64,000 bases of DNA. Origin: Candidatus Dormibacteria bacterium. Lineage in GTDB: Bacteria; Chloroflexota; Dormibacteria; Aeolococcales; Aeolococcaceae. The notes beneath the pieces are model-generated. The model saw only the letters and a program-made list of their open reading frames with translations. It made no database searches and had not been told where the DNA came from. Of this stretch, positions 1 to 64,000 are shown one piece after another (position 1 is the first letter of the stretch; the number at the start of each line of letters is the position of its first letter). Both the position numbers and the translations under genes were made by a program. The DNA lies in assembly GCA_050734185.1 (NCBI GenBank), contig JBOHUE010000157.1, positions 1,430 through 65,429 on the forward strand, given 5' to 3'.

Positions 1-931
1 GCGGGTAGCCGTCGGCGTCCACCTCGATCTGGCGGAACAGCCGGTTGTCCCTGACATCCTCGATCCAGCTCGGCAGCTGTGGCTGCCAGATGGTGCCGTA
101 CACCGCGTCCTCGCCCCACGTGGGCACATTGGCAAACACGAAGCCGCCAGATGCGGTCAGCTCCGCGACCCGGCCGATGTATGCGTCGAGGCGGTTGGGG
201 TTGAAGTGCTCGAAGATGTCGAGCCCGAACACGAGGTCATACGGCTGCTGCAGATCGAGGGTGAGCAGATCGCCGCGGTGAATGTTCGAGCGAACCGTGG
301 CCGGCGCGCGGCGAATCGCAGCCGCGCTGATCTCGACACCCTCGGCACGTACTCCGCGGTCATGGAGGCACGCCAGCACCGCGCCGCTCGAGCATCCGAT
401 CTCGAGCGCGCGGCGCGCGTTGAATGACGACAGAAGCTCCGCCATCGTTCGCTTGTCATCGTCGATCGCCAGAGTCCAGATCCCTGGCTTCTCGTAATAG
501 TCGTATTCGAGGATGCACTGCTCGAGCCAGTCGAAGTCGCTCGCCTCGTGCACGGTGAACACGCGCGTCGTGCCGCCGGCGGCGCCGATGTCCTCGTAGC
601 TCTCGGGCCGGAGTTCGCGCAGGTTCTGTATGACGAACGCGCCGGCGAGTGCGCGATTCATCGACTCCTCTGACAGCGCCAGGCGCACCAGCAACTCGTC
701 GCGCGTGACGCCGGCGTCGAGCATCGCTCCGTAGAACGCGGTCCCGCTGGCGTCGGCGGGGCGGTGAAGCACCAGCTGGTAGGCATCGTCGATGAACGCG
801 TCATCTGAGCGCACGTCGGCTCGTCGGAGCGCAACTATCCGGTCTCGCACGCGAGGGATGACCTGCGCAAGCCCGGCTGTGGCGGACCGGCGAGTGAGCT
901 GATGGCGCGCGGCGCCGGCGCTGGTGCGCAT
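1..931 (-). CDS. DUF4214-like / class I SAM-dependent methyltransferase (partial; 3' end beyond window start)
   Basis: Hand translation of minus strand: ATG at 931..929, open frame to position 1 with high GC3 (absent from ORF track because no in-window stop). N-terminal DUF4214-like segment (DDAYQLVLHRPADASGTAFYGAML), MTase motif I LEIGCSSGAVL and post-I DLVFGLDIFEHF. Confidence 0.55.
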   Translation of the reverse strand, partial: MRTSAGAARHQLTRRSATAGLAQVIPRVRDRIVALRRADVRSDDAFIDDAYQLVLHRPADASGTAFYGAMLDAGVTRDELLVRLALSEESMNRALAGAFVIQNLRELRPESYEDIGAAGGTTRVFTVHEASDFDWLEQCILEYDYYEKPGIWTLAIDDDKRTMAELLSSFNARRALEIGCSSGAVLACLHDRGVRAEGVEISAAAIRRAPATVRSNIHRGDLLTLDLQQPYDLVFGLDIFEHFNPNRLDAYIGRVAELTASGGFVFANVPTWGEDAVYGTIWQPQLPSWIEDVRDNRLFRQIEVDADGYP

Positions 932-1215
932 GCGGACCCGACTCTACGCGTCTCGTCAGCACGCGCGGTCCGAAGCGTTCGGCCCGGCGGTAGCAGCACG
1001 TGGTCGCCGTGACGTGGCGGCCGTGCAACAACGCGTCCCACATCGGCGCGACAGGTCGTCGGACTGCGCTCCACGACGGTGCCGCTGCACGGTCACGAAG
1101 CGGTTGCCCATCGAGGGCGAGCGCCGCCGCGACTCGAAGCTAGGTCCATCGCCGCGGGTGTTGTCGAGGAAGGCCTCGCGGATCCCAACCATCGATCACG
1201 ACGTGAGGAACCCTG

Positions 1216-3402
1216 ATGCCCGCAGGCCGCGACGCCCGCACACGGAAACGCAGAGACACGATCAGCATCGGCGCATCACTGCTTGCGGTCGCGGCGGCCG
1301 TCGTATCGGGACTGTCGAGCACGGCGCTCAGCGCGCACGCGGCGGCGAATGCGAACACCCCTGCGAGCCCGGCGCACGACTCGCCGGCGATCCCGGCGGA
1401 ATGCCAGACCGGGACGGACTTTGTCAGCGTCGCGTGGCAGGGCCCGACGTGTCAGGCGCACGGTAAGTTCGTTGTCCGGTTGCGCAGCGGCCACGCCCTG
1501 ACGGTGGCACCACCCGACACCATTGCGGCGTTCGCCAGTGCTGCCCCGCCGGCCGCGGCAAACCCCGCACCCGCGAGCGGTTCGCTGGCGTGCGTCAACC
1601 CGTCGACGCATACGCACATCGAGCTCTGGTACGCGCACTTCGCCGGTCAGGCCGACAACATCGGCGGGCACGCGAGCGACGTGCAGACGATGTTCCAGCA
1701 GGTCGATTCGAGCTACGTCGACTACGACTCTCGCTACTACAACGGTCCGGACATGCACCTGTACGTGGAGTGCGATTCCTTCGGCAACCCCATCGTCCAC
1801 GACATCGGTCTGTCGACGACACTCAACGGCAGTGACTACTCCACGATCGTGAGTGACATGGAGGGCCAGGGACACTCGAGCAACCTCGCGCACTACTGGG
1901 TGTGGACCGACGGCAATCCCACGTCGGGCTACGCAGGGCAGAGCAGCGTGGTCGGCGACGACTCGGCGGGGTCGGGCAACGCGATCAACTCCACCAACGC
2001 ATATTCGATCAACTACGGATACACCGCGGGCTCCGGAGGCGCGTCGATCTTCGCGCACGAAAACGGCCACGCCATGGGCGCCGTGCAGCTGAGCGCACCT
2101 GACTCCACCGGAGCCTGGCACTGCACCGACGGCCAGGATGTCATGTGCTACAACGACGGCGGTCCCAGCGCGAACGCATTCACCACCGGTGACTGCGCCA
2201 ATTCGCCAATCGGCACTGCACTGCTCGACTGCCATCGCGACAACTACTTCAATCCGTGTCCCGCACCGGGAACCTACCTCTCCGGCCACTGGGACGTCGC
2301 GAGCACCAACAACGCCTGGGTCTCGGTGAACGCGCTGCCGAGTCAAACGGGATTCCAGGGCACGCCACAGAGCGTCATCCACGGGACCAACGCGCTCCTG
2401 ACCGTGTATGTCTACGGGGCGAGCTGCGGCGGCGGCACCGTCACGTTCACGTATGGCGGTGGCACGCTGGGTACGTCAACAGTCGGCAGCAATGGACTGG
2501 CGGCGGTGTCGCTGGCGTCATTGCCGTTGGGCCATTACTCGGTCACCGCGCAGTTCAGCGGCTCTGCATATGCGGCGGCGAGCTCCACGTCATCGCCCGC
2601 GACGTTCGACGTCGTTGCCTCCCCCTTCAAATCCCTCGTGGTCGCGGACGCGTATGGCGGCGTGTTCCCGGCTCAGGCGTCGGCGCTGGGTGTACAGGCC
2701 GACATGTGGCCGGGGTGGGGAATGGCGCGCGGCATGGCCCTGAGCTCTGACGGGAAGGGCGGGTACGTGGTCGACGCCTGGGGCGGTGTGCACCCGTTCG
2801 GCACTGCGCCGCCCGTCACCGGCACCGGCTTCTGGCCTGGGTGGGACATCGCTCGTGGGATTGCGCTTCGCGCTGACGGGAAGAGTGGCTACGTGCTCGA
2901 CGCCTGGGGCGGCCTGCATCCGTTCGGCGCCAGCGGCGACATGCCGCCGTACGTCACCGGGACCACCGGATACTGGGCCGGCTGGGACATCGCACGCGGC
3001 GTGGTCCTGCGGTCGGACGGCGTGAGCGGCTACACGCTCGACGGGCTGGGCGGCGTGCACGCCTTCGGTGGCGCTCCCACCCTGGGCATCTCGGCGTACT
3101 GGCCGGGTTGGACGATCGCGCGCGGATTCACGCTTGACCCGGATGGAGCCGGCGGCTATGTGCTCGACGGTCTCGGCGGGCTGCATCCGTTCGGCAATGC
3201 CACCACTGTCAGCATCTCGGCCTACTGGTCGAGCTGGGACATCGCACGGTCGGTGGTGTCAGTGCCCGGGAACGGATCACAGGGCTGGGTGGTCGATGGA
3301 TTCGGCGGCCTTCATCAGTACGGCGGCGCGCCGTCGCCGGCGGGCTCCCCGGCCGGATACTGGCCTGGCCAGGACACAGCCCGGGCCGTCGCGGCCAGCT
3401 AG
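1216..3402 (+). CDS. secreted metzincin-like zinc metalloprotease with Ig-like domain and C-terminal 42-aa tandem repeats
   Basis: GAGGAA Shine-Dalgarno 6 nt upstream of ATG; signal-peptide-like N-terminus (basic n-region, hydrophobic core, AHA). HENGH zinc motif at nt 2056-2070 followed by Met-turn-like DVMCY; Ig-like TVTFTYGGG...YSVTAQFSG segment; about 5.5 copies of the GYVLDxWGGxHPFG...YWPGWDIARG repeat at the C-terminus. Confidence 0.75.
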   Translation: MPAGRDARTRKRRDTISIGASLLAVAAAVVSGLSSTALSAHAAANANTPASPAHDSPAIPAECQTGTDFVSVAWQGPTCQAHGKFVVRLRSGHALTVAPPDTIAAFASAAPPAAANPAPASGSLACVNPSTHTHIELWYAHFAGQADNIGGHASDVQTMFQQVDSSYVDYDSRYYNGPDMHLYVECDSFGNPIVHDIGLSTTLNGSDYSTIVSDMEGQGHSSNLAHYWVWTDGNPTSGYAGQSSVVGDDSAGSGNAINSTNAYSINYGYTAGSGGASIFAHENGHAMGAVQLSAPDSTGAWHCTDGQDVMCYNDGGPSANAFTTGDCANSPIGTALLDCHRDNYFNPCPAPGTYLSGHWDVASTNNAWVSVNALPSQTGFQGTPQSVIHGTNALLTVYVYGASCGGGTVTFTYGGGTLGTSTVGSNGLAAVSLASLPLGHYSVTAQFSGSAYAAASSTSSPATFDVVASPFKSLVVADAYGGVFPAQASALGVQADMWPGWGMARGMALSSDGKGGYVVDAWGGVHPFGTAPPVTGTGFWPGWDIARGIALRADGKSGYVLDAWGGLHPFGASGDMPPYVTGTTGYWAGWDIARGVVLRSDGVSGYTLDGLGGVHAFGGAPTLGISAYWPGWTIARGFTLDPDGAGGYVLDGLGGLHPFGNATTVSISAYWSSWDIARSVVSVPGNGSQGWVVDGFGGLHQYGGAPSPAGSPAGYWPGQDTARAVAAS
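2638..3399 (+). repeat. in-frame coding tandem repeat, about 126-bp (42-aa) period, about 5.5 copies
   Basis: Repeated protein motif DIARGxxLRxDGxSGYVLDxWGGxHPFGxAP....YWPGW read directly from the translation of 1216..3402; copies differ at DNA level. Confidence 0.8.
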
Positions 3403-3431
3403 GGGCTCCTGAGGGCGGCATACTCCGCCTC

Positions 3432-4838
3432 ATGGCTACCGGCGAGGCCACAGTCCCGGTGCGCCGGGTTGGCCTGCGCGTACGCCTCAGCCCCTCTGCC
3501 GCGGTGCCGGTGCTCGTCATCGTCCTCGGCCTGCTCGCCTACCACCAGATCTACACGGTCTACCGGTTCGACACCCCGGTGCACGGTGACGGCGAGGGCT
3601 ACTACGCGTACCTCCCGGCGTGGTTCTTGTTCCACGACGCGGGCTTCAACTCTCTGATTCGTGATCACCTGCTGCCGGCGTACGCCGCGCTCGGCCATCA
3701 GCAGGCGTCGCAGTTCGGCTTCTCGCTGCAGGCGACCGGCAACTGGCTCGACAAGTACGGGGTCGGCGAAGCACTGCTGCTGCTGCCCTTCTTCGGCATC
3801 GGTCACGCGGTGGCGGTGTTCGCGGGCACGGCGGCGGACGGGTACACGAACGCCGAGGTCTACACGGTCGGTGCCGCGGCACTCGTCTACATGGCGGCGG
3901 GGCTGTTTGCGCTTCGCGCTGTGCTGCGGCGCTGGTTCCCCGAATGGGTGATCGTCACGACGCTGCTCGCGATCACGCTGGGCACGAGCCTCTTCGACTT
4001 CGCCACGTGGGAGTCGTTGGGCAACCATGCCTTCAGCTTCTTCGTGGTCGCGCTGCTGATGCTGGAGGCGTTCCGCTGGTACGAGCGGCCGCGGTCGTGG
4101 ACCGCTCCGCTGCTCATGGGCGCCCTCGCCGGACTGCTGCTCGACATCCGGCTGACCAATGCGGTGCTCCTCATCGCCGTGCCGCTCCTCGGAGTCGGGT
4201 CGGTGAAGCAGCTCCGCACACGCGGGCGGTTGCTGTGGGAGCAGCGTCTCAAGGTTGCAGCGGGGGCCGGCGTTGCGGTGCTGGTGTTCGTGCCGCAGAG
4301 CGTCGCGTGGTACATCGCGACCGGTCATGTGTTCGTCCGGTCGTATCCCGGCGAGTCATTCGACTTCCTGCACCCGCACCTGCTCGAGTCGCTGTTCTGG
4401 TTGCAACCGCACGGGCTGCTGCCGTACGCGCCGGTTCTCACGCTCGCGTTCGCCGGCCTCGTGTGGGCCTGGGTCAAGCGTCGCGACATCGCGCTGCCCG
4501 TCACGGCTGCGTTTCTCCCATTCTGGTACCTGGTGAGCTCGTGGTACGACTGGTCGTATTCGCAGTCATTCGGGCAGCGTGGCTTCATCGACGTGCTGCC
4601 GTTCCTCGCGCTGCCGCTCGCGTTTCTGCTCGCATCACTGCGCGCGCGCTGGGTGCGCGTCGCCGCCGTCGCCGTCACCGGTGTCATGGTGGGAGCAACG
4701 ACCGTGCTGATGGTCGCGTACTGGCAATACCGCGTGGCCGGCAACGGGCTCAACTGGACCGACTACGCGGCCATATTCCGGCACCCGCACCTGCTGTTCG
4801 GCCCGCCGCAGTTCCCCTCGTGGATGCCGCATCCATAG
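3432..4838 (+). CDS. polytopic membrane protein, GT-C superfamily glycosyltransferase-like (PMT/ArnT-like, presumably polyprenyl-phosphate-sugar dependent)
   Basis: About 11 predicted TM helices. First extracytoplasmic loop has acidic motif DTPVHGDGEGYYAYLPAWFLFHD resembling the DE/DEx loop-1 motif of GT39/GT83 enzymes. High GC3. Sits in the glycosylation cluster. Confidence 0.55.
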   Translation: MATGEATVPVRRVGLRVRLSPSAAVPVLVIVLGLLAYHQIYTVYRFDTPVHGDGEGYYAYLPAWFLFHDAGFNSLIRDHLLPAYAALGHQQASQFGFSLQATGNWLDKYGVGEALLLLPFFGIGHAVAVFAGTAADGYTNAEVYTVGAAALVYMAAGLFALRAVLRRWFPEWVIVTTLLAITLGTSLFDFATWESLGNHAFSFFVVALLMLEAFRWYERPRSWTAPLLMGALAGLLLDIRLTNAVLLIAVPLLGVGSVKQLRTRGRLLWEQRLKVAAGAGVAVLVFVPQSVAWYIATGHVFVRSYPGESFDFLHPHLLESLFWLQPHGLLPYAPVLTLAFAGLVWAWVKRRDIALPVTAAFLPFWYLVSSWYDWSYSQSFGQRGFIDVLPFLALPLAFLLASLRARWVRVAAVAVTGVMVGATTVLMVAYWQYRVAGNGLNWTDYAAIFRHPHLLFGPPQFPSWMPHP

Positions 4839-4854
4839 CTACACTCCCACGCCG

Positions 4855-6600
4855 ATGGCCGACGCGCGGCGCGTGAGCCCCGTGCTCATGCGACTTGTCA
4901 GGACGCTGCTGCCGATAGCGCTCTACCTCGGTGTCGCCTTCGCCCTCACCGCAGGCGTCTGGCATGACCCGGCGCACACATGGCCGGGACCGCAGGGAGA
5001 CGTCTACAAGTTCATCGACTTCATGTCGTGGGTGCCGCACGCAATCGCGCACGGCAAGGACCCCTTCTTCATGGGTGTGATCGACTATCCCGACGGCGTC
5101 AACCTGACATGGGAGACGCCCGCGTTGCTCGGCGACGTGCTGATCTGGCCGTTCACCGCGCTCCTCGGGCCGCTTCCCGCATACAACGTGTTCATCCTCC
5201 TGAGCATCACCCTCGACGGGTGGTGCACGTATCTCTGGCTGCGCCGGCATGTGCGCTCACCGTGGGCAGCCGCCCCGGCTGCGCTGCTCATCGCGCTCGG
5301 GCCCTGGGTGGCCGTGCACGCGCAGCAGCTCAACCTCATCTCGTTCTGGCCTCTCCCGCTGATCTTCATGGCGGCCGAGGATCTCCTCCGCGGGGAACGA
5401 AGCCGGGTGTGGACGGGGCTCGTGCTCGGCGTGCTGTTCGCGGTGCAGCTGTACCTCGCCGAAGAGCTCGCGGTCCTGGCCGCCATCGGCCTCGCGCTGG
5501 CGATCGTCGCCACCGTCCTCGCACTCGGCGCGAGCATCCGGCCCGCGATCCCCCGCGTCGTGGCGTCTGGAGCGATCGCGATTGCCACCGCGGTCGTGCT
5601 CACGGCGCCGCTGTTGATCTACCAGTTCAGAGGCCCGCGGCGCATCCACGGCATCATCCACCCCCCTGGTTTTTACGTCACCGACCTGCAGAACTTCCTC
5701 ATTCCCACGGGAGTCACGTGGGCGTGGCCGCAGTCGGTCACCGCGGCGGACGTGGGCGCGTGGAGCGGTCCGAGTGAGGCGGTCGGGTACATCGGCATCC
5801 CGCTGCTGCTGATTGCTCTGTACGCGGTGGTCCGATGGTGGCGCGAACCACTCGTCAGGATCGCCGGCCTGACCATCGCCGCGGCCGCAATCCTGAGCCT
5901 GGGGCCACATCTGCACATCGGCGGGGTCGACACCGGCATCCGCCTGCCGGGCGTGATCTTCAGCCGCCTGCCGCTGCTCGAGAACCTCATCCCGTCGCGC
6001 ATTGCGCTCATCACGGCGTTCGGGCTCGCGTTCCTGCTCGCGATCACGCTGGACCGCACGCTGCTGCGCAATCCGCTGCGCAGCGTGAGCACCGCGCTGG
6101 TGTCGGTTGTCGGCCTCGCCGCCATCGTCTCGATGGTGTCGCAGCTTCCGCTGCCGGCGTCGTCGACATCGATCCCGGCGTACTTCCAACCCGGCGGTGG
6201 CGCGACGCGACTCCCGGCGGGAACCGTCGCGCTGGTCGCACCGTATATCGATGACGGCGCCGTCTCACCCGTCGTCATGCTGTGGCAAGCTGAGAGTGAC
6301 TTTCACTTCGCGCTCACCGACGGTCTCGCCATCACCGCGGATGCGAATGGCAACGCAGCGTTTCTGCCGACGACGCCACTACGTCTGGCGTTCGACCAGA
6401 TCCAGCTCGAGGGCCATCTGCCCGCCGAGACCGCGGCGCTGCGAGAGAGCCTTCTGGCCACGATGCACGCCGACAACGTCAGCGTCATCATCGTCGGCCC
6501 CATGCAGCAGCGCGAGCTCGCGGTGGAATTCATCGACTGGCTCACCGGCCGTACCCCGGTGGACGGGGAGGACGTCAGCGTCTGGAGCGGGCCACCATAG
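4855..6600 (+). CDS. polytopic membrane protein with C-terminal soluble domain, YfhO/GT-C-like putative glycosyltransferase
   Basis: Multiple TM helices over about 400 aa, then a soluble C-terminal domain of about 150 aa. This architecture resembles YfhO-type polyprenyl-P-sugar-dependent glycosyltransferases. Family assignment not verified. Confidence 0.5.
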   Translation: MADARRVSPVLMRLVRTLLPIALYLGVAFALTAGVWHDPAHTWPGPQGDVYKFIDFMSWVPHAIAHGKDPFFMGVIDYPDGVNLTWETPALLGDVLIWPFTALLGPLPAYNVFILLSITLDGWCTYLWLRRHVRSPWAAAPAALLIALGPWVAVHAQQLNLISFWPLPLIFMAAEDLLRGERSRVWTGLVLGVLFAVQLYLAEELAVLAAIGLALAIVATVLALGASIRPAIPRVVASGAIAIATAVVLTAPLLIYQFRGPRRIHGIIHPPGFYVTDLQNFLIPTGVTWAWPQSVTAADVGAWSGPSEAVGYIGIPLLLIALYAVVRWWREPLVRIAGLTIAAAAILSLGPHLHIGGVDTGIRLPGVIFSRLPLLENLIPSRIALITAFGLAFLLAITLDRTLLRNPLRSVSTALVSVVGLAAIVSMVSQLPLPASSTSIPAYFQPGGGATRLPAGTVALVAPYIDDGAVSPVVMLWQAESDFHFALTDGLAITADANGNAAFLPTTPLRLAFDQIQLEGHLPAETAALRESLLATMHADNVSVIIVGPMQQRELAVEFIDWLTGRTPVDGEDVSVWSGPP

Positions 6601-6652
6601 CCGCGACCCTTTCCTATAATTCGCTGCCAATCGCCGGAGCGCAGGAGGCGCA

Positions 6653-7846
6653 ATGACTTTCCCCAACGACATCGTGATCATGGGTGGCTGCGGACACGTC
6701 GGCCTGCCGCTCGGGATCGCGTTCGCCTGCCGCGGTCTTCGCGTGGAGCTGTTCGACACCAATGCCGACGTCGTGCAGATGGTCAACGGCGGGCAGATGC
6801 CGTTTCGCGAGAATGGAGCCGATGGGGCGCTCGCCACCGTGCTGCGCGAGGGTCGTCTGACCGCCACCAGCGATCCCGCGTCGATCGCGCGTGCGGAGAA
6901 CGTGGTCGTGGTGGTCGGCACGCCGGTCAACCGCTATCTCAGCCCCGACATCGAGGCGGTGCCGCGCGCGCTGATGTCCGTCGCGGAACATCTCGTCGAC
7001 GGTCAGCTCATCGTGCTCCGCAGCACGGTGTACCCGGGTGTCACAGCGCTGGTCGAACGGCAGTTGCGCGATGCCAGCGCGTCAGTCGAGGTCTGTTTCT
7101 GCCCCGAACGGATCGCTGAGGGCCACGCGCTGGAGGAGCTGCACCAGCTGCCCCAGATCGTTGCCGCGCGCAGCCCGCACGCGATCGATCGCGCGAGCGC
7201 GCTGTTTCGCCAGCTCACCGATCACATCGTCGAGCTGTCGCCGGAGGAGGCGGAGCTGGCCAAGCTCTTCACGAACACCTGGCGTTACGTGAAGTTCGCG
7301 GCGGCCAACCAGCTGTTCATGATCGCCAACGACCGCGGCCTCGACTTCGAGCGCATCCGCGGTGCGATCACGCACATGTATCCGCGTGCGGCGGACATGC
7401 CCGGCCCCGGATTCTCCGCCGGCCCCTGCCTGTTCAAGGACACGATGCAGATCGCTGCATTCTCGGAAAACACGTTCACGCTGGGTCATGCCAGCGTCAT
7501 GATCAACGAGGGACTGCCGCTGTACGCCGTGGGTAAGCTGGAGCAGCGCTTCGACCTGTCGACGATGACGATCGGCATCCTCGGGATGGCGTTCAAGGGC
7601 GGCTCGGACGACACACGGGCGAGCCTCAGCTACAAGCTGAAGCGGCTGCTCAAACTCAAGGCTCTCGAAGTCCTCTGCACGGATCCCTACGTGTCGTCGG
7701 ACGACGACCTGACGCCGCTCGACGACGTGCTCGCGCGGGCGGACCTGCTCATCGTCGCGACGCCACACCCGGAGTACGCGGCGCTGCAGCCGGGCGTTCC
7801 CGTCGTCGATCTCTTCAACATTCTGGGACAGGGCGTCGTCATTTGA
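6653..7846 (+). CDS. nucleotide-sugar dehydrogenase (UDP-glucose/GDP-mannose dehydrogenase family)
   Basis: N-terminal Rossmann IVIMGGCGHVGLPLG; catalytic-region motifs FCPERIAEG and GFSAGPCLFKDT (equivalents of NPEFLxEG and GGSCFPKD); C-terminal UDP-binding domain. Confidence 0.85.
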   Translation: MTFPNDIVIMGGCGHVGLPLGIAFACRGLRVELFDTNADVVQMVNGGQMPFRENGADGALATVLREGRLTATSDPASIARAENVVVVVGTPVNRYLSPDIEAVPRALMSVAEHLVDGQLIVLRSTVYPGVTALVERQLRDASASVEVCFCPERIAEGHALEELHQLPQIVAARSPHAIDRASALFRQLTDHIVELSPEEAELAKLFTNTWRYVKFAAANQLFMIANDRGLDFERIRGAITHMYPRAADMPGPGFSAGPCLFKDTMQIAAFSENTFTLGHASVMINEGLPLYAVGKLEQRFDLSTMTIGILGMAFKGGSDDTRASLSYKLKRLLKLKALEVLCTDPYVSSDDDLTPLDDVLARADLLIVATPHPEYAALQPGVPVVDLFNILGQGVVI

Positions 7847-8598
7847 AGCCGCGCGTCTCGGTGGTCGTTCCCGTGCACAACGAGGGCGACGGCGTCACTG
7901 CGTTTCTCGAGCGACTGTTCGAGGCGCTGTCGCTTCCGGCTGAGGTGCTGTGCGTGTACGACGGCCCCGAGGACACCACGCTGCCGACGCTGCACCATGT
8001 TGCGCAACGCGAGCCGCGCTTGCGCGCCGTGCACAACACGTACGGGCGCGGCCCGGCGAACGCCATCCGCTTCGGCATCGACAACGCCATCGCGGATGTG
8101 GTTGTGGTCACGATGGCGGACGGCAGTGACGATCCGATGCAGATCGACCCCCTCACGCGGCTCGTCGAACGTGGCGTCGTGGTGGCGTGCGCCTCACGCT
8201 ACATGCGCGGGGGGCAGCAGGTGGGCGGCCCGTGGCTCAAGGGACGCATCTCGCGCACCGCAGGCGTCTCACTGCGGGTGTTCGGCAGAGTCGGGACGCA
8301 CGACGCCACCAACTCGTTCAAGGCGTATTCGCGAGCGTTCGTGCGCAAGGTCGGCATCGAGTCGGATGCGGGGTTCGAGATGGGACTCGAGATGGTCGCC
8401 AAGGCACGCCGGCTCCGGCTCCCGGTTGCCGAGCTGCCCACCATCTGGCTGGACCGTACGGGCGGTGTGTCCAACTTCAAGGTGCGCGCGTGGATGCCCC
8501 GCTACCTGCGCTGGTACTTGTATGCACTGGGGATGGGCAGGACGGACGCGCGCCGCGGCACGCAGCCGGACAGTTCTCTGGAGGCGGCGTCAGAGTGA
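7843..8598 (+). CDS. GT2 glycosyltransferase, polyprenol-monophosphate-sugar synthase (Ppm1/DPM1/CsbB-like)
   Basis: ATGA overlap with upstream gene; VSVVVPVHNE start and DGSDD (DxD-type) motif; about 250 aa, typical of the Ppm1 catalytic domain. Confidence 0.8.
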   Translation: MKPRVSVVVPVHNEGDGVTAFLERLFEALSLPAEVLCVYDGPEDTTLPTLHHVAQREPRLRAVHNTYGRGPANAIRFGIDNAIADVVVVTMADGSDDPMQIDPLTRLVERGVVVACASRYMRGGQQVGGPWLKGRISRTAGVSLRVFGRVGTHDATNSFKAYSRAFVRKVGIESDAGFEMGLEMVAKARRLRLPVAELPTIWLDRTGGVSNFKVRAWMPRYLRWYLYALGMGRTDARRGTQPDSSLEAASE

Positions 8599-9620
8599 GC
8601 ACAGTCCTTGTCACGGGATCGTCCGGGTTCATCGGCGGGTACGTCGTCGAGGAGCTGCTGGCCCGCGGCCACAGTGTGATCGGCATCGACAACGAGTCGA
8701 AGTACGGTCCGGTGTCCCGCTCCTACGACCAGCACAGCAACTACCGCCTCATCCGCGGCGATGTCCAGGACACAGCGCTGATGCGCGACGCGCTCGCCGG
8801 CTGCGATCACCTCATCGCCGGTGCTGCGATGATCGGCGGGATCTCGTACTTCCACACGTACGCGTATGACCTCCTCGCAACCAACGAACGAGTGATCGCG
8901 TCGACGTGTGACGCAGCCATCGACGCCCATCGGAACGGCAGGCTGCAGAAGGTCACCTACCTCAGCTCGTCGATGGTCTTCGAGTCCGCCGACCGCTGGC
9001 CCTCGTACGAAGGCCAGGAGCTCGAGGTCCCGCCGCCGAAATCGTCGTACGGCTTTCAGAAGCTTGCGGTCGAGTTCTTCGCGCGCGCGGCGCACCGTCA
9101 GTACGAGGTGCCGTTCACGATCGTGCGCCCCTTCAACTGCGTCGGCGTGGGCGAGGGACGGGCGCTCGGCGAGGTCGAGATCCTGAGCGGCAACGTGAAG
9201 CTGGCGATGAGCCACGTCGTGCCCGACCTGGTGCAAAAGGTGTTGAAGGGGCAGGATCCGCTGCACCTCCTCGGCGACGGCAGCCAGGTGCGTCACTACA
9301 CGTACGGCGGCGACCTGGCCAAGGGCATCGTCACCGCGATGGAGAGTCCTGCGGCGCTCAACGAGGACTTCAACCTCTCGACGCGCGACTCGACGACGGT
9401 GCTCGAGTTGGCCGAACAGATCTGGCGGCGGGTCCGGGGTGACGCGGTGCCGTTTCGCTACGTGTCGGATCCACCGTTCGAGTACGACGTGCAGCGCCGC
9501 GTCCCCGCGGTGGACAAGGCGGAGCGTGTCCTGGGGTTCGAGGCCACCACCACGCTCGATGAGATGCTCGACGAGGTGGTGCCGTGGATCGAGAGCGCCG
9601 TGGCAGCCGGCGCCATCTGA
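8595..9620 (+). CDS. NAD-dependent epimerase/dehydratase (extended SDR, UDP-sugar 4-epimerase/decarboxylase-like)
   Basis: GTG start at 8595 overlapping the upstream TGA (GTGA). The track ORF 8187..9620 is a 5' over-extension that overlaps the GT2 gene. Motifs VLVTGSSGFIGGYV (GxxGxxG) and SSYGFQK (YxxxK). Confidence 0.8.
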   Translation: MSTVLVTGSSGFIGGYVVEELLARGHSVIGIDNESKYGPVSRSYDQHSNYRLIRGDVQDTALMRDALAGCDHLIAGAAMIGGISYFHTYAYDLLATNERVIASTCDAAIDAHRNGRLQKVTYLSSSMVFESADRWPSYEGQELEVPPPKSSYGFQKLAVEFFARAAHRQYEVPFTIVRPFNCVGVGEGRALGEVEILSGNVKLAMSHVVPDLVQKVLKGQDPLHLLGDGSQVRHYTYGGDLAKGIVTAMESPAALNEDFNLSTRDSTTVLELAEQIWRRVRGDAVPFRYVSDPPFEYDVQRRVPAVDKAERVLGFEATTTLDEMLDEVVPWIESAVAAGAI

Positions 9621-9621
9621 T

Positions 9622-10911
9622 TCAGGCCGGCTGTGCGCTGCCGATGACCGCGTCGTCGGCCCGCGGCGCCTGGGTCGCGAACACCTCCCAGTCGAGACCC
9701 AAATCGTACTGGCCGGGCCGTCCCAGGTCATCGTTGACGCGGAACTCGAAGGATTGGTCCAGCCAGTCGTAAACGGTGGAGCCGGACTCGTTGTGCAGTC
9801 CGATGGTGGCGCGGTAGGTCCCCGTGAGGAACCGCAGTGCGTCGAGCTTGAACCGGAACACCGCGCCCTGGCCCGCCCGCAGCTGCGGCACCACGACGTT
9901 CGCCAGCTTCGTGTTGATGCCGCCGATGATCGAACCGTCGGCGCGATGCAGGCCGATGCCGACAATGGTGTCAGACACGTCGCGGTTGGCCTCGGCGGTG
10001 ATCTGGATCGTCATCGGCTCACCGGTGGTGAAGCTGACGTGCGGTTCGCCGTCGGCGCCGAGAAACCGCACGCTCTGCACGCGAATATCGCCGCTGCCCC
10101 AACGGCTGTCGCTGGGGCGGACATCGCTCAGGTCGACCAGGCTGCCACCGGACTCACGCCGCTCGTCGTCCTGCAGCTGGCCGATCAGCCGGTGATACCG
10201 AGCGGTCACGTCGGCGGCGTGCCCGTCCTCGACCACCTTGCCGTGCTCGAGCATGATCGCGCGGTCAGCGTAGAGCTCGACCGAGCTGAGGTCATGCGTC
10301 ACCAGGACGATGGTGCGTCCCTGGCGGCGGTAGTCGTTGAAGACGTCAAGGCATTTCGCCTGAAACCGCGCATCACCGACGGCGAGCACCTCGTCCATCA
10401 GAAGAATGGCCGCGTTCGCCTGGATGGCGACAGTGAACGCGAGGCGTACATGCATGCCCGATGAGAAGTTCTTCAGCTTCGTGTCGGCGAACTGATCGAG
10501 CTCGGCGAAGTGCAGCATCTCCTCCATGCGAGCCGAGAGGTCGCGTCGCGCGAGGCCGAGGATCGCGCCGTTGAGGAGCACGTTCTCGCGCGCCGTGAGC
10601 TCGGGATTGAAGCCCACGCCGAGCTCGAGAAAGGGCGACAGCTTGCCGTTGATTACCACTTTTCCGGTGGTCGGACGGTAGATGCGTGCCAGCATCTTCA
10701 GCAGCGTCGACTTGCCGGAGCCGTTGCGCCCGATGATGCCCATGAACTCGCCCTCGTGCACGTCGAAGCTCACGTCGTCGACCGCCAGAAGCGGGCGATA
10801 TCGCGAGGTGCTGCGCATGTGCACCACGCGGTGCTTGAGGGTGGCGCTCTTGTCGAGCGGTATGCGAAACCGCTTGGTCACGTGGCTGGCGGAGAGGGCG
10901 AGGTCGCTCAC
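9622..10911 (-). CDS. wzt: ABC transporter ATP-binding protein Wzt with C-terminal Wzt_C-like carbohydrate (chain-terminus) binding domain
   Basis: GTG start at 10911 overlaps the permease stop (GTGA). Walker A GIIGRNGSGKSTLL, signature FSSGMHVRLAF, Walker B ILLMDEVLAVGD. About 170-aa C-terminal beta-rich extension typical of Wzt/TagH. The upstream part of track ORF 9622..11865 is an out-of-frame artefact over the permease gene. Confidence 0.85.
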   Translation of the reverse strand: MSDLALSASHVTKRFRIPLDKSATLKHRVVHMRSTSRYRPLLAVDDVSFDVHEGEFMGIIGRNGSGKSTLLKMLARIYRPTTGKVVINGKLSPFLELGVGFNPELTARENVLLNGAILGLARRDLSARMEEMLHFAELDQFADTKLKNFSSGMHVRLAFTVAIQANAAILLMDEVLAVGDARFQAKCLDVFNDYRRQGRTIVLVTHDLSSVELYADRAIMLEHGKVVEDGHAADVTARYHRLIGQLQDDERRESGGSLVDLSDVRPSDSRWGSGDIRVQSVRFLGADGEPHVSFTTGEPMTIQITAEANRDVSDTIVGIGLHRADGSIIGGINTKLANVVVPQLRAGQGAVFRFKLDALRFLTGTYRATIGLHNESGSTVYDWLDQSFEFRVNDDLGRPGQYDLGLDWEVFATQAPRADDAVIGSAQPA

Positions 10912-11738
10912 AGGCTTTCGGCGAACGTCGGTGATAGCCAGCGGAACGTGAAGAGGCCCAGGACCAATAGCCCGATCGACAATGCAACCGGCACGGCGGC
11001 GAGAGCGTGGACCGACGCGATGCTGGACGCTGCGTCGGGCACGACGATGACGTGGCGCACGTCCTCGATGATCTGTGCGACCGGGTTGATGAAGAACAGG
11101 CCGTGGAAGCGCACCGGGACCAGCGTGATGGGGTACACGATCCCCGACGCGTAGAAGATGACCTGCGTGAGGATCTCCCAGATGTGTCCCAGATCGCGAT
11201 AGAACACGAACAGCGAAGCGAGCAAGAGCGAGAGTCCGAGCGAGAGCACGTAGAGCTCGAGCACGAGCGGAATCGCAAACAGTGAGCGAAGCCCGAGCTG
11301 GAGATGCCCCAACGGTGCAGCCACGACGACGATGAGCGTGAGGTTGATGACGAACGTCATCGCGGCGGTCATCGACGAGGCCACCACCAGTACCCAGCGC
11401 GGGAAAAACGCCTTCTGGATGAGACCGGGGTTGCCGGCGATCGAGCTCATCGCGGTGCCCGTGCACTCGGTGAAGAACGTGAAGATGACGATGCCGACCA
11501 GAAGTTGCACGGCAAACTCGTGCGCACGCTGTTTGAACAGCACCACGAAGATTGCGTACATGATGCTGAACAGCATCGCCGGCTTCAGCAGCGACCAGAG
11601 ATAGCCCAGCACGGACCCCGTGTACTTGAGCTTGAACTGCGTCCAGGCGAGCTCTCGAATCAGCGCGGCGTTGCGGGCGAAATCCGAGAAGCGGTCCGCC
11701 ACCGGTGGGCGCGCGCCCACTCGTGCGAGCACACTCAT
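10908..11738 (-). CDS. wzm: ABC-2 type polysaccharide exporter permease Wzm
   Basis: 276 aa with 6 TM helices; ABC-2 signature region FKLKYTGSVLGYLWSLLKP; translationally coupled to wzt. Confidence 0.85.
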   Translation of the reverse strand: MSVLARVGARPPVADRFSDFARNAALIRELAWTQFKLKYTGSVLGYLWSLLKPAMLFSIMYAIFVVLFKQRAHEFAVQLLVGIVIFTFFTECTGTAMSSIAGNPGLIQKAFFPRWVLVVASSMTAAMTFVINLTLIVVVAAPLGHLQLGLRSLFAIPLVLELYVLSLGLSLLLASLFVFYRDLGHIWEILTQVIFYASGIVYPITLVPVRFHGLFFINPVAQIIEDVRHVIVVPDAASSIASVHALAAVPVALSIGLLVLGLFTFRWLSPTFAESL

Positions 11739-11762
11739 GGCGGGCCAAGTGTACCAGGCAGG

Positions 11763-12974
11763 CTATTCGGGAGCAGCCGGCGCATGAGCGATCACCGCGT
11801 AGTCCTGCGGACCGAACAACACGTCGTTGAGCCGCGACAGCGCGACATTGATGTTCGTCGCCCACTCGGGAACGTCGCCGTCCGGCAGCAGCGGCAGATG
11901 GTATGCGGACGCCGGCGCGAAGTACCGAATCTCGACGTCGCGAAAGCCGGCTCGCTCGCAGAGAAAGATCAACAGCAGCGGGTGCAGCGGGCGCACGTGC
12001 GTGGGGTCGAGCACATACGAGTTGCCGAGCACGATGAGCGACGAAGGATTCGGTGTCTCGGCGATGAAGACGCCGCCGGGCTTGAGCCGCGAGACGGCGA
12101 GCTCGAGCAGCTCGAGCAGCTGCTCGAGCTGGAGATGCTCCACCACCTGCATGGAGACGACTGCACCGTACGTGTTCGGCGGAGCCATGCGCAGAGTGTC
12201 CACCGCGTCTGCCAGGCGAACGTTGCGGCCGAGCGCTGTCGCTTCGGCAACTGCGTCCGCACTCAGGTCGACACCTTCGGCGTCGATTCCTTCCGCCGCG
12301 AGCAGAGCCACGAGCTCACCCCGGCCGCATCCGACATCAATGACCGGGGCGTGATTGCGCAACACGCTGAGATAGCGTTCGCGCTGCGCGCCGGTGATCG
12401 TGTCCGAGTCGCCGCGGAACCGCCGCTCGAAGCCGGCGTAATCGAACCCGCTCGATCCCGCAGGCATCGGGGCAGCCGCCGCCGCGGCCGGAGCCGTCGC
12501 ACTCGGAGGCTCCGGCGTGGATTGCATGATCCGCCGCGTCCGCCGGTCGATGTCGTTGATGCGCTGGCGCAGCTCGCCCATGCGCACGCTCGCCCCCGAG
12601 AGCCCAGCGGTGGGCGCTATCGCGTCGCCGAGGTCGTTGAGAACGGCGAGCAGCGACCGCATCTCGGCCTTGTGCAGCTCCTGGTTGATCGTCAGCTCGC
12701 GCACCTGTCGCTCCGAGTCGCGCAGCGAGGCCCCGAGCTCCTGCTCGGCACTCGCCACCGCGGTGTGCGCTGCTGCCTCAGCTGCGCCGTCGACGTACCA
12801 CGCGATGCCGCGCCGGATTACACGCTTCAGCTGCGTCTTGGCAGCACCCAGTGGGGGCAGCGGCCGGCGCGCCGGGACCACATCGGGCGCGGCGTCGGTG
12901 GGACGGGTGACCGCCATGCGTTGCCGCAGGCGTTCGAACGCCTCGGGGTCGAGATACGCGGGCCGTCTTCGCAT
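11763..12974 (-). CDS. class I SAM-dependent methyltransferase with N-terminal coiled-coil (candidate WbdD-like chain terminator)
   Basis: N-terminal approximately 130 aa heptad/coiled-coil-like; C-terminal MTase motif I VIDVGCGRGELV and post-I VVSMQVVEHL; immediately upstream of wzm-wzt. Confidence 0.7.
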   Translation of the reverse strand: MRRRPAYLDPEAFERLRQRMAVTRPTDAAPDVVPARRPLPPLGAAKTQLKRVIRRGIAWYVDGAAEAAAHTAVASAEQELGASLRDSERQVRELTINQELHKAEMRSLLAVLNDLGDAIAPTAGLSGASVRMGELRQRINDIDRRTRRIMQSTPEPPSATAPAAAAAAPMPAGSSGFDYAGFERRFRGDSDTITGAQRERYLSVLRNHAPVIDVGCGRGELVALLAAEGIDAEGVDLSADAVAEATALGRNVRLADAVDTLRMAPPNTYGAVVSMQVVEHLQLEQLLELLELAVSRLKPGGVFIAETPNPSSLIVLGNSYVLDPTHVRPLHPLLLIFLCERAGFRDVEIRYFAPASAYHLPLLPDGDVPEWATNINVALSRLNDVLFGPQDYAVIAHAPAAPE

Positions 12975-13838
12975 TCAGGACGCGACCACAAACGGTTTGA
13001 GCGCGAGGCGAGCACGTCGACGGACCATCGCCGATTCCGGGGTGTTCAATGCGTCGAGCGCTGACTCGACGCGCATCAGCGAAAGCAATTCGGGCGAGCC
13101 GAGCAGGCCGAGCGCGGTCGCGACCCGGGCGCCGACGTTGCGGCGACCGCGACTCGACTCGATCAACCGCCGCCCCGAGCGGCTGAGCGCGGCGGCCCGA
13201 GGCATATCGCCCGCGACGTGCAGCGCGAGGTCGGCGAGCTGGTCGTCGAACCCGACCTCGACGTCGACACCCGGGCGCGCCCCGATGCGCTCGGCCGAGA
13301 GGCTGTCGGTGACGGTCGGCGCGGCCCACGCCAGCGCCTGCGTGAGCCCCTCGCCGATCGCAATGCATGCAGAACAGACGGTCAGCGCCGGCGCCAGCCC
13401 GCCGGCGGGGATGCTGTCCGTGCGCAGATCGACGACCATGCGCTCGGGCAGGCCCTCGCGGCGGCGGATTCGCGCCCGGACAAACGGGGCCACCGGAGGG
13501 ATCGCGTCGACATCGATGCCGCCGTCCGGGGGGATCAGGACGGCGCTGCGGTCGCGGGCAAGGTCGGCGTCGCCCGTGAGGAGCAGCGTCGCGGGCACCC
13601 CCACGGCACTGTCGGGATCCTCGTCGTCGATCCACATGGCAACGGGCTTGCCCGAACTCAGCGCCGCCGCCAGGCCGAGCGCGCGTGGTGAGGAGGCGAT
13701 GTAGGCAGCCGGGACACTCTCAGGCTCGACGAACAGCGGTGTCGCCCAGCGGCCGAGCTCGCGCAGCAGCCAGGCGAAATTCGGAGGGGGATCGGGCGCC
13801 GCGAGCACGCCGAGCAGCGGCAGCTGCGGGGAGCTCAT
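12975..13838 (-). CDS. hypothetical protein (possible degenerate GT-B C-domain)
   Basis: Strong GC3 bias in this frame; ATGA overlap with the upstream GT4 gene and abuts the methyltransferase start. No confident domain recognised; alternate-frame ORFs 12517..13704(+) and 12778..13635(-) judged artefacts. Confidence 0.45.
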   Translation of the reverse strand: MSSPQLPLLGVLAAPDPPPNFAWLLRELGRWATPLFVEPESVPAAYIASSPRALGLAAALSSGKPVAMWIDDEDPDSAVGVPATLLLTGDADLARDRSAVLIPPDGGIDVDAIPPVAPFVRARIRRREGLPERMVVDLRTDSIPAGGLAPALTVCSACIAIGEGLTQALAWAAPTVTDSLSAERIGARPGVDVEVGFDDQLADLALHVAGDMPRAAALSRSGRRLIESSRGRRNVGARVATALGLLGSPELLSLMRVESALDALNTPESAMVRRRARLALKPFVVAS

Positions 13839-14875
13839 CCGGCCAGCCGGCCCGCTGCCCGCGAAGCTCCCAGGAGCGCGTCGACGACGTCGTCCCAGTT
13901 GAGTCCGTTGGCGCGCCGCCGTCCCGCCTCGCCCAGGCGGCGCGCCAGATCGCGATCCGCGTCCAGACGCGCGATCGCCTCGGCAACGTGGTCAGGGCTC
14001 CCGTCGGTCACCAGGCCGGTCACGCCGTCCTCGACCCACTCGAGGACACCGCCGGAGTCGCGAGCGGTGATCACCGGCTTGCCGGAGAGGAACGCCTGCA
14101 GCGTCACGTAGCCGTAGTCCTCCTCGTGAGGCAGGTAGACGACGGCGAGCGCGCCGGCAAATCGAGCGATGAGATCCTCGTCGTCGAGAAAGCCGGTGAT
14201 CTCCAGCCGGGGTCCAAGCCGCAGGCGCTCGGCGGCGGCGCGGATCGCGGGTTCCAGCGACCCGGGACCGGTGAGCACGCCGCGGACGCCCGAGGGACAC
14301 CGCGCCAGCGCCTCGACCAGCAGCTGCGGGCGCTTGTTGCGCTCGAGGCGCATCGGGGCGAACACGTAGTCGCCAAAGGGCCCGGAGTGCAGTCGATCGG
14401 ACAGGGGTGGCGGATGGTACAGGGGTGTCGAGCCGAGCCCGTTGAAACGCAGCAGCCGCTCGCTGACGACGTGCGAGGTGGTGAACACGCGCTCCGCCTC
14501 CTCGAGGGCTCGCGTGTCCCAGTCCGTCATCACCTGCTGCGCCTCGAGCGAGTCGTCGTCGGTGCCGATGTCCGACCACGACGAATCGGCCGCGTCATAG
14601 AGCGCCCGATGTTGGTGAAAGAGCCACACAACCTTGTCGGGATGCGTCGCGAAGTACGAGGGAAAGTTCGTGCAGATGACGAGGTCGGCGTCAAGTGGGA
14701 GCAGACGCCACGCAAGCGCAGCGTCAAAGATCCGCACTCTGTCCCACGCGACCGGCAGTCTGACAAGCTCCGCCTCATGCCGGGCCCTGCCGAGCGCGGT
14801 CACGAGGTTCTCCATGTGCATCTCGGCGCCACCGCGCATGAACGGCTTTTGCGCCCCGCAAACGAGAATCCGCAT
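13835..14875 (-). CDS. GT4-family glycosyltransferase
   Basis: Real start taken at the internal ATG (MRILVCG, nt 14875; alternative ATG at 14902). The 407-aa track ORF start at 15058 would overlap the divergent gene. GT-B C-domain with FLSGKPVITARDSGGVLEWVEDGVTGL. Confidence 0.75.
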   Translation of the reverse strand: MRILVCGAQKPFMRGGAEMHMENLVTALGRARHEAELVRLPVAWDRVRIFDAALAWRLLPLDADLVICTNFPSYFATHPDKVVWLFHQHRALYDAADSSWSDIGTDDDSLEAQQVMTDWDTRALEEAERVFTTSHVVSERLLRFNGLGSTPLYHPPPLSDRLHSGPFGDYVFAPMRLERNKRPQLLVEALARCPSGVRGVLTGPGSLEPAIRAAAERLRLGPRLEITGFLDDEDLIARFAGALAVVYLPHEEDYGYVTLQAFLSGKPVITARDSGGVLEWVEDGVTGLVTDGSPDHVAEAIARLDADRDLARRLGEAGRRRANGLNWDDVVDALLGASRAAGRLAG

Positions 14876-14922
14876 CCTGCTCTCTGTACTCGCGGGCATC
14901 ATAGAGACTTTCCGCGTCAGCG

Positions 14923-16188
14923 GTGCACAATCCAGAGGAACCAGTGGTGAACGAATCTCGCCCCTACGGCCGCATCGGCTTCGTGGCCCCGCGGTTCGGC
15001 GAACGCGTCGTGGGCGGCGCCGAAGCCGTGCTGCGCGAGGTGGCGCAGGGCTTTGCACGCCGGGGCTGGGATGTCGAGGTCCTCACCACCTGCGCGCGAG
15101 ACCACTTCACGTGGGCAAACGAATACGCGCCGGGGACGGAGCGAGTCGGAGATCTCACGGTGCGGCGATTTCCCGCGGTGGTGTCAACCGCTCGCAGGGA
15201 CCGCGCGCGCATCGAAGCGGCCATCCTCGCTGGCGACACGGTGAGCGTCGAGGACCAGCAGTGCTGGGTGAACGACGACCTGCGAGTCCCCGAGCTGTTC
15301 CATCATCTCGTCGACCACGCTCAGGACTATCGCGCGCTCGTGTTCGCTCCGTACATGTTCTGGACGACGTTCGCGGGCGCGCAGGTGGCTCCCGAACGCA
15401 GCATCTTGATGCCCTGTCTGCACGATGAGGCCTATGCCCGGCTCGACATCTTCCAGCCGGTGTTCTCCGGATGCGCAGGCGCGTGGTTTCTCTCCGACCC
15501 CGAGCATGCGCTCGCGCATCGTCTGTTCACCGTCCCCGGCCGCCATGAGGTCGTGGGCTCGGGCGTGCGCGTGCCTGCGACCTATCAGCCGGAACGCTTT
15601 CGCGAGCGACACGGCATCCGCGACCGCTTCGTGCTGTTCGCAGGGCGCCGCGAGGGTGGTAAGGGCTGGGAGCTGATGCTCGACGCATTCGCCCGCGCCG
15701 TGCAACGGCATTCGCTTCCCTTCTCGCTGGTGACGATGGGCACCGGCATCGTGCATCCACCGGAGTCGATCCGCGACCGGGTGATCGATCTGGGATTCCT
15801 CGACGACGAGGACCGCGACGACGCCTTCGCGGCGGCCGATGCATACATTCAGCCCTCACCGCATGAGAGCTTCTCGCGAACCATCATGGAGGCCTGGCTG
15901 GCGGGAACGCTGGTCATCGCCAACGGCGCCAGTGAGGTTGTTCGCTGGCACTGTGATCGGTCCGGAGCGGGGCTGACGTACGACGACGACGTTGAGCTCG
16001 GTCAGTGTCTCGCGTTCGCCGCAGAGTCACCGCAGAGCGCAGCGGCACTGGCCGGCCGCGGACGCGCATACGTCCTGGCGCATTACGCGCCCGACGCGGT
16101 GTTGCAGCGGCAGGAGGACACAATCCTCAGCTGGTTTCCCGCGACCGGCTCGGTGCCGGCCCAACGGCCCGATGAGGCGATTGCGTGA
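14923..16188 (+). CDS. GT4-family glycosyltransferase
   Basis: EX7E motif region ESFSRTIMEAWLAG; N-terminal RIGFVAP. The start may instead be the GTG at about 14948 (GAGGAA SD upstream), which would leave a roughly 70-bp divergent promoter region. Confidence 0.75.
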   Translation: MHNPEEPVVNESRPYGRIGFVAPRFGERVVGGAEAVLREVAQGFARRGWDVEVLTTCARDHFTWANEYAPGTERVGDLTVRRFPAVVSTARRDRARIEAAILAGDTVSVEDQQCWVNDDLRVPELFHHLVDHAQDYRALVFAPYMFWTTFAGAQVAPERSILMPCLHDEAYARLDIFQPVFSGCAGAWFLSDPEHALAHRLFTVPGRHEVVGSGVRVPATYQPERFRERHGIRDRFVLFAGRREGGKGWELMLDAFARAVQRHSLPFSLVTMGTGIVHPPESIRDRVIDLGFLDDEDRDDAFAAADAYIQPSPHESFSRTIMEAWLAGTLVIANGASEVVRWHCDRSGAGLTYDDDVELGQCLAFAAESPQSAAALAGRGRAYVLAHYAPDAVLQRQEDTILSWFPATGSVPAQRPDEAIA

Positions 16189-17609
16189 CCCGCATCCTGG
16201 TCATCGCGCCATATCCGCCGGTGCGTGACGGCATTGCCGCGTACACGGTGCAGTCGGTGGCCCGCCTGCGTCACGCGGGCAATCACGTTGAGGTGCTGTC
16301 TCCGTACCCGTCCGCGGCACACCACCACCTGCCGCTCAACACCATCAACGGAGTGCTGCGGCTGATCCCGTACGTTCGCCGTTTCGACACGGTCCTCGTG
16401 CAGTACCACCCGGACATCTTCTTCCCGCGCTCGAGCAGCGCAGCGGAACGCGAGCGCATCGCCGCGGCCCTCACGCTCGTGTGGCGCAGCGCAGCGCACG
16501 TCGAGATTCGAGTCCACGAAGCTGATTACGCGCGGGCGCATCGCGGGCCGGCGTGGCTGGCGACGCGCGCGATGTGGCGCGCCGCGTCCCGGATAACGGT
16601 GCACACCGGCACCGAGCGGACACTGTTCCATCGAGCGTACGGCCTCCCGCTCGCACGCATCGAGGTGGAGCGTCACGGCAGCGACTTCGCCGTGCGCAGT
16701 GGCGACAGCCGTGATGACGCGCGTGCTCGGCTCGCGCTGCCGCGCGACCAGCTCATGTTTCTGTCGATCGGTTTCATCCAGCCGCACAAGGGCTTCGACC
16801 GGGCGATCCGGGCGTTCATCGCGAGTGGCGCCGCCGGATCGAGGGGGGCACGACTCGATGTCGTCGGTTCCGTGCGCGTCGAGGAACCGGCGTATGTCGC
16901 TCACCTGGAGGAGCTGCAGCGGCTCGCCGACGCGACCAGCGACGTGCATCTGCACGTGGGCTTCATCGGCGATGAGGAGTTCGATACCTGGATCGTCGCC
17001 GCGGACGTCATCGTGCTGCCGTATCGCCACATCTGGTCATCGAGCGTGATGGAGCGCGCCGCACTGTACGGCCGGCCCGTCCTCGCCGCAAGGGTTGGCG
17101 GCCTCGCCGACCAAGCGCGGCCGAACACCACCCTGTTCGACGACGACGCCGAGCTGGCAGCCGCCATGCGGCACATCGTTGCGGAGCGCGGCGTCGCCCT
17201 CGACACGAGTCCGGCGCCGCGCATCCCCTGGCCGGACCCCGAAACGGCCACGCGCGCCATCGTCGAAGACGAGGTGCGGAGCCGCGCGGCCGCCGAGCGC
17301 CGCGCTCTGTTCCCGAGTGACCGAAACGGCGCTGCGCCGCCCACCTCCACAAACGGCACGGCCCTCACCGGCGTGAGCGCACGGCTGCGCCGGCTCCCGC
17401 CACTGCAGCTGCCCGCCCCCGAGTCACCCCGGCCCGGCGCGACTCCGCTCAAGCGGTTGATCCAGCGTCTCACGCGCTGGCAGCTGGAGCCGATCGTGCA
17501 TCAGGTCAACGAGCTGCAGCGGGTCGTCGCCAGCACACTGGAGGACCGCCCGCTCGGGGAATCGGATCAGGCGCCCGACAGCCCGCGGACGCTGGTGTCG
17601 CCCCCGTAG
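16185..17609 (+). CDS. GT4-family glycosyltransferase with about 120-aa low-complexity C-terminal extension
   Basis: GTG start overlapping the upstream TGA; ILVIAPYPP N-terminus; C-domain motif VLPYRHIWSSSVMERAALYGRPVL. Confidence 0.75.
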   Translation: MTRILVIAPYPPVRDGIAAYTVQSVARLRHAGNHVEVLSPYPSAAHHHLPLNTINGVLRLIPYVRRFDTVLVQYHPDIFFPRSSSAAERERIAAALTLVWRSAAHVEIRVHEADYARAHRGPAWLATRAMWRAASRITVHTGTERTLFHRAYGLPLARIEVERHGSDFAVRSGDSRDDARARLALPRDQLMFLSIGFIQPHKGFDRAIRAFIASGAAGSRGARLDVVGSVRVEEPAYVAHLEELQRLADATSDVHLHVGFIGDEEFDTWIVAADVIVLPYRHIWSSSVMERAALYGRPVLAARVGGLADQARPNTTLFDDDAELAAAMRHIVAERGVALDTSPAPRIPWPDPETATRAIVEDEVRSRAAAERRALFPSDRNGAAPPTSTNGTALTGVSARLRRLPPLQLPAPESPRPGATPLKRLIQRLTRWQLEPIVHQVNELQRVVASTLEDRPLGESDQAPDSPRTLVSPP

Positions 17610-20113
17610 TTCGGAGAGAACACCGGCGGAGCCCCCGCGAACGAGTGGAACCCGCCGTAGTAGTCAACGACCCACCCCTGGGTGCTTGACCCCGGCACGA
17701 ACACGATGCCGCGGGCGATGTCCCAGGCGGGCCAGTAGCCGGTGATCTGCTGCGGGGTGAGCTGCGGCGGCGCGCTGCCGGGCACGCCGAAGGGATGCGG
17801 CCCGCCGAGGCCGTCCATCACATAGCCGCCGGTTCCGGCCGGATCGAGGGCGAACCGGTGGGCGATGTCCCAGCCGGGCCAGTACGCGGTCACGGCGGCG
17901 TTCGCCGGGATGTCGCCGCTCACGCCGAACGCGTGCACTCCCCCGAGACCGTCCAAGACGTAGCCGCTGACGCCATCCGACCGAAGCTGCACGTCGCGCG
18001 CGATGTTCCATCCCTGCCAGTACGCGGTCACCTGCACGCTCGGAGGCATGTCACCCGGCACGCCGAACGGATGCAGGCCACCGAGACCGTCGAGGACGTA
18101 GCCGCTCTGGCCGTCGGGGCGCACCGCGATGCCGCGAGCGATGTCCCAGCCGGGCCAATAGGCGGTCGCGGCAACCGGCGGCGCGGTGCCGAATGGGTGC
18201 ACCCCGCCGAAGGCGTCGAGCGTGTATCCGCCCGCGCCACCGGCGGCGACCGCGATGCCGCGGACGATGTCCCAGTTGGGCCATTCCGTGGCGCCGTACA
18301 TCGGCGCGGACGACCCGGGATCGAGGATGCCCGTCGCTGAAACGGCGTACAAGCCCTTGAAGGGAGTGCTGTACAGCGCCGCCGACGCGATGGTCGTCGT
18401 CGCCGTGTTGGTCGAGAACCCCGCATCCTGGGTCGCAGCCCGGGTGGCCGCCTGCACGGTGAAGGCATACGAGTGCCCGGGCACGCCGTTGAAGGGCATG
18501 CTCGTCTGGTTCGTCGTGCCGTAGCGAATCCAGCCGCCCGCAGCCTGGTCCCTGACCCAGACGATGTACGAGCTGGCGGGGACGCTCGACGGGTCGAGAC
18601 TCCAGGTGAGGGTGATCCCGGTCGTCGCCTGCAGCGGGGACAGCGCGCCCATCGTCGCGCTCGGCGCCATCTGACCGCTCAGCTGGGCGTTCCCGTGGAA
18701 GCCGGTCCACGATCCGGGCAAGATCTTCGTCGTTCCCGGGATGGGGAACGCCCGCACTGTCCAGGCGGTGCGCGCGCTGTTCGCCTGGCTGAGCGTGATG
18801 ACGCTCACCTTGCCGGCGCCCAGGTCCGCGAACGTCGGCGCCGCGAAGCCGCCGACGTCCAGCGGCCCTGCCGTCAGCGCCACCTGTCCCGCGTTGTTGT
18901 AGGCCCGCAGCGTCGCCCCGGCGATGATCCAGACGCCGTTGCTCGAGCCACTGCCGATCGGGCCGATTGCCGGATTCGACTCCAGGCTGCCCACGCCAGG
19001 ATGCGCCGGCCAGCCGGCGAGTGCGTTGCCGGTCCAGTCCCACGCGTAGAGCGAGCCGTCCTCGCTCGCCTCGACGACGTCGCGGCTCCCGTTGCCGAAG
19101 AGATCGCCGAGCGCGGGTGACGCAATGTTCATCGCCCCCGTTGACGCGGGCCAGCCGCCGAACGAGGACCCCGCACCGGTGAACCCATGCACCTGGTCGC
19201 CCGCGGGCCCGCTGTAGAGATTGCCGGTGCCCGCATAGATGGCGACGTTGTGGCCGTCGAGGTCCACAGCGGCGCTCGAGGACCAGGGAACCTGGTCGAT
19301 CGTGTGGGGCCAGCCCGGGATGACGCAGTTCGATTGGTTCGCGTAGCTGTTGGCCACGCACCCGGTCGGTCGGAAGGCCCAGTACACGCCGCCCGTCGGG
19401 TACGGCTCGTACAGCGGTCCGGAGGAATCGAAGCCGACCACGATGTCGAGCTGCCCGTGATGCTCGAGGTCGACCAGCGTGGGTGTATCGAACGCCGTGT
19501 CCCAGACGTGGAGCGGAAAGCCCGACAGCACGTTGCCGTAGCGATCCCACGCCCAGAGATGCTGGTCCCACGCAGCCGCCACCAGCTCCTTGTGGCCGTC
19601 ACCAAAGAGGTCACCCACGGCGACACCACCGAACACACCGGGATTCACGCCGGGTCCAGGTGGGTCGGTGTGCTGCGGCCATCCCGGGAACACCGATCCG
19701 TCGCCGTTGAAGACATAGATGTAGCCCGCCTCGGAGGTGGCGATCACCTCGTCACGCCCGTCGCCGGTGAGGTCGGCGACTGTTGGAGTGCTGTGGATGG
19801 GGCCACCGATGTACTGGGGCCAGCCCGGGAGCACCGCGCCGGTGACGCCATCGAACGCCCACACGCTGCCGTCGGGGAAGCCGGCCACGACCTGCTTGCG
19901 CCCGTCACCGAAGAGGTCGGCGACCGTTCCTCCGCCGAACGGCTCCGACGAGATCCCCGACGGCGGGCTCGACTTACCGGGCGCGACGTGGACGGTGGCG
20001 GACCAGCTCGCGGTCAGCGTCGGCGGCGCTGCAGGGGCCGGCGTGCTGCCACCAGCGCCGGTTGCGAACACGTAGGCCGACAGGACTGCGGCACTCCACG
20101 AAAACGCCCCCAT
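17567..20113 (-). CDS. secreted FG-GAP-repeat beta-propeller / FN3 / 42-aa-repeat protein
   Basis: Signal peptide; seven FG-GAP-like Ca-loop repeats (VADLFGDGRKQVVAG, VADLTGDGRDEVIAT, VGDLFGDGHKELVAA ...), each followed by a GWP motif; fibronectin-III-like segment (ITLTWSLDPSSVPASSYIVWVRD...YAFTVQA); six C-terminal copies of the 42-aa repeat. Confidence 0.8.
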   Translation of the reverse strand: MGAFSWSAAVLSAYVFATGAGGSTPAPAAPPTLTASWSATVHVAPGKSSPPSGISSEPFGGGTVADLFGDGRKQVVAGFPDGSVWAFDGVTGAVLPGWPQYIGGPIHSTPTVADLTGDGRDEVIATSEAGYIYVFNGDGSVFPGWPQHTDPPGPGVNPGVFGGVAVGDLFGDGHKELVAAAWDQHLWAWDRYGNVLSGFPLHVWDTAFDTPTLVDLEHHGQLDIVVGFDSSGPLYEPYPTGGVYWAFRPTGCVANSYANQSNCVIPGWPHTIDQVPWSSSAAVDLDGHNVAIYAGTGNLYSGPAGDQVHGFTGAGSSFGGWPASTGAMNIASPALGDLFGNGSRDVVEASEDGSLYAWDWTGNALAGWPAHPGVGSLESNPAIGPIGSGSSNGVWIIAGATLRAYNNAGQVALTAGPLDVGGFAAPTFADLGAGKVSVITLSQANSARTAWTVRAFPIPGTTKILPGSWTGFHGNAQLSGQMAPSATMGALSPLQATTGITLTWSLDPSSVPASSYIVWVRDQAAGGWIRYGTTNQTSMPFNGVPGHSYAFTVQAATRAATQDAGFSTNTATTTIASAALYSTPFKGLYAVSATGILDPGSSAPMYGATEWPNWDIVRGIAVAAGGAGGYTLDAFGGVHPFGTAPPVAATAYWPGWDIARGIAVRPDGQSGYVLDGLGGLHPFGVPGDMPPSVQVTAYWQGWNIARDVQLRSDGVSGYVLDGLGGVHAFGVSGDIPANAAVTAYWPGWDIAHRFALDPAGTGGYVMDGLGGPHPFGVPGSAPPQLTPQQITGYWPAWDIARGIVFVPGSSTQGWVVDYYGGFHSFAGAPPVFSPNYGGDTSVRGLSGA
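17570..18386 (-). repeat. in-frame coding tandem repeat, 42-aa period, about 6 copies
   Basis: Same GYVLDGLGGxHPFG...AYWPGWDIARG unit as in 1216..3402, read from the translation. Confidence 0.8.
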
Positions 20114-20250
20114 ACGACCCTGAGCCTATGGACCCCCTGCACCCGCCATCCGCGTCGCTACAGGCTCGTCGCAGCGCGGTCATCGATTGCGAAAGACGCC
20201 GCGGAACGCGACACGACGCGCCTGCCATGCCCACTACCATGTGATCGCAC

Positions 20251-21408
20251 ATGGCGGATACGCCCTTGCGGCTCTGCGTCGAAGCAAACGTCATCTGCGC
20301 GACACATCAAAGTGGCGTCGGCCACGCGGCCCAGGGGTTGATCACCGCGCTGGTGCGCGACACCGAAGCGCAACAGCATGTGCACGTCGTGCTGATCGTA
20401 CCGCTGCGCGGTGCTGCACGACTGCAGCGCGTGGGACTCGGCTCTGTGTCGCGACTCACGATACCGCTGCCGCTCCGTGGCTACGAGCGGTGGGCGGCAG
20501 TGCCGGTGTTGCCACCACTGGACGTGTTGTTCGGCCGCGGCACATACCTCTTCACGAACTACGGCAACTGGCCGTTGCTGCGCTCGAGATCGTTGACGAT
20601 CATTCACGACGTCGCATTTCTCCGCCACCCTGCGACCGTCGAGGAGCGCACCGGCGCCAGGCTGCGTCACAACGCACGGCGATGGGCGCACCGCACGTCG
20701 ATGGTGCTCGTGCCCTCGGAGTTCTCGCGCACCGAGCTGAGCGCATGCCTCGATCTCGATCCGGCGCGCATTGCGGTGATGCCGCTCGGCGTCGACACCA
20801 CGATCTTCTTCCCGCGCCGTGCCGACGAGGTGCACGCGACGCTGCGCCGCCTCGGGCTGTCTCCGGGGTACGTGCTGTATTTCGGCAACATCGAGCCGCG
20901 CAAGAACCTGGCACGGCTTGTGCGCGCCTACGGCGCTGTCGATCGCGAGCTGCAGCAGCAGCACCCCCTGGTGCTCGCCGGCAGCACCAGCTGGAGAGCG
21001 GAGGAGATCGAGCGCGAGATCGCGAACGCGCAATCGCGCGGATACAGAGTCGAGCGGCTTCCGGGCCGCATCAGCGACACGGATCTCCCGGCGCTGCTCA
21101 GCGGCGCGGCGATGCTGGCGCATCCGTCGCTGTACGAGGGGTTCGGACTGGTACCGCTGCAGGCGATGGCGTGCGCCACGCCGGTGCTCGTCTCCAATCG
21201 TGCAGCCATGCCCGAGGTCGCCGGCGGCGCCGGGTTGTACGTCGATCCCCTGCAGGAGGACGACATCACGCGCGGCATCGAGACGTTGTTGACCGACGCC
21301 GGCCTGCGCGCATCGCTGAGCGCCGCCGGCCGGTTACGCGCGTCCACCTTCACGTGGCAGCGCACGGCCACCAGCTTTCTGGACGCCGTGCGGACCCTCA
21401 ACACGTAG
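20251..21408 (+). CDS. GT4-family glycosyltransferase
   Basis: C-domain motifs GYVLYFGNIEPRKN and SLYEGFGLVPLQAMACATPVLVSN (EX7E); track ORFs 20187..21923 and 20158..21123 are overlapping artefacts. Confidence 0.8.
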   Translation: MADTPLRLCVEANVICATHQSGVGHAAQGLITALVRDTEAQQHVHVVLIVPLRGAARLQRVGLGSVSRLTIPLPLRGYERWAAVPVLPPLDVLFGRGTYLFTNYGNWPLLRSRSLTIIHDVAFLRHPATVEERTGARLRHNARRWAHRTSMVLVPSEFSRTELSACLDLDPARIAVMPLGVDTTIFFPRRADEVHATLRRLGLSPGYVLYFGNIEPRKNLARLVRAYGAVDRELQQQHPLVLAGSTSWRAEEIEREIANAQSRGYRVERLPGRISDTDLPALLSGAAMLAHPSLYEGFGLVPLQAMACATPVLVSNRAAMPEVAGGAGLYVDPLQEDDITRGIETLLTDAGLRASLSAAGRLRASTFTWQRTATSFLDAVRTLNT

Positions 21409-21507
21409 CCCACCATCCGCAACGACGTTGTTACGACGCCATCATTTCGTTCAGGCGGTTCACACCGACCATGCAACGGGCGGTATCGATAATCGCAGGA
21501 GCATGGT

Positions 21508-23730
21508 GTGGCGCAGCACGGCGGTACAGGTCGCAGTTGGCACAAACTGGCTGCGCTCGCACTCGCCGGCGCGGTGGTCACCGTCCTTGCGCCCACCGGT
21601 ATCACCGCGCACGCCGACACCGCACACTCACTCGTCACCGCTGGGGCGCCGCTGGCCATCGCCGGCGCCGTGGCGCCGGGCATCATCGACAACAACCTGT
21701 GCTCGAGTCATCCGTACGGGACGGTGATGATCAGTGGCGCGTCGTGGGCCGGCGGCCTGGGACATCCGCCGTCGTCGGGTGGCGCGACGTTCGATGTGTC
21801 CAGCAACTGGGACGGCTCGTCGTGCTGGCGCAGCGAGGAGCCGACCGACGGCAGGGACAGCTACGGAACGCAGTACCAGTGCACCGAACTGGCGATGCGT
21901 GTTGCCGACCTCGAGTGGGGTGAGGGCAGCGAGAGAGCGTGGTCGGCGGCAGGCTGGACCGGCGACGGTTACAGCATGTTCGACGCCGGCCCCAGGCTTG
22001 CTGTCCCGCTCGTGGCGACGCCCAACGGCTCAGGATCGCTGCCGAGTCCAGGCGACATCATGGTGTGGGACGCAACGCCGAGTGACACCACCGGCCACGT
22101 TGCGGTGGTCGAGCGAGTCGACACGGTGGCGCAGCGGGTCTGGGTCGTCAGCCAGAACAGCTACGCCGCCGAATATGGTCTTCCCTACTCCGGCACCACC
22201 ATCGATCCGACAGCTCAGTTTGGTCTTCCGCTGCGCGGTTGGCTCGGCAGTCCGCGGCCGACGCGCGGTGTCGCGCTGCGCAGCGACGGTGTATCGGGAT
22301 ACGCGCTCGACGGTTGGGGTGGCGTGCTCCCGTTCGGCGGTGCACCGCCGCTGAGCGTCAGCGCGTACTGGCCCGACTGGGACATCGCACGCGGGATGGC
22401 AATGCGCGCCGACGCGTCCGGCGGATACGTCCTCGACGCCTTCGGGGTCCTGCATCCCTTTGGCAGCGCGCCGGATGTCGCCATCAGCGCGTACTGGCCC
22501 GGGTGGGACATCGCCCGCGCCGTCGTGCTTCGATCCGACGGTGTGAGCGGGTACGTTCTCGATGGTCTCGGCGGCCTGCATCCCTTCGGCGGCGCGCCCT
22601 CGGTGGCGATCAGCGCGTACTGGCCGGGCTGGGACATCGCGCGTGCCGTCGTACTCCGGCCGGACGGCGTGAGCGGCTACGTTCTCGACGGACTCGGCGG
22701 CCTCAATCCATTCGGCGGCGCGCCGTCGGTCGGCGCCACCGCGTACTGGCCGTCGTGGGACATCGCCCGTGCCGTGACGCTGGTGACCGACAACAGCAAT
22801 CCACATGTGCCGGCGAACTCCGGCTGGACGCTCGACGGCTGGGGCGGCGTGCACCCGTTCGGCGGTGCGCCGGCCGTCGACTTCCCAGCAAATCCGTACT
22901 TTTCCGGTCGCGACGTCGCCCGCGGCATCGCCTTTCAACCGTTGATGGACGCCGGTGTGACGGTCGACGGCCGGTCGACCCCCGCAGCGTTTCGCGTCAC
23001 ACCGCCTGTCCGTGCACTCGCGTACAAACCCGGGACGAGCAGCGGCTACCTGCTGGATGGCTACGGAGGCCTCACGCCGTTTGCCGGAGCGCCCGCTCTC
23101 TCGGCTGCGTCGGCGAAACCGCGCTGGCCGGAGTGGGACATCGCGCGCGGCGTCGCTCTTCGCGCCAACGGGACGAGCGGTTACGTGCTCGACGGCTTCG
23201 GCGGCCTGCACCCGTACGGCGGGGCGCCGAACGTGGTCATCACCGGGTACTGGCAGGGCCACGATCTCGCACGCGGAGTGGTGCTCCGGGCTGATGGCGT
23301 GAGCGGCTACGTGCTGGACGCGCACGGCGCGCTGTGGCCGTTCGGCGGCGCACCCGCGATCGCGACGACGACCACCTGGTCGACCGACGTCGCCCGCGGA
23401 GTCGTGCTGACGTCGAATGGGACGGGTGGCTACGTGCTCGACGCATATGGTGGCGTGAATCCGTTCGGCTCTGCGTCGGCGAGTGCAGCGCCCATGTGGC
23501 CCGGATGGGACCTGGCCCGCAGCATCGCGCTCCTCACCGATACGAGTGGATACATCCTCGACAGCTGGGGCGGCGTGCACCCGTTCGGCGGCGCGCCACT
23601 CCTGCCCGGCGCCCGCTACTGGCCGGGGTCCGACGCCGCGCGAGGCATCGCGCTCTCCGGGTCATCGACCGCACAGTCGCCGTCGGGCACCGTCGCCTAC
23701 CTCAACGGAGCGACGAGCAGCGTCTCGTAG
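21508..23730 (+). CDS. secreted CHAP-domain amidase/peptidase with 12 C-terminal 42-aa repeats
   Basis: Signal peptide; CHAP catalytic Cys context YQCTELAMRVADL (aa about 125) and His context GHVAVVERVD (aa about 197); then about 12 tandem copies of the 42-aa repeat. Confidence 0.8.
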   Translation: MAQHGGTGRSWHKLAALALAGAVVTVLAPTGITAHADTAHSLVTAGAPLAIAGAVAPGIIDNNLCSSHPYGTVMISGASWAGGLGHPPSSGGATFDVSSNWDGSSCWRSEEPTDGRDSYGTQYQCTELAMRVADLEWGEGSERAWSAAGWTGDGYSMFDAGPRLAVPLVATPNGSGSLPSPGDIMVWDATPSDTTGHVAVVERVDTVAQRVWVVSQNSYAAEYGLPYSGTTIDPTAQFGLPLRGWLGSPRPTRGVALRSDGVSGYALDGWGGVLPFGGAPPLSVSAYWPDWDIARGMAMRADASGGYVLDAFGVLHPFGSAPDVAISAYWPGWDIARAVVLRSDGVSGYVLDGLGGLHPFGGAPSVAISAYWPGWDIARAVVLRPDGVSGYVLDGLGGLNPFGGAPSVGATAYWPSWDIARAVTLVTDNSNPHVPANSGWTLDGWGGVHPFGGAPAVDFPANPYFSGRDVARGIAFQPLMDAGVTVDGRSTPAAFRVTPPVRALAYKPGTSSGYLLDGYGGLTPFAGAPALSAASAKPRWPEWDIARGVALRANGTSGYVLDGFGGLHPYGGAPNVVITGYWQGHDLARGVVLRADGVSGYVLDAHGALWPFGGAPAIATTTTWSTDVARGVVLTSNGTGGYVLDAYGGVNPFGSASASAAPMWPGWDLARSIALLTDTSGYILDSWGGVHPFGGAPLLPGARYWPGSDAARGIALSGSSTAQSPSGTVAYLNGATSSVS
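22234..23727 (+). repeat. in-frame coding tandem repeat, 42-aa period, about 12 copies
   Basis: Read from the translation; the antisense 516-aa ORF 22030..23580 is an artefact of this GC-rich repeat. Confidence 0.8.
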
Positions 23731-23815
23731 CGGATCCCAGCCTCAGCCGCGGCACGACTGCCGGCGGCGCCGAAGCACGGACATACTATCGGTGCATCGG
23801 GTAAATCCCGACACC

Positions 23816-23886
23816 GCCCCCTTAGCTCATCGGTAGAGCAGCCGGCTTTTAACCGGTTGAGGGAGGTTCGATTCCTCCAGGGGGCA
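23816..23886 (+). tRNA. tRNA-Lys (anticodon UUU)
   Basis: Hand-folded cloverleaf: 7-bp acceptor GCCCCCT/AGGGGGC, D-arm GCTC-ATCGGTA-GAGC, anticodon arm GCCGG-CTTTTAA-CCGGT, T-arm GGAGG-TTCGATT-CCTCC, discriminator A; CCA not encoded. Confidence 0.8.
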
Positions 23887-25638
23887 TCAGCGACGGTGCG
23901 CGGCGCGCACCTGCTCCGCTGCAGCGATGTATCGCTGTGCCGCGTAACGCCTATACCGCTTGCTGCGGTACCACGGGCGCAACTGCAGCAGCATCGGTGG
24001 CCGGCCGCGGTACAGCGCGACAGCGCTCGACGAGTCCAGCTGGCGCAGCGCATCGGGTGGCGCGATGTTGTCGTTGCGCACCGAGTACGCGCGGCTGACG
24101 CGACCATCGGCTCTGCTGACCTGCACGTCGGTGACCGCGTGACGGCCGACGAGCCGGGAGAGCAGGTCGACGGTCTCGGGATCGGTGATGCCCGGAAGAA
24201 TCAGCTTCGCCGGGTGGTTGTTGAGGATCGAGTGCGCGCGATCCGCACCATAGCGCGCACGCAGTTGCGACAGGTCCTGCACGATCGACAGCAGCAGCAC
24301 GCCGCGACCTGCGCCCTGTGACGCGAGACCGGGAAGGTCCTCGATGGGGACGACGTTGGCGAGCTCGTCGAGAAACAGACCGAGCGCGTGATCGAGCCTG
24401 CCCCGCGGTGACTCCTCCGCGATGGTGTATGCCTCGGTCACGACGGTCATCAGAATGCCGACGAAGAGGCCGGCGATGCGCTCCGGCGCGAGTCGCGGCG
24501 TGCAGAGGTAGAGGGTGCCGCCACGTTCGAGGAAGGCTCGCGGATCGAACCTGCTCGACTCGGCCGATGCCGCGGCTGCCCGCTCGTTGAACACGTTGAA
24601 GATGCGCATCACCGTGGAGAACACGGTGCCGCGCTCACGTTCCGGGCGCTGATCCACCGACGCGACCATCGACAGCGCGCGCGCTGCATCCGCGTGGTGC
24701 GGCCGCGAGTCGTCGCTCTGCAGATCCTCCAGCAATGCCATCGGTGTCGCGAGGTCGAAGCCGTGGATCCAGGTGTGCACGTCGACGACGGTGCATCCCG
24801 CGTTGGCCGCAGCGAACAGCAGCGGTGCGATGAGCAGCTTGCCCGACTCCGCCCAGTGCGCCCAGTCGTTGTCGCCACGGCTGGAGCCCTGCTGCAGCCC
24901 GGCGCAGAGCCATGCAGCCACAAGCCATGCGCGGTCGAGGTCCTCACACCCGGCAAGGGGCGACCACGTGACCGACGGCGCGCGCTCGCCCAATTCCCCG
25001 GTGGGGTCGTACACATACACGGGTCCGACGCGTTGCCGGCGTGCCGCGGTCAGCGCGAGCAGCTCGCCCTTGGTGCTGGTAACGACCGCGGGCCCACGCC
25101 AGTCGAGCAGGTTCGGCACCACCAGGCACGTCGTCTTCCCCGACCGCGTGGGTCCGACGACGAGCACGCTGGTCTCGCGTTCGGTGAGGACGAGACGGCG
25201 CCACGCGCGACCGAGCACGAAGCGACCAGGGCGCGCGGAGCGTGCACGGAGACCGCGCATGTCGCGGGCGCGTGCCCACCGTGAGATCGCGCGGATGCGC
25301 CGCGGTGAGCGCGGAACGAGGAGTCGTATCACCAACACGGCGCCGGCCGGCGGCACCGCGCACAACACGGCGAACGCGGTGAAGAACACCGCCGCGTGCG
25401 TGTGCGCGCCGGCTCCCACCAGGTCCCATGCGGCGATGCCGCCGCCGGACCGCACGAGCGCCACGATGCGTGCGGGGTCGGCGTAGCGCAACAGGCCGAC
25501 GGTGGGGTGGCCACCGGCGACCACCGAGGCGACGGTGAGCACCACCCACGCCGCGCACCACAGCATTGCAAGCGCGGCGACGAGCGCAAGCTCGGCGTGA
25601 GCGGATCGGCTCGAGCCGCGCGGAGTGCTCGCTATCAC
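23887..25638 (-). CDS. type IV secretion coupling protein-like ATPase (TraG/TraD/VirD4 family), orphan
   Basis: Two N-terminal TM helices; Walker [12 protein letters not shown]; [21 protein letters not shown] and YVYDPTGE motifs typical of T4CP. Stop codon directly abuts the tRNA-Lys 3' end. Confidence 0.7.
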
Positions 25639-25697
25639 GCCCCGAGTGTTCGCCGTCGAGACGGACGCGAGCCGGACGATCTTCCCTTACGGGAGCG

Positions 25698-26573
25698 CTA
25701 CCTCTTCGCGAGGCCCTCTGCGGTGAGACGCACGACGTCCTCGAGCGTGTCGGCGATGCGTGCCCCCGCCGCGCGCAGCGCGTCGATCTTGCTCTGCGCG
25801 GTGCCGGTGTTTCCGCTGATGATCGCGCCCGCGTGCCCCATGCGCTTGCCCTCCGGCGCGGTGCGTCCGGAGATGAACGCGACGACCGGGCGATCAAAGC
25901 TCGACTCCCGCATCCACGCTGCCGCCGCCTCCTCGTCGGATCCGCCGATCTCGCCGATCAGCACCACGGCGTGGGTCTCAGGATCGTCCCCGAAGAGTCG
26001 CAACACGTCGGTGAAGCCGAGGCCGAGCACCGGGTCGCCACCGATGCCGACCGATGTCGTCTGCCCCATCCCCGCCTGCCCGAGCCCCTGGATGACCTCG
26101 TAGGTGAGCGTGCCACTGCGCCCGACGATGCCGACCGGGCCAGGCCGGTTGATGTGGTTCGGAATGATCCCCACCTTGCACTCATCCGGCGTCACGACGC
26201 CGGGGCAGTTCGGTCCGACCAGCCGCGCACCGTGCACGGAGACGAACTCGCGTGCGCGCACCATGTCGAGCACGGGGATGCCCTCTGTGATGCAGATGAC
26301 GAGCGGCAACGCCGAGGACGCCTCCATGATCGCGTCGGCGGCGAATGCGGGTGGCACAAACACCCCGGCGACGTTCGCGCCGGTCGCCGCCACAGCGGTG
26401 GCGACGGTGTCGAACACGGGCACGCCGTCGACGTCGCTGCCACCCTTTCCGGGAGAGACACCGGCGACGACGTTCGTACCGAACTCGCGCATCTGCGCTG
26501 TGTGAAACCGGCCCTCGCGTCCCGTGATGCCCTGCACCAGGACGCGGCTCTCACGGTCGAGCAGCACGCTCAT
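25698..26573 (-). CDS. sucD: succinyl-CoA ligase (ADP-forming) subunit alpha
   Basis: Full-length match by eye to SucD (CoA-binding, phosphohistidine region MGHAGAII); 4-bp overlap with sucC. Confidence 0.95.
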
Positions 26574-27748
26574 GCCTTCGTGAGCTCCACGATGGTCCGC
26601 GCCGCCTCGGTCGCGCTCGTGGCCGGCACGATGCCTGCTTCACGCAGCAGCGCGCGCCCCTCCTCCTCCATGGTGCCGGTCATGCGCACGACCAGCGGCT
26701 TGGTCAGGTGCAGCTCGTCGCGGGCGGCGATGACGCCGCGCGCCACCTCGTCACCGCGGGTGATGCCGCCGAAGACGTTGATGAACACACCGCGCACCTT
26801 GGGGTCGAGCAGCACCATCTCGAGCGCATTGCGCACCTTGTCGGCGCCGGCGCCGCCGCCGATGTCGAGGAAGTTGGCCGGCTCGCCGCCGTGCTGCTTG
26901 ACGAGGTCGACCGTGTTCATCGTCAGCCCGGCGCCGTTGCCGATGACGCCGACCGTGCCGCCGAGGTGGACGTAGGTGAGCCCCCGCAGCCGTGCCTCCA
27001 CCTCCAGCGGGTCGTCGCCACCGGCCGCGTTGTCAGCCGGGTCGTCCTCGCGCAGCTCCTCGACCAGGTCGCGGTGCCGGAACTCGGCGTTCTCGTCGAC
27101 TTCCAATTTGCCGTCTGCGGCCACCAGCAGCCCGCCGGCCGTGAGCGCCAGCGGGTTGATCTCACACGTGACGGCGTCGAGCGAGATGGCGAGCGCGTAG
27201 AGCTTCTCTCCGATGACCGCCAGCTGCGTTGCCAACTGGCCGGCCCGCCGTGCGAGGTCCCCCGCGCCGGTGAGCCCGGAGAACGCCAGCCGGCGGAGCT
27301 CGAACGGCAGCGGTCCGGCAAACGGATCGGGCCAGAGCTTGGCGATGCGCTCCGGGGTTTCGGTCGCAACCTGCTCGATCTCCATGCCGCCCGCGGCGGA
27401 GAAGATCACCGCCATGCGCCGCCGGTCGCGGTCGAGCGTGATGCCGAGGTAGAGCTCGTTGGCGATGTCCAGGCCCGTCTCGCACCACACGCTGCGGACC
27501 GGGTACCCGCGGATGCTCATCGCAAGGATCCGGGCCGCCTCGCGCTCCGCCTCGTCGGGGGTGTGGACCACGGCGATGCCGCCGGCCTTGCCCCGGCCGC
27601 CGATCGGCACCTGCGCCTTGATCGCCACGGTGCCGAGCTCGCGAGCAGCCTGCGCCGCCTCTGCCGGGGTGCGCGCCAGCCGCCCCTGGGGAACAGCGAT
27701 CCCGGCGGCCGCGAAGCGCTGCTTGGCCTGGTATTCGAGCAGCCTCAT
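26570..27748 (-). CDS. sucC: succinyl-CoA ligase (ADP-forming) subunit beta
   Basis: ATP-grasp N-domain (M)RLLEYQAKQ; ATG with an AAGGTG SD preferred over the upstream GTG of the track ORF. Confidence 0.95.
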
Positions 27749-27771
27749 CGGCGGCACCTTACTCTGCAGAG

Positions 27772-28983
27772 GTGAGCGCTACCGGGCCCGGCGCCGGCGA
27801 CAGCAGCGAGTCCGAGCCGTCCGGGTTCATGGAGCGGCGGCGGCGACGGTCGACCGACCGCTCGGCGATCGGCGTCCGCACGCTGGTTGTCGCAGCGCTG
27901 ATCGTCCTTAGCATCGTCGCGCTGGTCTTCCTACTCAGCCACCTCATCAGCATCCTGCTGGTCATCCTGGTGGCGATCGTCTTCGCGGAGGGCATCCGGC
28001 CGCTGGTGAAGCTGCTTGGAGAACGCCGGGTCCCCGAACCGCTGGCGATCGTATTGATCTACATCGTCATCCTCGGCGCGATCGTCGGGCTGGCCGCGCT
28101 GCTCGTCCAGCCACTCGTCTCGGAGGCGCAGAACCTCGCCAACAACTTCCCGACGTACCAGCGGCACTTCCTCGACTTCTTCAACGGCCTGGAGCAGCAG
28201 TTTCACTTCAGCGCGAACATCAACTCGTTCGTCTCGGGAGCGCTGGGCACCGCGCAGCAGGTGCTGATCACAATCGGCGCGACGACCTTCTCGGTGGTGA
28301 TCAACTTCGCCCTGGTGCTGGTCATCGGCTTCATGTGGCTCGTGAGCACAGACCGGCTCAAAGCGTTCGTGGTCGACCTGATCCCGGTGCGCCATCAGGA
28401 GCTGGCGCGCGACGTGATCCGCGAGATCGGGTTCCGCATGGGCGGATTCGTGCGGGCGACGATCATCAACGGCATCGCAGTCGGCGTGGCAACGGGGCTC
28501 GCCAGCTGGATCCTGGGACTGCCGAGTCCGATCCTGCTCGGCGTCTTCTCCGGTCTGATCGCGCTCATCCCGGTGGTCGGGGCGGTGGCCGGGGTGATTC
28601 CGCCGACGCTGCTCGCGTTCACCATCGGCCCCGCATACCCGATAGTGGTGCTAGCAGTTATGCTGGTAATCCAAATGGTCGATGCAAATACAGTAGTGCC
28701 GTTGGTTATGAACCGGGTTGTGGCGCTGCCCGCCCTCGTGGTGGTGCTGGCGCTGCTCATCGGTGGTGCGCTGGCGGGCGTCATCGGCGCGCTGCTCGCC
28801 GTGCCGGTTGCGGCGGCACTCCAGGTGCTCGTTCTGCGGGTCGCCGTGCCTGCGATCCATCACGCCCAGGGCCGAGACGATCCCATCTGGGACGAGTATC
28901 ACCCTGAGCCCGCGCCGGCCAAGGAGGGAACACGCCGCCGCGGCTCGGCCCTCCGCTGGGTGCCCAGGCTCAAGCGTCAGTGA
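27772..28983 (+). CDS. AI-2E family transporter (PerM/YdiK-like)
   Basis: 8 TM helices with conserved AI-2E region; contains an anomalous 45%-GC patch at 28641-28715. Confidence 0.85.
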   Translation: MSATGPGAGDSSESEPSGFMERRRRRSTDRSAIGVRTLVVAALIVLSIVALVFLLSHLISILLVILVAIVFAEGIRPLVKLLGERRVPEPLAIVLIYIVILGAIVGLAALLVQPLVSEAQNLANNFPTYQRHFLDFFNGLEQQFHFSANINSFVSGALGTAQQVLITIGATTFSVVINFALVLVIGFMWLVSTDRLKAFVVDLIPVRHQELARDVIREIGFRMGGFVRATIINGIAVGVATGLASWILGLPSPILLGVFSGLIALIPVVGAVAGVIPPTLLAFTIGPAYPIVVLAVMLVIQMVDANTVVPLVMNRVVALPALVVVLALLIGGALAGVIGALLAVPVAAALQVLVLRVAVPAIHHAQGRDDPIWDEYHPEPAPAKEGTRRRGSALRWVPRLKRQ

Positions 28984-30122
28984 CGGCGGGCGCGGGGGTG
29001 CGCCCTATCCGCGCGCGCCTGCTCGGCGCCGACGCCGTGCGCGCGGTTGCGATGCTCGGCGTGATCGGCGTTCACGCGGCGGCGTGGGGGCCGTCGGCGA
29101 CCTTCCACTCCATCGACGTGATCACCAGGTATTCGGTGCCGGCGTTCGTGCTACTCACCGGCGTGGTGATCGCCTACAGCCACACGGGCCGGCGACTCGG
29201 CACCGGGTTCGCCCGCCGTCGCCTGGCGCGGACGCTGCTGCCATGGGTGGCCTGGGCGCCGGTGTTCGTCGCGTTCAGCGTGTTGACGGGCACGCTTCGC
29301 CTCACCGTCCCCGATATCGGCGGGTTCGTAGTTCAGGGTGGGGGGCACCTCTGGTTCTTGCTGCTCGTGCCCCAGCTGTATCTGCTGTTCGTGGTCTGGC
29401 CGCGCAATCACCGCTGGGCACTGGCCGCGGCCGCGATGCTAGTGCAGATCGGCCTCTGCGTCATGCGCCTGTATGCCGTTCTCCCCGGGTGGCAGTCGCA
29501 GCTGGTCCTCAACTACGCAGCGGAGATCTTCCCGTTCTGGGTCGGCTACTTCGCCGTCGGTCTCGCGATGGGAACCTCGTTGCGGCGACCCGGCGGGCTG
29601 CGCCGCGCGCTCAACGTGTGGCGGTTGCAGCTGACGATCGGTGCCGCCGCGGCAACGGTCGTGTCCGGCGCGGCCCTTCTGCTCGTGCGCTATCCGGGGT
29701 CGCCGTACGCGGCCACGTACCTCACCGGAACCGGTGCGTTCCTCAACCCGGCGCTGCCGCTGCTCGTGCTGAGCGCCGTTGCCACGATCGCTACGGTGGT
29801 CCCGCCGCTGCTGCGTCGCTCGCGGTTGCTGACGCGCGCCGTCACTTCTGTCAGCGAGCAGTCGCTCGCCGTGTACATCGTGCACCCGGTGCCGCTGTTC
29901 TTTCTCGGGACCTACCTGCTCGAGGAGCGCATGGCGGTGCGAGGCGTGAGCGCGCTCATGGCATTCGCCGCGCTGGTGCTGTTCACGCTCATCAGCTCAC
30001 TGGTCGTGGTGCGTTTGCTCCGCACAACGCGCGCCGCCACGACGCTGGGTCTGTCGCAGCGACCGCTCACGCTGCCCTTCGCGGCTCGTTCGCGCGTCCC
30101 GCAACGCGAAGAGGCGGCATAG
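28980..30122 (+). CDS. acyltransferase family 3 membrane protein
   Basis: About 10 TM helices, N-terminal AVAMLGVIGVHAA and YSVPAFVLLTG motifs of Acyl_transf_3; ATGA/TGA-type overlap with the upstream gene. Confidence 0.7.
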   Translation: MTAGAGVRPIRARLLGADAVRAVAMLGVIGVHAAAWGPSATFHSIDVITRYSVPAFVLLTGVVIAYSHTGRRLGTGFARRRLARTLLPWVAWAPVFVAFSVLTGTLRLTVPDIGGFVVQGGGHLWFLLLVPQLYLLFVVWPRNHRWALAAAAMLVQIGLCVMRLYAVLPGWQSQLVLNYAAEIFPFWVGYFAVGLAMGTSLRRPGGLRRALNVWRLQLTIGAAAATVVSGAALLLVRYPGSPYAATYLTGTGAFLNPALPLLVLSAVATIATVVPPLLRRSRLLTRAVTSVSEQSLAVYIVHPVPLFFLGTYLLEERMAVRGVSALMAFAALVLFTLISSLVVVRLLRTTRAATTLGLSQRPLTLPFAARSRVPQREEAA

Positions 30123-30133
30123 CGGCGTGCGCC

Positions 30134-31801
30134 TTAGAGCGGAATGTTTCCGTGCTTACGCTTCGGCCGCTCGACCTGCTTGCTGCGGGCCATGCGCAGC
30201 GCGTTGATCAGCGACCAGCGCGTGTTGCGCGGCTCGATCACATCGTCGATGTAGCCCCGCTCGGCCGCGTAGTACGGGTTGGCGAACTGCTCGCGGTACC
30301 CCTCGATCAGCTCCTCCCGGCGCCTCGCCGGGTTGTCTGCGTCAGCTATCTCCTTCTTGAAGATGACGCTGACGGCGCCCTGCGGGCCCATGACCGCGAT
30401 CTCCGCGGTCGGCCACACCACGTTGTAGTCCGCGCGGATGTGCTTCGAGCACATGACGTCGTACGCGCCGCCGTACGCCTTGCGTGTGATCACCGTCAGC
30501 TTGGGCACCGTCGCCTCGCAGTACGCGTACAGCAGCTTGGCGCCGTGGCGAATGATGCCGCGGTACTCCTGGTCGGTGCCCGGCAGGAATCCGGGCACGT
30601 CGACGAACGTCACCAGCGGGATGTTGAAAGCGTCGCAGAAGCGCACGAAGCGCGCCGCCTTGGTGGATGCGTCGATGTCCAGCGCACCGGCGAGCACGCG
30701 TGGCTGGTTGCCGACGACTCCGACCGTGTCACCGTCGAGACGGGCGAACCCGCAGATGATGTTCTGCGCGTGGAACGGCATCACCTCGAGGAACCTCGCC
30801 TCATCGACGACGCGCGTCACCACCTCGCGCATGTCGTACGGCTGGTTGGGGTTGTCCGGGATCACCTGCTGCAGCTCGGGGTCGGCACGATGCGGCGAGT
30901 CGTTCGTCTCGCGATGCGGCGGCCGCTCGCGGTTGCTCGCCGGCAGGTACGAGAGCAGCTCGCGCATTTGACCGAACGCGTCGTCCTCCGTGTCGGCGAT
31001 GAAGTGTGCGACGCCACTTCGCTGGTTGTGCACGTCGGAACCGCCCAGGTCCTCGAAGCTGACCTGCTCGCCGGTGGTCACCTTGATGACGTCGGGGCCG
31101 GTGATGAACATGTACCCGATGCGCCGCACCATGAAGACGAAGTCGGTCATCGCCGGTGAGTACACGGCGCCACCGGTGCACGGCCCAACGACGAGCGACA
31201 GCTGCGGTATCACGCCGCTCGACGTGACGTTGCGAAAGAAGATCTCGGCATAACCGGCAAGCGAGACGACGCCCTCCTGGATGCGCGCGCCCCCGGAGTC
31301 GTTGATCCCGATGCATGGACAGCCCGTCTGCTCGGCGAGGTCCATGATCTTCACCACCTTCTCGGCGAACACCTCGCCGAGCGAGCCGCCGAACACCGAC
31401 GCGTCGTGGCTGAAGACGAACACCTGGCGGCCCTCGATCGTTCCCCACCCGGTCACGACACCGTCGCCACGGATGCGACGCTCCTCCATGCCGAAATTGG
31501 TGGAGCGATGCATCGCAAAGAGATCGAGCTCGGTGAACGATCCGGGGTCGAGCAACCGGTCGATGCGCTCGCGCGCGGTGAGCTTGCCCTTGGCGTGCTG
31601 CGAACGTTCTGCAGCTCCGCCACGACGAATCGCGTCGTAGCGCCGCTTTCGCAACACGTTGACCGCGTGTTCGCTGGCGCTGCCGCCCGTCCGCGCGCCA
31701 TTGTTGGCGTCCGGCGTGCGTTCCTCGAGTTCGTCGGCTGCGAGCTTGGCGGCGTCGGTCGCGCCTGCGGGAGGCACGGGCTTCCGCGTGTTGCGTGGCA
31801 T
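30134..31801 (-). CDS. pccB: acyl-CoA (propionyl-CoA) carboxylase carboxyltransferase beta subunit
   Basis: Full-length carboxyl-transferase (two crotonase-like halves); genomic context with methylmalonyl-CoA epimerase/mutase supports propionyl-CoA specificity. Confidence 0.9.
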
Positions 31802-31834
31802 CGAAGAACAGGCTACCTCACCCGCGACCCGTTT

Positions 31835-33405
<1,571 letters not shown>

Positions 33406-33409
<4 letters not shown>

Positions 33410-33837
33410 GAGCTCGGCGACGGCGCCTCAGGATCCGGCTGGCACAGCTCGGTGAGCACCCCGGCACCGGCGGACGGATGCAGGAAAGCGACCAGACGGC
33501 CCGCGGCGCCGTGACGCGGGCACGTGTCGAGCAGGCGCAACCCGAGTCCGGCGAAGCGATCGAGACTCTGCTGCACGTCATCGACGGCATACGCGACGTG
33601 GTGCAGACCGCCGCCCCGCTTGGCGACAAAGTTGGCGATCTTGGAGTCGGGACGTGTGCTGCCGAGGAGCTCGATTCGCGATTCGCCCACCTGGAACATC
33701 ACGGCCTCGATGCCGTCACTCTCGACCCGATCTCGGTGAGACGGGGCTGAATCGGTGAGCTCCGCGTACGCCGCCACCGCGGCGTCCAGATCCGCGACAG
33801 CGATGCCGATGTGATCAATACCGTTGAACGAGGCCAT
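33406..33837 (-). CDS. methylmalonyl-CoA epimerase (VOC/glyoxalase fold)
   Basis: 143 aa, HIGIAV...ELL...GGGLHHVAY metal-ligand pattern; only the last 143 codons of track ORF 33406..35157 are real. Confidence 0.85.
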
Positions 33838-33930
33838 CCTCGACCGAGTATAGGCAGCCGCTGTTTGACGGGGCTGCAACGATCCGGCCCGGCGAATCCC
33901 CGCGCGAGCGCCGCTCAATACGATCGTCCC

Positions 33931-35358
33931 GTGGCTCTGCGCAGGCTGCTCCTGGGCGGCCTTCTCGTGTTCACGATCGGGTTCGCGGTGTTCGCGCTGG
34001 AGCACATGTTCCCGCCGCAGCCGTATGGCATCGCCGACGACTGGCGCGTGTTCTACGCCGCTGCGACCGTGGTGCAGCACGGCGGCAACCCCTACGACGC
34101 GACGACGATCCACGCCGCCGAACAGGCGGCGCAGCACTATCAGAACGTGCAGCCGTCGCTCGACGACTTCACCGATCTCCCGATCATCGCGCTCGTGCTG
34201 CGCGCTGTCACGTGGCTGCCGTACTGGGCGAGCTACGCCGCGTTCAGCGCCGCCGGGATCGTCATCGTCATGGCGTCGCTCTTCGCATGGATGCGTGCGT
34301 GGGGCTGGCGCCGACCCGCGCTCTGGCTCCTCGGCGGCCTGGCGTCGTGGCCCGTGCTGCTCGGCCTGTTCTCGGGTCAGTTCGACGCGGTGCTGCTCGG
34401 CGCAACCATCGCCGCGCTCCTGCTGATGCGCCGGCATCGACCCGTGGCCGCGGGGCTGTGCATGGCCGCGGTGCTGTTGAAACCGCACCTGCTCTGGCCA
34501 CTGCCGCTGCTGCTGTTCGTCGTGTGGCTGGACGATCCGCGTCAGGCGTGGCGGTTCGCGGCGTCGGCGGCCGCCGTGATCCTGAGCGGCACGCTGATCG
34601 GATTCCTGCTCGTCCCGAATTCGTCGGGATTCGTCGGACACCTCCTTGGATTCGGGTCGCGGGTGGCCGACGTGCAGCCGGACCTCGCCGGCGTTCCGGG
34701 CATGCTCCTGCACCTGCCGGGAGGCAGAACCATTGCAGTGGCGGTCGCAGCCATTGGAGTGGCGGCGGTGTTCGCGCTGGCAGCATGGATCGCGGTGCGC
34801 GGACGGCGTCGCGAGATGGGAGAGCACGCACGCGCGTTGATCCCGCTTGCCGGGCTCGCGGTCTGGCTTGCGCTGACGCCATACGCCCACCCCAACGACG
34901 ACGTCCTGCTGTTCCCGCTCGTCGTGCTCATGGTGGGTCGCGATGCCGCCGCGCTCGAGGGGCGCGCCCTCGGCGCCGGTCTCGTCGCCGCGGCAGTCGT
35001 GGCCGCGGCCTTCATCGCCGCGCCGGCAATCGGCTTTCTCGCCGTCATCGGGGGCGCGAGCTGGCTGGTCGTGCAGCGGCATCGCGTCACCGCGCCGCTT
35101 GTGGCAGCACTCGCGTTCGCAGCCGTGGCGGTGCTCCCCACCGTCTGGCCGTTCCACGTGCTGACCGTTCCCGTGACACCCATCGCCGTGGTGCTCACCG
35201 CGCTGGCAGGGCTGCTCAGCGTCCGGGAGACCCTCGGGCCGCCGCAGCCAGGCTCAGTGAGAGAGCGCGTCGGGGAGCGCGAGCGGAGTGGGGGGATCGG
35301 TGGCGTAGTCGTAGAAACCACGCCCGCTCTTGCGGCCGAGGCGTCCGGCCGCAACTAG
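33931..35358 (+). CDS. membrane protein, DUF2029 / GT87-like (polyprenyl-P-mannose-dependent mannosyltransferase family)
   Basis: Start placed at the in-frame GTG at 33931 to avoid overlap with the divergent epimerase gene (track ORF starts at 33811); about 10 TM helices. The C-terminal 105 bp overlap the convergent dehydrogenase gene. Confidence 0.6.
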   Translation: MALRRLLLGGLLVFTIGFAVFALEHMFPPQPYGIADDWRVFYAAATVVQHGGNPYDATTIHAAEQAAQHYQNVQPSLDDFTDLPIIALVLRAVTWLPYWASYAAFSAAGIVIVMASLFAWMRAWGWRRPALWLLGGLASWPVLLGLFSGQFDAVLLGATIAALLLMRRHRPVAAGLCMAAVLLKPHLLWPLPLLLFVVWLDDPRQAWRFAASAAAVILSGTLIGFLLVPNSSGFVGHLLGFGSRVADVQPDLAGVPGMLLHLPGGRTIAVAVAAIGVAAVFALAAWIAVRGRRREMGEHARALIPLAGLAVWLALTPYAHPNDDVLLFPLVVLMVGRDAAALEGRALGAGLVAAAVVAAAFIAAPAIGFLAVIGGASWLVVQRHRVTAPLVAALAFAAVAVLPTVWPFHVLTVPVTPIAVVLTALAGLLSVRETLGPPQPGSVRERVGERERSGGIGGVVVETTPALAAEASGRN

Positions 35359-36120
35359 GCGGTCCAGCACCTCGACCGTCGCCTCGTCGCCCGGTTCGCG
35401 CTCGCGCTGCATGCGATCCCGGCGGACGCCGAGCACGGTGTCCAGCCCGGAGAAATCGGCGAGCTCGAATGGTCCCATGGGCCAGTTGAGCCCGGTGCGC
35501 ACCGCGGTGTCGATGTCCTCCGCCGTTGCCACCTCAGCGGCGAGCAGCGTGAACGCCTCGCGCGACGCGGCGCCGAGGATTCTGTTCACGATCAGCCCGT
35601 CGAGCTCGCGTTCGACGACGATCGCGGTGCGCCCGATGCGCCGCGCCCACGCGAGCGCGCGCTGCACCGTGTCATCGCTGGTTGCGGGGCCGCGCCCCAC
35701 CTCGCACATGTCCATGACCAGCACCGGGTGGAAGAAGTGCATGTTGCAGCACAGTTCGGCGCGTTGCGTCTCGCTCGCAAGCCGGGACACCACGATGTTG
35801 CTCGAGTTGGTGGCGATGCCGGCGCCCGCGGGCAGCGCGCGATCCAGCTCGGCGAACACCACGCGTTTGGTGCTCTCGTCCTCGACCACGGCCTCGATCG
35901 CCCATGCGGCGCCCGCCGCAGCCGCTGACAGGTCCGACGTGCTGCCGACTCGCTCGAACGCGGCCTCCGCGTGTTCGGAGTCGAGCTTGCCGCGTTCCAC
36001 GCGGCGCTCGAGCCACTGGCGATTGCCAGCCGACGCTCGCTGCAGCTGAGCCCGGCTGACGTCGACCAGTGAGACGTCGACGCCGTGCAGCGCCGCCTGC
36101 AGCGCGATCTGCGCACCCAT
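35254..36120 (-). CDS. 3-hydroxyacyl-CoA / 3-hydroxybutyryl-CoA dehydrogenase
   Basis: C-terminal GRKSGRGFYDY. The Rossmann loop IVGAGTMGAQIA straddles the annotated ATG, so the true start lies upstream (about 36144) with no canonical start codon in frame. Confidence 0.85.
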   Translation of the reverse strand: MGAQIALQAALHGVDVSLVDVSRAQLQRASAGNRQWLERRVERGKLDSEHAEAAFERVGSTSDLSAAAAGAAWAIEAVVEDESTKRVVFAELDRALPAGAGIATNSSNIVVSRLASETQRAELCCNMHFFHPVLVMDMCEVGRGPATSDDTVQRALAWARRIGRTAIVVERELDGLIVNRILGAASREAFTLLAAEVATAEDIDTAVRTGLNWPMGPFELADFSGLDTVLGVRRDRMQREREPGDEATVEVLDRLVAAGRLGRKSGRGFYDYATDPPTPLALPDALSH

Positions 36121-36176
36121 GGTGCCCGCGCCGACGATGAGCAGCCGCTCGTCAGGACTCGTGCGAGCCCTCCGGC

Positions 36177-36608
36177 CTACTCATCGGGCCATTTGACCGG
36201 AACACGTGTCGTGCACTCCACGAGTTCCTGGGACGCCTTGGTGTAGCGCACGATCGTGGGGAAGTTGCCACGCAGCTTCAGCTGCCCGAGCATGATTCCC
36301 TTGACGGCGTCGAGCTGCTTCGTCGCCACCTTCTTCCAGCGCGAGTACGAGGCGGTGATGACGAACGCTGCCTTCTCGGCTTCCTCGCGGCCGACGGCCT
36401 TGACGTCGCGCGCCTCTCCGTGCCAGAGGTCGAGAAAGATGCCGTTGTCGTTGGGCACGTTCTTGTCCGGCTCGGCAAGCACCACAAGCCCCACGGTTCC
36501 CTCCCAGCCGGCGGCCGCCTGCTTGTAGACCGAGGACTTGTTGATCTCATCCTTGAACGCCTGCGCCCACTCCGGGCTGTAGGGCTCGTACACCACGACA
36601 TCCACCAC
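36177..36608 (-). CDS. SCP2 sterol-carrier-like domain protein
   Basis: 143 aa; C-terminal MLGQLKLRGNFPTIVRYTKASQEL resembles the SCP2 fold; lies within the beta-oxidation operon. Confidence 0.5.
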   Translation of the reverse strand: MVDVVVYEPYSPEWAQAFKDEINKSSVYKQAAAGWEGTVGLVVLAEPDKNVPNDNGIFLDLWHGEARDVKAVGREEAEKAAFVITASYSRWKKVATKQLDAVKGIMLGQLKLRGNFPTIVRYTKASQELVECTTRVPVKWPDE

Positions 36609-36663
36609 CGCTGGACCTCCTTTGTTTCGGCGTGCGGCCCATTCAGGCGGCCGGCGCCCGTGG

Positions 36664-38859
36664 TCAGTGTGCCTCGCGGACCTCTGCTACTGCTTTGTCG
36701 TCCTCGGAATCCGCGAGCGAACGCGCCACGTACACCGCGACGTCGTCCACCGCGATCTTCTCGCCGAGGTCCTTGCTGGAGATGCCCTCGTCGAACATCG
36801 CCAGGCAGTACGGGCACGCGGTCGCCACCTTCGATGCCTCGGTGTCCACCGCCTGCTGCACTCGGGCGTGGTTGACGCGCGGCTGCTCCTCCTCCATCCA
36901 CATGCGCCCGCCGCCCGCGCCGCAGCACATGCCCTCGCTGCGACTGCGCGCCATCTCCACGATGCGCAGCCCGGGGATGCGTTCGAGGATGTCTCGCGGC
37001 GGCGCGAAGATGTCGTTCCAGCGCCCGATGTAGCAGGAGTCGTGGTACGTGATCGTCTCCTGCTGCGCCTTCGACTCGTCCAGCCGCAGACGCCCCGACT
37101 TCAGCAGCGCATCGATCACCTGCGTGTGGTGCTGCACCTCGTAATGGCCGCCGAAGTCCGGATACTCATTGAGCAGCGTGTTGAAGCAGTGCGGGCACGA
37201 CGCGATGATCTTGCGCACGTGGTGCTGCTCCAGCACCTCGACGTTCGCCCGCGCGCGCTCCTGGAACAGGTACTCGTTGCCGATGCGCCGCGCCACCTCG
37301 CCGGTGCAGCGCTCCTCGGTGCCGAGGATGGCGAAGTCAACCCCGGCAGCGCGCAGGATCTTCACCATCGCCTCGGCGATGGTGCGCGCGCGCTCGTCGA
37401 ATGACGACGCGCAGCCCACCCAGTACAGGTATTCGGCGTCGGGCTTCTCGTGCAGGAACTGAACGTCGAGGTCCTTTGCCCAGTCGGCACGTGTCTGATG
37501 CGACAGGCCGTACGGATTGGAGACGTTCTCGATGTTGCGCAACGCCGTCTCCGCCTGACGCGGCATGCGCGACTCGTCGAGCACCAGGTGACGGCGCATC
37601 TCGACGATCTTGGGCACGTGCTCGATGAGCACCGGGCACTGGTCCATGCACGCGCCGCACATCGTGCAGGCCCACAGCGTCTCGTCGCTCATGGTGCCGC
37701 CGAATAGCGGACGCGTGCCGCCGTTGCTCTCCACCGCCTGCGCCACCTGATCGGGTGCGAGCCACGAGGGCTGGAACTCACCGGGCAGGTCGTGCTGCGC
37801 GCCTTCCTCGTGGTCGCCGGTGACCCACATGCCCTCGTCCTCGTGCGCGTCGTGCGTCGTCGCCGCGTACCCGCCGGCGAGGTTCTCGTACGCGTGATCA
37901 CGCAGGTCGGTGATCAGCGTCTTGGGTGACAGCGGCTTGCCCGTGTTCCATGCCGGGCAGTGCGTCTGGCAGCGACCGCACTCGGTGCACGTGTACAGGT
38001 CGAGCATGTCCTTCCACGAGAAGTGCTCGATGGCCGCGGGACCGAAGTGCTGGTCGGCCTCGTCGGGGGCGGTCATCACCGCGTCGATGTCGAGTGTCGG
38101 CAGCGCTCCCTTGGGCTTCTCGCTGCGGAAGAACACGTTGAAGACCGCGGTGATGATGTGCAGGTGCTTGCTGTATCCGAGGTACACGAGGAAGCCGAAC
38201 ACCAGCGTCAGGTGCAGCCAGAAGAAGATGCCGTGGAACACCACGAGCGCCTCGCTGTTCGCGCCCAGCGGCCGGAAGATGCTGGAGAAAGCCGACGCCA
38301 CCGGGCGCCACTGGGCAACCGCCTCGGGCGACCGCTCGGCGATGCGCGTCGCGTAGTTGAGCTCCATCGCCAGCAGCAGGGTGCCGATCCACGCGAGGAT
38401 CAGGAGCGCGTCGCGGCGATGGCTGCCGCGGAACCGGATGGGATTGATGAACAGCCGGTTGACCAGCGCCATGACGACGCCCGCTTCGACCACCAGGAAG
38501 AACAGGTCCTGCAGGAACGCGATGGCGCCGCTGCCGGGCAGCAGATCGAAGCGGAATCCCTGCCACAGCGCCTCGATGATGCCCTGCACGATCGCGGTGA
38601 GCAGCACCACGAAGCCCCAGAAGATGAACGCGTGCAGGATGCCCGCGTAAGGCCAGCGCAACAGGCGAGCCTGCGCCAGCACGTAGACGCCGACCGCGCG
38701 CATGCGATCGGCGATGCGATCGAATCGAGCATCGCGCCGCTGCGAGCGGCGCATCAACCCCAGCAGCTTGTTCCAGCGCAAGCCCGCTGCGGCGGTCGCG
38801 GCGCCCGCGATCAGCACGAGCGCGATGGGACTAAGGAGTGCGGTCAACGGCCCTTCCAC
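36664..38859 (-). CDS. membrane-anchored Fe-S oxidoreductase (NarI-like cytochrome b domain + 4Fe-4S ferredoxin + CCG-domain, HdrD/GlpC-like)
   Basis: N-terminal 5-TM domain; CxxCxxCxxxCP motifs (CTECGRCQTHCP, CTMCGACMDQCP); two CCG cysteine-rich domains. Confidence 0.8.
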   Translation of the reverse strand: MEGPLTALLSPIALVLIAGAATAAAGLRWNKLLGLMRRSQRRDARFDRIADRMRAVGVYVLAQARLLRWPYAGILHAFIFWGFVVLLTAIVQGIIEALWQGFRFDLLPGSGAIAFLQDLFFLVVEAGVVMALVNRLFINPIRFRGSHRRDALLILAWIGTLLLAMELNYATRIAERSPEAVAQWRPVASAFSSIFRPLGANSEALVVFHGIFFWLHLTLVFGFLVYLGYSKHLHIITAVFNVFFRSEKPKGALPTLDIDAVMTAPDEADQHFGPAAIEHFSWKDMLDLYTCTECGRCQTHCPAWNTGKPLSPKTLITDLRDHAYENLAGGYAATTHDAHEDEGMWVTGDHEEGAQHDLPGEFQPSWLAPDQVAQAVESNGGTRPLFGGTMSDETLWACTMCGACMDQCPVLIEHVPKIVEMRRHLVLDESRMPRQAETALRNIENVSNPYGLSHQTRADWAKDLDVQFLHEKPDAEYLYWVGCASSFDERARTIAEAMVKILRAAGVDFAILGTEERCTGEVARRIGNEYLFQERARANVEVLEQHHVRKIIASCPHCFNTLLNEYPDFGGHYEVQHHTQVIDALLKSGRLRLDESKAQQETITYHDSCYIGRWNDIFAPPRDILERIPGLRIVEMARSRSEGMCCGAGGGRMWMEEEQPRVNHARVQQAVDTEASKVATACPYCLAMFDEGISSKDLGEKIAVDDVAVYVARSLADSEDDKAVAEVREAH

Positions 38860-39617
38860 ATCGGCTGGCGCTTCTGCAGGAACGCGCTGATGCCCTCGGC
38901 CGCGTCCTCGGTGCCGAACAGCTCGGCGAACTCGCGCTGCTCCAGTGCGAGCGCATCGGCGATGGGCAGATGCAGGCCGTCGTTCATGACGCGCTTGATC
39001 GCGGCCAGCGCGCGCGGCGCACGCGATCCCAGAAGCTCGGCCCAGCGCGCCGCGGCCTCGGTCAGGCCGCCGTCCTCGACCACCTCGGCCACGAGGCCGA
39101 GCTGCAGCGCCGAGTCGGCGTCGATGGGATCTCCGGTGAGCAGGAGCTCGCTGGCCCGCGCCCGCCCGATCAGGCGCGGCAGCCGCTGGGTGCCGCCCCA
39201 GCCGGGCATGATCCCGAGTTTGATCTCGGGCTGACCGAAGCGCGCGCTGCGCGTGGCGATGCGAACGTCGCAGGCGAGGCTGAGCTCGCAGCCGCCGCCG
39301 AACGCGACCCCGTTGACCGCGGCGATGATCGGCAGCCGGGAGCGCTCCAGGCGCAGGGTCAGGTCGACGGCGCCCCCGAGGCTGTCGTCGCCGGAGCCGA
39401 ACTCGGTGATGTCCGCCCCGGCGGAGAAGAACTTCGGGCCGGCACCGGTGATCACCAGCGCGCGGCAGGTGTCGTCCGCCTCGGCGCGCTCCAGCCCCTC
39501 AGCCAGGCCACCGACCACGGCGCTGCTGATCGCGTTGGCCGGGGGATGGTCGATGGTGAGCGTGCTCGTTCCACCCTCCCGCTCCTCACGCACCACGTCG
39601 TGCAGCACTTGGGCCAT
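38844..39617 (-). CDS. enoyl-CoA hydratase/isomerase (crotonase family)
   Basis: Oxyanion-hole motifs FSAGADI and AVNGVAFGGGCELSLACD. Confidence 0.9.
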   Translation of the reverse strand: MAQVLHDVVREEREGGTSTLTIDHPPANAISSAVVGGLAEGLERAEADDTCRALVITGAGPKFFSAGADITEFGSGDDSLGGAVDLTLRLERSRLPIIAAVNGVAFGGGCELSLACDVRIATRSARFGQPEIKLGIMPGWGGTQRLPRLIGRARASELLLTGDPIDADSALQLGLVAEVVEDGGLTEAAARWAELLGSRAPRALAAIKRVMNDGLHLPIADALALEQREFAELFGTEDAAEGISAFLQKRQPMWKGR

Positions 39618-40422
39618 GCGTCAGCCTCCTACGATCCTCGCGTCCGGGCCACGCGGTCGGTCATACCGCAAACGATCGTCCCTGCGTCAGCGCCATCGGG
39701 CCTGGCCCTGAGCTTGTGGCCCGTGCGGACTCGGCGTTAGTGGGCTCGAAGCGTGGTATCGGGAGGGACCATCGCAAGCTTGCGATCTGGGGATCGACTG
39801 AGCGAGTGGAGGATGAGCACGGCCGTACCGCCGCTGGGCCGTCCTGACGGCGCCGGCAAAGCTGCTGTCGTCGATGTCTGGGAGAAACGCACCAGGTTGT
39901 TCAATCCGCTAAACGGACGCCGCTGAAAAGGCCCAGGAGGCTCGGAACGAGGACGAGTCCATGTCACAGACCTTGGCTCGGCGGGCCCTGTCCGCTCGCG
40001 CCGGACAAGCGGTCAGCATCCGCGATGACACGGCACTGGGTGGAACCATCACGTAGTCGTGGGTGGGCCTATCGGCTGGCGCTCGACATTGCTGCGTGAG
40101 CTGGCGGAGCTCTACTCCGGCCTCGACCGTAAATCCGCACCGCCTCCCGCTATAGGAAGAATTCGCTTCTTTTCCATTAGTCGACCCTCCGAGGCGAGAA
40201 TCCATAGCGGGGCGGTCGCAGGGAGACCAGACTCCCTCCACTGGGGGCTGTTTGCGCCGCGCAACAGTGGCCCTGGCAAGCCGGCCCGCCAACCAGGCCA
40301 TCCACACCCAGGCGGGCGCCCAGGACCTGCGCGACCACAAAAGAAGCGTTGCTACACGAACGGGTGTTCGCTTATCCTAGCGGTGCCTAGCATCCAGCTT
40401 TGGAGACGTCACTTTTCTTGCC

Positions 40423-41997
40423 ATGACCCCGCTTCCGCCTAACTACTCGCCAGAACTAATCTTCGGAGTAATCGGACCTGCTGGCGCGGACCTGGGTGGA
40501 GTCAGCACAGCTCTTGAGAATGAGTTGCAGCGATACCGATACAAGGCGAAGATCCTGCTGGTAAGTGACCTTTTTAGGTCGCTTCCTGGCTTTGATCACC
40601 TGGGTGGAATCACTCGACCACGAGGCCTGAACGACTATGAGGTCCTGATGTCGGCGGGCGATGCCATAAGACGTCGAGCGAACCGGAAAGACGCCGCAAT
40701 TCTCATGGCCCTAACTAGCATCATCGATTCGCACGGCGATTGGACGAAGGAGCCGCGAGACACTGCCTGGATTCTGAACTCAATCAAAACTCCTCAGGAA
40801 GCGGACCTACTCAATGTCGTATACGGTGGACGCTGCTGGCTGTTATCAGTGTTTACGAAGCGAGAGAGCCGTATTCAGCAAATAGCCGACGAACTCGCGA
40901 GGCAGCGCGGAGGCACCGTCGGGAGAGTGGAGACTCAAGAAGCGGCCGACCTTGTGGAACGCGACGAGGGCGGTGTCACCATCGACGAATTCGGTCAGAA
41001 CGTCGGGGAAGCCTTCCCGCTCGGCGACTACTTCATAGACGTCGACAGAGACGACTTACAGGCACAGTTGCAAAGGTTTCTTCGCCTTGTCTTTGCTGAC
41101 CCATTTATGACGCCACAGCGCGATGAACAACTCATGTTTGTCGCGTACGGAGCTGCAATGCGTTCGGCATCGCTTTCCAGGCAGGTGGGGGCGGCGATCT
41201 CGGTCGAAGACGGCGCCATCGTCGCCATTGGGGCAAACGAAGTACCTAAGGCCGGAGGTGGTCAATATTGGGCTGAAGACTCCAATGCGAAGGCGACTGA
41301 TGATGGCAGGCAATTTCGACAGGCAGAGGATCTGAGCGAGACAACGAAGGACGCAATGGTCCGCGAGCTGCTGGCCTCAATTGAAGAACTACTCAAGGAT
41401 CCGGTTGATTCAGTTTTCGCGTCGCTTGATCGCAAGAAGCTTCGGGTGTTTGATCTCCTCGAGTTCTATCGTGAGATGCATGCGGAGATGGCCGCGGTCA
41501 TCGACGCGGCTCGCCGAGGGGTGTCAATTCGCGAGGGCACGTTAGCCACTACAACCTTCCCCTGCCACGACTGCGCTAAGCACATTATCGGGGCGGGCAT
41601 TAGACGCGTGCTCTTCATACAGCCATACGTGAAGAGCCGAGCGGCTGAACTCCATCGCGACGCACTAGTTATAGGTCATGAGCGCCCGATAGACGTTATA
41701 TTTCAGGGCAACCCCGTGACCTTCGAGACGTACCGCGGGATAGCCCCCAAACGCTACATCGAAGTCTTTCGAATGCCGGCCCGAAAGGTGGCTGGGACTC
41801 AGGTCACCTGGCGCGAAGGCGTTGCCGAGCCACGCACTGGGTTGCTGGGATCGAAGCTAACGCAGTTTGAGGTTGTAGAGGCAGAGCGTGCTGGACAGTG
41901 GTCAGGAGTTGTGGTGCGCGAGCAAGTTTTGGGAAAGAGACTACCCACAATAATCAAGGCCTTAGAGGAGGCTATCAATGCAGAACGGACCACATGA
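40423..41997 (+). CDS. AvcD/DCD-like anti-phage deoxycytidylate/dCTP deaminase (N-terminal CMP-kinase-like domain with degenerate P-loop + C-terminal zinc deaminase)
   Basis: C-terminal CDA/dCMP-deaminase zinc motifs HAE (aa 353-355, nt about 41479) and PCHDC (aa 380-384) preceded by VGAAISVEDGAIVAIGANEV. N-terminus IFGVIGPAGADLGGVSTAL resembles the cytidylate-kinase P-loop IxGPAGxGKST but lacks the Lys. Lower GC than flanks. Confidence 0.65.
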   Translation: MTPLPPNYSPELIFGVIGPAGADLGGVSTALENELQRYRYKAKILLVSDLFRSLPGFDHLGGITRPRGLNDYEVLMSAGDAIRRRANRKDAAILMALTSIIDSHGDWTKEPRDTAWILNSIKTPQEADLLNVVYGGRCWLLSVFTKRESRIQQIADELARQRGGTVGRVETQEAADLVERDEGGVTIDEFGQNVGEAFPLGDYFIDVDRDDLQAQLQRFLRLVFADPFMTPQRDEQLMFVAYGAAMRSASLSRQVGAAISVEDGAIVAIGANEVPKAGGGQYWAEDSNAKATDDGRQFRQAEDLSETTKDAMVRELLASIEELLKDPVDSVFASLDRKKLRVFDLLEFYREMHAEMAAVIDAARRGVSIREGTLATTTFPCHDCAKHIIGAGIRRVLFIQPYVKSRAAELHRDALVIGHERPIDVIFQGNPVTFETYRGIAPKRYIEVFRMPARKVAGTQVTWREGVAEPRTGLLGSKLTQFEVVEAERAGQWSGVVVREQVLGKRLPTIIKALEEAINAERTT

Positions 41998-42286
41998 GAC
42001 TCTGTCGACCCCGGACGCGGGTGGCGAAGCGGTAACTCGAGTAGGAACGCGAGCGCAACAGGCCAGCGAATCGTGGCCCGATTGGTTGAAACGTGCGGTT
42101 GAGTCACACGAGAAAGCATTCGAGAGTGAGAAGAAGCGCAATGGCGACGGAGATAGCTCGGGAATGGCTTAAATGTTGCCCGTTTGCTTCCCTTACATAG
42201 AGAGACCGCCCCATCGGAGCGCCTTCGTCCGGTTACGCGGCGCGGATCGCTGCTGAGCCGCTAGGCGTGCACCGGGAGAGAGAAGA

Positions 42287-43729
42287 ATGCGATTTAGCGA
42301 GTACTTCGGCGTCGCTGCCGCCGGCGTGGAGTGGTACGACCCAGTACTCACTGAGGACACTCCACTATATGTGGACCCGTTTCTTGTCTACGAAGATGCT
42401 GATCCTTTTTGGGCCAGCTCACATGACATCGTTGTCGAGTTCTTTGCGACCGCGCTGGGGCTGGTCCGCCGTGCGCCCGATAGGCGCCAGTCCGTGCATT
42501 GGCGCAAGGCGGAAAGACTTCTCACGTTCCCGGAACCCAAGGAGTTCGCGCTCGGCCTCGCTATGGGGACACCGGTTGGGTCAGGCACGGGAAGGGAATT
42601 CGCGCATGTCATGGCAGGGGCGTTGGGCGTCGTCGCCGGAAGCGGCATCAGTCAGGTCGAGTTTGTAGAGCTGTTCACGCTCTTTGCGCAGGGGCTGGGC
42701 CCCGATCGGATCAGCGATATCCTCTGTAACATCCTCAAGGCGCAGTTCATCGGCTACACACAGTCGATTGCGAAAGAGTTGGGGATTCAGTTATCGCCGA
42801 TACCGACCCGACACGTCAGGTGGAGCGCTGCGAGCACGCGGTGGGAGGACGGACTGTGTCTTCTGCCGCTAAGCCCGGTCACCAACGCAGGTATCCTCTT
42901 AACGCCGCATCGCTTCCTCAAGAACATCCCAACCGTAACGGCTCTGGGCTTCTGGAATTGGGCTGAGACGAGTGCCAGCCAAATTCTCCGCGACGACCTC
43001 AACTACGACCTCGCCGAGCATCTAAGCCGAAGCGAGCGGGAGAGGCGCGCCCGCGAGCTTGCGCATCTACGGCCGCCCCTGGCGCTTAGCTATCTGCAGC
43101 ACGTGGCGGAGGATGTCGAGCACGCTCCATACAATGTTGAAGACGATCCCGACCTACTAGTTGGTTGGCACGAGGCCGGTCGGCTCGCATTCGATCCTGG
43201 CTTGGCGCCAGATGGAGATCCACCGGAGGCTGACTTCTGCATTTGGGTAGGTGATCTGCTGGATCGCTTTCGGCATGCCGTAGAGGAAACGGATTTGTGG
43301 CGCGTGCTATGGAATGACGCTTTGACGAAGCCTCGAGCTGAGAAGATTGTCCAGGCGGTTGCAGGAAGTGTTCTGGCTCCCTACTGCGAAGCCGCTGATG
43401 TTGACCTATCGCGTGAGGCGAATATCGGTCGCGGCGCGGTCGATTTCAAGTTCGCTCGAGGCTGGAAGAAGCGCGCTCTCACGGAAGCTAAGTTGATATC
43501 AAGCAGTCATTTCGACAAGGGAGCCGGAAAGCAACTACCTCAGTATCTGAAAAGTGAACGCATCGAGTGCGGGTACTATTTGTGTGTTGGATTCTTCAAC
43601 GGCGATTTCGAAGGCGATCGCCTATCCAGAGTTACTGAAACGTGTCGGGTGTTATCCGAGCAAATGGGACGTCCGATAGCTCCAGTCATCGTTGATGCTA
43701 GACCCAAGGAATCCGCCTCAAAGTTGTAG
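42287..43729 (+). CDS. hypothetical protein, possible C-terminal PD-(D/E)xK nuclease fold
   Basis: 480 aa, no recognised family; C-terminal GAVDFKF...ALTEAKLIS fits a D...ExK nuclease core; island codon usage. Confidence 0.5.
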   Translation: MRFSEYFGVAAAGVEWYDPVLTEDTPLYVDPFLVYEDADPFWASSHDIVVEFFATALGLVRRAPDRRQSVHWRKAERLLTFPEPKEFALGLAMGTPVGSGTGREFAHVMAGALGVVAGSGISQVEFVELFTLFAQGLGPDRISDILCNILKAQFIGYTQSIAKELGIQLSPIPTRHVRWSAASTRWEDGLCLLPLSPVTNAGILLTPHRFLKNIPTVTALGFWNWAETSASQILRDDLNYDLAEHLSRSERERRARELAHLRPPLALSYLQHVAEDVEHAPYNVEDDPDLLVGWHEAGRLAFDPGLAPDGDPPEADFCIWVGDLLDRFRHAVEETDLWRVLWNDALTKPRAEKIVQAVAGSVLAPYCEAADVDLSREANIGRGAVDFKFARGWKKRALTEAKLISSSHFDKGAGKQLPQYLKSERIECGYYLCVGFFNGDFEGDRLSRVTETCRVLSEQMGRPIAPVIVDARPKESASKL

Positions 43730-43758
43730 TCCTCCACACGGAGCTCTCCGTATCCATA

Positions 43759-43802
43759 CCGCGTTGGCCATTACATCGCACCGCGTTGGCCATTACATCG
43801 CA
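43759..43802. repeat. perfect 22-bp tandem direct repeat x2 (CCGCGTTGGCCATTACATCGCA)
   Basis: Seen directly, 30 bp after the stop of 42287..43729. Confidence 0.8.
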
Positions 43803-43980
43803 GCGGGATGCTGCGATAACGGGCTCGCAAGTTTGATGGGGCTTGGCTACTTTGGCGTTGGTCGAGGCCACAAGTGCCACCACGGCGTCGGTTAGCTGAG
43901 CTCCTCGGTTGTCCACGGGCCTGCTCGTCGAGACGCTCGACGCACTCTCTGGGCTCGGCTAGATTCAGCTAGAGGAGGCT

Positions 43981-44010
43981 GTGTGATAAGGCCGCGGCGC
44001 CTCATCACAC
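43981..44010. promoter_or_regulatory. 30-bp near-perfect palindrome GTGTGATAAGG-CCGCGGCG-CCTCATCACAC (candidate operator or terminator)
   Basis: 11-bp arms with 1 mismatch around an 8-bp CG loop, about 100 bp upstream of the first HNH gene. Confidence 0.4.
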
Positions 44011-44107
44011 CCATGTTCGTCGATTGGCCCCTCTAACCCATCACGAATGAGGCGCCGGGAATCCGTCGTAGGCGTTCGGGAGGGGCCCGTTTGCCGTCGC
44101 GTCATCC

Positions 44108-45082
44108 ATGACGCTTGACCAGCTTCGGTGGCATAGTTGCGCATACTTCGGGATGGCCGCTCAATTCGCTGACGAGCCGGTGCGCTCCGCCGCCTTTGCA
44201 TTCCTCGCCGACCAGGCGCGGATCCGCGATCAGCCGTGGCCGCCTGTACTTCCACGGTCCCTCCTGCAAGCTGGCTTTGAGTTTGGCGGTCAGCGGGTTC
44301 CGCTCGTCGGCCCGCAGGGGATCTTCAAGCCGGCGGCGCTCCCCGGAACGATCCCACTCAGCATCACCACGGCTCCACCGGTGCTGCATCACGATGCCCC
44401 ATACGACGACGAGTTCGGGTACGGCCACCTCGTCTATCGCTATCGCGGCATCGATCCAAGCCATCACGAGAACGTGGGGCTGCGATCCGCGATCAAAACG
44501 CAGACGCCGCTGATCTACTTCCACGGCATCGTTCCCGGTTCCTACCTCGCGACGTGGCCGGTGTATATCGTGGGAGATCGTCCCGAGCAGTTGGCGTTTA
44601 CGGTTGCTTTCGAGCCGGGCGCTGTCGAACGGCTTCCTGAGGCGCAGCTCATGGAAGAAGACGCGAGGAGGGCATATGCAGAGCGCCTCGTCTTGCAGCG
44701 CCTCCACCAGGCTGGGTTTCGTGAGCGAGTACTGACTGCGTATCGGCGGTGCTGCGCACTGTGTCGGTTACGACACGCACCGTTGCTCGACGCGGCCCAC
44801 ATCATTGCGGACGGCCGGCCACGCGGAGAGCCGGTAGTGAGCAACGGCCTGGCGCTTTGCAAACTCCATCACGCGGCATTCGACGCGAACATCATCGGGA
44901 TCCGGCCGGATCGCGTTGTCGAAGTCAGGCAGGAGGTCCTTAGTGAGACGGATGGCCCGATGCTCGTCCACGGCTTGCAAGAGGTCCACGGGTCGCGGAT
45001 CTGGACGCCGCGTTCACCGGAGCTGCAGCCAACCGCGGCCCGACTTGAGGAACGCTATGAAGAGTTCCAGAAGGCCGGGTGA
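44108..45082 (+). CDS. HNH endonuclease (PF13391-like) with N-terminal reader-like domain; type IV restriction candidate
   Basis: HNH motif CALCRLRHAPLLDAAHIIA...NGLALCKLHHAAFD; N-terminal about 190 aa of unknown or PUA-like fold. Confidence 0.7.
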   Translation: MTLDQLRWHSCAYFGMAAQFADEPVRSAAFAFLADQARIRDQPWPPVLPRSLLQAGFEFGGQRVPLVGPQGIFKPAALPGTIPLSITTAPPVLHHDAPYDDEFGYGHLVYRYRGIDPSHHENVGLRSAIKTQTPLIYFHGIVPGSYLATWPVYIVGDRPEQLAFTVAFEPGAVERLPEAQLMEEDARRAYAERLVLQRLHQAGFRERVLTAYRRCCALCRLRHAPLLDAAHIIADGRPRGEPVVSNGLALCKLHHAAFDANIIGIRPDRVVEVRQEVLSETDGPMLVHGLQEVHGSRIWTPRSPELQPTAARLEERYEEFQKAG

Positions 45083-46020
45083 CAATGGGGCGCGTGTTCG
45101 TCGCCGTCACCGACTACGACTGGTATCGGAAGCTGCGGCAGATCCCCGATGTCGACGAGGTGAACTTCTGGCAGCCCAGCGGTGGTCGGAGATTCGGCGC
45201 AATCGGGGTTGGCGAGATGTTCCTCTTCAAGCTGCACGCGCCCTACAACGTCATCATTGGTGGTGGTTTCTTCGCACGCCACACAACGCTTCCGCTCCAT
45301 TTGGCCTGGGAATTCTTTGGGCTCAAGAATGGCGCAAGCAGCGAGGAGGAAATGGTCGTCAGGGTGGCACGCTACGTTGATAGCCTCAAGGGCGTGTCGG
45401 CGCTGCAGCGGAGCAAACACCCGATCGGCTGCGTGCTCCTCGAGCAACCGTTTTTCTTCCCAGAGACCGAATGGATTCCCCAACCCGCAGATTGGGCCCG
45501 GAACATCGTGCAGGGCCGCGGTTACGACCTCGCCGAGGCGACGGGCCAGAGCCTGCTAACAAGCGTCAGCGAGCGCTTGGCAGGTGAGTCCGTTGTGCTG
45601 CTTGATGAGGCGACCGGCCGGTACGGAGCACCAACTCTGGTGCGCCACCGCCTCGGACAGGGATCGTTCCGCGCTGCCGTGACTGACGCCTACCACCGTC
45701 AATGTGCCGTCACCGGAGACCGGGTCCTCTATGTGCTCGACGCGGCTCACATCCGGCCGTTCGCTCGGGGTGGTGAGCACAGCGTGAACAACGGGTTGCT
45801 TCTTCGGAGCGACCTTCACACGTTGTTCGATCGCGGGTATCTGGCGGTCGACCCACAACATAGGGTCCAGGTGAGTCGCCGGCTGCGCGAGGAGTTCGAC
45901 AACGGGAGAGAGTACTACGCACTGGAAGGCCGTCGCCTGCTCCTGCCGGCGGAGCGCGTCGACCTCCCCGATTCCGGTTTGCTGGCTTGGCATCGGCACG
46001 AGGTCTTCGTCGCTGCGTGA
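45079..46020 (+). CDS. EVE/PUA-like-domain HNH endonuclease (PF13391-like); type IV restriction candidate
   Basis: ATGA overlap with the upstream HNH gene; N-terminal EVE-like FWQPSGG...GEMFLFKLHAPYNVIIGGGFFA; HNH motif CAVTG...LDAAHIRPF...NNGLLLRSDLHTLFDRGYLAV. Confidence 0.7.
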   Translation: MTMGRVFVAVTDYDWYRKLRQIPDVDEVNFWQPSGGRRFGAIGVGEMFLFKLHAPYNVIIGGGFFARHTTLPLHLAWEFFGLKNGASSEEEMVVRVARYVDSLKGVSALQRSKHPIGCVLLEQPFFFPETEWIPQPADWARNIVQGRGYDLAEATGQSLLTSVSERLAGESVVLLDEATGRYGAPTLVRHRLGQGSFRAAVTDAYHRQCAVTGDRVLYVLDAAHIRPFARGGEHSVNNGLLLRSDLHTLFDRGYLAVDPQHRVQVSRRLREEFDNGREYYALEGRRLLLPAERVDLPDSGLLAWHRHEVFVAA

Positions 46021-46102
46021 CGTGCACACCTTCCGCGATGTGGAGGCACTTGGGAGGATTTTCCAGGCTCGTCCCGACTTTAGTGGAGTCACATTCTTGG
46101 AC

Positions 46103-46411
46103 TCACGCTGCCGTCGTAGGCTGATGCTGAGCCTCGAACTCGACTGGCGTCAGCAAAACCAGTGACATATCGTGGCGCTGGCGGTTGTGGAAGATCTCCA
46201 GGTACTCGAAGATCACGCTTGCGAGCTCAACCGGCGTCGACCAACCTGGCCAGGTCGCTTGAGCTGGTGCAACTCCGGCCGTGCGGACCCAGCAAGTGCG
46301 GGGTGTTACGCGTTCTCCAGCGCCGGGAGTGTTTCCACCACCACCTCCGTCGACCGTTGCGTCAGCTTGGCCACTGACCCGCCGCTGAAGTAGCGGCGAC
46401 GAACGGCACAT
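46103..46411 (-). pseudogene. IS3-family transposase (integrase core) C-terminal fragment
   Basis: IFEYLEIFHNRQRHDMSLVLLTPVEFEA matches the conserved C-terminal tail of IS3 OrfB (IFEYIEvFYNRxRRHSxLGYxSPxEFE); no upstream catalytic region present. Confidence 0.5.
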
Positions 46412-46775
46412 TCATCGTGCTGCTCCTTGAGCACGGCACGGACCAAGCGCAGCAACGAGTGGCGGTTGGAAACATGCCGACCACGTCGCAGCGTCGGCTG
46501 ACCTCCTAGTTAAGCCGCTCCGGGAGTTCGTGGACCAGATCACGCGGCGGTGCCCGACCGGGAACCCGTAATACGCGAGCACGTCGTCCTGGGCTGCCCC
46601 GGGGCACGTCACGAGCTTGGCGAAACGCTTCTCGAAGAGCCTGCACACGCGACCAACGGCGGCTTTTGGCTGTGACGCGATCGGGTGGGCAAAGAGGGTG
46701 CGAATCGTGGCGGCCGACATCCGGTGCGCAGCCTTCCGAACGGTGGCCAACGCGTTTCTCATGACGTGCACGGCC
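46412..46775 (-). pseudogene. IS256/Mutator-family transposase internal fragment
   Basis: VHVMRNALATV...LAYYGFPVGHRRVIWSTNSRSGLTRR matches the IS256 conserved block (CxVHxxRN...FPxxHWxxxRTTNxIE); truncated at both ends. Confidence 0.5.
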
Positions 46776-46857
46776 GCTCGGCCACCTGGCCCCGACGAAC
46801 ACCTACCGAGAGACGACCTGTTGACCCTGAACGAGCACTCTGGAAACATCCCGTCCG

Positions 46858-47452
46858 AATGGACATTGACGAAGTTCAACGATCGAGAGCGATCGCACGA
46901 CTTGGCAAGCTTGGCGGGTTCGCTCCCCCGGCTGGCGAAGCCCTCGTCGATGCCGCCATCGCCGGCGCTATCGACCATGCATTTGAGTTGATTAATGGCT
47001 CGGGCGCTGTTCCGACGAGCATGACAACTAGTAAGGCTGACCAGCTGCGTTTCATCTGCGAGCGCGCGGGGCGCCTCTTGTCCCAACGGGAGGTGGAAAT
47101 TCTGTTCCGCGTGACAGCGACAGCAGCACGAACGATCCTGACGACAATGCTCGCCACGTACGAGGAGGCTCTGCGTGAGAAGTTCGTGGCGCGCATGCGT
47201 AGCGATGCGCTGGTAGAACCCAGCGGCAGCGACGATGCTGGACTAAGCTGGACGCTGCGATTTACTGAGTCGGGCACTCTCGATACCGCCTGGAGTGAAG
47301 TCGTTCGACTTGGCATCGCAAGTCTTGGTGACATCAGCTCGTCACGGCGAACACTGACGATTCCTCGTAGCGCCACCATCCAGGGTGAGTCTATTGACGT
47401 TCTCGCCGCGCTTGGGCTGGAGCAACCAGCGACGCGTCCATCAAGGCGGTGA
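46858..47452 (+). CDS. hypothetical protein (island cargo)
   Basis: 198-aa ORF from ATG at 46858 with island-like (lower GC) codon usage; no recognised domain; partly overlaps the upstream part of the IS256-fragment ORF, which is non-homologous. Confidence 0.35.
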
Positions 47453-47793
47453 ATTCTCTCGCTGACCAGATCGGGCAGGCCGGTAGTCTGCTAGGTTTGC
47501 TGTTGGCGCTCGACACGCTATTTACCGCTGTCCAAGCACAGGCGCTCGCTGACGAACGGAACCACGAGGGTGGGGCAAGGCCTAAGCGCGTGAGAACCAT
47601 TCGTACTATTGCTATCGGTCTTGCAGTCGTTACGGTTTCAGCACTCGTCGCGCTATTTCCCCTCGTTCGAGATGTCTTGGCTACGATTGGCACCGGCAAT
47701 TGGGAGCCCGTGCTAGGCGTTTTCGATCTCACATGGCTCCTCCTCGCCGCACTCGCTATCTGGCAAGGGTGGATTGCATTGAGAAGCGGGTAG
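47449..47793 (+). CDS. small two-TM membrane protein
   Basis: GTG start overlapping the upstream TGA; two hydrophobic helices (LLGLLLALDTLFTAV, IAIGLAVVTVSALVALFPLV). Confidence 0.35.
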   Translation: MNSLADQIGQAGSLLGLLLALDTLFTAVQAQALADERNHEGGARPKRVRTIRTIAIGLAVVTVSALVALFPLVRDVLATIGTGNWEPVLGVFDLTWLLLAALAIWQGWIALRSG

Positions 47794-48314
47794 GCGTGGA
47801 TCCCGCCAGAGCCGATCGATGCCACTCCACAGCCCGAGACGCACGCCGCTCGGAGAGGTTGAGTTCTCCCGCGCGGACCACGGCTCACGCCGGCGGGTCG
47901 GGCTCACAAGTTGGCCCGTGCTACCTCGCGCAGTACCTCAAGGTCGAGCGCCTGGTCGCGACAGCTTGCGCAACCAATCGGCGTCGTCCGCCTTCATGCC
48001 GCCGTATTAGTTGCGCCAAGTGAAAAGTCTGCTCGCTGATCTCCAGCGTCGTCGTCACACCCGCAAATGACACGAGCGTCGGCCAGCAGCCGGTCACGCC
48101 TCCCTGAGTCTGCGCACGATCTGTTGTGTTGTGTGCTTGCGCCCTTTACAAGTGGTTTCTGCTTGCCCTTGTGGGCCTACGAGAACTCTCGTATCAGGTG
48201 GACCGACGTCAGGGGTCGGGCCACAGGGTCCAATGCATGCAAGTGACTGGGCTATCGTAGCGTGAGGGTGTCGCACCCCGAACGTTGCGTGTGTGAGCGC
48301 GCAACGCCGCGCGA

Positions 48315-48715
48315 ATGGATGATTGGCTCAGGAGAGTCGGAATGACTGGTCTGGAATGGCAGCGAGAGCCGGGCGTCTATTTCATTTACGACGTAGGGAA
48401 CGATCGCGTGAAGATTGGATATGCGACGGATCCGTACGACCGCATGACGACGCTGAAGACCGGAAATTCACAACAGCTCTTGCTCCTTGCTGTTGCAGTG
48501 CGAGAACGAAACACGATGAGCGTGCTTACCACGCTCAGTTCGCTGGCGATCTGGTCGAGGGGTCGCGCGAGTGGTTCAAGCCCAGTGGGCGGCTGAAGGC
48601 GCTCATCGAAGCCGTACAGCACAATTACGGCAACCATGGCGCCTATCCAGCCCCGTCCGGCGGGTTGCTTCGCTATCGCGTGCGGGGCGGCCCCGACGGA
48701 AGGCAGCGTCGCTAA
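48315..48715 (+). pseudogene. T5orf172 / GIY-YIG-like domain protein, frameshifted
   Basis: N-half in the frame of 48315 (GVYFIYDVGNDRVKIGYATDPYDRMTTLKTGNSQQLLLLAV). C-half (ERAYHAQFAGDLVEGSREWFKPSGRLKALIEAV) continues in the frame of track ORF 48323..48715. Shift lies at about 48490-48510. Confidence 0.55.
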
Positions 48716-49332
48716 GCATGGCCGGGATGGTTTCGAATCACCTCAGGCGCGTTTGGTACCGCGAGGCCGGGAAAATGTCCTCTGAACCTCCCGGGCAATA
48801 CTGGGACTCCTTCACGCCAGGAGGAGGATCTCGCGAGCGGACCGCATGCTTGCCGGTCCGCTCGTCCTTGAGAACCCCGCCCGGTATCGGGCAGCGCTCA
48901 TTGCGCTCCTCACACCCAACCAGGTCGAACCGGATGCCACCCTTGCACAGGCCGAGTCATCACAGCTGTATGCGCAGACGGCCGCGCTGACCGCGGCGGC
49001 AACTAGGACGCCCGCGTACGACACCTGCGTGCCCCTTGCAAACCGCGTCGAATCTGCCGCGCCCGAACAGATGGCTGCGGTCGAAGGCAGCTTCGCTCCA
49101 GCGGCGGCGTACGGCACCGAGACGCTAGACATGTTCTGGAGGGCCGGTGGTAGAAGCTCAAGTCGACCCAGTTGTTGGACACGCGGTGGGCGCTAGCGCC
49201 TCTGGAGTCGCGCGGTAGCGGTTGGCCAAGGTGCGTGGGCTGGTCGCTTCGTGTTACCGACGAGCATGCCAAGGTACGCTGCTTCACGGCCACCACGATC
49301 CAGATGGGAGTCGCGAGGCGGCTTGACCATCG

Positions 49333-52300
49333 CTACCCGGCGTTGAGATTACCGTGAGTCTGGCGACGGCCGAACGTCGCGTGATCTCGCTTGCTGGCCG
49401 CCCGCCAGCCAGACACTCGCATCTTCCCCACCGGCGCTTGACGAAGCTGTGGGTCGCGCACCGGATTGAAGACTGCCGTTAATTCGGGAATCCCGCCGTC
49501 GGTGAGGTGCTCAACGACGTAGACCCAGTAGTCGGCACCGAGCTTGGGATCTAGCGCAACCTCCCACTCACTCGTCTCCAGGATGAAAGCGTCCGCTGCG
49601 AGTCCTCCGGACGCTTTCAGTTCGATGTAGCGGCCATCGCTCGCCACGAAATCGGCTCCCACCAAGGGCCCCTGTCGGTGCACGACGAAGCCGCCGCGCG
49701 TTGCCTCGAACATCTCGACGTATGGACGAGCGGCATCCTCGACAGCAGTGTTCGGAGGGATTGGAGTAGCGTCATCGCGGGCTTGACTCGGTCGGTCGGA
49801 CTCCGGGCGCGGCTTCCGGCGACGCGCAGTCCTTGGGAGCTCCCGCACCGCCTGAGACCCCAGAGCGTCATGCTCGGTGCTCTCGATCGACAACAACTCG
49901 AAGGAGGAAGGGTCGGCAAACGTACGCTCCACATGTGATGGTCGCCTAGTTTCCGTGGACGTCCGTGAGGAGCCTGGGGCTGGCCGTGTTGCCTGTCGGA
50001 TCGCATCAATAGCAGCCTCAACATCGTCTGCATCGTCATGATCGCCCTCCGCTCCACCGAAGCCCGCTTCGACTGAGAGCACGCCTACGCTGGTCTCGTA
50101 GCGCTCGATCCGCTTAGCGAAAGCCTCGGGCGATCGGAAAGCTTCTCCAAGCAGCGCCGCCAGCGCGTTCGTCGCGGCGAGTTGTCGCCGCTGAACGAGG
50201 GAACCGAGTATTTCTGCGGCTGTGTGACCGAATACGTCAGCTGATTCCACCCCGACAAGTACTCCGTCTCGAAGCAGCACCCGCGGCTCGGTGTGCAGTC
50301 GAATGTTTCCCTGGTCGGGGAGGCGAAGGACCAATCGGCCTTCAATCTTCAGTGCAGTTGCCGGCTGAAGACCCGCCGCCCCTGCGGCGAGATTGGCAAT
50401 CACGGCGCGATCCCAGCCCCCTTCGGACCGAAGCAACTCTGGCCATGCGCGGACGGCAGCCAGCCATCGACCTCTGAGATCCGCGCTGAGGTCTCCTCCG
50501 GCCACGACCAGCCACTGTTCCTCAAGGACCTCTCCCGGTGTCAACTCCCTGACGGCGAGCCAACGGGCTGCGGTTCCCACGACGGAGGCGTCGTACGTGC
50601 CGGGCAACCACCACGCAAGGTGAGTCTGGAGGGCGGACCGAATCTCCGGCCGGGCAGTCCACCAAGCCTGGTCGGCATCAAGCCAGCCGCGGTCTGTCAG
50701 TGCCGGCACGCCTGCGGGTCCGGCGCTCCCATGCGACACGACAGACTCTAGTCTCACGACCAATTCCCCATAGAAGTGGCGTGCGATCTCATCAACTGGG
50801 CTAGCCGCCATTTCGTAGCGAATGATGTCCGCCATCATCTGCGGATCGAGGTCCGCTCGCACGCCCAACGCGTCCCAAAGTGTGGCGGATCTCGGATAAC
50901 GTCCGGCGAGCTGCCCAACGAACGGGCCGGCGACAGCAGACACGTCCGCTCGCACCGTACGAACCGGTGACCACCATTCGTTGCCGATAAAATCACCCGG
51001 GGGCGGGGCGAAGATGAGGCCGACGCGGCCATTCCCGTGGAACTTAGGCCGGATAAGCAGACGAACCAGATCGGCACGCGCGGAGTTCGGCAGTGCTGTA
51101 AGTTCGCCAGCTATGAGCTCGTAACAAGCCCCGGCTGCGCGCCGACGCTGATCGACTGTGAGTTCTGGAGCTGTATCGCGGAGCCGCTGCAAGGTTGAGA
51201 TAAGGCGGTGCGGCGCGGGTCGTTCGGCGATGCCGATGTCATCGAGCATCGCGTCTGGCTGACTAGGCCAACCTAGGACCGATGCGGCTTCGCTCGCCAA
51301 GGCGAGCTTCGTTGCAGGACTACTGCGAACGAGATCCTTGGGCTTCTGCAAGGATCGGTCCAGCGCGCCGACCCAAGCGATCGACTCGAGCAGTCCCACC
51401 CACGACGACGCTACCTGAGGCGGGTCAGGGATCCAGTTGTAATAGAAATGCGCCGGCGTGGTCTTGCTGGTCGGCGCGATTCGGCCCCAATCCGCCTGGA
51501 GTACAGTCCACAGGGCTCGAGCTCGTCGCCCGCGTTGACGCGTCGACAGTGATGGCCACCGATCTACCAACCACGTGAGGTCGTCGGAAACCCAATCGTC
51601 GATGACACCGGTGGGTCGGGTCATCGCGCTTGAAGGCCAGACAATCCACGGCATCGTCCCGCGTGCGATCCTCGTCACGCGGCGTCCGTCACCGACGGCT
51701 TCGCCGATTCGCGGGCTGATGTAGGGACCAACCAAGCCCCCCAGGAATCGCAAGAACTCGGGAGGGGACATCTGCGCTCGAGCCCCCCGCTGGATACCTC
51801 GACCTCTCGGCACCGGGATCGCGTGAGTGTGGATCTCGTCGACAATCGCTCGGTCAGGCTTTCCGTTTGTCACGGCTTCCATGCCGTCCTGGCTGAGCAT
51901 GGCCGAGCTCAAATATGTTCTTGTGAGCGGTCGAGCGACAAGTCGTCGCGATCGCCCTTGACCAACGACGGCAGCGACGCGGAGACTGTCGCCCAACTGG
52001 CGCGCGATCATGGCTTCGTCTTGAGCGCGATGTGCCCGGCGATAGTCGTTCACGAAGCCTCGCCATCGATGCCTGATGAACTCGACCATCCGAAAGAGCT
52101 GTTCCCGCTGCGATTCATCGATGTGATCAAGCTTCGCTAAGGCGGCCATCCGGGGAACGACCAGGTCTGTGACGACGTGGTATGGGCCAGCCTGAAGCGC
52201 TACTCGGAAGGGCTCCTGCGACAACATATCGCGGACCCGCACGCGCATATCGCCTTGGTCCCGTCCGCGGCGCCGAGCCGCAAGCACACCCGGGGCTGGA

Positions 52301-54051
52301 TCGAGGAACGGATCGACAAGGTGGATCTCAGACTCATTGAAGTACCGCCGCAAGTCGGTGAGAGTTGCGGAGCGTGAGTACCCAAGCAGGTAGCCAGTGA
52401 GCGCAATACGTGGAGAAGGCCGGATCCGACCGCCATGCTCGATTGGTATGCATGCCGTCGATGCGATGGACGCGCGCTCCTCTTGAGTCGCCGTGGTCGC
52501 AACTAGGTCCAGCGCTCGAAGCCACCACCGTCCGTCGCGACGACCGAAACGGAGGTCATCGAGCCTGAGCAGAGCGAGCAGGTCTGGGAGCGCCACTGCG
52601 CGACCTCCCAGGGTGCCAACGACCGAATGCATCCTGCGCTCGTCACTTGACCCAGTGGCTGGTGCAGTTGCGGGAGCGACATACGAGACAGCCGTGCCTG
52701 TCGCCAAATGCAGGTCCGTTTCTCGGATGACTTCACGGAACGCCTCGTCTGGAGCCCACACAGCGGCAGAGGGTACCCGCCAACCCGCGACCGTGCGAAC
52801 GAATCGACGGTCGCGAAGCTGGCTCATCGCTACGTCAAACGCACGGTGCTGGAGGGAGCCGGGAGCAACCTCTGACGCGAGAGGGATGAGTGGCCACGGG
52901 GGTTGACCGGAACGGGATTCAGCTTCTATCGCCTTGGCGATGACATTGCCGATCTCAGTCAACAGCCAGCGATTCCAGTCATTCTCACGGAGTCGTTCGC
53001 GTCCAGGTGTTGGGTCGAAATCGGCTTGCACAAGCCAACGCAGTTCCGATGTGACATCTAGGGGCAGAAAACAGTGCAGCTTCGTGGGGCCGACCGAGCG
53101 ATCAATGGGCCGTGCGAGAACGATTGTCGACGTCTCGCCCGCCTGAACTTCCCGGCCTTGGCGTGCCAATCCGCGCGGGACCGCAGACGTCGAGTACCGA
53201 TATCGTCGCCAAGCCTGTTGCTCACAGCCAGGCCACGATCCGCCGATGCGACACTCGTCCCAGCCGCGCGTCCGGTTTGAAACGCCTGAGCGCCGATAGA
53301 ACTGGCCGCGGCCGCGTCCGGTGACTCGATCAATAATGACGATAGATTCCAGGCTGTCGAGCGTCAACAACAGGTGCAGGAATTCAGGCCTGGTTAAGTC
53401 CTCGATGATCGACGCCAATCGACCACGCTCCGAGGGTCGTACATGCAGCGTGAAATGAGCGCCACGAGGCCGGCGCGGCGGGAGCGGAAGCGGATCGGGA
53501 TAGATCTTGTCCTCAATACGAAAGGCGTACGAGCCTGACTCAATCTGCGGCGAATCAGTCAGCTTAAACACGGACTTGAAACCGATCCCGAAGAATCCGA
53601 TCTTGTTCTTCTTGGGACTATGCCCGGCCGAGCAGATTGCCCATACGTCTGGGGCCGAGAATGCCTGACCATCGTTGTGTACGCGGACCTCATCAGGCTC
53701 AAATAGAAAGAGTATTCGCCGCGCTCCTGCGTCTTCGGCGTTCTGGATCAATTCCAGCGCCCAATGGATGTCGCGCCCGTACAGCTGCTCGGACGCGATC
53801 GACAGGAGCGGACCAAGGTCGGGACTGCCGCGAAATTCTTCTTTTAGCGACCGAACTGCGCCGACGAACGTCTCATTCCAGTTCGGGTCGTCCTCCGGCA
53901 ACGATTCGACAGGGAGCCGCCGAGCCAGGCGCTCGACGGCATTGGCGGCGGCAGCCCGAAGTGAATCCACACCGGGAGAGGGTTCATGGACACCGCGGAT
54001 ACTGGCGCTCTTGGAGCGATTCGGGTCGATCAGCGTGGCGGTGGCCTCCAA
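49333..54051 (-). CDS. giant (1572 aa) sacsin/MORC-like GHKL ATPase with C-terminal DUF3883 / PD-(D/E)xK-like nuclease domain; defense-island protein candidate
   Basis: N-terminal HATPase_c_3-type N-box ELIQNAEDAGA and G-boxes KIGFFGIGFKS; C-terminal GADFVASDGRYIELKASGG...FILETSEWEVA...YWVYVV fits the DUF3883 GYDIxS...IEVKxT...lSxNE pattern. Confidence 0.75.
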   Translation of the reverse strand: MEATATLIDPNRSKSASIRGVHEPSPGVDSLRAAAANAVERLARRLPVESLPEDDPNWNETFVGAVRSLKEEFRGSPDLGPLLSIASEQLYGRDIHWALELIQNAEDAGARRILFLFEPDEVRVHNDGQAFSAPDVWAICSAGHSPKKNKIGFFGIGFKSVFKLTDSPQIESGSYAFRIEDKIYPDPLPLPPRRPRGAHFTLHVRPSERGRLASIIEDLTRPEFLHLLLTLDSLESIVIIDRVTGRGRGQFYRRSGVSNRTRGWDECRIGGSWPGCEQQAWRRYRYSTSAVPRGLARQGREVQAGETSTIVLARPIDRSVGPTKLHCFLPLDVTSELRWLVQADFDPTPGRERLRENDWNRWLLTEIGNVIAKAIEAESRSGQPPWPLIPLASEVAPGSLQHRAFDVAMSQLRDRRFVRTVAGWRVPSAAVWAPDEAFREVIRETDLHLATGTAVSYVAPATAPATGSSDERRMHSVVGTLGGRAVALPDLLALLRLDDLRFGRRDGRWWLRALDLVATTATQEERASIASTACIPIEHGGRIRPSPRIALTGYLLGYSRSATLTDLRRYFNESEIHLVDPFLDPAPGVLAARRRGRDQGDMRVRVRDMLSQEPFRVALQAGPYHVVTDLVVPRMAALAKLDHIDESQREQLFRMVEFIRHRWRGFVNDYRRAHRAQDEAMIARQLGDSLRVAAVVGQGRSRRLVARPLTRTYLSSAMLSQDGMEAVTNGKPDRAIVDEIHTHAIPVPRGRGIQRGARAQMSPPEFLRFLGGLVGPYISPRIGEAVGDGRRVTRIARGTMPWIVWPSSAMTRPTGVIDDWVSDDLTWLVDRWPSLSTRQRGRRARALWTVLQADWGRIAPTSKTTPAHFYYNWIPDPPQVASSWVGLLESIAWVGALDRSLQKPKDLVRSSPATKLALASEAASVLGWPSQPDAMLDDIGIAERPAPHRLISTLQRLRDTAPELTVDQRRRAAGACYELIAGELTALPNSARADLVRLLIRPKFHGNGRVGLIFAPPPGDFIGNEWWSPVRTVRADVSAVAGPFVGQLAGRYPRSATLWDALGVRADLDPQMMADIIRYEMAASPVDEIARHFYGELVVRLESVVSHGSAGPAGVPALTDRGWLDADQAWWTARPEIRSALQTHLAWWLPGTYDASVVGTAARWLAVRELTPGEVLEEQWLVVAGGDLSADLRGRWLAAVRAWPELLRSEGGWDRAVIANLAAGAAGLQPATALKIEGRLVLRLPDQGNIRLHTEPRVLLRDGVLVGVESADVFGHTAAEILGSLVQRRQLAATNALAALLGEAFRSPEAFAKRIERYETSVGVLSVEAGFGGAEGDHDDADDVEAAIDAIRQATRPAPGSSRTSTETRRPSHVERTFADPSSFELLSIESTEHDALGSQAVRELPRTARRRKPRPESDRPSQARDDATPIPPNTAVEDAARPYVEMFEATRGGFVVHRQGPLVGADFVASDGRYIELKASGGLAADAFILETSEWEVALDPKLGADYWVYVVEHLTDGGIPELTAVFNPVRDPQLRQAPVGKMRVSGWRAASKRDHATFGRRQTHGNLNAG

Positions 54052-54908
54052 GCGATATGCGCGAGTGCTAGGGCCTTTCGATGAGAGATGTCAAGCGATC
54101 ACACAACAAGCCCTCGCCCTCCGCATCCGCCACATTCGTCGCCAAGTTCAGGAGCGTTATACCGTCCGCGGCTCGGTCGGTGCGCGCGGGGCAGCCCACG
54201 GCTCTAAGCGCGCACCAAATAGTGCACAGAGTTGAGCACGGAAAGTCCACAGCTCTGATTGACGGGGACCATAGCCTTCCCCCGGTGCCCCGCTGAGCCG
54301 TGCACATCGCGCGACCAGTAGCGGTCCGTTGTTGGTCGACGTACTTGCTCATCGCGGTTGCCGCGGGTCGAGCTCCCGCGCGGAGAAAGCTGACGCCGAC
54401 TTGAGGATCTCCTTGGCTCGGGTGCAAATCGCTGTTCTCTCGCTCGAACTGTGCGATGCGGAGGTCTCTTCCGTCGTGGTCCCGGTGCGCTTCCCATCAT
54501 CCATCTCGGCTTCGTTAACCCAGGTGCTCGACGACTCAGCGTCAGGGCCCCATTAATTGGCGACGCGGCTGACACTCCCGAAGCGCTCACGGGACTGCTC
54601 ATATGCCTGGTGGGACCATCCGGATCCCCCCTCTCTGAGCTTAGTGATGCGTCCGCGCGCTCCGAAGTATTGGAGCTCACCTAACCTTCGGGGCCAAGGC
54701 ATCGCGAATCTCCGTATCGCGCCAGTTCCAGAGCTTGGTGGCCGACGCGCACCTAGCTCCGATGCCAGCAATCCTTATGCCGCGATTTGGCCGCACCCTC
54801 TACGTGACGGGCCAGCGACCGCTGAAGACGCCCCAGGCTTCCGGCGTCCCGCGAGCATAGACTCGCATCCTGGGCGGAGCGGGACGTCCGAAGACGAGGA
54901 GTGTCGCG

Positions 54909-55778
54909 ATGGCAGCTGTTGCACCGGTTGAGGGCATCGACGCAATGTCGTACGTCACGGTCGGGGTCGAGAACAGCACCCCGATTCGGATCCACTACGA
55001 GGATCACGGCAGCGGTCAGCCGATCGTCCTGATCCACGGTTATCCGCTCAATGGGGAGTCCTGGGAGAAGCAGGAGCGTGCGCTGCTGCCCGCCGGCTAC
55101 CGCGTCATCACGTACGACCGCCGCGGCTTCGGCGCGTCGAGTCACCCCACCGTGGGCTACGACTACGACACGTTCACCGCCGACCTCGACGCGCTGCTCG
55201 ACCACCTGCATCTCGACAATGTCGTCCTCTGCGGGTTTTCCATGGGCACCGGTGAGGTGACGCGCTACCTCGGCACCCACGGATCAGCGCGCGTGCGCAA
55301 AGCCGTGCTCATGGGCGCGATCCCGCCCTTCCTGCTGAAGACTGCGGACAACCCAGAGGGCGTCGACGCTTCGGTCTTCGACGGCATCAAGGCACTGGTC
55401 CTCAAGGACCGCTACCTGTGGTTCAAGAACTTCTTCGACAACTTCTACAACACGGACGTGCTGATGCCCGAGCGCATCACCGAACAGGCATGGCAGGCAA
55501 GCTTCAACCTCGCGTGCACCGCGTCGCCGTACGCCAGCTACGCGTGCGTCGACACATGGCTCACCGACTTCCGCAGCGACCTGCCGAAGATCGACGTGCC
55601 CACGCTCGTGGTGCACGGCACTGCCGACCGGATCCTTCCATTCGAGGCGACGGCGAAACGCCTGCCGGCGCTGATCAGGGGCGCGCGTCTGGTCGCGGTC
55701 GACGGCGGCCCGCACAACATCGCATGGACACACCCCGATGAGGTCAACGACGCGCTGTTGACGTTCCTCGCGGAGTAG
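54909..55778 (+). CDS. alpha/beta hydrolase (non-haem haloperoxidase/esterase-like)
   Basis: HGYPLNG and GFSMGTG (GxSxG nucleophile elbow); C-terminal His/Asp region VVHGTADRILP. Start may be the internal ATG at 54945. Confidence 0.9.
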   Translation: MAAVAPVEGIDAMSYVTVGVENSTPIRIHYEDHGSGQPIVLIHGYPLNGESWEKQERALLPAGYRVITYDRRGFGASSHPTVGYDYDTFTADLDALLDHLHLDNVVLCGFSMGTGEVTRYLGTHGSARVRKAVLMGAIPPFLLKTADNPEGVDASVFDGIKALVLKDRYLWFKNFFDNFYNTDVLMPERITEQAWQASFNLACTASPYASYACVDTWLTDFRSDLPKIDVPTLVVHGTADRILPFEATAKRLPALIRGARLVAVDGGPHNIAWTHPDEVNDALLTFLAE

Positions 55779-55878
55779 CAGGTTAACGCCCGGCGAAGGT
55801 GCCGGAGGGCGCGAGTGGCTGTGCTAGCGTCGCTGCTCGCTGCCCCTGCAGCGGTGGACGGTAATGAGGAGCGTTGTC

Positions 55879-56682
55879 ATGGCTGAAACCCAGACGGTGA
55901 CCATGAACAAGCCGGGGTGGCTCGATCTCAGCAGCACCGACGCCGCGGCGTCGCGTGACTTCTACTCGAAGCTCTTCGGCTGGGAAGCGACTGTCATCCC
56001 GGACCCGGCCGCCGGCGGGTACGCGATGGCCGTGCTCGACGGCAAGGAGGTCGGTGGCATCGGGCCTGTGCAGAACCCGGAGCAACCCAGCGCCTGGACG
56101 ATCTACATCCTGGTCGAGAACGCCGACGACGCCGTGACGCGCAGCCGCGACGCCGGCGCCACCGTACTCATGGAGCCGATGGAGGTCATGGGCCAGGGGC
56201 GCATGGCGATCATCGGCGACCCATCCGGAGCGGCCATCGGCCTGTGGCAGCCGATGGGGCACGCCGGGTGGGAGGTCGAGGGCGTCCCGGGATCGGTCTG
56301 CTGGGTGGAGCTGACCGCGCGCAACTTCCCGGCTGCGAGGAAGTTCTATGCCGACGTCTTCGGCTGGACGGCCGTGAAGTTCGATGCGCCCGACGGTCAG
56401 GCTCAGCCCGGACTGCCCGAGTACTTCACGTTCAAGCTTGGCGACGCCGACGCGTTCGGCGGTGGGCTCGAGACGCCGGCCGATGTGCCCGCGGAGGTGC
56501 CGTCGTACTGGCAGCCGTATTTCCTCGTCACCGATACCGACGCGATGACGGAGAAGGCGAAGGAGCTCGGCGCCACCGTCCTGATGGGGCCGGCTGAGGC
56601 GCCGAATGTCGGGCGCTGGTCGATCCTGCACGACCCGCAGGGCGCGATCTTCGCCGTTCTGCAGGCACCCGAGGGCACTTAA
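55879..56682 (+). CDS. VOC family protein (two glyoxalase/bleomycin-resistance modules)
   Basis: Tandem beta-alpha-beta-beta-beta modules; start taken at MAETQT (track ORF starts 15 nt upstream). Confidence 0.8.
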   Translation: MAETQTVTMNKPGWLDLSSTDAAASRDFYSKLFGWEATVIPDPAAGGYAMAVLDGKEVGGIGPVQNPEQPSAWTIYILVENADDAVTRSRDAGATVLMEPMEVMGQGRMAIIGDPSGAAIGLWQPMGHAGWEVEGVPGSVCWVELTARNFPAARKFYADVFGWTAVKFDAPDGQAQPGLPEYFTFKLGDADAFGGGLETPADVPAEVPSYWQPYFLVTDTDAMTEKAKELGATVLMGPAEAPNVGRWSILHDPQGAIFAVLQAPEGT

Positions 56683-56795
56683 CGACGGAGCTGCCGCCGC
56701 TCCCCGACGCGGTCGACGCTGCGACGCTGCAGTCGCTGGCCGAGCCCGACCTCGAGGGCGTCGAACGCGACCTGCGCTCCGCCGAACGAGCCACG

Positions 56796-57254
56796 GTGGC
56801 GGCGATGTCGCCGTGGGACCAGCAGCTGCGCGAGATCCGGGCCCGGCTGGCGGAGCTGTCCACGGAGCGGCGGCGGCGTGAACGCGCCGCGCACATCGCG
56901 CAGCGCGCGAGCGTCCGCGATATGGCCAAGTCCGGCACGATGCCGAGCCTCGCCGACGCGCTCGCCGCCCCGGACGATCTCTTCGACGCTGCCACCGCGC
57001 TTACAGCAGTGAAGGTGTTTCTCAAGAGCGGCGGCGAGGTGGGTCTTGGGTTCGCCCAGCGGCCGGGGACGATCGCGTTCAGTGACGGCCGCCGCCAGCA
57101 GCAGGCGAAGACCTGGGGCGAGGCGCGTGGCCTGGTCGCGGCCGGCTGGGAGCCGGGCTCCGCAGGCATCGCCGGCGTGCGGATCCACCTCAGCGGAAGC
57201 CGGGTGGAGCGTGTGGTGAGCGCCGATGAAGTGGTGGTCGAGCCCGTCGCTTAG
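56796..57254 (+). CDS. hypothetical protein
   Basis: High GC3 in frame; the frame stays open upstream to the VOC stop, so the start is uncertain (the GTG at 56787 is also possible). Confidence 0.4.
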   Translation: MAAMSPWDQQLREIRARLAELSTERRRRERAAHIAQRASVRDMAKSGTMPSLADALAAPDDLFDAATALTAVKVFLKSGGEVGLGFAQRPGTIAFSDGRRQQQAKTWGEARGLVAAGWEPGSAGIAGVRIHLSGSRVERVVSADEVVVEPVA

Positions 57255-58648
57255 GTGCTGCCACGCTGGAACTGGCGCGGTAGCTGCACGCGGAACACCG
57301 TGGCGCCGGGGCGCGAATCGATGTCGATGCTGCCGTGGTGCCGGTCGACCACGATGCGGCGCGCGATGTCAAGGCCAAGGCCGGTCCCCTTGCCGACGTC
57401 CTTGGTCGTGAAGAAGGGATCGAAGGCGCGATCCCGCACCTCCGACGGCATTCCGGGCCCCGTGTCAGTCACGTCGACGATCACGTCGTCGGTGCCCGCG
57501 CGGGCCGAGAGGCGCAGCGTGCCGCTGCCGCCCATGGCATCGATTGCATTGACGATGAGGTTGGTCCATACCTGGTTCAACTCTCCCGGAATTGCCTCGA
57601 TGCTCGGCAGGTCGCGCTCGTAGTCGCGGACAACGGTCACCCCGCGCAGCCGGTCCTTCAGCATCACAACCGTGCTGTCGAGTCCCTCGGTGACGTCGAT
57701 GATCTGGTGCGGCGCCCTGTCCAACTGCGTGTACGAACGCATGTCGTTGACGAGCGCCGAGATGCGGCCGGTCGATTCCTTGACCTCGGTGATCAGCGAC
57801 TCCATCGTGAGCGCGTTCGCCACCCAGTCCAGCCCGAGCGTGAGCAGCGATCGCGGTAACACCGCGGCAGCGCGCTCGCACCACGCGATGTCGGCGCCCG
57901 CGGCAGCCAGCGATGGCGCCACTCGCCATGCGGAGTCGACGCCACGCTCCTCGAGCCATGACGTGAGCTCATCCTCTCGCGCTGCAAGCCGCACGGAATC
58001 GCCCGCCGCAATCGGCAGGCCGATGTCGAGGCGCAGGTCATCCAGAACCGCGAACTGCTCTGCGCTCATCGACTCCCGCGCCAGCGCGCGGGTCGATTGC
58101 AGCAGGTCTGCCGTGGTGGTCTGCAGGGCTTCGACGGAGCGAGTTGCTGCCGACGCGGGATTGTTGAGCTCGTGCGCGAGCCCCGCGGCGAGCTGGCCGA
58201 GCGCAGCCATCGCCTGCTGCTGACGGGATGTCGCCTCGAAGTTGATGATCGTCTGAAACATCCCGTCGAGCAGGTGCGCGCCGAGCGGGAAGAGTGCGAG
58301 GGTGAGGTCGCGCAGCGCGGCTGAGGGAACCCGAAGTACCCGCCCGGGAATCGCCCCCCGGCCGCTGGTGAAGTAGCCCCCAGCCGGTGACCAGGCGCGG
58401 AAGCCACCTCCCCAATCGCCGGGGTGTTCCAGCAGCGCGGCAACCGTCGGCTCGCTGTGAGGCGTGCGGCGCATCAGCTCGATCCGGCCCTCGAGCAGCA
58501 CCCACCAGTACTCTGCAGGCGTCCCCTCGTGCCACAACACGTCGCCCGTCGCAAAGGCGACCTCGGTGCTCGCGCGGATCAGCGTTGCAAGCTGCTCCTG
58601 AGGGAGGCCCGCGAACACATAGACGCTCCGTAGCGCGTCGAGATCCAT
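57251..58648 (-). CDS. sensor histidine kinase with N-terminal cNMP-binding-like domain
   Basis: Start at the internal ATG 58648, 5 nt after the tmk stop (the 791-aa track ORF upstream part is antisense of tmk); cNMP/CAP-like VFAGLPQEQLATL...GDVLWHEG; HisKA H-box LAHELNNP; HATPase_c G-boxes DTGPGMP and GKGTGLGL. Confidence 0.8.
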   Translation of the reverse strand: MDLDALRSVYVFAGLPQEQLATLIRASTEVAFATGDVLWHEGTPAEYWWVLLEGRIELMRRTPHSEPTVAALLEHPGDWGGGFRAWSPAGGYFTSGRGAIPGRVLRVPSAALRDLTLALFPLGAHLLDGMFQTIINFEATSRQQQAMAALGQLAAGLAHELNNPASAATRSVEALQTTTADLLQSTRALARESMSAEQFAVLDDLRLDIGLPIAAGDSVRLAAREDELTSWLEERGVDSAWRVAPSLAAAGADIAWCERAAAVLPRSLLTLGLDWVANALTMESLITEVKESTGRISALVNDMRSYTQLDRAPHQIIDVTEGLDSTVVMLKDRLRGVTVVRDYERDLPSIEAIPGELNQVWTNLIVNAIDAMGGSGTLRLSARAGTDDVIVDVTDTGPGMPSEVRDRAFDPFFTTKDVGKGTGLGLDIARRIVVDRHHGSIDIDSRPGATVFRVQLPRQFQRGST

Positions 58649-58653
58649 TTCGC

Positions 58654-59310
58654 CTAACGGCGCGCGCCCGCGAGCAGCCCCAGTGACTCGGGCAGCCGCG
58701 CTGCCACCGTGTCGGCGATGGTCTGCGCCACCTCCAGAGCCGGCATGGTGGCGTCGATTGCCACCACGCGGTGCTCGCTCAGCGCCGCGATGTCCTCGAA
58801 GGCTGCGGCCACGGCAGCGTGGAAGTTCTCCGGCGCGCCCTCGATCCGGTCGAGCGGCAGCTGCTGCGCGTGTTGCCGGGTGACGGCCACCTCGATCGGG
58901 ATGCGCAAATACAGCGTGAGGTCGGGCCAGATGTCGCCGCACGCCTGGCGGTGCAGCTCGAGCAGTGGTTCGACGGGCAGGCCGCGACCACCACCCTGGT
59001 AGGCGATCGTCGAGTCCGTGTAGCGATCGGCGAGCACGAGCGCACCACGGTCCAGCGCGGGGACGATCACCTCGTGCAGCAGCTGCACGCGCTCGGCGAA
59101 GAACAGCAGCGCCTCCGACCATGGTTGCAGCGCCGGACCGCGCTGGTGCTGCAGCACGAAGCTGTGCAGCAGCTCGCCGAGCAGTGTCCCGTTGGGACGC
59201 ACGGTCACCACGTCGAGCCGCTGCTTGCGCAGCCACGCCGCGAGCGCCGCGACCTGCGTGCTCTTGCCGGCGCCGTCGAGCCCTTCGAGCGAAATGAAGT
59301 AGCCGCTCAC
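58654..59310 (-). CDS. tmk: thymidylate kinase
   Basis: P-loop [13 protein letters not shown]-type motif ADRYTDST, lid region. Confidence 0.9.
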
Positions 59311-60965
59311 TCCTCGGGCCGCAGTATGACCAGCCGCCGGTTGGGTTCGTCGCCGGTGCTGCGCGCCGACATGTCGTGCTGCTCGACGAGCTGATGCTGC
59401 AGCCGGCGCACGAACGAGTTCTGCGGCGCCAGCTCCACCTCGGCGCCCGTCTGCTGCGCGCGGTCGATCCCCTCGCGCGCCTCCTGCAGCGCGATCTCGG
59501 TGGGGTCGGGCTCCTCCAGGTCGAACACCTTCGCCAGCGCTCCCTTGATCTGCGCCACCGTGTTGCTCCGGAGCACCTGGATCGGGATCCCGCTCGACTC
59601 CGCGGTGCGCACCGGGGAGTCACCACGGCGGTAGTAGTTCTTCAGAGTCAGCACGACGTCTGCCTCTTCGACGTGTTGCTGGATGCGCGCCGGGACGCGC
59701 ATCTCGCGCAGCGATTGCTCGAGGTACGTGCGCGACACGCCGTAGGGAAAGATCGAGAGCGGATGGCCGGCTCGCACGACGGGGAGCGCGTCGCCGTCGC
59801 CGCCGCGGTCGCGATCGCGCCGCTGCGTCGACAGGTAATCGTCCACGTCAAAACGGCGGCGACGCTCACGCCCGCGGCGGCGCGCCGTGCCCGTGCCGGT
59901 GCCAGGGAACGGCGCCGTCTCGAACTGCGACGGTTGCAACACGCGTGGGCTCGTGTCGATGCGGCTCACGACCTGTCCCGCCTCGCCGCGCAGGCGCAGC
60001 TGCGGCGGGCGCACGCGGCCACGGAGCGCCTCGTCAACCGTCTCGGCCACGGGCTGATGCACCGCCACGCGGTCGCGCTCCTGGATCTCGACGAGGACGT
60101 CGAACGTCGGCGGCGATTTGCGCTCCAGCACCGACTTCTGCGTGCCGCGGCGGCGCGCCTCCTCGTCGGACAGCGTCACCGTCTGGATGCCGCCCACCAG
60201 GTCGTTCAGCGTGGGGTTGACCAGCAGGTTGTCGAGGTTGGTGCCGTGCGCGGTGGCCACCAGCTGCACGCCGCGCTCGGCGATGGTGCGCGCCGCCATC
60301 GCCTCGAGCTCGATGCCGATCTCGTCGATGACGATGCACTGGGGCATGTGGTTCTCCACCGCCTCGATCATCACCGCGTGCTGCAGCGCCGGCGTGCGCA
60401 CCTGCATGCGCCGTGCCCGGCCGATACCGGGATGCGGGATGTCGCCGTCGCCGGCTATCTCGTTCGAGGTGTCGACAATGACCACGCGCTTGCCCATCTC
60501 GTCGCTGAGCACCCGCGCGCATTCGCGCAGCATCGTCGTCTTGCCGATGCCGGGAGGCCCGAGCAGCAGGATGGACTGTCCGCTGACAACGATGTCCTTG
60601 ATGATGTCGATCGTGCCGGTGACGGCACGGCCGACGCGGCAGGTGAGCCCGACGATGTCGCCCGCGCGGTTGCGAATGGCGCTGATGCGATGCAGCGTCC
60701 GTTCGATACCGGCGCGGTTGTCGTCGCCGAAATCGGCGACGTGCTGCGCCACATAGTCGAGGTCGGCGTGACTCACCTGCGATGAGTCGAGCACCACCTC
60801 GGCATCGGTGAAGCGCGCCTCGGGTTCGCGGCCGAGGTCGAGCACGATCTCGAGCAGGTCGCCGCGGCCCAGCGAGCGTCGCTGTGCAGCGTCGGCGATG
60901 CGGGGTGGAAGCGCTTGGAGGAGCAGGTCGAGCTCCTCTTCCCACGAGGGACCAAAGGGCATCAT
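59307..60965 (-). CDS. SpoIIIAA/ycf45-like P-loop ATPase with C-terminal nucleic-acid-binding (R3H-like) region
   Basis: Walker [12 protein letters not shown], Walker B CIVIDEIG; overall layout like the ycf45 family; R3H assignment tentative. Confidence 0.6.
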
Positions 60966-62059
60966 GTTCGCGACGATCTCTTTTTCCTCGGTGGCCGGCT
61001 GACAAGGACGTGGAGCGAGACCGGTGATTCGACTGCAGGCACGCTCTGAGCGACACCTGCGCGCACGAGGATCGGTTTCTTCTGCTTGTCACGCGCTGTG
61101 TCACGCAGCCGCACGCGCTGGCCCAACTCACGCACCAGCAGCAGCTGCGCGCCGTAGACGGCGAAGCCTCGCTGTTGCAGCGATCGGATCAGCTCGGAGT
61201 CGTAGTGACGCAGCACGCACGCCGCCGGGCCCGAGGGCAGCTCGGCCAGCACCGCGTCGATGAAGGCGTCGCGCAGCTCGGCGTCGTGCCCGTCGCACAT
61301 GAGCACCAGCTGCGCGGGCCGCGTCGCCGACGGCTGGCGCACCTCCGCCCACGCAACGACTCCGGGACGCTCGAGCACGAAGTGACGCGCGTCGTCGCGC
61401 CCCAGGCGGGCCACGTCGCCCTGGGCGAATCCCGCGAGCCACGCGTTTAGGGTTGGTGCTTCGATCTCCACCACCTGCGACGGCGTGGTGCGCAGATAGA
61501 GCAGGTGGATCGCGGGGATGTCCTCGCGTTTGGCGAGGCGCAGCAGCGCGTCGCCGCCCGCCGGCGGTTCGCCGTGCCCGTCGTCGCGGTACAGGATCTG
61601 CTCGGTGGCGAACTGCGTGAAGTGCTCCTGCAGGAACACGGGGAGCAGCGCATGTCCCTGCGGCAGGCGCACGTGGAAGCGATGCACGCCGCGCTCGAGG
61701 CCGGCGTTGCACAGCGCAGCGATCAGCTGCTGGCGTGCGAAGTGACCCGCGGCCGTCGCGGAAGCGCAGAGGTTCAGGATCTGCCAGGCCTTGGTGCGGC
61801 CGGGCGGCGCCTGCGCCTGGATGAACGCGACCACTCCCTCCGACGGATCGTCGGCGACGAGCAGCGCATCGCTGGTGTCGGTGATGGGCACGAGCGAAGT
61901 GATCGACTTGGTCAGCGCCGACCAGATGCGCAGCAGCGTCGCCTGGGGCACGGGGCTGTCCTGCGACACCTGCGCGGGCGAGTCCTCGTCCTCCACGGCC
62001 TTGCGGTACAGCAGCTCGATGCGCCCCATGTCACGGAACGACGCCGGCCGGATGTTCAT
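60962..62059 (-). CDS. GNAT-like acetyltransferase-fold protein
   Basis: Start at ATG 62059 overlapping the pdxT stop (ATGA); the track ORF 5' extension to 62146 overlaps pdxT. Confidence 0.5.
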
Positions 62060-62640
62060 GCCACGCTCCGCTCGCGAAGCTCGTCGACGCGCTCGACGAA
62101 GTACCGGTGCAGCCGGATGTCGTCGGTCATCTCGGGGTGGAAGCACAAGCCCAGATGCGGACCCTGCTCCACCGCCACCGGCATGCCGTCGAGCTCGGCG
62201 ATGACGGTGACATCACGCCCCACGTCCACGATCTGCGGCGCGCGGATGAACACACCGCGCAGCGGCACGACACCGAGCGGCTCGACCTCGAGGTCGGCCT
62301 CGAAGGAGTCGACCTGACGTCCGAACCCATTGCGCCGCGTCACGACGTCGAATGTTCCCAGTGTGAGCTGGTCGCTGCGGCCGTCGAGAACCGCGCGGCT
62401 GAGCACGATGAGTCCGGCGCACGTCGCCATCACCGGCATCGCATCATCCAGGCGCGCGCGCAGCGCCGGCTCCAGGCCGAAGACGCGGAGCAGCCGGCTC
62501 ATGGTCGTGGACTCCCCCCCGGGCAGCACCAGCGCGTCGACCGTGGCGAGCTCGTCGGCGGTGCGCACGATCACCGGCTCGGCGCCGGCAAGCGAGAGAG
62601 CGACCACGTGCTCACGCACATCGCCCTGCAAAGCGAGCAC
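62056..62640 (-). CDS. pdxT: pyridoxal 5'-phosphate synthase glutaminase subunit
   Basis: GVLALQGD N-terminus, class I GATase Cys in MATCAG, His/Glu near the C-terminus; GTG start. Confidence 0.9.
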   Translation of the reverse strand: MLALQGDVREHVVALSLAGAEPVIVRTADELATVDALVLPGGESTTMSRLLRVFGLEPALRARLDDAMPVMATCAGLIVLSRAVLDGRSDQLTLGTFDVVTRRNGFGRQVDSFEADLEVEPLGVVPLRGVFIRAPQIVDVGRDVTVIAELDGMPVAVEQGPHLGLCFHPEMTDDIRLHRYFVERVDELRERSVA

Positions 62641-62751
62641 GCCTATCCGCGCGATGGTGCTCGACCTCTCAGCGGACGCGACGCCTCCCTACCCTGCGTC
62701 CGCCGAAACTGAACCGCACCTCTCGAGTGTACCCCCGGCGTGGCCCCTTGG

Positions 62752-63669
62752 TCACCAGCCGCGACTGGCGAGCAACTCCTCCGGGGCCATGCTCGCGATG
62801 TCGAGGCCGCGCATCGCACCGCCGAGGCCGTCGCTCGCCTGTGCAACGACCTCCGGCTTGTCGAAGAACGTGGTGGCGGCGACGATCGCCTTGGCGTAGG
62901 CGGCCGGGTCGTCGCTCTTGAAGATGCCGCTGCCGACGAAGTTGCCCTCGGCGCCGAGCTGCATCATCAGCGCGGCGTCGGCGGGTGTCGCGATACCGCC
63001 CGCCGAGAAGTTCACCACCGGCAGCTTCCCGGTCCGGTGCACCTCCTGTACCAGGTCGAGCGATGCGCCAAGGTGCTTCGCCTCGGCGGCGAGCTCATCG
63101 CCACGCAGCGCCTGCAGGCGGCGGATGCCCCCCTGCATCGCGCGCATGTGTCGCACGGCCTCCACCACGTTGCCGGTGCCCGCCTCGCCCTTGGTGCGGA
63201 TCATCGCGGCGCCTTCGGCGATGCGTCGCAGCGCCTCACCGAGGTCGCGCGCACCGCACACAAAGGGAACGGTGAACTGCCACTTGTCGATGTGATGCTC
63301 TTCGTCCGCTGGCGTGAGCACCTCGGACTCGTCGATGTAGTCGACGCCCAGTGCCTGCAGCACCTGCGCTTCAACGAAGTGACCGATGCGCGCCTTGGCC
63401 ATGACCGGGATCGTGACCGCCGCCATGATCTCCTTGATCAGACCGGCGTCGCTCATGCGCGCCACGCCGCCGTCGCGACGGATGTCCGCGGGGACGCGCT
63501 CAAGCGCCATCACGGCCACAGCACCGGCGTCCTCGGCGATCTTCGCCTGGTCCGGCGTGACCACGTCCATGATCACGCCGCCCTTCAGCATCTCGGCGAG
63601 GCCGCGCTTGACCCGTTCTCCACCTGTGGCGGCGTGATGTCCGTTCGCCGCCGATCGTTCCCTGCTCAT
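62752..63669 (-). CDS. pdxS: pyridoxal 5'-phosphate synthase lyase subunit
   Basis: [18 protein letters not shown], conserved Lys region; start at ATG 63669 with a GGGAG SD (the track ORF starts at 63702). Confidence 0.9.
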
Positions 63670-63718
63670 GATCGATACTCCCGGGGCCGGGTGCGCCTCC
63701 AACAGCCCCGCCCCGATT

Positions 63719-64000
63719 CTACCCGGCCCAGACGCCGGCGGCGAAGCGGCTCAGCAGCCACACGTTGCTTGCCAGACCCAGCACCGATACGGCCACGGTG
63801 ATCGGGATCCAGCCCCGTGGCAGCCGGCTGCGGAGCAGCGCGAGCGCAAGCAGCCACAGCGGCACGAGCGTTGCCAGGTATCGCGATTGCGCACCGAGAT
63901 TGCCGTTCACGAACGCGACGACCATCGCCAGCGCGCAGTACAACGCCGCCGCACGGTGGCGGCGAATCGCGTACAGAAGCGGCACACCGACGAGCAGCAG
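63719..64000 (-). CDS. membrane protein (partial; 5' end beyond window)
   Basis: Hydrophobic C-terminal helices; the frame stays open to the window edge. Confidence 0.3.

Follow-up and report, generated by a model that had tools for sequence, protein, structure and literature searches.

Two adjacent genes, ORF1 and ORF2, in the window (the whole stretch of 64,000 nucleotides that was analysed) probably encode two ordinary modification-dependent (type IV) restriction enzymes, which travel together as a small cassette. In each gene a different reader fold is fused to an HNH nuclease, and a pair of type IV restriction enzymes is therefore the most likely explanation. Both genes belong to large, multi-phylum families (family 1 for ORF1 and family 2 for ORF2) which are already named 'putative restriction endonuclease' by JGI, and the pairing of these families, whose reader-HNH type IV kind is already known, is recurrent and modestly interesting. 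The features of the locus are as follows.

44108..45082, + strand: ORF1, SRA-like reader plus HNH nuclease, family 1 (maximal ORF, 324 aa)
44153, + strand: ATG start of the likely form of ORF1 (309 aa; TGA stop at 45080-45082)
44153-44224, + strand: helical hairpin of ORF1, upstream of the barrel
44240..44617, + strand: predicted SRA-fold beta-barrel of ORF1 (residues ~30-155 of the 309-aa form)
44402-44404 and 44435-44437, + strand: invariant Y84 and Y95 of ORF1, with D86 and E87 in between
44636..44752, + strand: long helical linker between reader and nuclease of ORF1 (residues ~162-200; secondary structure of the model)
44753..45079, + strand: HNH domain and putative structural zinc site of ORF1 (Pfam PF13391, invariant columns, profile alignment to the TagI HNH)
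45079..45087, + strand: gene junction (GTG 45079 overlaps TGA 45080-45082; conserved ATG 45085-45087)
45079..46020, + strand: ORF2, ASCH-like (PUA-superfamily) reader plus HNH nuclease, family 2 (maximal ORF from GTG, 313 aa)
45085, + strand: ATG start of the likely form of ORF2 (311 aa; stop at 46018-46020)
45085..45579, + strand: predicted PUA-superfamily/ASCH-like domain of ORF2 (residues 1-165)
45655..46017, + strand: HNH domain of ORF2, VcaM4I type, without a CxxC zinc site
44119..46022, + strand: two-gene cassette, a block of nucleotide homology common to contigs with unrelated flanks

The sequence-only reading had proposed two translationally coupled HNH genes, and both ORFs are indeed found at these coordinates on the + strand. 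Since homologues of ORF1 are 306-309 aa long, Met16 (ATG 44153) is its probable start, and the 311-aa length of a database protein 100% identical to ORF2 makes ATG 45085 the probable start of the second gene. Depending on which start of ORF2 is used, the stop of ORF1 overlaps the second gene by 4 nt (GTGA) or is separated from it by 2 nt; the 2-nt spacing is also present in the closest relative (contig L081), and translational coupling of the two genes is plausible.

The C-termini had been read as PF13391-type HNH nucleases, and PF13391 (HNH_2) scores above the Pfam gathering threshold in both proteins, each time at the C-terminus alone (E 4.8e-9 in ORF1 and 1.4e-13 in ORF2). The alignment of ORF1 with ORF2 is confined to their final ~180 residues (33% identity, E 6e-14), so their N-domains are truly different, as had been claimed. 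The HNH residues of ORF1 (C201-x2-C204, H216 encoded by CAC 44798-44800, N231, C236-x2-H239, H240, and D244) vary little or not at all in the 64 members of family 1, while those of ORF2 are C207, H222 (CAC 45748-45750), N236, H245, and D249. Across 64 family-1 and 65 family-2 members, the catalytic His/Asn/His/Asp columns do not vary. The zinc motif of ORF1, CxxC plus CxxH, is one of the variants reported for the SRA-HNH family, in which CxxC is combined with CxxC, CxxD, or CxxH (PMC6212794). In the structure model of ORF1, the HNH loop (residues 214-228) is of low confidence. Lignin peroxidase matches of ORF1 in the PDB sequence searches are spurious.

The N-domain of ORF1, which the sequence-only reading had described merely as a different domain of about 190 aa, does differ from that of ORF2 and can now be specified: on the predicted model it is SRA-like, although very divergent. 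DNA-binding SRA domains are the top structural matches of this model. Y84, D86, and Y95 are invariant in family 1, and E87 is the consensus residue at its position. When an HMM of the family-1 N-domain was aligned to the SRA domain of UHRF1, the best local match fell on the pocket segment 465-480, where the HMM segment pYeDelgedgllvYrY gave a weak one-to-one alignment that is not statistically significant (E 0.03). In this weak alignment (E 0.03), Y84, E87, and Y95 pair with Y466, D469, and Y478, and the consensus spacing of the two tyrosines is the same, 12 residues. Sequence searches did not connect the domain to SRA: none of the 64 members matched a Pfam SRA model at E <= 1, hhalign against the UHRF1 SRA returned a probability of 0.9%, and the 64-sequence profile searched against PDB sequences matched the HNH of TagI and no SRA domain. 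By phmmer against PDB sequences, likewise, only the HNH parts of ORF1 and ORF2 were matched.

For ORF2, an EVE/PUA-like N-domain had been suggested; the PUA-superfamily part of this assignment holds and the EVE part does not, as ASCH structures were matched instead. The structure model of ORF2 (pLDDT 91) has an ASCH-like PUA beta-barrel fold at its N-terminus, and Foldseek matched this domain to ASCH structures, ZmASCH being the nearest. The whole chain matched VcaM4I (9.7e-10) and TagI (1.5e-5). Invariant aromatic residues (W13, F28, W29, W75, F78, F123, F124, and W130) mark the domain. The Pfam ASCH model (PF04266) matched 0 of the 65 family-2 members at E <= 1, and a Pfam scan of 129 members of both families found the HNH alone, with no match to the SRA, EVE, ASCH, or YTH models. 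As Pfam gave no reader match and the PDB profile searches gave only the HNH, the assignment of both readers rests on the predicted folds.

The known reader-HNH enzymes, which are nucleases stimulated by 5mC/5hmC or 6mA (PMC6765204, PMC6212794, PMC7897488), offer the closest comparisons. Because its 'different' domain is SRA-like, ORF1 falls within the known SRA-HNH architecture of type IV enzymes (TagI, ScoA3IV/Sco5333, TbiR51I, MsiJI, and VcaCI), with which it shares an N-terminal SRA fold, a helical linker, a C-terminal HNH, and a length of ~300 aa; like them, it has no cognate methyltransferase encoded alongside, and its HNH aligns by profile to that of TagI, including the CxxC plus CxxH variant of the zinc site. 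However, the UHRF1 SRA sequence finds the TagI SRA at E 1e-20, whereas the ORF1 domain is unconnected to any SRA by Pfam or by the 64-sequence profile; ORF1 also carries an extra N-terminal helical hairpin, and the long NKR-finger loop of UHRF1 is apparently missing from it on manual reading. ORF2 resembles the EVE-HNH enzyme VcaM4I (also TspA15I and CmeDI) in having a PUA-superfamily reader, a helical linker, and an HNH within ~310 aa. The homology of its nuclease domain to that of VcaM4I is clear (profile E 8.5e-12, ~30% identity), neither having the CxxC zinc site, but its N-domain is not EVE. By description only, ORF2 is also similar to ScoA3V (Sco5330, NP_629471.1), in which a non-EVE PUA-like reader is joined to HNH and which represents a group of PUA-like-HNH nickases whose nicking is 6mA-stimulated (PMC6765204). 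By locus numbering, ScoA3V is encoded three loci from the SRA-HNH ScoA3IV (Sco5333) (PMC6765204), a precedent for nearby SRA-HNH and PUA-like-HNH genes; by the same numbering, the two Streptomyces coelicolor genes are not directly adjacent, a predicted adenine methyltransferase (Sco5331) lying between them. Reports of close ScoA3V homologues are confined to Actinomycetales, while family 2 is spread over many phyla. ASCH-domain proteins (ZmASCH, AF2351, YqfB, and the ASCH of TRIP4) differ in being stand-alone domains or in acting on RNA or nucleosides. In the literature searched, no ASCH-nuclease fusion was shown as a restriction enzyme, and the term 'ASCH-HNH' had zero occurrences. The phosphorothioate-dependent SBD-HNH and SBD-SRA-HNH enzymes (SprMcrA, ScoMcrA; NCBIfam NF045808) were rejected as relatives: the two scores, 58 and 76.5 bits, fell far short of the cutoff (180 bits), and the alignment covered only model positions ~158-283 (the HNH part), leaving the sulfur-binding domain and the N-terminal parts unmatched.

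The two genes form a discrete unit at the nucleotide level. By blastn, window positions 44119-46022 align with positions 7968-9870 of L081 (84.9% identity, 1904 nt) and positions 44120-46020 with 540-2439 of a second contig, L087 (76.2% identity), and beyond the cassette the query (43000-47000) had no other similarity to either contig. The homology stops at the gene ends in three unrelated contexts, the window included. These sharp boundaries, together with the tight junction kept in L081 and L087 (2-nt spacer or 4-nt overlap), are also what would be seen if ORF1 and ORF2 were one hetero-oligomeric enzyme, an SRA-HNH/ASCH-HNH heterodimer held together by its HNH domains, in which cleavage would need or integrate two marks or each subunit would nick one strand. 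TagI and VcaM4I each dimerise via similar HNH interfaces, all 13 intact pairs retain the catalytic residues in both partners, in 12 of 80 species genomes a family-2 gene is found no more than 6 kb from family 1, and the commonest family among the 144 immediate neighbours of family-1 genes is another HNH_2 protein (9 members). Yet most family-1 genes stand alone (57 of the 80 with sufficient flank), close relatives at 68-81% identity (L001, L083-L086) among them; family 2 is found alone too (L090-L092); pairs are dispersed over the family-1 tree in three arrangements (1>2, 2>1, and opposite strands); and the HNH subtypes are unlike, one with and one without the zinc site, at 33% identity. A single hetero-oligomeric enzyme is unlikely on these data, and an equally low probability attaches to its 'two-key' version, a type IV enzyme that would cut only, or best, DNA bearing two different types of mark, or in which one reader would discriminate self from non-self while the other directs targeting.

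Under the preferred explanation of two separate type IV enzymes, ORF1 and ORF2, which share an architecture of reader domain, helical linker, and HNH nuclease, would be co-transcribed from a two-gene cassette moving between genomes. By analogy with TagI, ScoA3IV, and UHRF1, the barrel of ORF1, a divergent SRA-HNH enzyme, would take in a flipped modified cytosine (5mC or 5hmC), with Y84 and Y95 as the putative pocket walls and D86 or E87 as the carboxylate, and its zinc-stabilised HNH, probably homodimeric, would go on to cleave the DNA close by. In ORF2 a VcaM4I-type nuclease is coupled to an ASCH-like reader, which would read another modified base (6mA and N4- or C5-modified cytosine are candidates), and both enzymes together could cut a wider range of modified phage or plasmid DNA. 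The host would lack the corresponding modifications and so need no methyltransferase partner. What the analysis shows is the structure of the genes, their HNH motifs and predicted folds, the recurrent cassette, and the lack of a methyltransferase gene next to it, while the flipping of the base, which modifications are read, dimerisation, and a role against phages are inferred.

An explanation outside the restriction of modified DNA is that the SRA- and PUA-like domains respond to some other ligand, for example free modified nucleotides liberated in infection, RNA, or damaged or unusual DNA, and unleash the HNH as an abortive-infection effector. The reader domains lie outside every curated SRA, EVE, and ASCH sequence model, and the nearest ASCH structure, ZmASCH, an RNA-directed protein, acts, as does YqfB, on RNA or nucleosides; binding of free m6-dAMP is reported for a defence system with a PUA domain (PMC12871103), and the linker of VcaM4I auto-inhibits its HNH, so ligand-gated activation is feasible in a reader-HNH architecture. 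Nevertheless, in the layout of the whole chain and in the type of HNH both proteins agree with enzymes whose cleavage of modified DNA has been demonstrated, the top structural matches of ORF1 are SRA domains that bind DNA, with the Tyr...Tyr/carboxylate segment kept, and no accessory genes are conserved around the families among the 144 immediate neighbours of family-1 genes, all of which makes a non-restriction role improbable. Least likely of all, and rather remote, is an incidental pairing of unrelated single-gene defence nucleases through defence-island accumulation, for which the solitary majority of each family, the variable arrangements, and the heterogeneous family-1 neighbourhoods with other defence genes (Mrr, AspBHI-like, and BrxL proteins) and integrases speak, whereas the partner comes from the same family again and again in distant phyla, inheritance or transfer moves the pair as a single block with the same ends each time, no other family is as frequent an immediate neighbour as HNH_2, and 12/80 is far above the ~0.3% for a random gene in a ~4 Mb genome (a rough estimate, not a computed value). 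The proposal of tandem type IV candidates with different reader-like N-domains is supported as far as computation goes.

If correct, the type IV catalogue gains two large multi-phylum reader-HNH families with reader domains invisible to Pfam, one a clade of very divergent SRA and the other ASCH-like. ASCH domains have no experimentally established role as readers of DNA modification (PMC11037411); as their specificity for DNA modification is an open point in the literature, family 2 lends itself as a compact and convenient test case. A weaker version of the two-reader idea would, if true, make family 2 the first ASCH-type reader known to direct a restriction nuclease to a specific DNA modification (e.g., 6mA or 4mC). 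The recurrence of the two-reader cassette suggests a packaging of complementary modification sensors by bacteria into a single mobile unit, which bears on how hosts respond to phages that use different hypermodified bases. Reader-HNH enzymes have practical value as epigenetic mapping reagents. Current concepts are unchanged; a well-described modular theme is extended.

The cassette sits in a low-GC defence island of the window, together with a dCTP-deaminase system, PDC-M36A, TmtA/Tiamat, and IS remnants. In line with a type IV assignment, no cognate methyltransferase lies alongside: a scan of the window ORFs between 33 and 60 kb found none, nor did a crude motif scan, in which two motif hits (8130-9617 and 33409-35253) proved to be an epimerase and a glyoxalase-domain protein, and no DNA methyltransferase family occurs among the 144 immediate family-1 neighbours in the 25 families listed, which are all those with at least two members. 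The upstream dCTP deaminase had been considered a notable neighbour; a functional link to it, PDC-M36A, or TmtA is not supported, as these genes are missing from the other cassette copies and a dCTP deaminase gave one weak match (L076) in ~119 related loci. No tRNA was found at the island borders. Apart from a 22-nt tandem duplication upstream, neither a scan for promoters and terminators nor a search for repeats around the cassette rose above background. A search of 2.9 million viral contigs recovered just three full-length family-2 genes, which makes a phage origin unlikely.

Two tandem HNH endonuclease genes had been proposed from sequence alone, and both were recovered as plus-strand ORFs, each above the PF13391 gathering score:

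44108..45082, plus strand: ORF1 (family 1), 324 aa as the long ORF
45079..46020, plus strand: ORF2 (family 2), 313 aa as the long ORF

As homologues of ORF1 are 306-309 aa long, spanning 95% of the maximal ORF, its translation likely starts at Met16 (ATG 44153). A database protein of 311 aa, annotated 'HNH endonuclease', is 100% identical to ORF2 and therefore places its start at ATG 45085. The ORF1 stop (TGA 45080-45082) thus leaves a 2-nt gap, or a 4-nt overlap if GTG 45079 is the ORF2 start. Translational coupling is plausible, and a scan of the junction gave no notable terminator-like or promoter-like site.

The PF13391 (HNH_2) matches (E 4.8e-9 in ORF1 and 1.4e-13 in ORF2) are limited to the C-terminal ~65 residues of both proteins. 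In family 1, C201, C204, H216, N231, C236, H239/H240, and D244 are invariant or near-invariant (309-aa numbering), which is the CxxC + CxxH variant of the structural zinc site known from SRA-HNH enzymes (PMC6212794). Family 2 carries one conserved Cys with H222/N236/H245/D249 (311-aa numbering), in agreement with the EVE-HNH enzyme VcaM4I at ~30% identity. In profile searches of PDB sequences, the HNH part of family 1 matched the SRA-HNH enzyme TagI and that of family 2 matched VcaM4I. Both HNH motifs were retained in all 13 intact gene pairs examined.

The N-terminal domains do differ, as had been claimed: BLASTP and MAFFT align ORF1 and ORF2 only from about residue 150 (33% identity, E 6e-14 by BLASTP), and the N-terminal halves are unalignable. 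The Pfam SRA, EVE, ASCH, YTH, and PUA models matched no member of family 1 (64 scanned) or family 2 (65 scanned), with hits accepted up to E <= 1, and profile searches of all PDB sequences matched the HNH parts only. AlphaFold2 models made from the family-1 and family-2 protein alignments were confident (mean pLDDT 81.6 for ORF1 and 91.0 for ORF2). The best structural matches of the ORF1 model were the SUVH5 SRA (score 11.3; 120 residues aligned, 2.4 Å), SUVH4 (10.4), SUVH6 (10.3), TagI (10.0), UHRF1 (9.9), and the ScoMcrA SRA (9.5). The SRA-like readers of LpnPI, MspJI, SauUSI, AbaSI, and PvuRts1I came next, and ORF1 is accordingly modelled as an SRA-like-HNH protein. ORF2 is, on its model, a PUA-superfamily-HNH protein; the EVE/PUA-like domain suggested for it by the sequence-only reading stands as to superfamily and fails as to EVE, the predicted fold being ASCH-like.

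The human UHRF1 SRA sequence (residues 414-614, 100% identical to PDB entries) was compared with the family-1 N-domain HMM with all filters off, taking the best local alignment. The HMM segment 'pYeDelgedgllvYrY' aligned to UHRF1 465-GYEDDVDHGNFFTYTG-480, pairing the invariant Y84 and Y95 of ORF1 with the two residues that wall the 5mC pocket, Y466 and Y478, and E87 with D469. The Tyr-Tyr spacing in the HMM consensus (12 residues) equals that of UHRF1 and of the TagI pocket tyrosines Tyr55/Tyr67 (PMC6212794). This pocket likeness is suggestive only, given its weak score (E 0.03, single comparison). By contrast, the UHRF1 SRA sequence retrieves the TagI SRA at 1e-20, a measure of the high divergence of the SRA-like domain of ORF1.

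Full-length relatives number in the thousands for each family, and many bear the JGI name 'putative restriction endonuclease'. Scanning a single genome per species yielded 80 family-1 loci, among others in Dormibacterota, Chloroflexota, Actinomycetota, Acidobacteriota, Gemmatimonadota, Proteobacteria, Bacillota, Bacteroidota, and Spirochaetota. A family-2 N-domain lies within 6 kb in 12 of these 80, mostly directly adjacent. HNH_2 is the most frequent Pfam family among the 144 immediate neighbours of family 1 (9 members), and the 25 families listed for these neighbours include no DNA methyltransferase family. Arrangements vary (1>2 as in the window, 2>1, and opposite strands), and paired members are dispersed over the neighbour-joining tree of family-1 N-domains. 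An obligate ORF1/ORF2 heterodimer appears improbable: family-1 genes are solitary at 57 loci, counting those with enough flank, close relatives of 68-81% identity are likewise alone (L001, L083-L086), and family 2 occurs without its partner at L090-L092. At L090, a short ORF (9230-9463, 77 aa) that matches Pfam ASCH weakly lies ~300 nt downstream of the solitary family-2 gene.

Pairing also holds in the nearest relatives of the window's two genes, namely L081 (protein identity 89% and 87%, with the same 2-nt spacer) and L087 (~87% and 80%, 1-nt spacer). Nucleotide identity to window 44119-46022 is 84.9% and 76.2%, respectively; beyond the ends of the two genes this similarity stops, the neighbouring genes being unrelated. 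The two genes thus form a discrete cassette that occurs in at least three different contexts, and mere chance is an unlikely account of their proximity. In L088, the reading frame of the family-1 gene (7222-8004) breaks off within the HNH motif (after ...LALCKL), which reflects either decay of this partner or a fault in the assembly; the gene shares a 4-nt overlap with an intact family-2 gene. A 2>1 pair is also present on viral contig L093, where the family-1 member is more distant. A 149-aa ORF of no assigned function (L081 7420-7869 and L082 341-790) is conserved on the upstream side of the cassette in the closest relative, and tblastn gave no match for it in the window.

Modification-dependent SRA-HNH and PUA-superfamily-HNH endonucleases are well described (PMC4333417, PMC6212794, PMC6765204, PMC7897488), and we place the pair in this reader-HNH type. 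In S. coelicolor, the SRA-HNH Sco5333 lies, by locus numbering, three loci from the PUA-like-HNH Sco5330 (PMC6765204). What is new is that both reader clades are missed by curated sequence models, that the ORF2 reader is, as modelled, ASCH-like ('ASCH-HNH' had zero occurrences in the literature searched), and that the tandem pair recurs as a mobile cassette. The best-supported reading takes ORF1 and ORF2 as type IV enzymes of reader-linker-HNH architecture that act independently of each other and of NTPs, each probably forming a homodimer through its HNH domain by analogy with TagI (PMC6212794) and VcaM4I; a ligand-gated abortive-infection nuclease seems a poor prospect beside it. As independent enzymes, ORF1 would read a modified cytosine by base flipping and ORF2 would inspect a different mark; two bundled readers would widen the coverage of modified phage DNA. 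Candidate marks for ORF2 are suggested by ScoA3V (Sco5330), a 'distantly PUA-related'-HNH enzyme whose nicking is stimulated by 6mA (PMC6765204), by the predicted 6mA reading of prokaryotic ASCH domains, and by the N4-acyl-cytosine chemistry of YqfB. An MmeI-like type IIG N6-adenine methyltransferase/endonuclease gene lies ~4 kb from the L081 cassette (13791-16930, minus strand); if it is active, indiscriminate 6mA targeting by ORF2-type readers would hardly be possible there.

The cassette lies in a low-GC stretch of the window (40000-56000; G+C 0.58-0.64 vs 0.67-0.71 in the flanks) bordered by housekeeping genes, with no tRNA gene between 36 and 58 kb. Its neighbours are:

40423-41997, plus strand: anti-phage dCTP deaminase homologue (PADLOC dCTPase 1.9e-131; NCBIfam antiphage_deaminase 361.8 bits, just below the 400-bit cutoff)
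42287-43729, plus strand: PDC-M36A-like ORF of 480 aa (PADLOC E 2.9e-22 over the first ~219 residues; no Pfam domain)
46103-46411, minus strand: rve_2 integrase-core fragment, directly downstream of ORF2
46412-47086, minus strand: Mutator-family transposase fragment, following the rve_2 fragment
49333-54051, minus strand: TmtA (Tiamat)-like protein of 1572 aa (PADLOC 5.5e-105; sacsin-type HATPase at the N-terminus, NOV_C at the C-terminus)

The supposed connection with the deaminase was not borne out, as ~119 loci gave one deaminase match, a weak one; the deaminase, PDC-M36A, and TmtA genes were not found beside the cassette elsewhere. Their proximity is defence-island clustering and not a conserved system. 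The two transposase remnants are decayed IS elements at the cassette edge. The PDC-M36A-like ORF and ORF1 are 379 nt apart, and this spacer contains, outside the conserved cassette block, a perfect 22-nt tandem duplication (43758-43801; ACCGCGTTGGCCATTACATCGC x2).

Follow-up and report, generated by a model that had tools for sequence, protein, structure and literature searches.

The gene considered here lies in a stretch of 64,000 nucleotides from Candidatus Dormibacteria bacterium (contig JBOHUE010000157.1, positions 1,430 to 65,429), which we call the window, and all nucleotide positions are those of the window. The ORF list and the translation give an uninterrupted ORF at 49333..54051 on the minus strand, with 1572 codons plus a stop, as the initial annotation had claimed from the letters, and in an independently assembled Logan contig the locus yields the identical 1572-aa call. 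We refer to it as the tmtA-like gene, on the strength of the ORF, the Logan call and an end-to-end match of its product to a PADLOC TmtA profile. The start is a TTG at 54051. It could be that the GTG at codon 28 (window 53970) is the true start, since homologues are conserved only from about aa 30 onward in the N-terminal alignment. A simple sigma-70 scan, which is not informative for Dormibacterota, found no promoter-like site upstream of the gene; the two sigma-70-like matches that it gave both fall within the ORF, and shuffled sequence gives at least as many. The protein has homologues in 214 clusters, the closest 29 of them at E = 0, and many are about 1500 aa long with the same two end domains, so that the two-domain architecture is far beyond what chance would produce.

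What kind of ATPase stands at the N-terminus? Both of the motifs first picked out are present: ELIQNAEDAGA spans aa 100-110 and KIGFFGIGFKS spans aa 150-160. The initial annotation had read the domain as a sacsin/MORC-like GHKL ATPase of the HATPase_c_3 type. The sacsin half of that reading stands: Pfam SACS (PF25794) matches aa 100-175 with E 5.2e-12 and 46.5 bits against a cut-off of 32.8, and the NCBIfam sacsin N-terminal ATP-binding-like domain (NF047352) matches with E 1.7e-21 and 76.5 bits against a cut-off of 50. The MORC half does not, as Pfam HATPase_c_3 gives no match to the window protein at E <= 1 and is weakly matched by 2 of 30 relatives. Because HATPase_c_3 fails to match and the best sequence models are sacsin-type, we assign the ATPase to the sacsin/Hsp90 type and not to the HATPase_c_3/MORC type. 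For the same reasons MORC or paraMORC is rejected by sequence, and it is the case, nevertheless, that the window protein has the GHKL+S5 ATPase module that characterizes MORC and paraMORC proteins.

The organization of this module was examined in two AlphaFold2 models built from a 75-sequence alignment, one of aa 30-1100 (mean pLDDT 90.4) and one of aa 800-1572 (mean pLDDT 88.9). Conserved residues were called from 44 sequences whose overall identity is only 20-75%. The module begins with a helical extension at aa 30-95 (53767..53964, minus strand), modelled as three helices with pLDDT 83-96; W58, K70, D78, Y91 and G92 in the extension, and H96 just after it, are at least 90% conserved, and the extension may possibly serve as a dimerisation strap. 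The GHKL (Bergerat-fold) ATP-binding domain of the sacsin/Hsp90 type follows at aa 96-245 (53317..53766, minus strand). Its motif I consists of E100, N104 and D107, motif II of N126-D127-G128, and motif III of G152/G155/G157 together with K147/K150/K159; G197-A-H-F-T-L is a motif IV-like element. The second domain of the module, at aa 246-380 (52912..53316, minus strand), is a transducer/S5-like beta sheet with a long helix, and it carries the cluster D344, F345, P347, R351, W359 and N360, in which R351 is a candidate gamma-phosphate sensor. The motif I-III residues and the second-domain cluster are invariant or nearly so across the 44 sequences.

In the ATPase comparison table, where each entry carries two values and the first sets the rank, sacsin SR1 stands at 16.0 and 155, ParE 43 kDa at 14.9 and 253, TRAP1 at 14.5 and 283, GRP94 at 14.2 and 309, MORC3 at 14.0 and 223, and MLH1/MutL at about 13 and 222-234. 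Histidine kinases rank far lower, at 5.8-5.9 and 97-103. From these values we conclude that the first ~380 aa are no kinase but an ATPase module of two domains, GHKL plus transducer. A canonical histidine kinase, which had been named among the outcomes that would undo the original reading, is rejected also on domain content, as the protein has neither a HisKA/H-box dimerisation domain nor a kinase-type HATPase_c.

Beyond the SACS match, aa 176-1440 are free of any Pfam match, in agreement with the early estimate of about 1200 aa of unannotated sequence. Most of this is a middle scaffold of ~950 aa at aa 381-1335 (50047..52911, minus strand), which is modelled confidently as alpha/beta structure with internal repeats and for which we found neither a Pfam family nor a relative among solved structures. 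One sub-region of it, aa 621-900, is consistently basic. The scaffold is joined to the C-terminal domain by a disordered tether of ~100 aa at aa 1336-1433 (49753..50046, minus strand), with pLDDT 35-55 at aa ~1332-1371 and 1398-1428. The tether is the least conserved segment of the protein, with a mean identity of 0.21 among close relatives and 0.09 among distant ones. Within it lies the linear motif FADPSSFELLSIE at aa 1378-1390 (49882..49920, minus strand), with the family consensus L[AI]DPxx[FY], which the alignment finds across close and distant relatives alike; in an otherwise disordered linker, the model draws a beta strand at aa 1384-1393 with pLDDT ~97. We consider it possible that the L[AI]DPxx[FY] element is a docking or an autoinhibitory element.

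The C-terminal domain, at aa 1434-1562 (49366..49752, minus strand), is a PD-(D/E)xK nuclease domain of the DUF3883/NOV_C kind, as had been supposed at the outset. Pfam NOV_C (=DUF3883) matches aa 1441-1518 above its gathering score (E 2e-5, 25.0 bits against a cut-off of 22.1), and the fold is restriction-endonuclease/Hjc-like. The predicted catalytic set is E1438/E1449 in a helix, D1467, and E1477-x-K1479. Had the domain lacked nuclease-fold residues the assignment would be in trouble, and E1449, D1467, E1477 and K1479 are conserved among relatives. Conservation is highest in the ATPase and the nuclease and lowest in the scaffold and tether. With the catalytic residues of both ATPase and nuclease invariant, computational comparison indicates two intact predicted catalytic modules under purifying selection.

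To what family does the protein belong? A PADLOC scan assigns it to TmtA. The best profile is PDLC03968 (E 5.5e-105), with aa 34-1553 aligned to profile positions 12-1474 of 1486, so that the frame covers 98% of the family profile; six more TmtA profiles match more weakly, with E from 2.7e-44 to 1.8e-16. On this end-to-end match we take the 1572-aa protein to be an intact but divergent member of the Tiamat (TmtA) family, an already known kind of gene. Tiamat was named in 2022 as a single-gene anti-phage family (Millman et al. 2022). Table S2 of the preprint's supplementary tables describes TmtA as ‘Hsp90, DUF3684, DUF3883’ with lengths of 1429-1590 aa, and these tables carry two cloned Tiamat candidates with the same domain annotation (Millman et al. 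preprint). The one from Bacillus cereus FORC_005 (IMG gene 2641244160, 1590 aa) is marked ‘v’, for verified, and is the sole experimentally verified TmtA; the one from Enterobacter sp. ku-bf2 (1429 aa) is marked ‘x’ (Millman et al.). We found no mechanistic study of Tiamat/TmtA in the literature searched; reviews up to 2026 list the mechanism as unknown, and in another preprint the PD-(D/E)xK domain is the only thing noted of Tiamat.

The two cloned proteins belong to different profiles. In PADLOC scans of their N-terminal 399 aa, the verified B. cereus TmtA goes to PDLC03964 (E 1.4e-138), and the Enterobacter TmtA goes to PDLC03968 (E 1.4e-162), the window protein's own profile. BLASTP against the same N-terminal 399 aa gives the window protein 28% identity to B. 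cereus TmtA over 116 aa of the ATPase (E 1e-6), and 25% identity to Enterobacter TmtA over 341 aa (E 1e-18). To follow the relationship past the ATPase, we used as proxies for the verified subfamily three PDLC03964-type proteins of full length that are encoded on plasmids of Hymenobacter, Agrobacterium and Methylorubrum. An hhalign comparison of the window protein's relatives with these proxies gives a probability of 99.9% and E 1.4e-32 over 1155 columns, spanning aa 46-1462. The homology to Tiamat thus extends beyond the ATPase, and by this profile-profile evidence the window protein is a true Tiamat homologue over almost its whole length, in a deep branch distinct from the validated one. Judged by the same sequence comparisons, the ‘Tiamat’ label of the annotation tools pools several deeply divergent subfamilies, of which one is validated.

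The likeness to the verified protein is considerable. Each is a single-gene product of about 1500 aa that has a GHKL ATPase of the Hsp90/sacsin type at the N-terminus and a DUF3883 nuclease at the C-terminus, with a long region between them. PADLOC TmtA profiles recognise both, and both genes lie in defence islands. They differ in their profiles, PDLC03968 for the window protein versus PDLC03964 for the verified one, in host, which for the window protein is a Candidatus Dormibacteria MAG (phylum Dormiibacterota), as exact matches to the products of neighbouring genes indicate, and in the DUF3684 annotation. An hmmscan found Pfam DUF3684 neither in the window protein nor in 30 relatives, and the middle region aligns profile-to-profile with the middle of PDLC03964-type TmtA. 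Probably the DUF3684 annotation in Millman's table came from a more sensitive method.

The surroundings of the gene bear out the suggestion that it sits in a defence island. A segment at ~40.0-55.5 kb has a GC content of 58-64% versus 68-70% in its flanks, and GC3 is 0.66 in the tmtA-like gene versus 0.72-0.91 in flanking genes. The same segment holds a dCTP-deaminase-type defence gene (PADLOC E 1.9e-131), a PDC-M36A-like gene and two tandem HNH_2 genes. Transposase fragments of the IS256/Mutator and IS3 kinds flank the tmtA-like gene, and there is a T5orf172 fragment in the segment. The low GC, the low GC3 and the flanking IS3 and IS256 fragments together indicate, computationally, that the tmtA-like gene came in by horizontal transfer within a defence island. 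We found neither a tRNA nor flanking direct repeats bounding the island. One might ask whether a gene in so IS-ridden an island is itself a decaying, non-functional relic, given the fragmented state of the IS3, IS256 and T5orf172 pieces around it and the empty result of the upstream promoter scan. We find this hardly credible: a 4.7-kb frame has stayed uninterrupted and all of the catalytic and structural invariant residues are kept, in addition to the nearly complete coverage of the family profile.

Does the gene act with a partner? An all-against-all BLAST of the ORFs at 20 loci found no conserved neighbour gene, and the only ORF clusters shared among the loci were those of the gene and of the shadow ORFs that it contains. 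The lack of a conserved neighbour at these loci fits a single-gene system with no obligatory partner. The company kept by its homologues is that of defence systems. Homologues of the window protein are adjoined by BREX, by Hma and a GajB-like helicase, by a Type III restriction enzyme and an OLD nuclease, by DruA and DUF2075, and by AbiEii and RelE. An alignment-based scan of genome contigs located 17 loci among the representatives of 185,579 species, all of them in MAGs, and spread over Chloroflexota, several archaeal phyla, Desulfobacterota-like bacteria and Myxococcales; a query of genome contigs with the single protein found no relatives. The family is rare and patchy. In a Pfam scan of other bacterial sacsin-like proteins, of 870-2300 aa, we found no alternative effector domains.

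These distributions bear on whether the protein is an immune protein at all. It might instead be a MutL/MORC-like enzyme of DNA maintenance, or one associated with mobile elements, that serves in repair, recombination or island stabilisation and travels with defence genes. GHKL-nuclease fusions do occur in repair, MutL being an example, the gene is embedded among IS remnants, and the Enterobacter protein, the only tested member of the PDLC03968 subfamily, gave no defence in the screen that marks it ‘x’ (Millman et al.). Set against this are the full-length homology to the verified defence subfamily and the recurrence of BREX, Hma, Type III R-M, OLD, Druantia and AbiE beside homologues in unrelated genomes; a rare and patchy distribution, moreover, is what one expects of defence genes, and it is not the usual pattern for repair genes with a housekeeping role. 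We judge a non-immune role to be quite improbable. It is conceivable, though doubtful, that the PDLC03968-type clade of Dormibacteria and Chloroflexota acts on targets other than the coliphages tried, such as plasmids, other mobile elements or modified DNA.

Several known systems join a GHKL ATPase to a nuclease, and they help to place the protein. ParaMORC3 consists of a GHKL+S5 module and a C-terminal domain of the restriction-endonuclease fold, with an E-D-ExK signature; it is often a stand-alone gene, with a predicted role in restriction-like conflict systems, and the partnership of GHKL+S5 with nucleases has been discussed as ancient (Iyer, Abhiman and Aravind 2008). The window protein resembles paraMORC3 in having a GHKL+S5 ATPase fused to a C-terminal RE-fold nuclease, but the GHKL clade is a different one, sacsin-type in the window protein, and the ~950-aa scaffold is absent from paraMORC3. 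The nearest experimentally tested analogue is VcSduA, the GHKL-Shedu protein (Shedu type I-D) of the Vibrio cholerae WASA lineage, in which one polypeptide likewise carries a GHKL ATPase at its N-terminus and a PD-(D/E)xK nuclease at its C-terminus. Point mutants in its ATPase or its nuclease lose defence, and for VcSduA an entwined dimer is predicted, its middle domain resembling a clamp. It differs in that its nuclease is DUF4263 and not DUF3883, and in being much smaller than the window protein. Shedu (SduA) itself is rejected as an identity for the window protein, which matches DUF4263 or SduA in neither Pfam nor PADLOC. MutL is rejected also, no MutL match having been found in Pfam or NCBIfam; MutL is a housekeeping repair protein, and its C-terminal endonuclease is unrelated to PD-(D/E)xK in fold and motif.

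Two eukaryotic proteins share parts with the window protein. Sacsin (human SACS; SR1 in PDB 5v44-5v47) is a very large chaperone-like protein that contains UBL, DnaJ and HEPN domains but lacks a PD-(D/E)xK nuclease. The ATPase subtype is common to both proteins, with the difference that motif II is the canonical N-D-G in the window protein versus N-N in sacsin, and sacsin's other domains are absent from the window protein. The protein is not sacsin proper: there is a single SACS match instead of SRR repeats, and Pfam finds no DnaJ, HEPN or UBL. Plant NO VEIN, after which Pfam NOV_C is named, has the C-terminal NOV_C domain in common with the window protein. NO VEIN is a nuclear developmental factor of plants, ~2700 aa in length, that also carries a sacsin-like GHKL domain, and it may be a eukaryotic relative of the ATPase plus NOV_C architecture.

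How might such a protein work? By analogy with MutL, paraMORC3 and GHKL-Shedu, a stand-alone anti-phage enzyme in which DNA cleavage is gated by ATP-driven dimerisation seems to us the most likely mechanism, with the balance tilted modestly in its favor. ATP binding would dimerise the N-terminal GHKL modules, as happens in MutL, MORC, Hsp90 and type II topoisomerases, and dimerisation would close the scaffold around invading DNA or a replication intermediate, for which the basic segment at aa 621-900 is the likeliest point of nucleic-acid contact. A conformational change in the scaffold would then license the tethered nuclease to cut, and the L[AI]DPxx[FY] element might park or release the nuclease. 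The fast-evolving scaffold would probably be the specificity or sensor part of the machine.

The main rival to the DNA-gated nuclease starts from the other side of the ATPase's kinship. Sacsin and Hsp90 relatives act on proteins and not on DNA, so the client of the ATPase module could be a protein. The ATPase and the variable scaffold would then sense a phage protein as a chaperone senses its client and free the tethered nuclease, and indiscriminate DNA degradation would bring about abortive infection in place of a direct attack on invader DNA. That the closest relatives of the ATPase are protein chaperones speaks for this, and a variable scaffold is suited to client recognition. We think the proposal rather doubtful, and rank it behind the ATP-gated, DNA-cutting enzyme.

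What does the locus add? The Tiamat family is already known and is counted in censuses of defence systems, a DefenseFinder or PADLOC run would flag the gene, a specialist would find no surprise in that, and no new category of biology is opened. New here are the domain map and the caveat about subfamilies. The locus contributes a well-supported, intact Tiamat member from the poorly studied Dormibacterota, and the domain map, the named residues and the linker motif are testable targets for mutagenesis. When defence systems are counted, it matters that whole subfamilies are lumped under one validated example. A bolder reading concerns the ~950-aa scaffold, to which the models give high confidence and which is almost restricted to the TmtA-like family. 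It is conceivable, and we suggest it with considerable doubt, that the modelled scaffold works as a nucleic-acid clamp or sensor of a new, ATP-operated kind. In that case eukaryotic sacsin and NO VEIN would descend from TmtA-like proteins of prokaryotes, and the biochemistry of TmtA would suggest that sacsin-type ATPases have an activity linked to nucleic acids.

The segment that carries tmtA, the gene for a 1572-aa Tiamat-family protein with a GHKL ATPase and a DUF3883 nuclease, is bracketed by remnants of an IS3-family transposase. Directly upstream of tmtA lie the end of OrfA and the start of OrfB (about 54250-54600, minus strand), and about 8 kb onward, on the same strand, an OrfB is represented by its C-terminal rve_2 part (46103-46290). 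This arrangement suggests either that tmtA-bearing DNA was inserted into an IS or that a composite element has decayed. Adjoining the latter IS3 fragment are frameshifted fragments of an IS256/Mutator-family transposase (46300-47086, minus strand; Pfam Transposase_mut, E 2e-11). What is probably the remainder of a truncated gene lies at 48315-48596 (plus strand), a short ORF that weakly resembles the GIY-YIG-like T5orf172/MUG113 domains (E 0.004-0.008).

The left boundary of the low-GC island around tmtA is formed by a plus-strand gene (40423-41997) whose 524-aa product contains a cytidine/deoxycytidylate deaminase domain and strongly matches the PADLOC dCTP-deaminase defence model PDLC02373 (E 1.9e-131). 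NCBI labels this protein simply 'deaminase'. At 42287-43729 (plus strand) is a 480-aa ORF for which a Pfam search gave no match, although PADLOC aligns its first 220 aa with PDC-M36A, a candidate defence protein (E 2.9e-22). Directly past its stop codon there is a perfect 22-nt tandem duplication (43758-43801). Two paralogous genes of 324 and 313 aa follow in an overlapping tandem (44108-45082 and 45079-46020, both plus strand), and both end in an HNH_2 domain that is preceded by an N-terminal domain of about 190 aa without annotation; the pair are putative modification-dependent (Type IV) restriction enzymes of the PUA/EVE-HNH kind.

The high-GC flank beyond the island encodes, on the minus strand, a histidine kinase that carries a cNMP-binding domain (57251-59626) and, adjoining it, an R3H/AAA/PTPase-domain protein with likeness to SpoIIIAA-like ATPases (59307-60965). 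Since the longest ORFs for the two overlap by about 320 nt, one of their starts is probably wrong.

Within TmtA, the disordered tether between scaffold and nuclease holds a short motif, L[AI]DPxx[FY] (aa 1378-1390; 49882-49920, minus strand), that is kept in close and distant relatives while the surrounding tether is unconserved, and the structure model predicts it with high confidence as a strand. A TmtA-like CDS on a Hymenobacter canadensis plasmid (NZ_CP114768.1, start region at 6001-6118) is annotated to start inside the GHKL motif I region, so that the protein opens at ..QNADDA. The tblastn match continues about 117 nt upstream, and the RefSeq start is therefore probably placed too far downstream.

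How much does the name Tiamat cover? The PADLOC TmtA profiles PDLC03964-03972 place at least nine subfamilies under it, with mutual identity of about 25%. The sole experimentally verified type is that of B. cereus, PDLC03964, and the Enterobacter sp. ku-bf2 TmtA, of PDLC03968 type, gave no defence when tested (Millman et al. preprint, Table S2). Because one name spans divergent subfamilies of which only the PDLC03964 type is verified, census counts of Tiamat lump validated with unvalidated clades.
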